The notes below the pieces were generated by a model, which was not told the origin of the DNA, did not search any database, and worked only from the letters and a program-made list of their open reading frames with translations. From positions 88,102,001 through 88,166,000 of the forward strand of contig CM059438.1 in NCBI GenBank assembly GCA_030390025.1: a DNA stretch of 64,000 nucleotides. Direction: 5' to 3'. Position 1 is the first letter of the stretch. Every line of letters starts with the position of its first letter. Made by a program: the position numbers and the translations under genes. Below are positions 1-64,000 of the stretch, piece by piece. This DNA is from Squalus acanthias (taxonomy: Eukaryota).

Positions 1-666
1 AGTTGAGTTTCTGGTTAATGGTGACCCCCCCCAGCATGTTGATAGTGGGGATTCGGCGATGGTAATGCCATTAAATGTCATGGGGAGGTGGTTAGACTCT
101 CGCTTGTTGGAGATAGTCATTGCCTGGCACTTCTGTGGCGCGAATGTTACCTGCCACTTATCAGCCCAAGCCTGAACGTCATCCAGGTCTTGTTGCATGC
201 GGGCATGGACTGCTTCATTATCTGTGGAGTTGTGAATGGTGCTGAACATTGTGCAGTCATCAGCGAACATCCCCATTTCTGAACTTATGTTGAAGGGAAG
301 GTCATTGATGAAGCAGCTGAAGATGGTTGGGCCTAGGACACTGCCCTAAGGAACTCCTGCAGCGATGTCCTGGGGCTGTGATGATTGACCTTCAACCACC
401 TCAACCATCTTCCTTTGTGCTAGGTATGACTCCAGCCAGTGGAGCGTTTTCCCCCTGATTCCCATTGACTTCAGTTTTACTAGGGCTCCTTGATGCCAGA
501 CTCGGTCAAATGCTGCCTTGATGTCAAGGGCAGTCACTCTCACCTCACCTCTGGAATTCAGCTCCTTTGTCCATGTTTGGACCAAGGCTGTAATGAGGTC
601 AGGAGCCGAGTGGTCTTGGCGGTACCCAAACTGGGCATCAGTGAGCAGGTTATTGGTGAGTAAGCA
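1..666 (-). mobile_element. CR1/L2-group non-LTR retrotransposon, RT fragment
   Basis: Minus-strand peptide QFGYRQDHSAPDLITALVQ...ALDIKAAFDRVWHQG...AGVP contains typical LINE RT motifs. Confidence 0.9.
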
Positions 667-869
667 TAGAGCAGCAAGTCTGCTAAGGCCCATAGGTGAA
701 GGGAAGCAGGCTGCAAATGACCCCCACTGCAAAGTGCAGCCAAAGTCATTGGAAGTAAATAATTGGTGAATTCTAAAATATATAAAATTAGTTGCATATC
801 ACATGTATTATGATAAACTACAGTAACCTTAATTATTAAACTGATACTCTTGTATAAACTTTGCTGCTT

Positions 870-1304
870 ATAGAAACATAGAAACATAGAATCTAGGAGC
901 AGGAGTAGGCCATTCGGCCCATCGAGCCTGCTCCACCATTCAATACGATCATGGCTGATCATTCAAATCCAGTACCCTGTCCCTGCTTTAATCCCCACAG
1001 TACACATATCCCACTCTACCCCCGTAACCCCACGTATTTAATTCCCCCTAACATATCCCATCCTATCCCCATAACCCCACATATTTAATCACCCCCTAAC
1101 ACTAAGGGTCAATTTATCATAGTCAAATCAACCTAACCCACACATTTTTGGACTGTGGGAGGAAACCGGAGCACCCGGAGGAAACCCACGCAGACACGGG
1201 GAGAATGTGCAAACTCCACACAGACAGTCACCCGAGGTCAGATTCGAACCCGGGTCCCTGGCGCTGTGAGGCACCAGTGCTAACCACTATGCCACCGTGT
1301 TGCC
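870..1304 (-). mobile_element. HE1-like V-SINE (tRNA-derived head, V domain, CR1-derived tail)
   Basis: tRNA-like head with B box (GGTTCGAATC on the minus strand), V-domain ggaaaccggagcacccggaggaaacccacgcagacacgggg, and CR1-type tail repeat (agaaacat)n; near-identical copy at 48128-48519. Confidence 0.88.
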
Positions 1305-1363
1305 TCCGTTTTAGAGAATCCACGTGAGCCACCCTCTGTGCAATGCAACTCTCCTATAATGCA

Positions 1364-1548
1364 TAAAGCAGAATACTGCAGATGCTGGGAATCTGACAAC
1401 AAAGAAAGAAAAAGCTGCAAATACTCAGCAGGTCAGGCAGCATCTGTAGCGAAACGGAGTTTCTTCAGGACTGAGAAACGGCCTTCGACCTGAAATGTCG
1501 ACTGACTAATGTTTCTCCACAGATGTTACCTGATCTTCAGAGTATTTC
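1364..1548. mobile_element. Short inverted Penelope terminal-repeat insertion with 13-bp TSD
   Basis: aatactcagcaggtcaggcagcatctg is shared with the Penelope end at ~15630 and has an inverted degenerate partner at ~1515-1546; ctcctataatgca at 1351-1363 and 1549-1561. Confidence 0.75.
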
Positions 1549-1689
1549 CTCCTATAATGCACTTTTTCAAATCTAGTACAATTCCTGCTTATTGGTTTCT
1601 GGGTAATTAGAAATACCTGCATGGTTGCTGAACATCTGTGCAACCTTGAGTAAATGTATCTCTGGGGCCGAATAATCCAAGGAACCTTG

Positions 1690-3250
1690 AGGAAATAAGG
1701 GTGGATTTTGCAGGAACAATTCCACAAATCACCGAATACTGGAGAGGTGCCTGGGGACTGGAGAAAGGCAGATGTTATTCCAATTTATAAAAAAGGTTGC
1801 AAAAATGACCCAGGAAACTACAGACTAGTGAGTTTGCAGTCTATTGTGAGTAAAATTATGGAAACCCTTATTAAAGATAAGCATCTGGATGGAAAAATCA
1901 TAAAAGATAGCCAATATGGGTTCATGAATGGAAGGTCTTGTCAATCTAACTTGGTGGTTTTCTTTGAGTGTGTGACAAAGGAGCTCGATAGGGGTACGGC
2001 AGTGAATGTGGTGTACTTGGATTTCAGTAAGGCCTTTGATACCTTGCCTCTAGAGAGGCAGATACTGAAAATAAAGAAAGTGGGAATCAGTGGAAATGTT
2101 TTACAATGGTTACGTAAGTGGCTGACCAATAGAACCCAGAGGGTGGTGGTAGAGCGATTGTCATCAGCCTGGGAGAATGTTACCAGTGGGTTCTACAGGG
2201 GTCTGTTTTGGGACCTCTTTTCTTTAATATCTTCATAAATGACCTGGAGCTAGGAGTCACAAGCACAATGACTAAATTTTCAGATGATACAAAGCTAATG
2301 AAGTTGGCAGACTCCCAACACTGAACAGGATAAGCTACAGGAAGATTTGAATATACTTGTGAATTAGGCAGGTGAAATTCAATGCAGAGAAATACATTGG
2401 GACAAAAAATCCAGGAAGGAACTATTATTTAAATGGAAAGAAAATAATGTGTGTGAAAAATGAAAGAGATCTGAGTAATGAAGCTATGAGCTGTGAGTAA
2501 CGCTAATCAGATGGGATGTATTAAAAGGTCAATATTGAACTGAAGTAGTCGGCAATCCTGCCACTTTATAATTGTTGCGATCACACTGTACAGTTCTGGT
2601 CGCCTCCGTACAGAGAGGATACTGCAGCTATTGAAAGGATAAAGGAGAGCAATCAGAATGATTGAAGGGATTGGATTATGATGAGCGATTATGTAAATTG
2701 GGCATGTGCTCACTAGAATAGAGAAGGTTGAGAGGCGATATGATTGCTGTTTTTAGGATTCCAAAGGGACTAGATTATGACTAGCTGTTTCACCTTGTTC
2801 GGAACAGTAGAACCAGAGGACATGGCCTGTACTTCTAGGGGGGTAAATTCAAAACTAATCTGCAGAAACATTATTTCAGTGAGCAAGAGGTAAATCTGTG
2901 GAACAGGCTCCCTAGGGAGATGGTAGAAGCAGATAGTAATGATTCATTTAAATGCAAATTATAGATTTCTTTCAGAAAATATTTTGGGATACAGTATGAG
3001 TAATTTGAGACATGACCTATGGTAAGTGTAGCATGCTTGGAAGGAATCGATGGCATTGGACCAAAGCTCTCCACCACTGGGGTTTTCCCCCGTGTTATAT
3101 TTGGGTCTGTTGTAGACTAATTGATGGAGATTGATTGCTATGATTAGTCAACAACTCCATTATCGTTGTATCATGCGACTGCCAGGATGATTGAAGGCGA
3201 ACTAGACAGACCTTGGTCTTTTTTCGTCTAGCAATTCCTCTGTTCCTATA
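1690..3250 (+). mobile_element. CR1 LINE, 5'-truncated and decayed (RT plus 3' UTR)
   Basis: Peptide VPGDWRKADVIPIYKKG..DPGNYRLVSL..GFMNGRSC..VYLDFSKAFD; frameshifted downstream; its 3' UTR matches the inverted copy at 56500-57170. Confidence 0.93.
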
Positions 3251-3546
3251 TTTATATAGCCCCTTAATGGTCTCAAGGGTGACATGCAAATTTCATCATT
3301 CTTCTACAAGTTGCAGCCATAGTAATTGCTACAGTTTTCAGTGTGGCCATTTGCAGGACATTAAAGCAATTCACAGACAATGAGTTAGTTTTGAAGTGTA
3401 GTCACTGTTATCTTGTAGGCAATTGCAGTAGCCAGTTTGCACACAGAGGTCCCACAGACAGCTTGTGAAATAAATGGTAATCTGTTTTGGCGGCATTAGT
3501 TGAAGGATAAACGTCAGCCAGGACATCTCCTGCTCTTCAAATAGTG

Positions 3547-3765
3547 AGAAGTCGCACAACACCAGGTTATAGTCCAACAGCTTTATTTGAAATCACAAGC
3601 TTTCGGAGCGCTGCTCCTTCGTCAGGTGACTTCACCTGACAAAGGAGCAGCGCTCCGAAAGCTTGTGATTTCAAATAAAGCTGTTGGACTATAACCTGGT
3701 GTTGTGCGGCTTCTCACTTTTGTCCACCCCAGTCCAACACCGGCATCTCCGCATCATGGCTACTA
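3547..3765. mobile_element. Palindromic Penelope-derived mini element with hammerhead ribozyme cores
   Basis: ~174-bp near-perfect palindrome at 3544-3717; TSD tcttcaaatagtg at 3534-3546 and 3766-3778. Confidence 0.8.
3593..3629 (-). ncRNA. Minimal type I hammerhead ribozyme motif
   Basis: Minus strand reads UCAC-C-CUGACGA-A-GGAGC-AGC-GCUCC-GAAA-GCUU-GUGA: intact core, 5-bp stem II, palindromic AAGCUU stem III, UCAC/GUGA stem I. Confidence 0.72.
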
Positions 3766-4484
3766 TCTTCAAATAGTGTCATGGGATCTTTGCAGGCCGA
3801 CAGGATCTTAGTTTAATGCCTCATCTGAAGTGTAAAAGACGGCACTTCCAGCAATGCAGCACTCACTCACTATTGCACCACAGTGTCAGCCTAGATAATG
3901 TGCTCAAACCCTGTAGTGGATTTGAACCCGTGAACTTCTGACTTGAGTGAGCATCCTACATTACAACGGTGAGTATACTGCAATAGTACTTCATTGGCTA
4001 TAAAGTGCTTTGGGTAAAAGTTGCTAAGTTCAGTAATCAACCATTTGTGTTTCCTTCAGATGCTGACGAGGACTTTCTGTTTTATTTATCTTTCTATCCT
4101 CCCTCCCAAAAATTAGCAGGCATTTTATCCCACACTTAGTTTTAAAGGCAAAAGAAAATCGAAGGGAGGGTAATTTTTGTTCAGTCAAGAAGGTGCATAC
4201 ACAAATTAGTCCCCAGGTCTTTTGCTGTAACATCAGCTGGGATTCCTCTCCCTTCCTTTCTCCCCTCTCTTTACCTCCCCACTTCCTCCACTATTTTGTA
4301 GCTGTAGGATGTTTTATCAATGTGGAAAGCCTTACCTAGGAACCTAAGCAATTAATCACATTGATCTCAACCTTTACGCTGTGCTGCAGAGTTCCCATTA
4401 CCACTGATGACACGGGCAAATCCATCTTGATACAGCTTGCTGATTTGTTTCTTTTCTCCTTTTCCTCCCTCCCCAAATTTTTAG

Positions 4485-4687
4485 TTCTTGCGTACATGCA
4501 GTTTGTGGAGGATTATTCTGAGCCGCAGCCTCACGTTTTTTACCAGACCCCACAGAATGAGCATATTTATGAGCAGCGAAACAAACGGTTTCAGGAAGTC
4601 TACGGATTCAATGACTCCTTCAGCAGCACTGATTCGTCTCTTGAGATTCTGCCGCCTCCAGCTCTCCCACCCAAACAAAGGCAGCTG
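4485..4687 (+). CDS. RAPGEF1: RAPGEF1 exon: autoinhibitory region and Crk SH3-binding motif PPALPPKQR
   Basis: Pyrimidine tract + TTAG acceptor at 4481-4484; donor CTG|GTGAGT; encodes [45 protein letters not shown]...[12 protein letters not shown]; phase 1 to 0. Confidence 0.96.
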
Positions 4688-7600
4688 GTGAGTTTGACTT
4701 TATTGTCTTTGCCAGGGATGCATAAAAGTCTGGATGTCTGGGTACAGTTACAAGGCTTGTAAACCTGAGATTCGGGGAGTGGGTAGAGAGGAGTGTATGG
4801 GAAGGAATCACTTCAGTGGGTTATAGCTAATGTACATTTTTCCATTTTAAGAAGCTGGGCACAACTTTTATCATCCACTGTGGTGTCTCAATTTTTTTTG
4901 ATAATTCTATGGCTATTGGATGGAAAGGATTTAAATATGCACTGTACTAAATAGACTTTTTATTTGTTAATGCATTTGTTTTGCAGTCAGTTCTTGCTTG
5001 TCGCAACTTAACCTAATTTCTCAAAAGTGATTGGATATTCAGTGAATTATTTGGTTAATCCCATGTTCACAGACATGTTAAAATAGAAAATCGGCCACTA
5101 GAGTTGTAACTTTTTTCATTTTAAACGTACAATTGGTGTTTAACTTTTTAAAAATAGCATCACTCTATTTTTGACGAGTTGCAGTATGTGCAGTTTAAAA
5201 TACTGTGATCAGTTGAAGCCTTTGTGTCTCATTCAGTTCCAAGCTAGGTCCTTCCAGGCCTTTCTGTGGTATCTGTGTGGTATCTCTTGCTTTTCATTAA
5301 GGCTTGCGGTTGTGTTTGATATGTATTGCTTATTTTTCTGGGGGTGGAGGAAGCGTGGTTGGGCAAAGGAAAATTAGTTCCAGGCAAGAAAAGAAATCAA
5401 TCTATTTTTTGAGCTTACTTTGGTCAGTTAGACGCTGAACCTGGAATTTCTAGGTATATGGTTGCAGACTTTGGTGTGTAAGATCATCGCTTAACATTTT
5501 GACTCTCTCCACATACTAGGCCCTGTACCTATTGGGGTAAATTTTGTGTACCCGTCTCTTTTGGCACAGAATGAAGTGTTTAAACTAGTGGTTCGAAGTC
5601 TTCAAAACTGCCAAAGACTCGGTCATTCTTTATCTATTCAGCTTCCATAGTTCATTAATGTCATACTCTTAATTTCCACTGCCCATTTTGATTTAAGTAG
5701 CTACTGATGGTGGGCAGATTGATGCTCAGTATTGGATTTGGTTTTGCTGCATGGTATGGCGCACATTGATGCTAGATCTGTTATATTTTTATTGAACATA
5801 AAGAAAACTAGTGTGGACTTTGGGAAAGAAGGTGCAAAGGAAAGCGTGAATTCATTTAAGCCACCATAAGCTTACACCTAAATAAACTCCTTTTGCATTA
5901 CTTGTTAAATTATAGATTATTTATAGTTTTTTTTTTATGAAGGGTCTTCCTTGTAATTTTTATTTCATGCTTAGTTAGAGACAGAAGACTGCCGGTGTCA
6001 TTGTAACTTTTGTGATTGTAATACAATTCCCAGCCAGTCCAAATCATATCTGAGTGCTTGAAATTTAAAAAAATTAAATAATAAGCAATGGGTAAATCTG
6101 TGCGAGGAACCAATGGATACAGACATCAGCTGTCCAAGTGTTCTGAAAAGATGCTGTTGGGTATAAAGTATTAATGCCCTGCTTATACTTTTATTTTCTA
6201 TATCTATAGATGTAAAATGCTTTTAGCAACCCACTTTATTACATTTGTTCCTTCCCTAGTCTTGTTTACACAGTGGAGCCACCTTTTTGCACTGTTAGCT
6301 AGACTCTTGTCAATGTATTCACTGGTTTCAATCTCCATAACAGTCAAGAGAAATGGTGCTCATTGTGCCACATTATGTACAATTACTTAAACTTGCATGT
6401 ATTCCTTTTTTGTTGTGCCTTTGTTTATCATGGCAAAACATTGGATTCGAACCATCTGAGGTTAAGCCTAAAATGTTTTTTTTTGACGCTATCGAAGCAA
6501 CATTGCAGGTTTTTATTGGTAAGCATGTGCAGGGTTTATACCAGGATTGCTGCTTTTGTAGTTTTGTGCTGTTGTAAATAAGATACTAGAAATGGTCCAG
6601 ACTTCAGAGTTGAGTTGATGGTTGAGGTTTGCAAGATCAAGTGTTTCACAATTGGAGTGCTTGAGGATGGAAAAGGCAACTTGTGGGATGAGTTCTGCCT
6701 TGCGTAAAAGCATTTGTTAATCAATCATTGAGTGGTATTGGTAGCTGTCCTTTGCTGGTTAATGACACCACTAAAAGGATTACATTTAGATTGTGACTGG
6801 TACTTCATTACAGTAACATGCAAAGTTTCTCATTACCTGATTATATGCCATAAGGGAGCATTTGAATCCAACATCATAGTTTGAAGTGAATATGTAAATG
6901 GATTATTTTTGGGATGGTTCGTCTGATGATTGTTCAGTTTCCTTTGCACCTTCGAAGATGAGCATTGTTGATTTGTGGTAGGATTTTTGACATTCTTGGA
7001 AATTTGCAATTTTTTTTGTAATTTGAAAACTTAGAATTGATATTTAGTTGCTGCTTAGAGTAGAAATGGCTAGTGGTAATCATTTTGGCAGGCTTGACAT
7101 TTTCTCATGTACTTTGCAATGCCTTGTTATCCTTCATCTTTTAGTCACTTTCCATTTAGAAGCTGCTTATTGTATTTAATGTACCAAGTGTTTGGACACT
7201 GGCTGTAAATATGGAATTTGAATACTTTGAAGAGAAGGTTTTTGTACAGAGAAACCTTTAAATTATGATCCTGTATTCAACTCTAGTGCTGTGGGTCACC
7301 TTTGAACCAGCAATTTACATTCTTCAGAAAACAGGACAATGAAGTCTAGATTTCTGACAGTTGTTTGGTAAAACAGCAATGTACATACATTGACTGAGCT
7401 GTCCACACTTGTGCTAAGCACAAACATTTGAATGCATTGAGTCTGCTATAGTGAACGGACCATATTTTTGAAATAGTGCAGTTATTGAAATCACACATGG
7501 GGAAGCGACCATACTCTCTGTTGACCCAAGCATGTTTACATGACACTCACTGACACAAGCTCCACCAAATGGCAGGCAGGTCTGCCAACGTTGGAGACTG

Positions 7601-10600
7601 CCCAGTGAGTTTGGAGCGCAGAGGCACGAATATGGCCAAACACTAGAGTATAAAGTTTTTTTTAACCGTGAAGATAAATGTTTTTTTTTAAATACTTGTA
7701 ATTTTCTGATTTCCTGATTTTTAAAAAAAATCGCATATAAAATATTCTTTAGAGAGAATTTTTGATTATACAACTTTGTTTAGCTTCACCCAGATTAAAT
7801 TTTTTCTGTCAAGCCAGTTGTTTGATTATGCATAGAAACCCATGCCCCATCCAAACCAGATCACTGAGAAATCCACGCAGTTTCTGATATGGAGTGCACA
7901 CTCTTGGGAAGATGTTAGCAAGTGCCAAAGGCCTAGGGATCTCCAAGAGACATAGTACTGCTTGAGTTTAACCAGTTTACCAGCACAGATTCCGGCTGCA
8001 TGTTCAGCCAGGATCATCCTGTTCATTAGGGTATTGTTTTAGTTATTTCTGGTTGAGTGGGAAGAATCCTAGCTCCAGTGGCAGGTCTACCCCTCTAGCT
8101 CCCAAAAACAGAACATGGATTGGCTAGTCAGTTATCAGCAGTGCTCTGGAGTACTGTAGACCTGCCTGGCCCAGGGATGAGTGAGTTCAGTTATATGAAG
8201 AGACTAGAGAAGCTGGGATTGTTCTCCTTAAAGCGGAGACAATTAAGGAGAGATTTAATGAGAGGTGTTCAAAATTCTGAGGGGTTTTGATAGTTAAAAA
8301 GGAGAAACTATTACCACTGGTGGTAACCAGAGGACACAGATTTAAGACTTGGCAAAAAAACCAGAGGGGAGATGAGAAATTTTCTTACACAGCGAATTAT
8401 GATCTGGAATTCATTGCCTGCGAGGGTGGTGAAAGCAGATTCAATAGTAACTTTCAAAAGGAAATTGGATATAAAAGGAAAAATTTGCAAGGTTATGGGG
8501 AAAGAGCAGGGGATTAGGATTAATTGGATAGATCTTTCAAAGAGCTGGCACAGGCACAGTGGGTCGAATGGCCGCCTCCTGTACTGTAAGATTCTGTAAT
8601 TCCTATCAGATTACTGAGTCTGCCAAGTAAGGTTCTGACTAAATCCAAATTGTCGTCAGGCATTTCATCTTGGAACCAATTAAAGGAAAGAGCTCACAAT
8701 CCCATCCCCCATCCACGCAGTACCACTATTTACGCTCCACCAAGGACGATGCAGTGAAATACTATACAGCTGTAGCCGATCATCATTGCAGCTTACCACA
8801 CAAAAATGAAACCGTTGAAATTGGCAGCTCTATCCAGCGGCACATGGGCACAACCCGTCCGTTGACTATTGAAGGATTGCAGAAAATAATCAGTAATGCA
8901 GATACTATTTTACAGTTTACACCACTTCTTTTCAAAGCAAGATGCCTTGTGCTTTTGTTTCGAGTGTCTGGGCACTGAAAAATATTCTGAATTGATGTTG
9001 CTGTTTTTTTTGATTTTCATATTTTGTTTGGTCTGGAGCCCGTTGCAGTCTCTCCAAATGTGGTCTTGCCATCACTGAATTGTATTCAGATGAATAAACA
9101 ATGAATTCCTGATCTCTGTCAAACAACCTGGAGGAGGTGCTGAGAGGAAGCACTTCTCCAAAGAAATTGGATGTTTAGTGTACCGAATAATATCAACAGA
9201 AATTGAGGAGCAGTCTTTTTATTTTTTTTAAATTTGGGAAGGACTTGTGCTGGTGGGGGTGACTGAAAGAAATTAAAAGAATGGCTGTATTATTAAAAAG
9301 ACTGAAATCCATGCTTTTGGGTTTTTCACAACACGTTGCACTACCTACCTTCTTTGGTTGAAAAAAGAACTAAGGATGGACCATGTGTTATATGAAGGAA
9401 AGAAAGATTGCTTAATACAGGATTAAAGGGCCCTCCACCAGTAGTGATTCTAGCCAGTTAGATTGCCCATGGTCTGTGGAGGATAATTTGAAGAATCCAG
9501 CACTTAAAAGTGAGTAATTTGCCTTTTCTGATTAGCATTATTTGTGTGAACAATTATGCTCCTAGAAAGAAATGATCAACATGGAAAGGTATGCTGTGTA
9601 GATGAAACCATATGAAAACCTCTTTCAACTGAGACTCTGTCCTTGAAAAAATGTCAAAGGTGACTTGTCAGTAAAACTTTGCTTGAATAAATTCTACACG
9701 AAATACTGGAACCAAGCATCTGCTTAACATCCTGTGACATTTTGTGGAACCACGGCAAATATCAAAAATGAAATATTATCGTTTTAATTAATCTGTATAG
9801 TTGTGTAAATATTTCAGCCTTAATAATTGACTTTTTAATAACACGAAATATCCTCCAAGTTGTAGTTTGCTCCCTTTACTATTGACCGTTTCTGTCTCTA
9901 TCTCTTTGTGTGTGTGTCTCTCTCTCTCTCTCTCTCTCTCCACTGATGTTCCCAGCAAGCATCCTATGCTGTTGCTTCATCTTCCTACTCCTCCTCCTTC
10001 TCTTCCTCCTCCTCTTCTTTCTATCTTCATCAGTCGAAGGTGCTTGTCCTGCCTGACGACGCCAATACTGCTACCAGTATCAGCATGTCCGTCTCCAATT
10101 CCTTCCTGAGTCGTCACAACTCCTTATCCTCATCTTCGGTGAGTGTGCTGCCTAAAGCTTGTGTCTTGTGATCTTCTGTGTGAGCATTCTTCCATCTGCC
10201 TCAGCTACTCAAAAAAGGAGAGGTCAGACTGGACTGTAATAGTTGGGCTTTAAAAACAAAACACTGCATTATCGTCGGTTTGAGAATCGCATGTTGGCTG
10301 TTTATCTGGGGTGATGTAACTTGTGATCAAGAATTTTTATTTGCAATTCCTGAATTGGAGCTAGGTAACTAAAACGGTAGGAGGGGCTTACTAACCAAAG
10401 TTATCGTTACATTGGATAACTCGAGTTTCAGGTTGAGTGCCTTTCAAAACTGCAGAGTTCTCATCAGAATTTTGTGTGTGCTAGCAACTGAAATTTCAAG
10501 TTGCCAGAGTGACTGAACAGATGTTCATATATAAAATGACAGACATACAGACTCCTAACTTTATAACATTACAAAAAAATTGCAGGTGTTGTATGAAATA

Positions 10601-13600
10601 AGATTGCATTCTGAGAGCCTTTAGTACTCGAAGGCATAATGTAGTGGATGTAGGGATCAGGAGGCTTGGGGGAAGAGGAGGAAGTTTTTGCTGGGCCTCG
10701 TTAGAAATCCTGGAAGCTTTCCTATCCATTATCCAGCATTATGTAACTCAACGATGGATGCCGAATCTGCATGTTTTGAATGGGTTGCTCATCTTAGCTG
10801 TTTGCAGAATAAATGTTTTACAGGCTAATAAAAATGTTTTTTATTTTATGTAGTTTACCTGCCTTTGTCATGAAGTTCATATTTTGCTAAACAGATCTCT
10901 GATCGAAACATGGAATTTGCAAAGTCTCATTCTCATTTCGATTTGTCAGAGGTCCTGATTCCTGAACCATACAATTTCTTGTGAAATTAGTTAATTGCTT
11001 ATTATCGTTCAACTAAAGCCTCCTTTTTTTTTCCATTTGAGTTTCTCTACTTTGTAATGCACATATATAAACTGTCAATAATGCGACATGAGCTGTTACC
11101 ATGGGGGAACATGGCCGTGAAAGGCTACTGTTTTGTGAGGTTAATCACAGCCTTTACAGAAATGCAATATTTGTGGAACATATCCGAAATATGACGTCTT
11201 TTCTGGTTTCTTTAACGCATACTGTAAATAGAGACCGCTTCCGTATAACTATTCTATGAATTTCAGCCATGGGTTTCAAGAAAATAAATATATGCTAAGC
11301 CATTGCCACTTCTGTGATGCAGGATTTTCCGTTGTTTTCACTCCTACCTCCCCTCATTCCACTTCAAATACTATGACCTCCACAGCTCTTCCCAGAATTC
11401 TCCTGGTCATTCTTTCTTTCATATTCCTCGTGCTAAACTGGATCCCCACTCCCTGGTCAGCTCAACCAGTTAATTTCTAGGCAGCCATTTTTCAGCCAGT
11501 CGCCTCCAACTGATGTGTTGACTCCCTGGGTATCTTCACTTCCTGAGTCACCCTGTAATCCTCCACCAGTGGTGAGCATATGTGCAGTCAACTAATTGCA
11601 CATGATTAACAAGTCAGTACTAAGTGTTTCAACATTAAAAAACACAGTTCAATGTATTAATCCAAAAGTGCTGTGACCATGAACCTTTTCCATTTGAAGT
11701 TGGTTAAATGCAGGTTGAAATTAACTCCTCTTTGTGATTATCTCTGTTGAGCAAAATCCCAACAGCACTAATTTTAAATATGGTTTTTATAAGACAGTCA
11801 TTGAGAAGAGCCATGTTGGGTCAAAAATGCTGTACTATTCTTACAATCTTAAAAAATTGGATCATTAAGTGTACGTACAGGTCAAGATTCAGATTAGACT
11901 CTTCAGCTGAAAACAACTAACAGCGAATGAACCTGGGACATTAGTTTAAAAAAATTGTTATTATACTTGTGCACAGGGCCAATAGGGGAGCACAGCTGTA
12001 TTCTTAAAAAAAAATATTTCCTAGTAACTGGTATATTTCAAATGTCTTCAGCAAAACCAGTGGACTAAGTAACTAAAGCAAAACATTCTTCAGTAACGTT
12101 CTCTCAAAGGTTTTAGCAAGGGGGGGGAGAATTCTAATGTTAAAAATGCCAAATACCAGTGTCATTGAAGCCTAGGCAACCGGCATCAGAAGGATTCCTG
12201 CTAGCACTGTTCATGCTGTCATGGCTCATGGGAATGGGCAACATATGTGGAGTGGGAGAGATAATTAACGACATGCTTTATTTGTGTGATTCATGCTCTG
12301 CTCTCGCCCCAGCAAGTGACTGCATTCAAAACATTCTAGGGCTGTTCCAGGCATGTCAGGCAGGCGGCTGAAGGCTGGTCATCTTGTTTCTTTGGATTGG
12401 GATCAACATGATGTCATAAACTGTAGTGGGGATGGGCATTAGATCGCAGTAAATTAATTTCTAGTTTCTTGATTTGATCTAAAATAATAATGAATTGGTC
12501 GGTTTTTTTCAAAAGCTTTTCTTTCTCCTTGAAAATAATTACTTACCTCCCATTATTAAAAGACCACTGATTTATTTGGTTTTTTTAGTAGTTGTGCTAC
12601 CTGTACTTTTTGACCCTAATATTTTGCCAAGTTAGAAGTGGTTACAACTTAAAAATGCGGTAAATCTAGAAATTGCAGTACCCTATAACTTGTTACATCT
12701 GTGAACTTGTTTGCACATCCATTTTAAGATTTTCATTTTTAAAAGTGGAATTGTGCACTGGTGTTAAATTATGGTGACTGACGGTCGAGAAATGGCCAAA
12801 TGAGCTGCTTGACAGTGATATTTAGTGTACAGTTGTAAATTTTAATGTTTTTAATTTTTCATGTTCTGTTTGTGTTTTTAAAGGCAGTATTTTTGGAACA
12901 TTACATCTTGCTCCTGCCCCAACAATTGAAAATGTATTCTCCCTCCCTCTCCTCTTCTGCCCCCCCGCAAAAAAAAAGTCCCCCTTTTCTACTGTCCAAT
13001 ACTTTGAAACACAGGTGATGAATTGCTAACCGCTCTCGTTCAGTGCTGTTTCTGAACTGAGATGTTAAGTATTTGAAGGTGGTGCGGATTAACTCTCCTC
13101 CAATAGTTTTCCCCCAGCTCAAATTAGGAACTTGCATGAGAGGAGCTGCAGGGAAAACTCTGCGTCCTATTTACTCCAAAAAAACAAAATATTAGTGCAC
13201 CGTGGAACTGTGCCAACTGTGTACCTTCAAATAGGCACAGGAAGGTTGAGCTGCCTTGGTTAACTGGCGATTATGATTGGTTTAGATACATCAGCGTTGC
13301 TGTGTTTTTTGGATTATTGCAGTAATAAGATTATTTTAACCAGTAATATTAACATGCTGACTGGACTGTAAAATGCATCTTGTTTAGATAGGATAAGTCG
13401 TGTATGAGAAACCGCAAATTAATTTGTCTCGCCATTAGTCACAGACCATGCTTGCCAAGAACAGTTGTTAGGTACAGCCTGTTGTGTTTAAGTCGTTACC
13501 TGATTGCTGACTGATTATTTTAAGATAACTAGTTTAAGAGCATAGATTTTCTGCCCTTTTTTGTTCATTTTTGTTAAGTGAGCTCCCTTAGTTCTAAATC

Positions 13601-16600
13601 CCTAGCATTTTGTCATAATTGTGCATTAATAATCTGTCTGGATCATACAGAAATAAACTCATATCACAAAATGCCTCTATTACTGAACTTTGTAAACTGG
13701 AGCATGCATTGGAGACTTTCAGAACAACTATATTGTGAGAATAATGTAACATAGTTACAATTTTACTTTCACTATTTGTAAAATGGTTTATTGTCATACA
13801 GTTTTTTAAAAAAGTGCACACGTTGGCTGCAGTCTATAAATGTTTGAAAAGCTTAATTTCTTAAAAGAATAAGGGGAGAAGTGTACAAGGGGGAGGGAAG
13901 AGAAAGACTGTATAGTCAAGGAGATGGAGCTGTCAAACATCTAAATTACAAGTGGTCACAAGGAGACTTTTTGAAGACAGTGAGTGAGAGAGCAAGTGAA
14001 GTGGTTTCGGGAGAGAATTTAAGGGTAGAGGCATAGTGACTTACTGCAGAGGGAGTATGAACAAGCCGTAGCCAAGAATGGGTGGTCCAGGTAGGGACAT
14101 ATGAATAGAGAAGATCATACGGTGGGGTAAGGCAGTAGAAGAGTTTGATGGTTATTATTAGGATCTTTAAATTGATTCACTGGGCACAGGAAACCTCGAG
14201 TTTGGCAAGGGTCAGGGTGATGGTCATGCAGGACTTTGTGTGGGAGAAAATAGTCGGGGTGGAGTTTGGGATTCGCTGAAGATTGTAAAAGGAAGGTGGG
14301 GGTGGGTGGGGGTGGTTTGGTGGCCTGCATTGGAGAAACAAATCCTGGATATGATGAAGAAATGCATTTAAGACCAGTGGGGGAGAGAAAATGTTCCACA
14401 GGTGAAAGAATCTGGTCTCCAATTGGACTGATGGTTTAGTCAGCAAGTATAGAATAGCCTTGAAGTTGACAGCGGTGGCAGTGAAGCCACATTGGTGGTA
14501 TCTCCGCACATGGGGAAACCTGACGTAGTGTGTGGGGTTAATGTCATCAAGAGATAACCTCTAACAGGTGAAAAGGAAGAGACCGGAGGTGTGCAACATG
14601 AGGAACCATGGTCACAATCACAGATGATGTTGTCTTTGACTGGGAGAGGCTCAGTGCTGTGGGTGTGGTGGAAATTGGATTGGAGGCACTCGAGCATGGA
14701 GTGGTGAAAGAGGTGAGCATGACTGGTTGGCTACAGCATCTTCAAAGACCTGGGAGAGAAAGGGCAGGCATAGAAGGACAGAAAAGTTCACAATCAAACT
14801 TAAAAGAAATCATTCAGATGATTCAGTTTTATAAACTATAATGCACACAGGAGACTAGTTTAAAAAAAAAAAAGTATATTACATTTATGCAGTAATTTTA
14901 CTCTCTAAGGTACCATTTTGGCAGTTTCTGCAGAATGACCTACTACTGTTGGAATTTTGTACTGTGTTCTGAAAATACTATTGCAGACCAAATTCAGGAC
15001 AGGTGGAGGAAAGTCTATACACTGAACATTGAAACTGAAGAATAGCTTTGGTTTGTTTGCAGTGTAAGTGAGGGGTTTGTTTGCAGTGTAAGTGAGGGGG
15101 TTTAAATGTGTATCATAAGGGTGATGGTTCTGGTGCTGTTTAGGATTAGTAATTCAGAGTACTGAAAATCCTTTGCCATTTTCAAATTATACATATTTCC
15201 TGTTATGTAGCATTTGGAATAAAATTGCAGAGCGAGCAATGGTATCGATATTCATCTTTCCTGATTTGATTAAAATTCAATGTGTATTTTAAATATAAAG
15301 CTAACACATTTTTAAATTATTTAAAATGATATGCTAATGTTCAACAAAAAAACACAAGACTGGAGATATATTGGAGCTGCTGAATTTTGAATAATGTAAT
15401 GCTCTTCAGATCAAGTTATAAACTTATGGGGTGCTCTCTTTAAAATAAATTGTACATCACCATTGCTGCAAGAAGTTGTTGAGTTTCAACCCCCATGGAC
15501 CAGGTTGAGAAGTTCTTAATCCCCCATTTGAGGGTGGGGGGCACTGGATGGCACCCAACTTTGTGTAAGTTCACAAAAGCAAAATAGTGCGGATGTTGGA
15601 AATTGGAAATAAAAACAAAATGCTGGAAATACTCAGCAGGTCAGGCAGCATCTGTGGAGAGAGAAAAACAAAGTTAATGTTTCAGATCGATGACCTTTCA
15701 TCAGATGTTAGAGATGTAATGGGTTTTAAGCAAGTACAGAGGCAGGGAATTGGGGGAGGGAAGGGAAGGTCTGTGATGGGGTGGAAGGCAGGAGAGATTA
15801 AATGACAAAAGGGGTGATGCAAGGCAAAAGGGGATGGCAATGGGACAAGTAAAGAAACAAAAGATAGGTCTAGAGGAGGTGTAAATGGAGAATCATTGCC
15901 AACAGCTGCCATCTGGAAAAAATGGGGGGCAGTGGTTATGATTTGAATTGTTGAACTATTTAAGTCCGGAAGGCTATAACGTGCCTAATCGAAAGATGAG
16001 GTGCTGTTTCTCAAACTTACGTTGAGCTTCATTGGAACAGTGTAGGAGGCCAAGGACAGAGAGGTGGTAGTGGGGCAGAGAATTAAAAAGACTGATGACC
16101 AGAAGTTTGGGGTCAGGCTTGCAGACTGAACGGAACTGTTCCACAAAGCGATCACCCAATCTGCGATTGGTCTCCCCAATGTAGAGGGGACCGCATCGTG
16201 AGCAGCGAATACAGTATACTAAATTGAAAGAAATACAAGTAAATCGCTGTTTCACCTGGAAGGAGTGTTTGGGGCCCTGGAAAGAGGGAAGGGAGGAGGT
16301 AAAAGGGCAGGTGTTGCATCTCCTACGTTTGCATGGGAAGGGGAGGGGGTGATTGTAGGGTGGGCAAGGGTGTTGCGGAGGGAACGGTCCCTTCAGAATA
16401 CTGAAAGGGGAGGGGAAGATGTGTTTGCAGGTGGCATTACGCTGGAGATGGCTGAGGATGATCCGTCAAATGTGGAGGCTGGTGAGGTGGAAGGTGAGGA
16501 CAAGCTTCATTGGAACATTGAAACCCTATCGTGGTTCTGGGAGGGAGGGAGGGGTGAGAAGTACTGCGGGAAATGGGACGGACACGGTCTAGGGCCATGT

Positions 16601-19600
16601 CAATCACGGTGGAGGGGAATCCTCGGTTGATGAAAAAGGAAGACATATTGGAAGCACTGGTATGGAAGGTGACATCGTCAGAATAGATAGGACGGAGACT
16701 GAGAAACTGGGAGAATGGAAGAGAGTCCTTTGAGGAAGCGGGGTGGAAGGAAGTGTAATCAAGGTAGCTATGGGAGCCAGTGGGCTTATAGTGGATATTG
16801 GTCGATAGCCTATCCCCAGAAGTGGAGATAGAGAAGTCGAGGAAGGGAAGAGTCTGAAATGGACCATGTGAAGGTGAGGGAAGGGTAGAAATTGGAAGCA
16901 AAGTTGATTAAATTTTCCAGTAAGGGGTGAAAGCAGGAAACTGCACCGATACAGTCATCAATGTACCGGAAAAAGAGGTGAGGGAGGAGACTTGAGTAGG
17001 ACTGGAACAAAGAATGTTCCACCTATGCCACGAAAAGGCAGGCATGACTCGGACCCATACGGGTTCCCATAGCAACACCTGTTTTTTGGAGTAAGTGAGT
17101 GGAGTCAAAGGAGAAGTTGTCAGTGTGAGAACCAGTTCAGCCAGGCGAAGGAAGAGGGTGGTGGTGGATGGGGACTTGTGGACCTCAGTTCAAGGAAGTG
17201 GAGAGCCCTTTGTGTAAGCTTGCATTGTGGGAGAGCAAAGCGCTGCAGATACTTGAAGAATCCGTGATGTCACACTGGCATCGTGACCTGATATTTGCAT
17301 CGAAGTGTCATGATATTTTTCCATCCTGTCTGGATTCAGTAGCTGCAGTGGACATTAATTGGCACCCCTTAACCACCTAGAATGCCAGCTGTATGCTCGT
17401 TCCAGACCCTATTCGGGCAGTTCATGGCAATGAGGTTGGAAAGTAGTTACGTCTAATGCGGTGCTAGTTCTCAATTGGAAGTTTCACTTGGGTACTATTC
17501 ACCATCATTCTTAAGCTAATTACCTAGACCTTTAATTCAATATGGCTTAATTATCATTCATCGATATGAAAGATTTCTACTTTCTTAAATTGTTTAATCA
17601 TATCTAATGATCACTGTTTTAACATTCTGCCAGTAATAATGCACCCTTCTAAACCTACCCTCCCAAAAAAACCTTTCATATTCATTTGCACATCTATGGT
17701 TGGTAAGTTTCACGCAGGGGGGACATTAAGTTCAACAACAACAATTTGCATTTATATAGCGCTTTTAAAGTAGTAAAACTTCTCGAGGCGCTTCACAGGA
17801 GCGATATTATCAAACAAAATTTGAAACTGAGCCACATTAGATACTAGCTCAGTTGACCAAAAACTTGGTCGACGTGGTCGGTTTTAAACAGTCTTAAAGG
17901 AGGCGAGAGGCAGAGAGGTTTAGGGAGGGAGTTCCAGAGCTTAGGGCCTAGGCAGTTGGAGGCATGGCCGCCAACGGTGGAGCGATAAAAATCGGGGCTC
18001 TGCCAGAGGCCAGAATTGGAGGAGCGCAGAGCTCTCAGGGTTGCAGAGTTGGAGATAGTTACAGAGGTGGTGGAGGAACAGGACATAGAGGAATTTGAAA
18101 ACCAGGATGAGAATTTTGAAATCGAGGCATTGCTGGACTGGGAGCCACTGTAGGTGTGTGAGCGGGACTTGGTGCAAGTTCAGATACGGGCAGCAGAGTT
18201 TTGGAGGAGCTCAAGTTTACGGAGGGATGGGATGCCGGCCAATGATGTCACTTTGCTGCTGTGCAGTCTTTTAACTTGGGGTAGCAACACGATCTTGAGA
18301 ACCAAGATAAGTAAATCAAGCAGATATAAATATATTGGATTCTTTTTCCAACACACGTCTGGATTATCCAGTCAATTGGTGTTTCATTACGACAGATTTC
18401 AGTTGAGTCTGTTAAGTTACAGCAGCATTAATTAGTAACTGCCTTGTTATGAAGGTTGTGGATAAATAAATGGAGCTGCAACTTCAGATTTATTATGCAC
18501 AGACATGCACTGTACCAATCTGTGACATTATAAAACTTCGACTTCCTTATAAAATCCTCCATTCAATGGCCATATTTAATTTCTCTGGTTCAAATAAATG
18601 CTAATCTACATAAATGTTTGTCGACAAAGAAATGTTTATTTTGCAAGCATAATAGTTACATAATACCCAGTTAAAAATGCTTCACAAATAATGGAACAGT
18701 AGATAAATGTACAGTTAAGACACTTGTACGAGCTATGCCAAAAGACTGAAGTATTTTTGATATTTGGGGCCCCAGTGTAGCCCAAATCTATGTAAGTGCT
18801 ATCTTAAATGGTAGACAAAACAATTGCATCTACAGACTCACATCGTTGTGATATTATTCATGTAGTGTGGAAAAAATGGCCAAGTACATTCTCTGCCAGC
18901 TAAATAATATAAATACAATCGATACTGCCGTGCACTTGGACAGGCTTTTCTGTTTCGCTTTACAGATTTCAGCATTTCCTCTTGGTTGTCCTACAAATCA
19001 GTTGTGCCATTTTTAATATTATATAAACGCAGAGAGGTCTGAGAACAAATTGTTGCCGCCAGATTTTAGATTATCTGTACGAGTGTGGTGTTAATGGTAG
19101 ATGTAGAATAGTTCAGGGCCTCACTGTTTCCCCCCGCTCATAATGGGTGGAGCCGCTAGATTGTGAGCCATATACTGGTTTAAGAGTATTCTATAAGTTC
19201 ATGTCATTCTGGTCAGTATAGGACTGGTAATTCATCTGTAACTTTGCTACAGCAGGTATCGCACACGAGTTCAATCTGGACTTGTTTACGAATGTTATCA
19301 TGCGTTTGATCTTCTTGATTGATGACTTGTCCGTTATACCTGATGAGTGCAGGTGGTGTTTTTCATCAGGTAGCCTTTTTATATCATTTTCATCAAACCA
19401 GTCCTAGTGTTTACGGATTGTTGGGCCCACGACTTTCAAAGCTGCATTGTGGACTGCATCTCTGAAGCAGTTCCCGTCAGCTTCAACGTCACCAGAAGCT
19501 GTACTTACAGTGATAAAATGGTTTTTAATAGCTGTGCAGAGTTCTTGTCTTGAGCAAACAGACTTGAGTTTGCTCACATTTAACAGTTTTTTTTTGCCTT

Positions 19601-22600
19601 AGGGCCTCCAAGGAGGTTTAATGTGAATGATGAGTTTTGGACGAATAAGGCAATGGTCTGTCCAACATTCAGCACCTCATTCCTTTGGTGATCGTGACAT
19701 TGTGTATTGTCTTTTTTTACTGACTAAGATGTAATCAATCAAATGCCAGTGAATAAACTCATTAAACCATCAGGAAAGCCCCCAAACTGTCTGTTCATCC
19801 AGTGGGAACATGATATGTGGTGCAAGAGAATAAATGCAAGTGTAAAACAATCCAAAAGATTCAGGGGGTTAGTTGGAAATGTTGCATAGTTCATTAGCCC
19901 GTATTTTCCGATCCCTACGAGTGTGTACGAGCTGTGTACACACCCGTAGGGACCTCGCAAGTGCCGGTTTCAGGCATGCGAAGCACATGCGCTGAAAACC
20001 GGCACTTCCGATACAGATCCTGCGCCTGCCCTGGAGAAGGGCCTCCGTGGGTGGAGAGTTCCGCTTTCTGCAGAACCTCCGCCCGCTGAAAACCCTTAAA
20101 AATCTTACGCCTGGTAAAAGCAGGCGTAAGGCCTGCTTTTACCAGCATAAGAGTTTATAAAAGTAAAAAAAATAATTTTTTTCACTCATTTATAATTTAA
20201 AAATACTTTTTAAAAAAAGGTAAGTTTAATTTTAGCCCCGTAAAAATCTTTAATTTTTTTTTCAAAAAATTAAATTTTTGTTTAAAATATTTAATTTAAT
20301 GTAATTTTAACTAATTTTAAAAACGTGGTTTTTTTAAAATTTAATATTTTGATGTGTTTTTTGTGATCCCCATTCATACTTTTGATGGGTCTAAGCTGAG
20401 ACACCTGTCAAAACTGTGAAGGGGGATTCCCTGCTTCCCTTGGTTCCCCATGACCCACGTGATCCCAGGGACGCTTGAGAACCGCCTGTGCCCCTGGGAT
20501 ACCTGGGCCCTGCACATTTCGTAGAGCAGAGGCCCAGGAGCGGAAATGTCCGAACCTCCGGAGCCCTCGGGTAAGGGCGTAGATTTTTTCCAGATAGGCG
20601 GCCTCCGCACGCAGGCAGCCTCCGATCGGAAAATACGGGTTTCCGACATTCTACATAAATAAGGACTACTAGACAGCGGTGCACATTTTCCCCTCCACCG
20701 GCCAAAGTCTTGGATGAGTCCACACTCCTCTGAGCTCATTTTCCCCCCAACCTACCAGTGTTTATAGAGCAAAATTAACTTATGACAATTATTATGCTAA
20801 GCTTTTACTAAAAGCAGCAAAAACAGATCAACAAGAAGATGCATGCCGATCCACCAACTTGTCCATGCAAAATCTTGATATAATCTGAGTTTGTGATTCG
20901 AATGCAATCCATTGCTTTCTACATACAGAAGTTGCACTCTATTAGCGATAATGATTTGATTGAATTGACAAACTTACTTTTGTGTCCAAAAACAAAAAAT
21001 GAGTTAGGGGAAAGTTGTCATACTTTCAAGCTAAGTAAAAGTATACAAAATATGATTAGAGCTAGCTCGTTGACTTCCCTCTACTTACATATTCTCTGGT
21101 TAGTCTGTGAATCATTGCCGTCTGCTTCCTCATCAGCCTGCATTGATTCCTCGTCGGACCCAATAAGATCATGGGTATCTTGAGACTGACCAGAAACACT
21201 GCTGTCACAGCTGCAGCTAGATGTTGTAGCCGGTTCAATAATAGTGGTAGAGTTGAAAGTAGTCTTAATAGGATTATGACTGTTGCAACTTACGTTGGGT
21301 AAATCCAACTGTAAAACTGACGATGGTATGACATTTTGAGAGTTCGTCGAATCTGGATGCCTGTACATTTTCTGTAGATCACCATCTATGATTTCTATGA
21401 GTTTGAAAGGCATCTCTCTCGATTGTTTCTGTCAAAAAGCTTAGAATGATTAACATTTTAGAATTTTTGTCTGAATACACCAAGCACTTGTATTTAAATA
21501 GTATTTTTTAGTCTTGAACTGACCATGGTTACTTTGCAACACTTTGTGGCTTTCACACTGGTATGAAACTAAACCATTAGGCTTGCCACATGACTGTTTG
21601 CTCTGTTCAAACCAATGCTGTGAACAAACAGCGCAGTCTAAACTTGCCGCTGTTGAATGGGGAAAATGCCGCTCAATATATCTCACAAATTGATCACATA
21701 GAGAAGAAATAAATGTAGTCAGAAAGACTTGGGTACATGGTGGGGGGAAGGGGAAATTATCTTTAAAAGAAATTGCTTTTAAGCAACTTACTATACTGTG
21801 GGATTGTCTGATTTTTATATTTGACCTGTGAACCTCTCGTTTTTCTCTTTCTCCTCAGTTCAAGTCGGTTTTTAGGTCCTATTCGCAGGACTTTGTTCCT
21901 CACCATCACACCTCTGCATCTCCTTCTCTCTGCACTATCTCCTCCCACTTTCCAGCTGTGCACCAATCGAGGAGCTCCGATCTAACTTTACCGGGCTCGG
22001 CTGGCATAGTGAAAGCTACGGAACTGCTGGACTGCTCTCATGACAATGCAAAGCCCGTTCCTGTCTGCCTCCCTCCTGAATCTGCTTTTCCCACCTCTCT
22101 CCAAACTTCTTCGGTGAGAACTGCTTATGAATGCTTTAGTGCTTTTCAAATCCTGCACTCTTTTATAAGACTCCCCTAAAAAACTGTGATTGGGGTAGGG
22201 GAATTCAGTTAACATCTTTAAATTTATTCCCCCCACTTACAACCAAATAAGCTTGCTTTAAATGTACAATGTCTGTTTGTATGCCGTCCGTTCAAATTAA
22301 AATCTTCTGCTCCAAAGTAAGTTTTAAAAAAAAAATAAGGATGTTTGCAAGATGTCACTCAGCATTTAAAAGCAAATGGTCTATTGGTAAGAAAAAGTAC
22401 AATTTCAGCACTGCTGATGATTTGGATTTAATAAAAAAAAACAATGTTTATCATGTTCCTTACTGTGGAATCACTTGAGGAATCACATCGGGTGAAGTAT
22501 AAGCCAGACAGTCCAGTTTTCTCGGCTTGTCACCAGCTTTTACTGCCAACCCCCCAACCATAGAGTATCCCCATTACCACACCAACCATTCTTGGATTCT

Positions 22601-25600
22601 AAAATTTTCAAATTGCCCAATTGTGGTGTAGGCCCACACCCATGAGGAACTACACTGAGTCCCAAACATGGAGAGACTTGCCTTCTAACATTTGGGTGCT
22701 TTTGTCTCATCAGTCTGGGCTGGCTTTGAATCCTGGTCTCAAAGGTGAAAGAATACTGCACCATCCAATACTTCTCTCCCCACCAGTCCCTGTTTGTTTT
22801 GTTGTTTTTTCCACTCCCTATCTTTTCAATGAGAGATTGTATAACCAGACATGCTGATCTGAACTTGGTCTGTAAATAGGAGCCCTGCTTTTTCATGTTT
22901 ATTTCTTGTTGAAATCTTCAATCCATTATAATGAAAACCTTTGCCTTGGCCCAAACTGTAAAGCTGATGGTAAAAGCTTTTTTCTAAGAAAAATGTAAAA
23001 TTATTTAACAATTGTAAACTTTTTTGGATTACAGTCCACTGAGTTGTTTATGTGCTTTAAAAAATCAAATTGTCCAATAATTTAAATTAAACACAGCAAA
23101 GTGGGAATTTAGTGGTTTAAAATATTAATTCAGATAATTTGAATTAAGAGGAGTAAACTGTATACTAACGCCAAACATTCAGTAAAACATCGAGCTTAAC
23201 GCTGCCTATTTCTGGGAAATTGTTGGGTGTTGGTAGTAAGACCACTAGGAAGAAGTAGTTTCTCTCTATTGACGTAGCTGGTGTTCAACCAACTTCTCCT
23301 ATTTAAAACCTGCTATTTAGAAAGTACTTGGGCAGAGTGCTATTCCGTAGTTGCATTCCCAGTACTAGCAGAGGGCCGATGATCCTGCCGGTTCCTTTCA
23401 TGCATTGAAATTTTCACAACCATCAGAGGCTGGTAGGTAAAGCTGTGCACATGATTTTCCCGATTTCAGTGTTGTAAAACTGGGCAATATTCTCCAGCTA
23501 GCTACTCAAAAATACTCGAGTCCTGCAGTGCTTGGATCAGTGTAATTAGGTATTTGACACACAGACATTAGGGCATTATTTAGTTAGATGACTTTCTGGC
23601 ATTAGTTTGTTTCTTTAAAAAAAAAAATAGCTTTGTTAAGCAGTAATCCTCAATAAACAGGGTTGAATTTTAATTATAATTCAGCTAGTTGGCTATGTTT
23701 TTAATGCACCTTCTGCCAGGTTAAGCTGTAATGTGTATGTAGATGGAGTGAGCATTGCATAGCACAAAGATGTCTTTTTTAAGGAAATTTCATTAAATTA
23801 CTCTGGAAAACCAATGTACAGGTATATAATTCAAGAATAAAACTTTGCTGTAAAAAGGAAATAATTGAGTTCTAGATTTTAAGGCAAGAATATCACCACA
23901 GAACTCCAGAAGTTCTTTGATAGCCCCTTCCAAAAAAAGAGAGAAACCACTGCTCAAATATTGTCTCAACCAGATGAACTCTCAAATGGCTACAGGCCAT
24001 TAACCTGCGGTTTGTCTAATTGTTTAGCTGCAAACAGGATAATTTATGGAACTCTGTAGCCAAGCTTAGTTTTTCCTGTTTTAAGTTTGTTTTTGTTATT
24101 GTTAGCTTTTTACTTGGTCTCCCCAAATTTGTTGTGTTTTAATTTGGTCAAAGTAGGTGTCGAGTAGCACACAGAATTCACACAGGAAAGGAATTACAGG
24201 CATGCTGAATCTCAGGGTGTCACATTTCTGGGCGCAATCATGCAGTCAGGGTTCTAAAATCAGACTGAGTTAATGGAGAGCAATTGCGGTGAATATTTTG
24301 GGTGTTTTTCTAATGTTCAACGTAGCAGATTCCTTGCAGGTTTGATGGATTTTTATCAGTTAAACCTGAAAAGTGGAAATCCTAATTATTCAGCTTTGCC
24401 TAAGTCGCACACGTTCTACAAACTTAAATGTTTGTCCTCGCCTTTGTTTCATATCTGTTAATTGCATACGGCTGGCTGTTCACCCATCCGATCGTTTGCT
24501 GATCTGTAATTCTGTGCAAACAAGTACATTAACCTGTTGCCTGAAGCCCTGCGTGCTGTAGAAGACGTCTATAAATAGGTTTGTTTTTCTTCAAACGTGC
24601 AGTCCTATCGTCACTCAGAACTGATCCAGGTTATACACTAATATATTGCAATTTGACCCATTATATCACAGTATTTGTTATTAGAATTTTTGTTGAGTTG
24701 ATTCTTATACCACCATATAATTTCTATATATGTTATCCCAGATTGATTTTTAAGAGTATATATATATTTTGCACAAATTATGTGGAGCAAGAATTTAACC
24801 TTTGCTGAAGTATAGCAGTCTGCTGTTAAGCAAAGTTAACATTTCTGCAGGACAGAGGCCAGCTAAAGAAACAACAAAATGGTGGCAAATGGATTGCAAC
24901 TAATCCTATGGACTGCTGAAAATAATCTGGTTCGAGAATTCTATCCTAGACAGAAGTAGCAATGCTTCACAGACTGATTCAGATAAAGTAACAACTTTTT
25001 TTCTATAATAATGTTGATGGGCAGCTTTTTTTTTTGAAGGCCACTGACTTTTTTGTCTTTTATTAGTCACGTCATCTAGTGACCCTAAGGCCGGCCTGTT
25101 GCCGAGGTTCACCTCTGTGTACACTGTGTAATATTTAATTCATTATTTCTTATGATTTTTCTCAAGTATTTCTTATGGGTGATTTACATTTTGTTGCTTG
25201 GGATATTTACATAATGAAAGGAAGCAAGAGTGTTTTATTTTACTCTATATATTGAAAGGGGAATGAGTCTTTCAAAATACTGTACTGTGAAGTCTGTGGT
25301 GTGTCACAAGGGTGCTGTAAATAATTGAAAATTCATTTATTGGTGATTGATTATCAAAAGGTATTTTTTCCCCCAACTTCATTTTTGGGTGTGGTTTTGG
25401 TGAGAAATGTACCACAAATCAGCAGGACCTAAAAATAACCCCACAATATTTGGTATCTTTGAAATGTTTGTGTTGAAACTTCTAACTTTGGTGCCCATGA
25501 GGTTTTCTTCATTTGGTTTAACTTTTAAAAAAAATTAAATAATTGATGTGGAAAATAAACATTCAAAATCTAGACAGAAATAAAAACTGGAAATCTGAAA

Positions 25601-28600
25601 CAGAAAAAGTTAGAAATACATAGCAGGTTCATCAGAATCTGAAAAAGGTAGGCTAACATTTTGGTTGGAGACTATTCATCAGAACTTGAATTACAGGCAC
25701 GTGAGGATGAATCCAGTCTTCACTGTCTCGTAGAGAGGCTCCTCATTGTGAAATGTATGCCAGTTGCGAGCTGGGGTGAGGGAAAAATGACGTTACTAAT
25801 GCGTCTCTGCTGCAAACTTATAGCCATTGCATAGTCTGTTGTTGGCTGGTGCACTAGCGAAGGCCATCGCTTGGGCTGTCTTGCTCTCCCGTGTGAAGTA
25901 AGCTGTACGTCACTGGAACCATGATAAATTTGTGGGTGAATGGAAAAATAAACTGCAGCAGAGTATTGCAAGTATCTTTAAGAATATATAGTAAGAAGTG
26001 AGTAAACATGGGAGATTGGGCTCAAGATGCAAGTTTGAGTAATGGGGTTTGTCTGTGTGTTGATTATGGTCTTGAGTTTGGAAACCATTGTGCAGAAAAA
26101 CCAGGAGTGAGTATCTTGAGACCTTATGGTCTTGTCTCCTGTAGAGCGAGAGCAATAGTGAGGATGCTGGTGAGGGTGAATACGTCAATCTGTATTCGTC
26201 CAACCAAACCAATGGAGACCTCTCTCACCCAGAAGCAGTAAGTAGCTTCAGAAGCATGTTGAGTCATTGCTGCTTGGCTGTAGAGGAAAGCATGCTGGAA
26301 ATGGTCTTTTGTTGTGCTGCTCATATCATTGTGCTGTGAAACTCATCATTAATAAAATTAACACCCCAACCAACCACCTGCCCAGTATCCTTTTTTGCCC
26401 TGCTTAGATGGTAGGATATCACATGACAAATTTGTCTGGCAAGTACAATGTCGTTGGTAGGTCGAGATGCCATTATGGTCAGGAAGTGTTGCACTTTTTT
26501 GCCAAAGAAAATTTAGCTTAATTTGTTGAGATATAATTGGCGATTTCTACCATCAACAGTTGACATTGAAGCAAAACATAGGCCAACTTCTAATTGATAG
26601 GTAAGATTTTGTAAAATATCTAGTGTGGGTCCCTTTCTTTAAGCTTAATTGCATCTGCAATGCACTACTACATCCTGCTTTAGGTTTTGTGGACTACTGC
26701 ATTATTGCAACTTCCAGTTCCAGGCATGCAGTGCACTGCAACACTTCAATGCACAATCACAGCTAGGATGTCATAGCTTCACCCAGCTTTATACTTGCAG
26801 GCTCAACGCAAATTTCAGTGGGCTTACAACAGCTACGCAGGGATAGCACTGTCTCGACATCTAGCTTGGCATTGCTGCATCCAGTTTTGTATTTGAGGTG
26901 CACACAGATGAAGGATGACTCTGCTTTGTCTATTTCTTCAACTGCAGTGCAAGTAGACGATTACTACATTAGTACCCAGCATCTCTCTACGGGAAAAGTC
27001 ATCAATCATATTGCATCACTCAAGACATTTACAGCAGGGAATAAATCACGTTCTCGCAGTGCAGGGAACTGTGGGACACTGTTTAATTTCTGCAGCTGAT
27101 TCAGCTGTGTGTACAGAATACTGAATTGCTTCTTGGTATTCCAGTCATTGATCAAACATGTAGTTGAGAAGTCTGTGGTTGTTGGTCTTGGTGGTGTAGC
27201 TTTGTAGCTTCTTATTAAAATATGTGCCTTTAACATGCCTCATACTGCTACACGTATAACTGCTTGCATGGAGAATGGCTATTGGCCATTGGACTGCTTT
27301 CTCTCACATGGCTGCAGTAATGAAAATGGATTAATTGGCTTTCTACTCCAGCCTTTCTGCATGAGAATATATTGAAATATAGGGCTTTCAAGAATAGTAA
27401 AAGTGTGTAACTGATTGTTCGTTTGGTATAACTAATCAGTTATAAACATATTTCTCCTGATATGTACATGCAAATATAACTACCAGTTGCTCAATTATGC
27501 TCCTCATTGTTCCTTCTGTAGTATGTGCTACATTAATCTTGAATGATATACACCTAATACTTGTACAGATTGGAGACTAAGCAATTACCCAGTTAATTTG
27601 GGTTGATAATTGATTGGGTTGACCTGGGTCTGCTGTTTTAACTCTGAAAGCTCTATGGCAAACTAATCAATTTTAATTCCTTTGCCTTATGGAATTATAT
27701 GTCCTAATTGACCACCCTGTTGGAATAGTGGATAAAATGCTCACTTTGCAGTTTGAGGGTACAGCACCAGTCTCTGTTTGGAGAATTTGCCACAGTTCTG
27801 GCAACACTGGGTGTAAAATTTGCTGCTACAAAAGTTAAGTGGGTGTATTATCCTCTACACTAAGTTGCCTATTTCGCAGTTATTTTTATAATGCCCAGCA
27901 ATTAAGGGCTACTCCTACACTAACTTTCTAAAATTATTTTGGGTACTAAATATCTCTTGCCACTCAATATATACTAGTGCTGACAGTAACATTTTCCAAA
28001 TGTGATTTTCTGCAGATTTCTGATTATTATAAAGTTTTTTTTTAAAGTACAGAACCATAGAATAGTCCTCAATTTAGCAAATTCATACAGATTTACAAAC
28101 AAGTTGCCTATTTAGTAATAAACCTATTGGCCGGTTGACTTTGAATGCTGAAGGAGGATCTTGACAGTGACTGTACCAAGATCACAGTAAAATTATTTTA
28201 CATACTCTCGGGTCGGGGAGTTCTATGATTCTGTACATTTCTCGTTGCAATATTCAGTATTGGATATTTGCAGAACATAATTTTTTTGATATCATACAGT
28301 AGTAAACTGATATTTAGCACTTCAAAGGTTCATATTTCCTGGGAAAGAGAAACCCAGTGTTAGATAGTCATCGACCATTTTTTATTCTTTCTTTCTGGCT
28401 ATTCAGGAAATACCGATGTGTGCTGACACTGTAAGTGATTCCATCTTTAACTTTTGGCTTAAATTACAATAGTACAATTGTACCCAGCAACTTTTAACAT
28501 GTTTTTGGACAATATGATCATCAATAGTAAATAATACTTGGGAATGGCTGTAATTATTGTGGGGTCTCTATTTATCTATGTACTTGAAAAATTATAATAG

Positions 28601-31600
28601 CTGCACCGATTGGAACTCGGTATCCAAGTTCAGTCAAATGTGTGCTGCTTGTTAACCAAGTTGAATTCCTAGCGTGCATTTTTTACATTGTTTAACATAG
28701 TTTGTTTCCCTCCAGGAGCCTGTAGGGTCTCCGAATGAACAAGAGATCCATCACAATGACTCTCCAATATCAACAACTAATGAAAAGGAAATCCAAGATA
28801 GAGATGACAGGTGGGATTGTAGACAAAAACCTACACCCCTCTTTTCTCTTAATCAAAACAACTCTTGATACCAAATTTATTCTGGGTTATAATCATGATT
28901 GACCATGTGCTGTCATTTGTCATGTGCATATATAATGCATTTTTTTGTAATGCTGTAATTAGCAGATATAAAGATTTTGTATTTGATTTTTAATTATATG
29001 AATAAAAGGGTGCTTTCATTAAGTTTGGGATTTGTTCAAAGACAATTGGAATCTGCTTAACCATAATCCTAAAGCTACAAATCCTTTCTACATATTTCCT
29101 ACAGCGACTAAAACAGTTCAAAGTAAGTGTTAGCTTCACATTGGCTTTAAGATTCAGTGCAACAGGGAAGTCAACATGATGATGACTGGTATTATTTGAG
29201 TGTGAGAAATAGACTACATTGAACAAAGGCAAGCATGCATTTATATAGCGCTGTTAAAAGTAGAGAAACAATATCCCAAGGGGCTTCGTACAAGGGTAAA
29301 AATGGACACTGAACATGAATGGGAGAGTTGGGAGATGTAACCAAAAACATGGTCAAATAAGTAGATTTTGAGAAGGTGTTTCAAGGTAAGGAGAGAAAAA
29401 ATGAGGTGGAGAGATTTATGGAGGGAGTTTCGGAGCGTAGGGTTTAGTCAGCTGAATGCTCTACCACTCACAGCGGGATAGAGGGAGAGAGGGTGCACAG
29501 GAGGCCATAGTTAAAGGAACAATGGGCCAGGATGGGATATAAGGATGGGAAAGGTTATAGAGGTGGGCAAGGCCATGGAGGGATTTGTAGATGAAGATTT
29601 GAAATTAATATATTGGGGGATATGCAGCTAATATAAGTAATATAATGGATTGGATTGATGGGTAAGTGAGACAGTGCAGAACAAGGAGGCACGGAAACTA
29701 ATTTTGGCCTAGTTGGAGTTCATGAAGATTGGGGGACTGGTAAAGGGGGTGGGGGAGGAATGTTTGTCGGAAAAATCAAGTCTAGAGGCAGCAATAGCAC
29801 AGATTAGGATTTCCGCTGCAGTGGGAGTAAGTTAGCGGTGAAAGGCAAAAGTTGAAGTAAGCAGTCTTGTTGATGTCATTGTGCAACTCTGCTCCAGATC
29901 AAACAGGGCACCAAGGTTATGTACTGTCTGGTGCAACCCGAGCAAGCAATCAGGACATGAGATAGTCGGCAGCAAAGATAGAGGTTTTGGTAGAATCCAA
30001 CTATGGTAACTTCATTCTTCCTAGTGTTCAGTTGGAGGAGATTCTGGTTCAACCACAACTTGATGTCAGACAGTTAGTCCGAGATAATTGTGGAGTCAAG
30101 GGAATTACTGAGGTACAAACGAGTGTCATCAGGATACAAATGGAAACGGTTTGTGGATGATGTAGAGGGGTAACATGTAGATGAAGAAAAGGAGGCTGAG
30201 GATGGATCCTTGGAGTAGACTGTAGGTGATCACGTGGGCAGGAGGAAAAGTCTATACTTGACGCACTGGCTGCATTCAGACAGGTAGGAAGGGAGCCACA
30301 CAAGAGAAGTGTAATGGAGATGGACCCCGGAAAATGGTGATGGAGGAGGGTGGTGTGATTGTCTGCATTGAATACCGCAGAATGGACAAGGAGGGTAATG
30401 TATCACAGTCGCAGGAGTTCTCATTAGTGACTTTGATCACAGCTGTCTTGGTGCTGCTGATGGGATAGAAATCAGACTGAAGGGATTGAAACAGGAAGTT
30501 GAGAGTTGGGAGGCAAGGGCCCATTCAAGGACCTTGAAGAGGAAAAGGAAGTTGGAGATGGACTGGTTGTTGGGGCAGCCAAACGTTGAGGATGGGGCTT
30601 TTTGAGAGGAAAATCCATTAGAATTAAACTGAGCAGAAAGCTATGAATTGTGTAGATGGTAAATTGGATGACATTTAGGATACAGTTTTCTCCCTTTGTA
30701 TATTATATTTGCTTGAAATATGCTGTTTCCATACTCATTTCTGTGCTGCATGAACTCATTGTGTCTAATTTACCTGTTGATCATTTCTGTACTGTCTGTC
30801 TTTTCCCTAGGCGAGCAGACACTCCGAGTTCGCCAGATTTGGATCAAAATGATGAAACGGATGAATTGTCACTCATCGATCACGAAGAGATTGTGGCTAG
30901 GCTAACACTCAAACAGGAGGTAATGTATCCTTTAGCACAGACTGTGTTTCGACTGATGCACTTGCTGTGGATTAATTTGTTGACTTTTAATCTTTCATTC
31001 CTTTAGTGCTGCATTACCAGCTGAGCAATGTTTACCTGCAAAGGAGCCCCTTGCTCCCTGTGAAATAGCAACACCATCATCTGTTGCTAGGTTAAAAACT
31101 AATACTCGATGTGGTGTTAATGTCAAAACAACAAACTTAGCAATTTTCAAAAATGATATTTCCCAGCTGCATGAAGTCTCTTGTGGCACTGTATGGCATA
31201 CAGTGTGTGGAACACTCGTTTTTCGAAATCACTGGGTTTCTTTAGACCATAACATCTGAATTGTTCAAAGGCCACGGTACCAAAATTTTCCATCTTGGCT
31301 ATTATATCTGGGAGTCGATATATAGTTAAACTTTCAAGATCAAGGATGCAGTTACAATATCTAGCAACAACTTGTTTTTTTTTAAGCGTCTTTAACGTAG
31401 TAAAACCTTCCAATGCTCTTCACAGGAGCATTATCAGCCAAAATTGGACTCCGAGCCGCATGAGCTATTAGGAACAGGAGTAGCCCATTCAGACCATGGC
31501 TGATCTGTATCTTAACTCCATTTACCCGCCTTGGCTCCATATCCCTTGATACCCTTGGCGAGCAAAAATCTTATCAATCTCAGATTTAAAATTATTAATT

Positions 31601-34600
31601 GAGCTAGCATCTACTGCTTTTTGTAGGAGAGAGTTCCACACTTCTATCACCCTTTGGGTGAAGAAGTGTTTCCTAACTTCTCAATTCTAAAACCTCAATC
31701 AAATCACTCCTTAGCCTTCTATATTCCAGGAAACACAAGCCTAGTTTATGTAATCTCTCCTCAAAATTTAACCCTTGGAACCCTGGTAACATTCTGTTGA
31801 ATCTGCACTGCAGTCCTTCCAAGGCCAATACATCCCTTCTAAGATGCGGTGCCTAGAACTGTACACAGTACTCCAGATGTGGGCTAACCAGGGCTTTATA
31901 TAGCTGTAGCAAAACTTCTTCCCTTTATATTCTAACCCTCTAGATATAAAAGCTAACCAAAAACTTACTCAGGTAGGTTTTAAGGAGCGCCTTGAAGGAG
32001 TAGAGGTAGAGGGGTTTAGTGATGGTATTCCAGAGCTTAGGCCTCGCTATCTCTCCTCCTTTTAAGATGCTCCTTAAAACCTACCTCTTTGACCAAGCTT
32101 TTGGTCACCTGCCCTAATTTATCCTTATGTGGATAGTGTCAAATTTTTTTTGTCTTAAAATACTCCTGTGCAGCGCCTTGGGACGTTTTACTACGTTAAA
32201 GGCACTATATAAATACTTGTTGTTGTTGGAACTGAGGACCAGAACTGATGAAGCATAAAGGCTACTGAGCCATGACTAACTTGGCAAGAGCTGTGCTTGA
32301 TTCAAAGCTTCCATATCATTGAAGCAAATTGAAGTGATACATTTACATTCTATGCTTGGATCAATGATTTTATATATAGCAGATGTGCGCCTTGCCTAGT
32401 ACACTACAAATATGTGCTTGTATCAGACTTAAATATAATGGGGGTGAATGGAAATACAGTAGGACCCAATTAAATAAATAATCTAGTCCCCAACAAAACT
32501 TATTTATTTTTTGAGCAATTCTACAAACTGAGTATCCAATTTTTCCCATTGCTTCTGTTGCACTGCTGTCTCAATCTAGCAGAGCAGTTTGCCCAGTGTT
32601 GTCCATCACAGTCAAGTTTGGGTAGAGCCCAGGGTTTCATTAAACAGCTGAATGAACTTCCAGTAGAATAGCTGAGTTGCAGTCATTGGAAACATCATAA
32701 CCTGTCTTTTCTCTTCAAGAATACTGACTGGTCTGTGCATTTCCAGCATTTTCTGTTTCTGTTCTCGAGCCTTTTGAGCGGTCTATTATAAATTGCCCAA
32801 GAGCAGACAAAGATTATGCTCCTCTTTTTCTTTGTTTTCAGTAAGAGAGAGCCACTGCTCTGTACCCTCCCCATGAAGATTTAAATCGGATCAGAAAATG
32901 CCTGTGGAGAGAACTGAAGTCGAAACAGACTGTATCAGTCTTCTCAATTTAATCGGAGTTCAAAATATTGCGTCTCACAGACAAACGGTTATAGAGCTGC
33001 ATAGATGATTTATACCATGTGTGGTGTGCATACTAAGATTTTTCAAATTTCTACACATGCCAGAGCAAGTTTATTTAAACAGATTTTATGTGAAGCATAA
33101 ACAAAACAATATGAGAGAGGATCATGTCTCTATTCATGACGTTAGTCACAGTTAGCACACTAGCCCCTCAACATTCCCGGAACATTTGATAGTTCTCGCA
33201 TCCTGGCCTTAACATGAAACTGGCTGCTTGTGGTGCATCTGAGATGTTGAATAGGTTATATTACTTCCTCACAGGATGCAAACAGGAGGTTGTGATAAAT
33301 GGATGTTCATTGCCTTATCACAACGTCTATACACGAGATTCCATGGGGAAATGTGCTTGATGCCACTCTTTTCATCAAGGACCCAATATATGTCATCAAA
33401 AGCATTTGTCTCTTGCAGTCATTCTGCTAAATGTTGATGTTTCACATCAGTCTCTAGTTCACTTCAAAACAATTATACAAAATTAGTTTAAATGTGAGGT
33501 TGCAGGATTCATCCATTATATCTTTTTGTTTTAACACAGAAACTAATGGTTAAAATGCTGCACTTGGTTAAATTGGTTAGAGCTTTAAATGTGCATTAAA
33601 TTTGATTACTCTACATTCAATTGTGGCATTCAATCAATTAAAATCTATTTTCAAAGTTGGAGTTGTGCACCTGGGGCAAATCATGGGATCTGCTCACATC
33701 TTTTGTGTATATACAGAATGCAAGTAAAGTTTTCCATTAACTACAGGAAATCTATTACTTTCACTCTCTTTTCTGCCCCTGAGAAAACATAAGGTAATAA
33801 AGTACTCCAGTGTGGGCTAGCCCTCATTAGAGTCTGCAAGAACGATCACCGAATTGAATTGGCTGCAGCCAATTGTTGCCTCAGCTTCAGAAGCTAATAT
33901 TCAGAACAGATGCAGATGTGGCCAGGACCCAATGGGCCATGAATTGCATTACTGACTGTGCAGGAGGAGGCCTTGCCTCCTTATCTAAGGATTGATTTTG
34001 AGTTGTGACGGCAAAGCCCCTGGTAGCCAGCAGCTGTCAAAAACAATCGCACAATTCATCGCTCCTCAGAGCTTGTGTGCCCCTTGAGTGGGGGGTGCAG
34101 TGCAAGGGCAGAACTGGAATCTACGTGTAATCATTTTGGATGTGAGTTAATTGGCAGTTTGGTGCAATGTTCCTTACATTAAGACAAAAAAACAGATTGC
34201 AGTTTACTGATCACCCTGAATTAGAAGTCAAGTTTGAGTTTAAGTTTCTATTGAAATATACAGCATTTGATTATTTACCATTGATGTGGTTGGGGATGCT
34301 ACCTTGGTCATTTAACTTTTACTGTATTTAAATGGACTAATTAAGTCTGAACTGACTTCATAATTTTATTTTTTCCAGACATGGGGAAGGGACAGTGCAT
34401 TTTTGGTCCTCAAAAAATATACTGTTCACAAGAGGGAATGAGGGGCAAAAAGACCAGTTCAGTCTTTCACGTGGAATTTGACGGGTTAGCCCGTCAGATA
34501 CCTCCCTTTGCTGGTTCCCACATTTTAACCCACGTTCTATTATAAATCCATCACTCCCACTGGGATTTCATGCCAATTGTTTCCAGATGCACCATATTCT

Positions 34601-37600
34601 TAAATGCTCATCCATTCTTGGGTACTTGACTGAATCCGATTCTAGCAGTACTTCATACAGGTAAGCGTTGCCAAAAAAAATGCCAGAAAAATTAGAAATT
34701 TTAAACTTTTCCAAATACTCTTCCCTCACATTATGTACCATGAGCCGTAAAGATTGATTACATACAAGTCACTTTGAATGCATCTTGAGCTTCCTTCCAT
34801 AATTTTAATTTCACGGGTATGGAGAACTTGGACCCAAGAAAGTTCTTCTGCAGGGCACAGGATTTGAGGTAAAAACAGAAAATGCTGTAAATACTCAGCA
34901 GGTCAGGCAGCATCTGTGGAGAGAGAAACAGTTAACGGTTTCAGGTCAATGAGCTTTTGTCAGAACAGGATTTGAGGATTAGGAGATACTGTTTAAAGTA
35001 AAGGATGTCAAAAGAAAATAGGACATTTGTTAGTTAATCACATTAATTTTAATTTTTGGTTGCTTCCGCTCCTCCATTCTTCCTCACCAATTGATCTTCC
35101 AGTTTAACTACTTATACTTTCCTACCAACTTCGTTGAAATCTTTCTCTCTTACCACTCCACCCCACAAAAATACACTCCATTCAATTGGTACACACGGAA
35201 GCTTTTTGTAGTTAGTAGTTTCTCCTCCCTATTCCTATCCACCCACCCCATATCCTATCAAGTTGTCCAGATATGTAGGCAATGATCACATTGACCTCCA
35301 GGTAATTGAAGCTGCTTTTTGTGCTAGGCTGAAACTAGCAAATAAATCAACAATTTTAGATCCCTTTTATTGTCCATGCATTATTGCACAAGTACAATGT
35401 GCATTCACATCCTGATTTTTATGTATCTAGTACTCATTGTACCCAACAGTTGAATCATCTTCCCAGCCCTCGTTTTTTTTAAATGATCGATGCTCCTGTG
35501 TGCAATAAATTTCTTCCTTTGGACATCCAAGAGACTGCCGCTCTTTTATCTTTTATTCATTTTAGCACATTCCCAATTTAATAGAATAAGCAGTATCTTT
35601 CCAGATCAGGTAGCCTCCTACCACCTCTTTCCTTTTTAATTTTTCAGTTCCTACTTGTGGATGCCTTCTGTTCCCTATTAAAATTTTAATCTTTTGTAAT
35701 GTACATTCACTCCCTCCACCACCGGTGTACCATGGCTGCAGTGTGTACCATCTACAAGATGCACTGCAGCAACTCGCCAAGGCTTCTTCGGCAGCACCTC
35801 CCAAACCTGCGACCTCTTCCACCTAGAAGGACAAGGGCAGCAGGCGCATGGCAACACCACCACCTCCAAGTTCCCCTCCAAGTCACACACCATCCTGACT
35901 TGGAAGTATATCGCCGTTCCCTCATCGTCGCTGGGTCAAAATCCTGAAACTCCCTCCCTAACAGCACTGTTGGAGCACCTTCACCACACTGACTGCAGCG
36001 GTTCAAGAAGGCGGCTCACCACCACCACCTTCTCGAGGGCAACTAGGGATGTGCAATAAATGCTGACCTTGCCAGTGACGCCCACATCCTGTGAACGAAT
36101 AAAAAATAATAAATCCTTGCAAGAAGCTATCGGCAACAAGTTGTGTAGTGCCTTTCACATAACTGCCCAAAAGTGCTTCACGCAAGGGAGAGCGTTTTCT
36201 GCATAGTGGTAAAAGAGATGGTCAAAAAGGTTTAAAGGTGGGAGAGAATTAATAAATTAAGGTGGTTCAGAAAGTAGGCTGGAGATAGCTGAGGGGTTTG
36301 CTGCAGATAGAGGAATGAAGAGAAATGGATACACAGGAGGCCAGTATCAGAGGACTGAGGGGTGCAGGCTAGGATGCAGTGCTGGTGGTAGCGTGCATCA
36401 AGAATTATTTTTAATGGGAGCGAGGATTTTAAATTCAGTGCATTGGGGGACAGGCAGTCAATGGAGGTTCGTCCAGGGCAGTGGTGATGGGTGAGTGGGA
36501 CTTGGTGCAGGACTGTATGTTGGTGACAGTTTTGCGCATGTTGGAGTTCATGTAGGATAGAACGCCTAAGGTCATTGGAAAAGTCAAGACTTGACTTAAC
36601 AAAAGCATGGATAAGCGTTTCTGTGAGAATGGGGTGAGCTTGGGGGAGGGGCTGAGGAGTCATCACGCAGAGGTGGAATTAAGCAGTCTTGATGGATAAG
36701 GTATGGGTTTTGAACCCAAATCAGGGTCAAACAGGACACTCTGTACCACCTGGTTCAGCCTGGCTGAGCAGCTGAGGAAGGGGACGGAATTGACAAAGGA
36801 GTAGAAGTTTTGGTGGGGAGGAACGATACGACGGCTTCAGTTTTCACCATATTCAATTGGAGAAAATTCTGGCTTATCCACGACTTGATGTCAGAGAAGC
36901 CTTGTGATAAGAGGTGGTCGCTGAATCCAGCGGGCGGGTAGAGAGGTCAGGCTGGGTGTCATCAGTTTATGCATGGAAACTGACCCCCATGCCTACAGAT
37001 AATGTCTGAGGGCCAGAATGATCGGGGGATTCAAGGATGGGATACTTCGGTAGTGAATCAGGGATTCGAGCCATTGTTGGAGATGTGATGGATACTTTGG
37101 GTCAGATATGAGTGGCAGGTCAACTCTACAGGAGACAGTTGATGGAGTGGTTGACTATGCTGAATGTGGGATTTTCATAATATTTACACTTCCACACTCA
37201 GTGACTTCATCTTGTTCTTTGTTTGTTTTGAATGTTGTGACTGCTCAGGACTGATTTCAAGTTTTATCATGTTACAAATATTTTGTATCAACTTCATAAC
37301 CAATCTGTAATATACTATAGCACCCACTGTGTATGCTATAAACCTTCCAGATCAGTCAGTTTTTTTTTATTACACTTGTATGCTACCTCTCTTGCACAAT
37401 GATGAAAGCAGTCAAAAATGAACTTGATTTTTATTCAGTATTGTAAACAATAGCCTATACCTGCCAGTGAGTTAAAGGAAGTATTCAGTCTCTGGGGTTT
37501 GTTGACCTTCATAAATCCATTGCAGTTTGACATTGAAACTGCTCAATTTAACTGTCTTATAAATAAAATGTAGGATGACACTGTGGAGCAGGAAGAAAAT

Positions 37601-40600
37601 GACAGGTTCAAGAGGGCAGCCCCAAAGAAAATCTGCTGGAGGTAGTAGTGATTGCAGTAAGCAAACAATATCTGGAGAACGTTTTGATGATTGCAGTTTT
37701 AGTGGTAGAATGAGGTTCATTGCTTATATTTTAAAAAAGAGTGATATTCCAAATACTGAATGTTGGGAGGATATCAATTCTGACTCGGCCTGATGTTACC
37801 CACATGTTCTACCGATTTGTTGCCCTTGTACTTAAAACGAAGAAAAAAAACCTGTGATGGTGAATAACTGGTGCCCAGCAGCTGAACATAGGGACAGGAG
37901 TAGGTCATTGAGCCCCTCGAGCCTGTTCCACCATTCAATGAGATCGTGGCTGATCTGCGACCTAACTCCATATACCTGCCTTTGGCCGATATCCCTTAAT
38001 ACCTTTAGGTAACAAAAAGCTATCAATCTCCGATTTAAAATTAACAATTGATCTAGCATCAATTGCCGTTTGCTAAGAGAGTTCAGACTTCTGCCACCCT
38101 TTGTGTGTAGAAGTGTTTCCTAATTTCACTCCTGAAAGGTCTGGCTCTAATTTTTACACTATGCCCCTAGTCCTAGACTCCCAACCAGCCGAAATAGTTT
38201 CCCTCTATCTACCCTTTCTGTTCCCCTTAGTATCTTGAAAACTTCGATCAGATCACCCCTCAACCTTCTAAATTCTAGGGAATGCAATCCTAATTTGTGT
38301 AATCTCTCCTCGTAACTTAACCCTTGAATTCCGAGCATCATTCTGGTAAACCTACGCTGCACTCCTCCGAGGCCAATATATCCTTCCTAAGGTGTGGTGC
38401 CCAGAACTGCTCTCAGTACTCCAGGTGTGGTCTAACCAGGGTTTTGTACAGCTGCAGCATAACTTCTACCCCCTTGATCTATGTACCTGGACCCCCAAGT
38501 CTTTTTGGACCTCCACTGTTTTTAGCTTTTCACCATTTATCCTTTTTAGGTCCAAAGTGGATGACCTCACATTTGCCTACATTGAAATCCATTTGCCAAA
38601 GTTTTGCCCATTCACTTAATCTGTCGATAACCCTTTGAAATTTTATGCTTTCATCTACAATGCTGCCTATCTTCGTGTCATCGTCAAATTTGGATGTGAC
38701 TTTCTATGCCATCATCTAAGTCGAGAAGTCGCACAACACCAGGTTATAGTCCAACAGTTTTATTTGAAATTACGAGCTTTCGGAGCGCTGCTCCTTCGTC
38801 AGACGAAAGCTCGTAATTTCAAATAAAACTGTTGGACTATAACCTGGTGTTGTGCGGCTTCTCATTTTTGTCCACCCCAGTCCAACACCGGCATCTCCAC
38901 ATCATTATCTAAGTCATTAATAAATACTGTGAATAGTTGAGGCCCCAACACAGATCCCTGCGTATAATATCCAGAGATGTGTTTTATACAAGAGCAGACC
39001 AGGGTAAGTGCCTGTTCTCTCTTCAGTCAATTTTGGAACGTCACTGACGAAATACACAAGATGCATTTATCCTTAATGGGTTTTTGTTCCTGTTTTGGAA
39101 GAGTACTGTGCTTTTTTACACTTTGCATCGGTACTTTGTTTCTGTAGGCTGTATTATATAATGTAGCGACCAAGAGTGCAAATGTGCAGGACTAGCTCCC
39201 TGTGTATACTTAACTCTGGTAGTCTTAACACACAGACAGATTTGCAGACTCGACTCTTGTGTCCACAATGCCATCTCCATCCTGGAGCGTCAGACTGATT
39301 ACATAATGGCGTGCAGCCACCGAACGTACAGCACTTTGCCCCGTAAACTGGTTTTACCGTATGGGCCCACCACTCTGACATTTTGGCCATTCTTTGTGTG
39401 GAGTATATTATGCCGTTGCCACAATGAGGATAATGGTTTGTGTGCACAATGGCGCCATGTGATGTCACCATATGCGCCCTGTAGCTGCCATGGTGGTGCA
39501 TTTACTGGCCTCGTGAGGACTGGCAATAGTCGGGAAGATCCAGCGAAAAATGGCCTTGGCCACTGGTCCTAAAAATCCCAACAAGTTTATTTTAATGTGG
39601 CCACCAGCTACGTACTGTGGGAGCCAGGAGCCAAAGGCCAGTGTAAAAGCAGCTGTCCTTCGTCCAGGCTGTTTCACCATCTTAGTTAAAATTTCTTGTG
39701 ATGGAAACATACCTGTTGTGTGTTAGTTTTGGAAATTAACAATTAACTTGAGAGAAAACTTGCCATAATAGTAAAACACATCTTAGTTTATTTAGTGCCA
39801 TTGCACAATCATTTCCCAATCATTACATCTACTGTCTAGCAATTTAATAGTTTTTTAGTTTGATATTGCCTCAAATACAGAAACATTGACAGGCTAGTTT
39901 GGCGGGATAAATGTGCTGGTGGGGTTACAAGCACTGACCTCCTGTTGGGAGTGTCGAGCATTTCTAACGCTTAACGCTTTAGTTGAAATGTTCACTGCAG
40001 AGATCAGTTCCTCTGGGACTTGGGGTAAACTTAATTAAATTTTAACCACAAAGGCTTACATTTTGAAGTGATAATTTTAACTAAAAATAAAATTAAAATT
40101 CATTTGGAAACTTGACGAATGTGAGTTTACATAGACGTGTATGAAATGGGAGGAGCCATAGTTCTTAGGGTCTTGTAATCATTACATCCATCTTGAATTT
40201 CACTTTAAAACGCGAGTTTCAGATCTCTAGCATGTAGAAATATATGCCACTGTTACACATGCAGATTAAATAATCCAAAACTCAAGATGCATTTGATCAC
40301 TTTTTTTAAATCTTCCCCTGAATACGACAGTCACCTCATCATCAAAACATATGACTTTCACACGCCATTCTGTAGAGCTGTTGACTCGGTGGACGTATTC
40401 CTGGCGGTTTCATTACATGTTTTCCCACCTCCAACGGCCAAACAACTAGTTTTCCCAGTTCCAATATTTCTATAACTAATAAACCAAAGTGTTAGACGGT
40501 TACTGGGTGATTTGATCAAAGTTTTCAAGATATTAAGGGGAACAGATAGGGTAGATAGAGAGAAATTATTTCCGCTGGATGGGGATTCTAGGACTAGGGG

Positions 40601-43600
40601 GCATAGTCTGAAAGTTAGAGCCAGACCTTTCAGGAGTGAAATTAGGAAACACTTCTACACACAAAGGGTGGTAGAAGTTTGGAACTCTCTTCTGCAAATG
40701 GCAATTGATGCTAGATCAATTAATTTTAAATCTGAGATTGATAGATTTTTGTTAACCAAACATATTAAAGGATATGGGCCAAAAGCGGGTATATGGAGTT
40801 AGGTCACAGATCAGCCATGATCTAATTGAATGGTGGAACAGGTTCGAGGGGCTCAATGACCTACTCCTGTACCTATGTTCCTAATTGTTAAATGAAAATG
40901 GAAATACTTTTTTTAATGTCCCTATGACTTTTCTCCTGGATTGTTCGCAGCAGTGTCCAGGAGATTAATCTTCAATTCCTGAGACTCCAGGGGAAGTGTA
41001 TAAGAGCATCGCTGATTAATTGATTGTTAAAGGTATTTACTGCGTACCATAGATATACTGTGGTACAATGCTGTCTATTTGCAGCCAGATTGCTCCTGTT
41101 CCTGTAAATCAGAACTTCTTACTGCAAACTACCTATTCCAGCGCACCAACAAAAGCTACTTCTGAACAAGATTTAACACTCAATCCTATTTATCACTGCC
41201 ATATTCCATTCATCCTCAAACCATGGGCTGTCCTAATTCATTTATATGCAATCTTCAAATAAATTGAAGAATCAGCAGTTGGAGTAATCGAATAGTTAGT
41301 ACTTCACTGAGGCATAGTTTCTCACCTTCACAGTTGAGTAAGGAATTCTATTAACTTTACACTCCAATGCGTAAAAAAAAATGTTTATTTCACAGTTCTT
41401 TCTACCAATTTTCTCTCATCGTCTATTACATGCTCAGGAAAATTATACATTAACCAAATCACAATAACAAAATGTAGTGAAGCACAATATTCATCAATTT
41501 AAATATATACCAGTCGCTTTTCCATGGTGTTGCACACGGAATCAAGACCAAGTGTGTTTGTCAGGTGAAGTGTAGTTAGAGGGCTAGAGTGCAGATTTAA
41601 TTCAGTCCCCATTTTAAAGTCAGACAATCTGACATTTTTATATTTCCGTTATTATAAATTCCTATGTCCGCATTTATGATAGAAATTGCCTATGTCGTTT
41701 GTCTCTCGATAACTGTGAACATAAGACTTTATAATGGAAAAGGTGGCACGTGCGTGCAGATGCAAGAATTTTTTATATCGCTGAATATAGAAATTTTTGC
41801 TTTTATTAAAGTTCAATCAGATTTTGTTGGAAAGAAATTTGAGCAGTATTACCAGTAGATAATTGAATGGGAAAAAGAAGTGATTTGAAGAATCAAATGG
41901 GAAGGAAAAAGGGAGATAAAACCCTTAGTCTACCTGTTTTCCTTTTCTCGCCCTTCCCTCATCTGCCTGCCACAAGAACCGTGCTCCCTGAATAATTGGG
42001 CCTCCACTATTTTAATTCACAGCAGGAATTGAGGGCCTGTTTAATACCTAATGTTATGACTACTTTGCCTATTGTTTGAGACTTCCAGTGCCATGAAGGA
42101 TATATTTTGAAAAACCAAAAGATGATTTTGGAGAAAGAACTCATTCATGTGGTGCCGTACCAAATGTCCTCCTAAAGCATTTCACTTTTTGGAGTGCAAT
42201 AACTTTTATATAGTTATGTAATGATTTGGAAGGGGGATATGAAAATTCTTTTGTCTCTTGCTTTATTAAAGATTAATCGAACACTGAAAGTAACCACCAG
42301 CCTGTCTTGTTTCCGAAATAGATAAAGTAGTAATTCCTTTGTGTAGACAAAAATAAAGTGTGGCTCTCTACCAGGAAGCGCTTAGGCTTCTCCAGATTAA
42401 GAGTCTTGGGGCATCCCAGTTTCTATCCCATGGCCTGTTTGAAAGTATTCCCAGAGAGTGTGTATAATTGCAGATTTGTCTCAAGTTACCGCTAGTAAAA
42501 GACTTGGCGACAAGGAATGCCATTAAGTGAGAAATCTGCTGTGTTGGTATATTGTAAACTTTTGTGTAAATATTGTTTGAATCCTCTGGACTCAAATTGG
42601 TTGGGTTACTCTAGTCAGGCTCCTGCTGGGTTTGTGGCTTGTCGAGGTGGGTCTTAACCATTTTGTAAATGTGCAAAACTTCTAATATAATTGCTGTATC
42701 ACAGTATCTGAAATATTGGATTTTGATCTGCTAATTTTAATTTTCATAGACATTAGAATCCCCCTTTTCCTCCTGAACCCAGTCCCTACTCCCAAGTGAA
42801 GCCATCAGGAAATGGCTCCCCTTGTTTGCAAATGTTTCATACTGAGTTCACAAAAACAATAAACCTTTGTGGGGGCAGGAGGAGGGGATTCTTCCTTCCC
42901 TTCTCTATCCCTCCCTTCACTTTTGAAACATCTACTTAAATGGCATCTAAGGTGGAGTAACTGATGCCTTCGGTATTTCACAAACTGTTGAGATGTTTGA
43001 TCATATTCTGCTAGCCATAGACGTTGCCATGTGTGATTAGTTAGGAATGTACTTTGCGAGCTTTTGGGATGTTCATATTGCAGTGATTCCATACTCCTGT
43101 AATTCAGTGTACTTGAGTACATCAATTGAAAATTTAAATGGTCTATCCTTTCTTGTGCAGGTAAGAGGAAATAGAATGAATCTAACTGTTTTTGCATGGT
43201 CAATATGTCATTTTTGGATATATGTGTGTTTGTATGTGTATAATCACTAAACATTCATTGCTGAGGATTAACTACATGTATACAAGCAATTTTGCTACAG
43301 AAGAAGGAAGCTCGTGTTTTTCTTTTTGCACATTTCTAAAGTCCATATCCTGGAGATTCCTGTATTTCTCTCGTCGTACTGCTCTCTAATCCACTATCAA
43401 CGTGTTCAGGTGCTAACAGGAATTGCACACTTGAGTGAATTTGAATCGTTACTTAATTTCTTCAGCTACATGTTGCTAATTGATTTTAATTTATTTGGGT
43501 TACAAACTGAATACTGCAACAGTGTATTTATTGCATGCTATTTAGAATTGTAGAATCTTGCAGCACAGAAGGAGACTATTCGGCTCATTGTGTCTGTGTC

Positions 43601-46600
43601 GGCACTTTGAAAGTGCTATCCAATTAGTCCCACTCCTCTGCTCTTTCCCCATAGCACTGCAAATTTGCTTGGGTCCATCAGATTTCAGACCTTTCTGCTA
43701 CCTCGTCCCTGCCAAAAAAAAAAATTCCTTTGCCTCAACCAATGGCATTTTTAACACTGAAGTGGAGAAGTTGGATCAGGTTAATCTAAAATCTTTATAA
43801 AATTGGGAATACAGAGCTCTGTCTATAAAGTAGATCATCAGTTTTCCAGATACTACAAGTATAATGGACTGAGGAAAGAGACCGACTTTTATCATTTGAC
43901 CAGTCATCAAATATTATCAGTGTTGGTCTCTGATATTTATTGATGCATTTTATTAAATTGAGGTTCCTTTTTTCTTCTATATTTTGAGTTTTTCATTTGA
44001 ACTTCTGTATTCTAGGGAGAGGATGGCCCAGAGGTGCGAGGAGGCTCTGTAGATATTCTCATAGTGCATGCAACTGAAACGGATCGTAAAGGTAAGAGCT
44101 TCTCACAAATATGCACTACTGCAGTGACTTCCAAAGGATGGAGTTCATTTTAGTTTCTTGGATCCATTTTCCTTGTGTAGGAATCGGAATTAATTAATTT
44201 GTGCTCTTCAAGTTGGAATGTTGTAACGTTTTACATTTTGGACACTGAAGCTCTCCACTTTGAGCACAAATTAACTGAAGTCTTTTATTGCCTATTTAAA
44301 AAAATTAATTTCTTTTTAATTTGCATTAAATTCTCTGATAAGAGCCAGAGTTAGGCTGCTTAAGGTCACAAGTATTTATTTTTCACAGTCCTTGCTTCCT
44401 GTTGTGTATTGGTGCTATGTTTACTCAAGTTATTTATTGCGTACTTTGAGACATAACATTTTTTTTAGGTCCACAATGTAGCTGTAGTGCTGGTGGATAA
44501 AGTCAGGGTTTGCTTATTGGACCACTGACTGTAAACCAGGCAATGCAGGTCAAAACAGATTCTATAAAGTTAGCCGCATACTGTTCTTTGGTTAAAGGAG
44601 CATGCTTTGTGGTTTTTAAAAAATCAGTTCTAACATTGAGGAATACTGTAGACAACATATATGGGGTTCTTCAATATGATAGACAGTTGGTTTTGTTCAT
44701 ACTTTCACTTGCCTGTCTGTCTTGCTGTCTAGATCTGGTCCTTTACTGTGAGGCATTCCTGACCACCTACCGGACATTCATTCCACCTGAGGAGATCATC
44801 AAGAAACTGCACTATCGATATCCTTTGATTTAGCAGGATTGCTAGCTATAGCTTTGCACTAAAGGACTGATCAATATGACACATTAGTGATGTGCACCTA
44901 GAAAAAACGTTAGTGTGGAGAAGCCTGTGTGCAACCTTGTACTCTGAATTATATTGATTTCTGTTCCTCCAACCTCCCCCAATCTTTTCTACAGCTCTTG
45001 TATAGCACCTGGGCTCCTTGGATTGGGAAGGCCTTTTCAACCTGTTCCATCCTCGGGTAACAGAGGCAGTCACTGAATTGTTAAGCAGCCGCATCATTAC
45101 CCTGAATTTTTCTAATTGCTAGCCTTTTTTCTTTAAGGGATGACGAATGATTTGGAGTGCTGGGCAATTCTGTGACTTCAATTCCTATTCACAGAGTAGT
45201 GAACACAAACATCTCGATGGCTGTGCTGCCAGGTGACCAATTTTGTCCATTTTGCCCACACTTGAAAGTTTAGATTGTAGATATTGGGTATTTTTTTTAA
45301 GCACGAGGGAGATGTTGTGTTTTGTGTTAGTGGGAAAAAAAATTACAAGACAGCCTCGTGGATCTGGTGGTAGAGTTTGAATCCTAACAAAGAATGGTTC
45401 AATTAGCCTAACCCTCATTGAGAGTTTATAGCTCGCCCTCTGGATGCAGGACCACGTGGTGTTGCAGCTGAGGCAGCACAGTCATGACCATCTCTTCGCT
45501 GTGGGCCTACATGCTCTTTGTAAAGTAGTATGGGAAGTGCTGTAAAGAAATCTGTGGGCCACAAATTTTTATTTATACAACAGTTAACATTATTAATAGT
45601 TTCTTTTTACTTAACTAATGACCACTTATGAGAAGTTTTGCCACTGTCCAGACACTTTCAAGAAACGGGTGAGCAAGAATACGTTCTTCGTACTGGTGCG
45701 AGTGGTGGATGAACTCTGGTGAGTAATATCGACAGTCACTACATTACGAAGACTGCAGGCGATTTCTTTTCCCCCCGCAGTATCGCATGCTCCCATGTGT
45801 TTTAATAACAAACCAAGATAAGTTTTATTTAAAATGGTGCACCAAAAGTAAATTTTTCTTATGAGACTGTAGATTTATTACAACAATAATTAATTATGAA
45901 CAAGGTTATGTATCAGTAACAAGATCTGCCATCGTACTAAATTTCCTCCATACCAAAAATTTCAAGACTCCCAGTAGAAAATACCACTTGATGCACCACC
46001 TCTAAGTAACACGCACACTTATTTGCCCCTCATTTCTTTCCCCCCCCCCGTTGATTAATTTAAAGTGATAAACCTATCCAACTATTTCCTCTACCTCATA
46101 GGAACAAAGGGATGTACAGGAGTGAAAAAAGGATCAGACAGAGCCCAAAATATCACACTTAACACTATCTGTTTGACCTTTCAGTTGCTTCTTTCCCCCC
46201 CCCCCCCCCCCCCAAAATTCCGCTCCCACTTGAAATTGTGGCACTAATCACTAACTGTCTCCCTACACACCCTGTGTTACACATCCATCACCCTCTGAAG
46301 CAGTTGATACTGAAGTATCTGTTTACCCTCCCTCTTCTGAGCTTGCGCCTGTACCTTCTGTCTGTTTACGGTTAGGTCAACACAATTTGTTTTTAATTGT
46401 TGTGGTGTGGGAAATGCTGGCAAGGCTGCCTTTATTACCTATACCTATCCCTGAGAAGGTGCTGATGGTGGGCTGCCACCTTCAACCACTGCAATGGTTG
46501 AGGTGATGTTGCTCCCACGATGGTGGTGTTGGGAATTGCAGAATTTTGACCCAGTAGCGATGAAGGTGAACTATGCCCAAGTCAGAATGGTGTGTGACGT

Positions 46601-49600
46601 GAAGGTGATGGTGTTTCCATGAATTTGGAGCTACACTGTGGTAAAGGTCGCTCAGGATAGACCTTATTAAAATTTTCAAGGTTCGGAAGAGGTATAGCGT
46701 TCTGCTCATAGCCAATTCGGCGATATCTATTTAATTACCCTTCTCCAGTCCTTTTAAAAAAAAAAAAACTAGGACGTCCCCTGCTGTAGTATGGTGAGCA
46801 GAATTATACACAGTACTTCAGATGAGGCTGAACCAGTACTCTGGGCACGCTCTATAGATACTCTGGGCACTTGAGATCCATCTATCTGGCTGTACACCGA
46901 GATTTTTGCTTGCCACCATTATTGCTGTTGTCTAGTGTACTGATGGTTTTAATGTGCTGTCCACCATTGCCCCCAAATCTCTCTCTCACGTCCTGTAGCT
47001 TATTACATTTCATTTTATATTCCCACTGCTTATTCCCAAGTCTCAGTGCTTTGCGTTTGTTCACAGTAAGTACATTTGTCACTTGTCAGGCTAATCGATC
47101 CAGAAAACTTTGTATTTGGTCCACTTACTCCATGTTATTTGCAGCTTCCTACATTTCTAGTAACATTGTTTCTCATAAGAATATTTTGTGAGCTCTCTGC
47201 CTATTTGACAGTTTTTTTTTCAAAAATAGATTAAAATTAACTTTTACATTAATAAATTAATTATACGGAAATGAAGGCAGTTTAGCTTTGATGTGAGGAA
47301 GCTATTCTGACGTCAGAGAAACTAGAATTACCTCAGAATTTGTGCTACAACACAGTCCCTTCACTTTCACGGGATTTTAAACTATAGAGTAGCAGTGAAT
47401 AAATACCGTGACATCTAAATTGGTGCCAAATGATGAGCAGCATCAATTAGTTTTCTCACAAGCTCCACCACTCTCTCTGGCTGGTTACACACCCTGGGAG
47501 CAGATTGCTGCCTTCTCTTGGCAGAGAGGTCGGTACATGCTTGATGACCCTTACACGAATGAACAACATACTTCAAAGAGGGGGCAACAGTAATGTGCTT
47601 TGGACCTCCAGTGTCCTTCATCGAAAAGCAGTAGGATGAGAGTTCCTCTCCCCCCTCCCCCCCTCCCCCCCCCCTCCCCCTTCCCCCCCCTCCCCTTCCC
47701 CCCCCCTCCCCTTCCCCTCCCCCTCCCCTCCCCTCCTCCCCTCCCTCCACATTCCGAAGTGTGCAGCCTTCCATAGTTGACAGTTAATGTCAGCAGCTCC
47801 ACTTGCAGCTTGGCATTAATGGATTAAATGTATTGAGTGCTGTTTTATTGGTGTTTTGAATGAATTACGTAAGAGTAGTTAAACATGCCTCCAGCATCTG
47901 TAGTGGTTCCTAATGTAATACCTTGGGCCGTATTGATTAGCACAGAACAGGATCGTGTTTGAGTGAATAACTTTAACCTTTCTGTATGCTGAATGTCATT
48001 TTCAGTTTCAAAGCATACATACTTTGTAGAATATGCTTACCAAAAAGTGTAATTTGTAGAATTTGGGAACTGTGTAGAGCCTGGTTCAGGGAGTAATTTT
48101 GCATGGATAAGGAAGAATTTATGTAGTAACATAGAAACTAGGAGCAGGAGTAGGCCATTCGGCCCGTCGAGCCTGCTCCACCATTCAATACGATCATGGC
48201 TGATCATCCAAATCCAGTACCCTGTCCCTGCTTTCTCACACAGAATCCCCATCGAGCCTGCACCGACACATATACCACCCTATCCCCGTAACCCCACGTA
48301 TTTAATTCCCCCTAACACTAAGGGTCAATTTATCATAGCCAAATCAACCTAACCCGCACATTTTTGGACTGTGGGAGGAAACCGGAGCACCCGGAGGAAA
48401 CCCACGCAGACACGGGGAGAATGTGCAAACTCCACACACAGTCACCCGAGGCCAGATTCGAACCCGGGTCCCTGGCGCTGTGAGGCAACAGTGCTAACCA
48501 CTATGCCACCGTGTTGCCCGTACTTTTCTTCAGGAGATTAAATGGGGGAAATAATATGATAAATGTTATTGTACATGGGCTGTGGAAGGAATGTTGATGA
48601 ATGAAATAGTTTTTTGTGTACTTTGGTAATTTAATCTCGCCAGTGGTTCAGTAATTCTATCAGTGGGTTACAATGTAGTGATGACAAGATGCAAGTATGG
48701 ACAATATGAAAACTATAATAGCTAATAGAATTTTCCTCCCCAATTTATATTAAAAAAAAATACCTTTTTTTGTTCCCTTTGGCCTATTCACTAATCCCTA
48801 CCACAGGTTAGCAGCTAATAGCAATTCTGACTTGAAGGATTTCTCATTTTCAGTATAAAAATTGAAACTTCGCTCTTACCAATAGCGCAGGGAGGGTTAG
48901 AGGGGTGAGGATAGGAACAGGAAGTAGTCCCGGATGAGCTATAATGAGGTCTGTAATTCAGATCCCATTCCTGGTTGCCCTTTTAGGTTTATCAATGGTG
49001 AAATTTTCTGTTTGAGAAAGACTTACATTTATATAGCGCCTTTCATAACCTCAGGATGTCCCAAAGCGCTTTACAGCCAATGAAGTACTTTTGAAATGTA
49101 ATCGTTATAATGTAGGAAATGCTTGACAGTTATCTGGGAGGAAGGATGCAAAACTAGTTCAGGGAATGGTAAGCAAATCGAGCATAAACCTAGTCACGAT
49201 TGTCTTAGCGGCATTAAATGACAGTGACCATCTCGATTTAATAGCTATGTTAAGGGAGCTCATATGATTGAATAGCAACTAGTGATTTACATTGTAAATT
49301 TGGTATGCCAATATCTAATGTGGAAATATCCCTGCGATCTTGTTTTTAATATTTGTACTTTCCCATTTAATTTTTCCTGTACATTTTTCAGAAGTCTGCT
49401 TTCTAACAATGCTGAAGCATGGCAAATATTCAAAATGTCCTGAACTGCAATATGAATGTTGTCCTACTGAATTGCTGTTGTGTTTATGCTGTACTTGATG
49501 ATTGTCCTCTGACCGATTCCTTTTTGGTGTGTCCTTTTCCAGTCTGGTGGAACTATCGGATGACATCCTGAAGTTGTTAATGGAACTCGTGTTCCGTTTA

Positions 49601-52600
49601 GTGTGTAGTGGTGAGCTGAGCCTGGCCCGGGTTCTACGAAAGAATATTCTGGATAAAGTAGATCAGAAGAAAACTGTGAAATACGCTAGTTTGATGAAGC
49701 CGTTAGCTGCACGAGGGGTAGCAGCAAGGTATGAGTTGTATGCATACTTTAAAAAAAAAATACTTTGAGTTTCATGCTGTTTTCTGGGTTATACTAAAGA
49801 GAGTTGTAAATGTGTCAATATTGAGAACAGAAATGAATAAGTACCTGCACCTGTGAAGCAAGCAATGTAAAATAGTGTACACTGAAATGTGGGGAGACAA
49901 TATGTTTGAAAGGCATTCACAAACATAGCTGCCAATAAATGAGGTTACAGACCTCCTTGAAGCATATTTGTACGTTACTGGAATAGCTCATTAGCGAAAC
50001 TTAAATAACCAGATGGAAATGGACGGTATCGGAATTAATTTTTTTTGTCGGGGTTGGGGGGAGAATGCTGTTGAATGAAAACGGAATCTATTCTGTCCCT
50101 ATGACTTCCTGTAAACTTCAGGTTTTAATGCCTTTTCCCCCCCCCTTCAGGCCTGGAACCCTTCATGACTTTCACAGTCATGAGATTGCTGAGCAGTTGA
50201 CACTGTTGGATGCCGAGCTGTTCTACAAAATAGAGGTAATGATCTGATGGGGAATATTTTGAACGGGTCTGTGTTCTGTGACAAGTCTAACAGATTAGTA
50301 CATTTTCATGGATTGCGTTGACATGAGATTAGCTGTCAAGTGAAACACAACACTGTTCTGTTTATCTGAACTGCTGAAGAAACAGCAAGCCTGTTTGAGA
50401 TAATTAGAAGTCAAAGGGTTCAATTGAGTAGAAGAATAAGATTAGATCAGTAGAAGTGAGCCATGATCGACACCTTCACGATCAGACAATTGAGAAACAA
50501 GCTGAGGTTTCTGCTATTGAGAATTATTCTACAAACAATTGACTAGTGAAGATAATTGATACTATGCTATGGTCTTGGTTTGTAGAGAGAGGGTATAATA
50601 TTGAATGCAGGACTGTGTCTGAACATTTCCAGTGGGAGACTCCGACAAATGAAATTTAGGACAACTTCTTGTCCCCTCCTTTCCTTCCTCCAAATCAGTT
50701 AACGTCAGCACTGTAAAAATAAGGATTCCATTGGTGGTTCCTTTGTGCCATATTTTTGGAACCAAGGGTATATCACGGTCCTGATCTAATAAATCTGTTG
50801 CCAGTCTAGCAAATCTTTTGGCTGCCTTCATCTCACTTTTCTATCACTTCTCTTAATGACAGATCCCTGAGGTTTTACTCTGGGCCAAAGAACAGAATGA
50901 AGAGAAGAGTCCAAACCTAACGCAGTTTACCGAGCACTTCAACAACATGTCCTATTGGTGAGGATGAGGCAATATTTCTCAATTCTTTACGTCTCTGACC
51001 AGTCTGGACCAAAATAGTCGAGGTGGGAAGAAATCAGTTCCGTGGGGGTAAGAACAAGCTGAAATGATGGGTCGACCAGGACAGTCCTGTTTGTGGATCA
51101 TGGGGAGGAGGTAGAAGCGGGCTGTGCGGTGTTGGCGGGGCGGGGGGACTGAAGGAGGCTGTAGGAGAGGGGAAAGATTTCCAGAGGAGATGAGGTCAGT
51201 GATGGTCTGAGAAACGATGGTTTGAAGTTCGCTGGTGGGGTTGTGATCCAGGGGGAGGTGTGAGGAGGTGTCTGAGAGTTCGTCGTCATTACCCCTCTGA
51301 AACTGACTGCACCTGCAGGTTGTAGCGCATGCACATCTAAACGTGGAAATCCTGAAGTTGCGATCAGTCATTCACTGCTCCGACACGGGCTGCGCTGTTG
51401 ACCGCCCTCCAAATAGCTGGCAATCAGTGAAACTGACGAAAACTTGGGCTTTTCCACACTAAGCTTGTTGACGTCACTGCAGCTCTTTGCTGAGAATCCC
51501 CATGACAGAGTGACAATCAATTGAAGGTCGAAAAAGACAAACTTCTTATCACAGATCGCGAGATCTCTGTGGGCAGCTTTCTTTGGGGCCAGCGGCACGC
51601 GCCTTTGCTTTGCCACTGACCACAAATTACAGGCCAGTGTAATTTCATCTGTTGAATCCTGTTGGTCTCTTTCAGGGTGCGGTCAATAATTATTCAACAG
51701 GAAAAAGCACAAGATCGAGAACGGCTGCTCCTAAAGTTCATCAAAATTATGAAGGTTTGTAAACTGGTGCAGGGTTTAAGCTACATTCATTGTAATATCC
51801 CACTGTTGTCAAGATCATTAATACTGAGAGTTGCAGGACTTTTTATAAACAAATATGACTTAATGTGCATATGTTAGAATATCGTGCAACTTGGGTGGTG
51901 ATATGTAGCTGTTCAAGAACTAATCTAAAACATAGTGCAATTTTATGCCTGTGAAATGCGTGTTTGTAGGAGGGACTGTGTGTATTTTATATGCATGTTG
52001 ATGCAAGTTTCCAGACAGATGGAGAGCATGGTACAAATCAGGCTGGACATCTCTGGCACCGAGAGGGAGGAAAATATTTTCGGGAAAAGAAAAATCTATC
52101 CTTTACAGAAATATCCATTTAGCTCTGTAACTTTGAAATCCTCGCAACATGTGCTGAAATTAAAACATTTTTTCCCCCCTTTTTTTTTAGCACTTGCGCA
52201 AACTGAATAATTTTAATTCATACCTGGCTATATTGTCTGCATTAGACTCGGCGCCCATCCGTAGGTTGGAATGGCAGAAGCAGACTTCAGAGGTAAGGTC
52301 CTTCCTGTCCCTTCAGGCTTTTTGGTGCTTGATTCAATTTAGCAAATGAGTATGTGACACAATGTCCAGGCTTCAATCCATGCAATGACAGAAGCTTATC
52401 CATAAATTTCAGCAACATGCCTTCAGGGCAGCAGTTGGCTATATTTAGGTTTATTCTGTCATCTCAGTTTTATGCGGCTGCTGCAGCAGAATGTCTATGG
52501 CATTTCATGGATGCATACTTTCATGTATATTTAAATCAAGAAACTGGATTTTTTTTAAAAAGGAACGCTTTGGAAATTAATTGATTAAATAATTTACCAA

Positions 52601-55600
52601 TTGCAGAGTCCCACTGGATAGCTGATAATGGAAGTGTTAGATTGATGAAATGAGGGATGCTTTATGCTTTTTACCCCAGAGTTGAGGTTGATGCACATGA
52701 TCAGGGTATGGTAAAGGCACTTGACTGATGTCCATCCCATAATACATATCAGCTGAGAGTGGTTGATTTTGTTCCTGATTGCAAAGAGGGGAAAAAATGT
52801 TCTGCTGTTCAGCACTATCGTCCTTCAACTTGAGGAACACAGAATTCCCTGGAAGATCAATTGAACCGTGAACAGATTATGCAACAGCAAGAATTAAACC
52901 TAACCTTGGAGCAGCCAGAGCTCTGGAATAGCAAGAGCATTCTCAGTAAATGCAGTGTGCTGATTAAAAGGGTTACTCCTAAACGCCAACTTAGTTTGCC
53001 ACAAATATAACTGCAGGGTTACATCTGCTTCAGTTGTCACAGTTGTATGCAGCTTAAAATACATGCAAATTACACAGTAATGTTTTTCAGCTCTGAGTTT
53101 AGTTGTCTTTACTGAACTGTGCCTAACACCCTGTCTCAGTCTCAATCACGTGCCGCTTTTCAGCACCAACATAAACGGCCCTTTTGAAGTTGGGAAGAAG
53201 CCATGAATTCTGGAAATCAGGAATAAAAATAAAGTGTAGGATATGCACCGCAGGTAATTCTGAATCTGAAAGAAAAGTTATCAATTCTGGTGGCAATTTC
53301 TGAGAGATTTCTTGATTTTTAAAAGTGTGACTGGAAAATTGTAAAAATTCCTCTGAAAATTCATGCTCACAGAATTCAGTTTTACCGGATCACAACTCCA
53401 AATTTCCACTTTCCTGTCTTGCAACAGGCAACATGGTTTACATTTAAAAAAAAATATATAAATACGTTAAATAGTTGTTTTCTGGGCTATTGCCAGGTGT
53501 AAAAATGTGATCCTTGAGATGTGAGAAGAGAAGTCTGCAGCCATGGGTTATCCTTAGAATTCACAAATCTCCACCAACTTTTAAATCCTCTTTCTTAATA
53601 AGACTTGCTTGTTTGGTTTTTAATTATGCTTTTATGTGGGTTCAAAGTCATATTAAAACCACTTCCACTTGGGTCAAAACTGCCCACTCCAGTCAGCTCA
53701 GTCAACTAGCTTTGAGACTGAATTAAATTGAACTTGGAGAGAGAGGAGGAGGTAAATGAGAAGGTAAATGAAAAAGACAATGAAACAGTGACAGGAAAGA
53801 ATAAACTTTGAAAGATTGGTAGCAAGTTGAAGACTAAGGAAAAGGACTGAAGATATTTATAGCAGAATAGATAAAGGCAACGAGGTAAGTTTCAAGAAAG
53901 ACATTGACCCGTGACTTGGTACCGTGGAGGGGAGGCAGTCTCGCAACAAGCCCATCTCTTTACAAAGTGCCTTGCATGAAGATCTTTATTAAGCAACCGG
54001 TGACCAGCAAGTCTGGTACACAGCATGGACTTGGAATCTGGAACATCAAGGTGCTTGGTACAAAGCAAGCTGTCCAGCATAGATCCTTTCACCATGCTGA
54101 AATCAGATGCCTGCCACGTAGCTGACAAAACTGAGGCTTGGCACAGCAGCTGCTAGACAAGAGTTGCCTGAATGCTGTTTAGACCACCATATGCTCATGT
54201 GTCAAAGGGTCTGTGCCAACCATGATTGTATTGCAGAGATGCAAGGCAGTTGTTGCTAAACCTTTGCACCAACAATTGGTGAAAGCACAATTTAGTGAGG
54301 TATGGGCAAACTATGATCAGGAGGATAGTGACAACACTCATTCTAAGGTGAGCTGAACTGCTCATTAAGCCAACTGTGACCGTTCCTTGTTTCTGCTGTT
54401 TGCCTTGCAAGAAGCTAGCAACACTGTCTGGCAGCTACCATGCCAACCCTTTGTCAATTGTCTAATATGAGAAGTCGCACAACACCAGGTTATAGTCCAA
54501 CAGATTTATTTAATTTTACAAGCTTTCGGAGCTGTCGCTCCCTCAGGTAAGTCAGGTAAATTGTCTAATAAGCAACTAACTATTCTCCTGGGTGGGGAGG
54601 GGCAAAGGTAAGTGGGGCCTCTTTTATCAAATTGGCTCCAAGATAACACACCTGCTAAAGGAAGATTAGGATTGAATCAACTCTCCATAGTGGACTCAGT
54701 AATCTGATACCTGAGCCAGGCAGATGTAGAACTGCATAGAAATTACAACACGGAAACAGGCCGTTCAGCCTGTATTTATCTTGTGTTGGTGTTTACCCTC
54801 CACATAAAGTGTAGTCCTAATCCCATGTGCCCACTCTGTTCTCATATCTCTCTATTCTCCTTTCCTTCAGCCACCTATCTAATTTATTCTTAATTGTTGA
54901 CATGGTCTCTGCTTCAATCACTAGCTCTGCTAGCGCAATCCACAGCCTCACAACCCTCCGTGTAAAAACAAAAGTTTCTCCTGTGCTATGTCCTGAATGG
55001 CTTGCATTTAATCTTATAATCTGTGATCCCTTGTTCCAGGCCTCTCAACCACTGGAAATGTTTTTTTTCTCTATCTTCTACGTCCCAGCCCTTCATAATT
55101 TTAAACACCAATCACCCCGTAATCTCTGTTCTAAAGAAAACGGCTTCAATTTGTGTCTTGTACTCTAAGCCACTGCTGAATCCAATCAGCCTGGCTAATT
55201 AATGGGGCCTGGCAGATAGACCTGCAACTGGGGGGCTGGAATTCTGCCCACTCGCACAAACCAGAGCTCTAACATGTAGGGTAGCTCTAACTGGACAAAT
55301 TTACCAGTATTCTGTGCTGGTAAGATGTGTGGTCTAAGCTGGTTAACCTTAGCACTACTCCTGCAAACTTGATGAGGTGAGGGGGGCGAATAGAGTCCCT
55401 GAGCCTTGGCTTTTGCCAGCCGTAGCTCTCTGGACCTAAGTAAGTGTGATGGATCCTTACAGGGAGAGAGTGTGCACTCACTCCATAATCAGGCAAACAG
55501 AACTTTGAACTGTGTGGATTTCTCAGTCGCTTGGCTTCGAGACTCTTGAGCACGTTTTTTGCACCTGTCAGGCACCCACCTGACCAAAACAAATGGAAAC

Positions 55601-58600
55601 TGGATTAATAGAAAAATGTACCAGAAAGACAGCACTGGAAAAGGTTTAAAAATAGTCAGTGTAAGTACCCTTGGAAGTGCAACAAAGACAATTTATAATG
55701 AGCACACAAGAAACAACATCCAGATAGATTAAAAATAGGAAGTACAAGAAAGTAAATATACAAAATGAAAGAGAAAGGTTGAAATAGAAAAACATACAAT
55801 TAATAATGCATTATACAAGATTTAAATAGAATGAATGCACAAGTAGGCATTGCCAGCTTCACAAGACTGAACAATTTTTTTATTCATTCATGGGATGTGG
55901 GCATCGCTGGCAAGGCCAGCATTTATTGCCCATTCCTAATTGCCCTTGAGACGGTAGTGGTGAGCTGCCGCCTTGAACTGCTGCAGTCCCTGTGGTGAAG
56001 GTGCTCCCACAGTGCTGTTAGGGATTTTGACCCAGCGACGATGAAGTAACGGCGATATATTTCCAAATCAGGATGGTGTGTGACTTGGAGGAGAACTTGG
56101 AAGTGATGGTGTTCCCATGCGCCTACTGCCCTTGTCAGGTAGAGGTCGCGGGTTTGGGAGGTGCTGTTGAAGAAGCCTTGGCGAGTTGCTGCAGTGCATC
56201 TTGTAGATGGTACATACTGCAGCCACGGTGCGCTGATGGTGGGGGGAGTGAATGTTTAAGGTGGTGGATGGGGTGATCATCAAGCGGGCTGCTTTGTCCT
56301 GAATGGTGTCAAGCTTCTTGAGTGTTGTTGGAGCTGCACTCATCCAGGCAAGTGGAGAGTATTCCATCAGTATAACCCTTTAATTTGGGATTCACTTGTG
56401 TGTTTTACATTTGTTTGGTCTTACCAGACCACACATGCCCTGAGGAGGAGAACAGGTGACCTGTTGCTAGTTACTGTGGTGATTTGGTGGTTTTAAGAAT
56501 ACATAGGAACATGGGAATTGCTAGACAAAAAAAGACAACGGCCCATCTAGTTCGCCTTCTACCATCCTGGTGATCTAGTTGTTGACTAATCATAGCAATC
56601 AGTCTCCATTAATTAGTCTACAACAGACCCAGACATGAGGTGAGGAAAACCCCAGTGGTGGAGAGCTTTGGGAATCACAGGTCCAGTCAATTGTTGCTGC
56701 CAAGCATCTACACTTACATTGGTCATGTCTCAAATTACTCATCTACGGTATCCCAAAATATTATTTTCTAAAGGAAATCTATCCAATTTACATTGAATGA
56801 ATCTTTACTATCTGCTTCCACCGTCTCCCTAGTGAGCCTGTTCTGTTCGCTCACTGAAATAATGTTACTGCAGATTAGTTTTGAATTTAAGCACAGGCCG
56901 TGTCCTTTGGTTCTACTGTTCTGGAGACGGTGAAACAGCTTGTTATGCTCTACATTATCTAGTCCGCTTGGAATCCCAAGAGCAGCAATCATACACTTCT
57001 CGACCTCTTTTTCCAGTGAGAACATGTCCAATTTACATAATTGCTCCTCACAATCCAATCCCTCCATCCTTTCAGTCATTCTGGTTGCTCTCTTCTGTAT
57101 CCTTTCACTAGCTGCAATATCCTTTTTTTGTAACCAATACTTAGTTATTTGGATTTTAATTGTAACACTGAAAAATGTTGGGCCAGAAATTCGGCTCTCC
57201 GTCTTCCTGCGGGTGCAAGCATCGCGCGCGTACTTACCTACCGCGCCTGCTGTTGTGCTTCGGGCCCACGAGGACTTCGGGTCCTGGGCCTCCTGCAGCT
57301 GCCGGCGCGCAGTGCTTGCGTATCCCAGGGGCGCAGTTAGTTCGAAGCGTCCCCTGGGATCACGTGGGCCATGAAGAGCCAATTGGAGCAGGGCATTTTC
57401 ATTCATAGATTTGACAGGAAGACCTGTCAAATCTATGAATAGAGATCGGCCCCAAAACCACACTTAAACTTCAAAAAAAAAAATTTTTAAATCACATTTT
57501 TAAAATAACCAAGTTACATAAATTAACTACTTTAAACAAAAATTTAAATTTTTGAAAAATTAATTATACTTTTTAACGGTGCTAAAAATAAACTTACCTT
57601 TCTTTAAAGTATGTAATAATGATAAACCTGTTGAAAAAATGTTTAAATTGTAATTAATTAACCACTTACCTTGTTAAAAACAGGCCTTGCGCCTCCTTTT
57701 TAAAAGTGCAGCTTCTCCATACTTACCCTCCCGGAGAAACCTGAAAAAAAAGGAAGTTCGCTGCGTGCGCGCAGCCTCTCCCGCGCACGCGTTCGACTTC
57801 TGAACCCCTTCCTTCAGGGGAACGGAAGTTTCGGTTTCCCGCGCATGCGCAGTGCATGTGGGAAACCGGCACTTCAGGTGGCCTTACTGGTGAGTACACA
57901 GCGCGTACTCACCCGACACGAGCCGAATTTCTGGCCCGTTATCCGCTACTTTGCACACCGTTTCCCCTTTTGGTAAAAGCATGAAGCCCGGAATCTTTCA
58001 TAAAGAATGGGTTTCTGCAGGGAGATAAAATAGACAATGCTACTCCTGACTTTTTAAACTCCCATGTAAACTTTAGATGGCATTATCTTCATATCAGAAG
58101 AAGTGCTAGCACACTTACAATGTTAAACATTTTTAGTACTGTGCTGATTATTGCAACATTGTTCTATTTTCTACTATCTTTTGATACGACATAATTGATA
58201 TTCCTTTCAAAATTAAGTCTCCCCTACAATGAAGTAAGTCACGACCCCCTATCCAAAGCGCCATAAATTAGACGATAGCCAAGGGATATGAAAACCTTCA
58301 GCACTTGGCAACTGGTTGCTGCAGGTATGTGACTGTGGCATTGTTTGACAAACTAACTTTCACTATTTATTTTCAGGGTCTGGCTGAGTACTGTACTCTC
58401 ATTGATAGCTCCTCTTCGTTTAGAGCATATCGAGCAGCTTTGGCAGAGGTGGAACCACCCTGTATACCTTATCTGTGAGTATTAGAATGGCTTGTGTTCT
58501 GAAGGAGAAATGCAGTCTTAAAATAAAAACTAATACGATGTTGCTCGCAGTGAGTCGAGATTTGCTGGTTCAATAGTTGACCGTAGCATATAGCAACTGA

Positions 58601-61073
58601 AAGTCTTGGGCACACTCGCTGCTCATCTCTGGAAAACCTGCCAACAGAAACAGCTGATCTGCCATTTAGGAAAAATATAATTAAAGAGACGGGGAGCACT
58701 GGCCAAAATATTACCTTTAGTACTTCAATCAGGCAGCTGGTGCTGTTAAGTGTAATGACTCCTTTTTTGATTCTGTAATCTGGTTACTGCTGGGCATGTG
58801 ACCGATAATGCAGCATGGTTAGCACTGGCCAATCAGAAGCTCCATTGATTCAATCGATCTTGGACACATTTATATCTAATCTTGCATATAGCGTGCACTT
58901 CCTGTACCTGGAGGAAGTCGCACTTACTTCTCTTTCTCACACTAATTGCCATCCTTTAAACATACTTATACTTCACTCAGTCTTTCTAATTAAGTATCCG
59001 AGGCAGGGAGTGGATGTCTCCACAGCGGCACTCGCCCAAGAGCTGCTAACAACAGGCCATTGCTCGATGTTTCCTCCTGTGTCTGCTCGCATCTCGTGCT
59101 GCCCTGACTTCACCGCAAACCTCCAAAGTGGCCTTTTCCTTCTCCCTCCACCCGGCTCCTCTTCGAATAATGTCATGGGATCTTCTGTGTCTACCTGAGA
59201 GGGCAGATGGGGCCTCGGTTTAACCTCTCATCCGAAAGGTGGTACCTCCAACAGTGCTGCACTCCCTCAGTGCTGCACTGAAGAAGTGACGACTTGGATT
59301 ATATGCTCAAGTCTCTGGAGTGGGACTTGAACCCCCGACATTCCGACTCGGGTGAGAGTGCAACCACTGAGCCAAGGCCTTATAAAATATCACCTTGTAA
59401 AATAATACACTGTGCATTAAATGGTACAACACCTGTCATTGTAGAACAGCATATCATCTGACATATAACCAACATCATGGGATATCCATATTAAAATTCT
59501 TTTATTTTGCACTGTCAACTTTTTTCATTATACATTTCTATGTCCACATTTATAATGGAAACTGCACCATTGCCAGCAGGAGAGTATAATTAGTGTTTCA
59601 AGATTACATAGACAGTTTTTGTTAAATATGGACATAGGAATTTATACTGGAAATATATAAATAAGGTCAAAATGTATGACTGAAATGGGGACTGAATTAA
59701 GTCTGCATGTCCTCGTCCAACTGTTATCCTCTGCCCTCTAACCACGCTTCACCTGAAGACTGTACTTGACCTCGACTCCCTGTGTGCACTGTCACTGGCG
59801 ATCAACATGTCCTTGTTTTTGTGTGTGTGAATCTATAAATATGCATCTAAGAATGATTAACTCACTGGGTTTCTGTTAGCTTTCTGATTGGGTCAGTGCT
59901 AACTATTGATCATGTGCTTAGCAGCAACCGTTTTATCCCAGTGACCACCAAGAGGGAATTAAAATTGCATCTTGCCTCAAGGTAACTCTTGTTAGTGTGA
60001 ATAGAAAGTAGTAACCCCATCTAACTTGGGGTTGGTTAACTTGATCAAAAAATGTATTATCCAAGTTTGTTATGCGCTGCAGACTTGGCAAAACATGGAA
60101 TGTCATCTGCAAACATATTGTAAACTGTACTAGGAATTTATTTCATGTTCTGTTTCTTTGCCTGAAGTCACACTCCATGTGCAGATAGCTTGCAGAAAAC
60201 ATTTGATCTTTACTCCTCTTTTATTTTCTAGAGGCCTCATTCTACAGGACTTGACCTTTGTGCACCTTGGCAACCCAGATCTAATTGATGGAAAAATCAA
60301 CTTTTCTAAACGATGGCAGCAGTTTAATATCTTGGACAGTATGCGACGCTTCCAGCAAATGTAAGTATTCACAAGCCCAAAGACTGCTGAATTTCCACAA
60401 AAACATACTTCACTCTGATGAGATAGATGGGTATGAAGCAAACTGGTGATCATGGATCCACGCTAAGCTGCATAATCATTGCTAGTTTAGATCCACTGTT
60501 GCCAAGGTAGCATAATGCAATTTTTAGAATTTGACTTTTTAAATAAGAAATAGTTGGATTTTTTTTTTAAGTGCTAGGATTCCCAAGAGGCCAAGAAAAT
60601 TGCCTTCTCCAAGTGCTTTATCAAGCTGAACTTTTAACTGGTTGCTGGGAGGTGCATAGCAGGCTGGAGTGACTTTCCTTCCCTTCCTAAGGGAAAGATG
60701 GTTTAGTTGCATTCCATAATCTCCCTGACCGCATAGCTAAGATAAAGATTTCGACATGTGTAGCATTGCATGTGACTTCTCTTTGTAGGGTGCCTTCAGA
60801 AAGGCACTAGTCTTTACGTCAGAGTCTTTCCTTTCCCCCTCTCTGCCCCCCCACCCTTCCCCCATGCGTAACGCAATTAAGAATTTGACAGTGAAAATAA
60901 CTTTCTTTTCTTCTCTTTTCAGTCATTATGAACTAAAGCGCATCGACGACATTGTTACGTTCTTCAATGATTTCGGCGACCACCTTGCAGAGGAAGCGCT
61001 GTGGGAACTGTCATTAAAAATCAAACCGCGCAACATTCAGCGACGGAAAACAGAGCGCGATGAGAAAACCTAG
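4485..61073 (+). CDS. RAPGEF1: RAPGEF1 (C3G, Rap guanine nucleotide exchange factor 1), 3' part of multi-exon gene; 5' exons lie upstream of the window
   Basis: The spliced exons give a continuous, phase-consistent frame: [15 protein letters not shown]...[11 protein letters not shown]...[31 protein letters not shown]...[47 protein letters not shown]...[30 protein letters not shown]. This closely matches the vertebrate C3G C-terminus as I recall it. Confidence 0.98.
8190..8600 (+). mobile_element. CR1 LINE 3' fragment
   Basis: [28 protein letters not shown] motifs followed by a CR1-type tail. Confidence 0.85.
9907..9940 (+). repeat. (TG)n(CT)n microsatellite forming the pyrimidine tract of cassette exon A
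   Basis: tgtgtgtgtgtctctctctctctctctctctctc about 15 nt upstream of the acceptor. Confidence 0.9.
9956..10138 (+). CDS. RAPGEF1: RAPGEF1 cassette exon A (Ser-rich, 183 nt, symmetric phase 0)
   Basis: CCCAG acceptor after a (TG)n(CT)n tract; donor TCG|GTGAGT; encodes [61 protein letters not shown], resembling the mammalian long-isoform insert (..SVSVSNSFL.RHGSL..). Confidence 0.88.
13900..14790 (-). mobile_element. Old L2-like LINE remnant
   Basis: Purine-rich plus strand; degenerate RT motif [24 protein letters not shown] on the minus strand; resembles 29220-30610. Confidence 0.6.
15572..17207 (-). mobile_element. Penelope-like element, 5'-truncated (RT C-terminus, GIY-YIG endonuclease, terminal repeat)
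   Basis: Minus-strand [24 protein letters not shown], and [27 protein letters not shown] (GIY-YIG); TSD ctttgtgtaag(t/c)t at 15559-15571 and 17208-17220. Confidence 0.93.
15672..15710 (-). ncRNA. Hammerhead-like motif in the Penelope terminal repeat
   Basis: Minus strand CUGAUGA-A-AGGUC-AUC-GAUCU-GAAAC; stem III looks degenerate. Confidence 0.55.
17733..18230 (-). mobile_element. L2-like LINE 3' end
   Basis: [20 protein letters not shown] and GPKLWNSLP motifs; tail (caa)n-tttgcatttatatagcgc. Confidence 0.85.
19090..19710 (-). mobile_element. RTE-clade LINE remnant (endonuclease-RT linker)
   Basis: Manual minus-strand translation gives [15 protein letters not shown] and RKH*DWFDEND, characteristic of RTE ORFs. 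Confidence 0.78.
19898..20639 (+). mobile_element. MITE / non-autonomous DNA transposon
   Basis: 16-bp perfect TIRs cccgtattttccgatc (19898-19913) and gatcggaaaatacggg (20624-20639); CpG-rich arms, AT-rich centre, internal hairpins. Confidence 0.85.
21859..22113 (+). CDS. RAPGEF1: RAPGEF1 cassette exon B (255 nt, symmetric phase 0)
   Basis: Acceptor ttttctctttctcctcag; donor TCG|GTGAGA; encodes [42 protein letters not shown]...[17 protein letters not shown], matching the mammalian [16 protein letters not shown] insert. Confidence 0.92.
26145..26237 (+). CDS. RAPGEF1: RAPGEF1 cassette exon C (93 nt, symmetric phase 0)
   Basis: Acceptor cttgtctcctgtag; donor GCA|GTAAGT; encodes [31 protein letters not shown], matching the mammalian [14 protein letters not shown] insert. 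Confidence 0.92.
28716..28810 (+). CDS. RAPGEF1: RAPGEF1 exon (linker)
   Basis: Acceptor tttgtttccctccag; donor AG|GTGGGA; encodes [31 protein letters not shown](R); its phase 0 to 2 is required to join the 30811 exon. Confidence 0.88.
29220..30610 (-). mobile_element. L2-like LINE remnant
   Basis: Tail gcatttatatagcgc; [15 protein letters not shown] and [20 protein letters not shown] motifs. Confidence 0.78.
30811..30919 (+). CDS. RAPGEF1: RAPGEF1 exon (start of REM region)
   Basis: Acceptor ttttccctag; donor GAG|GTAATG; encodes [36 protein letters not shown]. Confidence 0.96.
31355..32228. mobile_element. Nested cluster: minus-strand L2 tail split by a minus-strand CR1 fragment (~31466-31960), then a plus-strand L2 tail (~32047-32228)
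   Basis: L2 tail sequences as at 17733; CR1 tail ggaacaggagtagcccattc; plus-strand tail ending ctatataaatacttgttgttgttg. Confidence 0.75.
34870..34964 (-). mobile_element. Solo Penelope terminal-repeat fragment with 13-bp TSD
   Basis: Matches 15610-15705; acaggatttgagg at 34857-34869 and 34965-34977. Confidence 0.82.
35700..36108 (+). mobile_element. CR1/L2-group LINE 3' end
   Basis: [34 protein letters not shown]; tail gaataaaaaa; high identity to the inverted copy at 55875-56370. Confidence 0.88.
36110..37150 (-). mobile_element. L2-like LINE remnant
   Basis: [23 protein letters not shown] motif, typical of the L2 ORF2 C-terminus. Confidence 0.8.
37884..38960 (-). mobile_element. CR1 LINE 3' part with internal deletions
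   Basis: [44 protein letters not shown]; CR1 tail. Confidence 0.92.
38723..38902. mobile_element. Second palindromic Penelope-derived mini element (inside CR1)
   Basis: Same family as 3547-3765; minus-strand core CUGACGA..GAAAGCUC at ~38771-38803; TSD cat(c/t)atctaagtc at 38710-38722 and 38903-38915. Confidence 0.8.
40495..40883 (+). mobile_element. CR1 LINE 3' fragment
   Basis: [41 protein letters not shown]; inverted relative to 37884-38300. Confidence 0.92.
44016..44091 (+). CDS. RAPGEF1: RAPGEF1 exon (REM domain)
   Basis: Acceptor ttctag; donor AAG|GTAAGA; encodes [25 protein letters not shown]. Confidence 0.96.
44733..44817 (+). CDS. RAPGEF1: RAPGEF1 exon (REM domain), followed by a U12-type donor
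   Basis: Encodes [28 protein letters not shown](R); ends at CG|ATATCCTTT. Confidence 0.95.
44818..45625 (+). other. U12-type (minor spliceosome) AT-AC intron
   Basis: 5' site ATATCCTTT (U11 consensus); branch site TTTTTACTTAAC at 45604-45615; terminal AC at 45624-45625; splicing restores ...LHY-R-YEKF. Confidence 0.95.
45626..45718 (+). CDS. RAPGEF1: RAPGEF1 exon (REM domain)
   Basis: Encodes [30 protein letters not shown](C); donor TG|GTGAGT. Confidence 0.95.
46390..46625 (-). mobile_element. Degenerate copy of the LINE 3' end seen at 35700 and 55875
   Basis: Shared motifs gctggcaaggc, ttttgacccag, gtcagaatggtgtgtgac. Confidence 0.65.
47645..47748. repeat. C-rich low-complexity tract (CnT)n
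   Basis: About 100 nt made only of C and T, in runs of 2-9 C. Confidence 0.9.
48128..48519 (-). mobile_element. HE1-like V-SINE
   Basis: Near-identical to 870-1304. Confidence 0.88.
49015..49120 (-). mobile_element. DeuSINE tail fragment
   Basis: catttatatagcgcctttc..cccaaagcgctttacagccaatgaagtacttttgaa. Confidence 0.6.
49543..49728 (+). CDS. RAPGEF1: RAPGEF1 exon (REM end and linker)
   Basis: Acceptor ccttttccag; encodes [43 protein letters not shown]...PLAARGVAA(R); donor AG|GTATGA. Confidence 0.97.
50151..50235 (+). CDS. RAPGEF1: RAPGEF1 exon (CDC25 domain)
   Basis: Encodes [28 protein letters not shown]; AG/GT boundaries. Confidence 0.97.
50863..50957 (+). CDS. RAPGEF1: RAPGEF1 exon (CDC25 domain)
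   Basis: Encodes [31 protein letters not shown](W); AG/GT boundaries. Confidence 0.97.
50995..51283 (-). mobile_element. Penelope-like RT N-terminal fragment
   Basis: [26 protein letters not shown] corresponds to the PLE motif FY.LPKIHK...GRPI. Confidence 0.85.
51676..51754 (+). CDS. RAPGEF1: RAPGEF1 exon (CDC25 domain)
   Basis: Encodes [26 protein letters not shown]; AG/GT boundaries. Confidence 0.97.
52191..52292 (+). CDS. RAPGEF1: RAPGEF1 exon (CDC25 domain)
   Basis: Encodes [34 protein letters not shown]; donor GAG|GTAAGG. Confidence 0.97.
54468..54558 (-). mobile_element. Single-arm copy of the Penelope-derived mini element
   Basis: gagaagtcgcacaacaccaggttatagtccaacag...gctttcggagc; TSD aattgtctaata at 54456-54467 and 54559-54570. 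Confidence 0.8.
54735..55150 (-). mobile_element. CR1 LINE 3' fragment
   Basis: CR1-like tail catagaaattacaacacggaaacaggcc; cacagcctcacaaccctccgtgtaaaaa corresponds to the FFT.RVV..W motif in antisense. Confidence 0.7.
55875..56370 (-). mobile_element. CR1/L2-group LINE 3' end
   Basis: [48 protein letters not shown]. Confidence 0.9.
56500..57170 (-). mobile_element. CR1 LINE 3' fragment (same family as 1690-3250)
   Basis: [33 protein letters not shown]; shared 3' UTR. Confidence 0.88.
57180..57937 (-). mobile_element. MITE, possibly PIF/Harbinger-like, related to 19898-20639
   Basis: 18-bp perfect TIRs gggccagaaattcggctc / gagccgaatttctggccc, flanked by gtt on both sides (possible 3-bp TSD); internal blocks homologous to the 19898 element in reverse orientation. 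Confidence 0.85.
58377..58474 (+). CDS. RAPGEF1: RAPGEF1 exon (CDC25 domain)
   Basis: Encodes [32 protein letters not shown](L); donor CT|GTGAGT. Confidence 0.97.
59155..59378 (-). mobile_element. DeuSINE (SacSINE1-like) head and Deu domain
   Basis: gtcatgggatc..ctgagagggcagatggggcctcggtttaac..tccgaaag..gcactccctcagtgctgcactg..ggacttgaaccc..accactgagccaaggc. Confidence 0.8.
60232..60360 (+). CDS. RAPGEF1: RAPGEF1 exon (CDC25 domain)
   Basis: Encodes [42 protein letters not shown]; donor AT|GTAAGT. Confidence 0.97.
60923..61073 (+). CDS. RAPGEF1: RAPGEF1 terminal coding exon
   Basis: Acceptor ttctcttttcag; encodes [49 protein letters not shown] followed by TAG. Confidence 0.97.
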
Positions 61074-64000
61074 GATTCAACCGTGAAGGCTAAACCTTAG
61101 ATGGCAGCTAATGAACCCCATTAAGTGACTTCCTTTACTTAACTGAGCTGCAGAAGCCAGTTCATGCCAAGGTGCTTCACCTTCGGAACTTTGTTTTTAA
61201 ACAAGGGCGCAGAACAGGTGGCACCACTCTAGGGAAACGTTCCAAGTTTTATGCCATTGCCTGCATTCAATTTCCTTTCCTACCATCCGTGCCAAGCTGT
61301 TTTAAGTGTCCTATGTTGGACCCATTCATACAGCTCACTTTAACTAGCAGACCAGATGTGGTCTGCAAATAGACTCTGCTTTGGAGACTGTTTTGACATT
61401 GTTAGGTACAAAGGTACGACAGTTCACTCACTGATCGTGGACTTCTGTTTATAGAATAACAAATAGCGGTACTAGCAATTGCACAGGAAACCTTAAAATA
61501 TAATTATGTACTGTAGGAGAAAGACTGGCTCATTGTAAATACTAGATTGCTAGTTTGATGTGCTGTATTGGATTTTTTTTTTGCATGAGTATGACTGAAT
61601 GCCAGTAATTGAGGATTTGTTATGAAAAACAAACTAATTGTACATAAGAGACGGAGAGAAGTGTTTTAGCCAGGCTGGTACTGAAAGGGCTGGGATGGCT
61701 CCTAACGATTGTTCAATGTCATCAATTAGCAGACTCAAAAGGCGCAACACATGCCTTTGTACATTTTGTGCATGGACTCTGCATTATGGAGTTTGAAAAT
61801 GTTAAGCAGAGTGTTTTTTAAGGACTGTCTCTTTTTTTTGTTTACTGTTAGGAGTTGAGCTGCAGTTGAACATTTTCAATAGCGGGGGAAAGTTCTGTAG
61901 TTGAGACTGGAGGTTTCTGTACATAGCAAGTCTACAAATTAACTCTTCAAAGCAGTAGGGTTGTCTGCTGAGTTTGACTGTCCAACCGTTCAAGTAGTCA
62001 GTGAATTAACCTCTATTTGCAAGGTCGTCTTCATATTAACTCGTGGAAAATAGATGCTGCTGGGTAGAGTGCTATCCTTGCTGCTTTAGGTTGTTAGGCA
62101 CACATCCAGGTTATTAATGTTGTCTAGGTCTGCACATCTAGAAAGGGAATCTGATACCATGTTTGATTAGTTGACAACAATCATTTGTTGCACCTGAAAA
62201 GAAATGTTTCCTTCCTGTATTTAGGGGAATAAAAAGTAACCCTCAATAATGATGCAGCACATGTGCGTCCAGGTAAGGAAATACATACACGTGCACATAT
62301 TATAAAACCCCAAAATGCAGAAGTCCGTGTTGGTTGTTTTCAATGTCACCATGCCGACTCTAAATTATTGTATAGGTTTAAGCAATCGGCATTATTAGTT
62401 TTAACCCTTTCACCAGCACAGACTTGGAATAATGCTGAAACACAATATAGTTGATAAATATACGTGGATGTTCTGAAATATATTGTCAAACATAATATTC
62501 TTGGTTTTCCTAGAGGGAGGTGTTTTAACTGGGCCTCTATCATTCAGCACCATTTTCACTGCAGTCCCTGTTCTCTAGCAGGTGGTTTAGTTTGCAAGAT
62601 GGAGCAAGCCATGGGTATATTTGATGAATTAGTAAAATGAGTGTTGTATAAACACACGAACCCGTTTAAAATATCTGGTCCCTAAATGGCACCAAATTTA
62701 TTTTGATTATTACCACTATTGTCTCACTTGTTTGAGAAATTTCAAATTTAGCATAGTGAGTGCAGTTAATTTCATAAGATTTTCAGTCAGATAATGAATT
62801 ATAAAAACAAATATTGAATTTGGTACAGGAAGAACTTTTTTACTTAAACACTGACCCGGTGAAGGGGTTAAATCCAGTCTGAGAGCTTCAGATACTTCAA
62901 ATCTTGGTCTACATTTGCTGTTTGCTCTGCATTCACTTTAGACGCATGCAGGGCCTGTCCTCGCTACTAGGAGGATGACACACGCAATAGCAGTTTGGTT
63001 GCGCCAGCAGATTGTGCCCACTAACCTGTTCAGAATTGGGAAAGCATGTTGTGGAAGGAAATAACGTTTTTGGACAATTCGTATCCCTATTTTCTCTTGC
63101 TTTAAGTGAAAAAGGAGATCACCTTGTATATGAGCTTTACTTCCGAGTGCTGACCCAAAGGGTTTCCTTCCACTCTACATGCTCACCTGCAACAGGCTAA
63201 AATGAATAGAGTAGGCAAGTTTGACCTCGATTTGTATTAATTCTGAATTCAGGGCTTGGTTTCTTTACCAAACGATGGCAAGCTAATTGGTTTATGTCTG
63301 ACATTTTTAAAACCAATTGTGGTAGATCAAAAAGAGGTTGGTTCCGATAACTGGTGCCTGGATAAAAGCTAACGCTTTCCCACAGAGGATTGTCAAAGAA
63401 GAGGTGCTTTATCCTCTGTTAATGTTAGTGGAAACAGTTGGTATGAGTGTAAATCAAATTAACTCCACATTTGTGAACAGAATTATGCCCAAGTTGTTCA
63501 AAGTAGCTATATTTTGGCCTCAGTCAGTTACAGTTTTAATTTGAGCCAGCAGGGGTAACTTAATATTGTTTTAAAGTTGTTTTGTTTCAGGCTATCAAAA
63601 TAAGACATTTGGACAGTTTTATACTTGGAAGTGGATTACAGTCTTTGCTAAATCATTAGATGGGACAAAGTTCTATTTCCAGGAAAAGTATTTCACAATT
63701 GCCAGATTATTGATGGTGTGTATCCCATAACTTTAGAAAAACACATTGTGACTGACATAAGATGGGCATCGGAATTACATTTTGGGTAAGGTTTCAATTA
63801 GATTGCATGTTTCTTTATACTCAACTCAATAACCTATCTGTGCTGAAACTAATATCTGGACATTTGAAGTCGGAATTCAAACAATCGGCAAGATTTCCAG
63901 AAACCAGATTTGGTTTGCTGATTTAGCTGAATTAATATGTGAAATATCCAGTGAAATAGCTTATTGGCTTTGTGTTTCCTGGTCTGCAGGTTAAACTGAT
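61074..64000 (+). other. Probable RAPGEF1 3' UTR (end undefined; AATAAA at 62228-62233)
   Basis: Follows the stop codon and lacks recognisable repeats; the actual poly(A) site cannot be determined from sequence alone. Confidence 0.55.

Follow-up and report, generated by a model that had tools for sequence, protein, structure and literature searches.

A palindromic insert of ~220 bases, located in a 64-kb stretch of the 3.7-Gb Squalus acanthias genome (the window, i.e. all 64,000 nucleotides that were analyzed), consists of two head-to-head pLTRs that probably arose in one insertion, during which each target strand primed a cDNA on capped sense RNA, both cDNAs ran off and their ends were joined. 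We place the probability of this reading at roughly 0.7. The insert is a recurrent product of Penelope-like insertion and as such a known footprint. Published work already covers its inverted pLTR with the tail, the TSD, hammerheads in the pLTR and paired motifs on opposite strands, whereas the evidence for a cap-derived G and for mixed arms is apparently new; among the titles and abstract openings found in the open-access literature, none reports either for Penelope-like elements.

The first-pass annotation of this DNA had described a near-perfect inverted repeat, a 13-bp TSD and a hammerhead on each strand, and all of these are real (Table 1). The repeat has 84-nt arms (3546-3629 and 3632-3715) that are complementary at 82 of 84 positions, and its predicted fold of -165.7 kcal/mol yields z = -26.9 against 200 shuffles. 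The TSD is exact, with microhomology at the ends of the insert, where 4 nt of the left TSD copy and 2 nt of the right one double as element sequence. The hammerhead core is intact on the minus strand, and the G8 to A change at 3641 that distinguishes the plus-strand core is a CpG transition. That description had missed a one-sided, unpaired tail of 50 nt, which carries the start codon of an ORF. The insert is a stub without a TATA box and is likely to have been dead on arrival.

Table 1. Positions of the insert, its surroundings and its relatives, counted from the first letter of the window.
Feature	Positions	Strand	Remarks
Host repeat into which the insert fell, an old SINE-like element with a tRNA head	3363..3947	-	
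Left TSD, 13 bp	3534..3546	.	last 4 nt also match the first RT start site of the element
Tail-less pLTR arm	3546..3628	- (sense on minus)	~+87 back to ~+4
Intact minimal type I hammerhead	3593..3629	-	predicted cut 3597/3596; pattern and family covariation
Junction	3628..3629	+	+1 is A, preceded by an additional G that was probably copied from the cap; arms share 2 nt of microhomology
Tail-bearing pLTR arm	3629..3765	+	+1 to +137 of the inferred element transcript
Minimal hammerhead, G8 to A at 3641	3632..3668	+	would-be cut site 3664/3665
One-sided tail	3716..3765	+	start codon 3756-3758 and first codons of ORF
Right TSD	3766..3778	.	
Copy 2, two-armed, other subfamily	38710..38915	+	TSD 12/13; truncation of the tail arm falls within stem II
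RasGEF-domain exon	52191..52292	+	PF00617, E 4e-8
Copy 3, single tail-less arm, third subfamily	54456..54570	-	12-bp TSD

The host repeat is abundant and ~350 bp long, and its minus strand carries a tRNA-like B box; it may be a DeuSINE. Since RasGEF exons lie on the plus strand, so does the host gene, and the insert would sit in one of its introns. A PDB search with the RasGEF exon returned SOS/CDC25-type relatives only; the gene is presumably RAPGEF1, judging from a proline-rich motif.

It is evident that the arms of the insert are the pLTRs of an autonomous Penelope-like element, as longer arms lead upstream, past a 3' UTR, to sequence for a GIY-YIG-type domain and an RT. An autonomous Penelope with the same terminal repeat, which the earlier annotation had proposed to look for, was therefore found: one copy (L256) exhibits the full layout of TATA box, +1, hammerhead, tail, ATG and ORF, and another (L192) encodes 840 open codons. 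Copies are 98-99% identical where the arms continue into 3' UTR, GIY-YIG and RT sequence, and the RT stretch has 98-100% identity among 40 scored copies. The RT domain matches Pfam RVT_1 (E 6e-10 and 4e-7), and the GIY-YIG-type domain is recognized by its motifs (VYLIRC / YIGET / R..H), a Pfam search of the element ORF having returned no GIY-YIG match. The protein also contains a DKG motif in its RT and, between RT and the C-terminal GIY-YIG-type endonuclease domain, a C-x5-C-x2-C linker of the CX2-5CxxC form that characterizes the Neptune clade. All three features are common to Neptune elements (PMC8557442), a likeness by motifs, and the same source gives the DKG motif and cysteine linker for Neptune and Nematis. 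The element is accordingly best described as probably Neptune-type, by a linker motif that Nematis shares.

Exact matches to the 27-nt ribozyme core number 21,009 genome-wide, and those to the 31-nt tail motif 32,980. To examine individual insertions, we took the first 90 of the 100 tail matches listed, which all lie within the initial 8.3 Mb of contig C1; removal of 5 duplicates left a tail-selected sample of 85. The structural sample as a whole covers the same 8.3 Mb. The hallmarks of endonuclease-bearing Penelope-like elements are all present, namely an inverted 5'-truncated pLTR with a one-sided 30-40-nt tail, a pLTR hammerhead and a TSD, the latter measuring 7-15 bp in 128 of 138 insertions with a mode of 12 (modal 12-13 bp). 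Two-armed insertions account for 61 of the 85, with junctions ranging from within the pLTR to >1 kb upstream, and the commonest class (36/85) consists of ORF-less stubs without a TATA box, which by rough extrapolation corresponds to ~14,000 ORF-less palindromes genome-wide. Ten of the 90 tail-selected insertions adjoin one short motif (L098, L100, L101, L108, L116, L126, L131, L138, L142, L155), which we take to resemble the 3' part of a CR1-type LINE and which may reflect either a target preference or mere abundance.

Dual-strand priming on capped sense RNA fits four features of these insertions: 1) a pile-up of arm ends at +1, 2) an additional G at -1, 3) the presence of exactly one tail, and 4) mixed arms. 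Firstly, 43 of 146 arm ends fall within 9 nt around +1 (4.8 per nt), compared with 0.29 per nt upstream (P 4e-28). This position lies ~29 nt downstream of the TATA box in an Inr-like TCACTTC and is presumably the transcription start. In four public assembled-contig sets (at most 0.36 of words), depth rises downstream of +1, a pattern that mirrors copy number and cannot mark a start. For the D. virilis Penelope, an internal promoter lacking a TATA box is reported (PMC2377424), and promoters within the Penelope-like group therefore differ in type. Secondly, at -1, a position occupied by C or T in the template, G is found genome-wide 5.5 times as often as A (2,785 vs 509), and 42 of 100 listed -1 G's, judged by eye, did not come from the partner arm. 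Of the 80 centres listed, 50 with two full-length arms separated by 2 nt were assessed by eye; at least one arm carries an untemplated G at -1 in 26 of them and both arms do so in 5, and 9 more of these centres could be decayed CG. The -1 G would be a copy of the cap, although RT can add C without a cap, which counts against this reading. In full-length L1 a 5' G has likewise been read as a sign of the cap (PMC2831318).

Thirdly, exactly one tail is present in 138 of 139 two-armed insertions and in 69 of the 70 that were not chosen by their tail, and none has two tails. The tail-less arm starts at ~+87 to +96, and the other arm ends at the tail, near the start codon. In vitro, the anole element extends both target strands, and its two start sites lie at either end of the tail (PMC11167929); it is these two RT start sites that the one-tail rule and the arm starts fit. 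The tail-less arm exceeds the tail arm by >5 nt in 25 of 61 insertions (by eye), and thus neither arm contains the other. Fourthly, when 41 arm pairs were typed by loop II, 31 were concordant and 10 discordant, with ~34 discordant pairs expected under random pairing. After three of the 10 were set aside (one mis-parse, one CpG change and one complex tandem), 7 of 41 pairs differ by alleles that are shared with other copies, 3 of them with a linked second site; the background discordance between arms is ~1% per nt, a slight overstatement as position labels are off by 2 nt.

Two further observations concern the ends of the arms. In 25 of 61 insertions the tail arm is cut short in or past the ribozyme core, far more than the 7 of 61 in which this befell the tail-less arm (P 4e-4), which hints at synthesis order or resection. 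In addition, some insertions consist of a lone tail-less arm flanked by its own TSD (window 54468-54558, L054 and L058), in some cases with G at -1, indicating that either start site can yield an insertion alone.

Based upon these features, the following sequence of events can be proposed. The endonuclease would leave target ends staggered by 12-13 nt, and both cut strands would prime RT on capped sense RNA, with priming in the 5' pLTR of the mRNA giving short arms and priming in a read-through 3' pLTR giving long ones. Two short cDNAs would then run off at the cap, a copy of which would supply the -1 G, and their ends would be joined through 0-6 nt of microhomology. Sometimes two RNAs would serve, giving arms of different subfamilies. 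In L1 twin priming, both target strands also prime cDNA, with microhomology joining and a TSD, as would be the case for the Squalus insert. The arms of L1 copy different parts of one RNA, whereas those of Squalus copy the same segment, which requires two pLTR copies, two RNAs or one RNA used again. At a little under even odds, we tentatively suggest that insertion proceeds via a dimeric complex holding two capped RNAs, one per start site on opposite strands, in which case the ~14,000 stubs would be paired strong-stop-like cDNAs and the mixed arms a record of the two RNAs. Several points weigh against dual priming. With 31 of 41 pairs concordant, two RNAs are supported for a minority of insertions only, and ectopic gene conversion or a loop slippage hot spot could give mixed arms; similarly, unequal arms can be mimicked by deletion of the palindrome centre after insertion.

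The exact centre of the window copy fits equally well with a different course of events, in which a tail-primed cDNA runs off its RNA at the capped 5' end, snaps back through a 2-bp seed and serves as its own template, after which the resulting second arm is joined to the target at the first start site and later central deletion makes the arms unequal. That centre, shared by 711 copies, is the commonest single junction class seen and can be read as a minus-strand fold-back hairpin, and the concordance of most arm pairs is also as expected. Nevertheless, we regard such self-copying as unlikely to account for the insertions, because it cannot place an extra base on both arms (5/50 centres) or combine arms of different subfamilies (7/41), requires a one-sided deletion in 25/61, and leaves unaccounted for the tail-less end at the second RT start site seen in vitro. 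Priming by both target strands on capped sense RNA is thus the reading that we carry forward.

The minus-strand hammerhead of the insert has a stem I of 4 bp, a stem II of 5 bp, a palindromic AGCU stem III and U at H17. An Rfam scan of the 64-kb window returned no hammerhead at E <= 1, and the motif was called by pattern and covariation; an Rfam match of mir-553 to the copy 2 hairpin was attributed to chance. Over 126 arms not selected on the core, there are 53 hammerhead haplotypes, with N7 being C in 75, G in 40, A in 7 and T in 4, and loop II varying from 3 to 9 nt. The pattern tolerated one core mismatch, and conservation of the core is therefore partly built in. Compensatory changes from C-G to U-A are found in stem II of 9 arms and stem I of 14 (a few of them junction sequence), which implies that the hammerhead fold has been kept in the source elements. 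Thirteen of the 126 arms belong to a subfamily with U4 to C in the core, some of them showing a compensatory pair in stem II (L100, L109, L131, L141, L143, L151-L153, L172).

Arm ends do not peak at the cut site: by eye, 14 of 100 listed ends fall there against a mean of 10 per position, flat over 10 positions (chi-square P 0.13). Within the tail-selected sample, 5 of 85 tail arms end within 5 nt of it, a weak hint. The lack of a peak is in line with uncut RNA serving as the principal template, and uncut RNA is the template that the anole element prefers in vitro (PMC11167929). Energy minimization of two ribozyme copies gave no active dimer fold, a result that is not informative on activity. 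Since the sense hammerhead is transcribed second, into an 84-bp hairpin, its cleavage would not be expected, and minimal motifs showed no cleavage as monomers (PMC4209133). The hammerheads of the stubs may best be viewed as passengers, conserved in the source elements and predicted to be masked by the hairpin in pre-mRNA.

Both relatives of the insert that had been annotated in the window are present, at 38723-38905 (copy 2) and 54468-54558 (copy 3). Copy 3 begins at +1 with G at -1, and its antisense hammerhead core is broken by a deletion; copy 2 has lost its sense core through truncation at the junction, like 25 of the 61 sampled two-armed insertions. An identical A to G change occupies the same plus-strand arm position in copies 1 and 2 (window 3709 and 38857) despite their different subfamilies, and none of 55 sampled arm pairs is discordant at this site; it may be the product of local gene conversion, transcription-linked mutation or chance. 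Copy 2 is flanked by a long pair of inverted repeats (37884-38271 and 40492-40880; 87-94%, ~2.2-2.7 kb apart). There is furthermore a second, older Penelope-like family in the window (15600-17115, 34862-34964, 1405-1549, 25584-25641 and 51057-51149), one pLTR of which carries an intact minimal hammerhead at 15704 (minus strand) with ORF remnants adjoining. The remainder consists of further ends and an RT fragment, and the family is mostly antisense to the host gene.

From three copies whose best core lay antisense to the gene, the first-pass annotation had derived a pattern compatible with selection against pre-mRNA cleavage. The orientation stands, whereas its reading as core preservation does not, given that the antisense core of copy 3 is itself broken and copy 2 lost its sense core at the junction. 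We consider it very improbable that sense-oriented intronic hammerheads have been inactivated by such selection. For each of the three copies in the window, the core that is intact or better preserved does lie antisense to the gene, as do the ends of the second Penelope-like family, and tandem retrozymes are described as somewhat depleted in Xenopus introns (bioRxiv 10.64898/2026.07.22.740005). Genome-wide, at one and the same core CpG, the inactivating G8 to A change is found 583 times and the neutral C7 to T change 2,257 times, with 18,752 copies unchanged; G8 to A is thus 3.9-fold rarer, with no excess of inactivation. The surplus of C7 to T, a strand asymmetry relative to G to A, may be partly inherited or a sequence-context effect; where the T allele was typed, the two arms disagreed in all 10 sampled pairs. 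Moreover, core loss at insertion is more frequent in tail arms than in tail-less ones (25 against 7 of the 61, as above), so that one coin toss of orientation accounts for the pattern, three insertions in the same orientation having a chance of 1 in 4. The predicted masking by the hairpin and the inactivity of monomers (PMC4209133) count against selection as well, and an AATAAA within the same arm is a confounder.

Two options had been left for the insert, a recurrent product of Penelope insertion or a non-autonomous retrozyme-like family, and it is the former that the varied junctions and the continuation of arms into an autonomous ORF uphold. Junctions and arm lengths vary continuously and only 711 insertions share the centre of the window copy, which argues for a recurrent insertion product. 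That the palindromes are a self-propagating non-autonomous family, mobilized by the Penelope protein, seems to us highly improbable. A family-like appearance arises from the best 30 BLAST loci, all 97-100% identical and 25 of them with the exact window centre, but these are ranked by likeness to the window copy and are biased accordingly. A fixed master copy should have left shared ends and a shared internal junction, yet the window-type centre was encountered in 1 of the 85 tail-selected insertions and in 711 (2%) of ~33,000 tail copies genome-wide, and it turns up again in distant subfamilies, in either orientation. The stub lacks a TATA box, and arm-specific inherited variants were not seen. 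Retrozymes are head-to-tail tandems with at least two hammerheads on one strand, and the insert has neither tandem units nor two ribozymes on the same strand. If stubs had served as templates, nested palindromes would be expected; 11 loci have at least three arms, which we interpret as neighbours or partial tandems, none of them being clearly nested. At two loci (L104 and L179), scrambled stretches of internal element sequence separate the arms, which suggests template jumps.

When compared with known systems, the insert most closely parallels the inverted-pLTR insertions of Pen2a_Av in Adineta vaga (PMC3846280; scheme in PMC8557442) and form C of D. virilis (PMC2377424), which have in common with it the head-to-head pLTR, the TSD and a 30-50-nt tail with the first codons at one end. 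A TATA box and an Inr-like TCACT are likewise arranged in rotifer pLTRs (PMC3846280) as in the Squalus element. Squalus differs in that its minimal ORF-less form is the commonest (36/85) and in its +1 pile-up, extra G and sometimes mixed subfamilies. Antisense-template self-priming, the published reading of head-to-head junctions in the rotifer elements, for which the matter was called open (PMC3846280), would give one continuous palindrome, but it predicts no sense +1 pile-up, no -1 G and no mixed arms, all three of which are observed, and is hardly credible here. Poseidon PAc of Anolis carolinensis (PMC11167929) is alike in its two RT start sites bounding the tail, its extension of both target strands and its use of uncut RNA as main template, whereas it belongs to another clade and its ORF starts inside the ribozyme rather than ~90 nt after it; the passages of that paper considered here leave the inverted arm aside. 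Metazoan Penelope-like minimal hammerheads (PMC4209133) similarly lack loop 3 and possess palindromic 15.2-16.2 pairs and an extra base before stem II; dual motifs on opposite strands are mentioned there for Schistosoma at 100-700 bp apart, in contrast to ~10 nt in Squalus, where one subfamily also has U4 to C. Finally, the non-LTR retrozymes (bioRxiv 10.64898/2026.07.22.740005) are also pLTR-derived, non-coding and equipped with type I hammerheads, but are head-to-tail tandems with at least two ribozymes on one strand, whereas the Squalus insert is head-to-head with one per strand.

The locus is ordinary in kind. It is the junctions of the family as a whole that make the origin of the inverted ends of Penelope-like elements testable in an existing in vitro system. 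The two-RNA dimeric model, if true, would take the place of antisense self-priming in explaining how the inverted pLTR arises. Furthermore, the near-perfect 50-90-bp hairpins, numbering ~14,000 by rough extrapolation, are a likely source of intronic double-stranded RNA.
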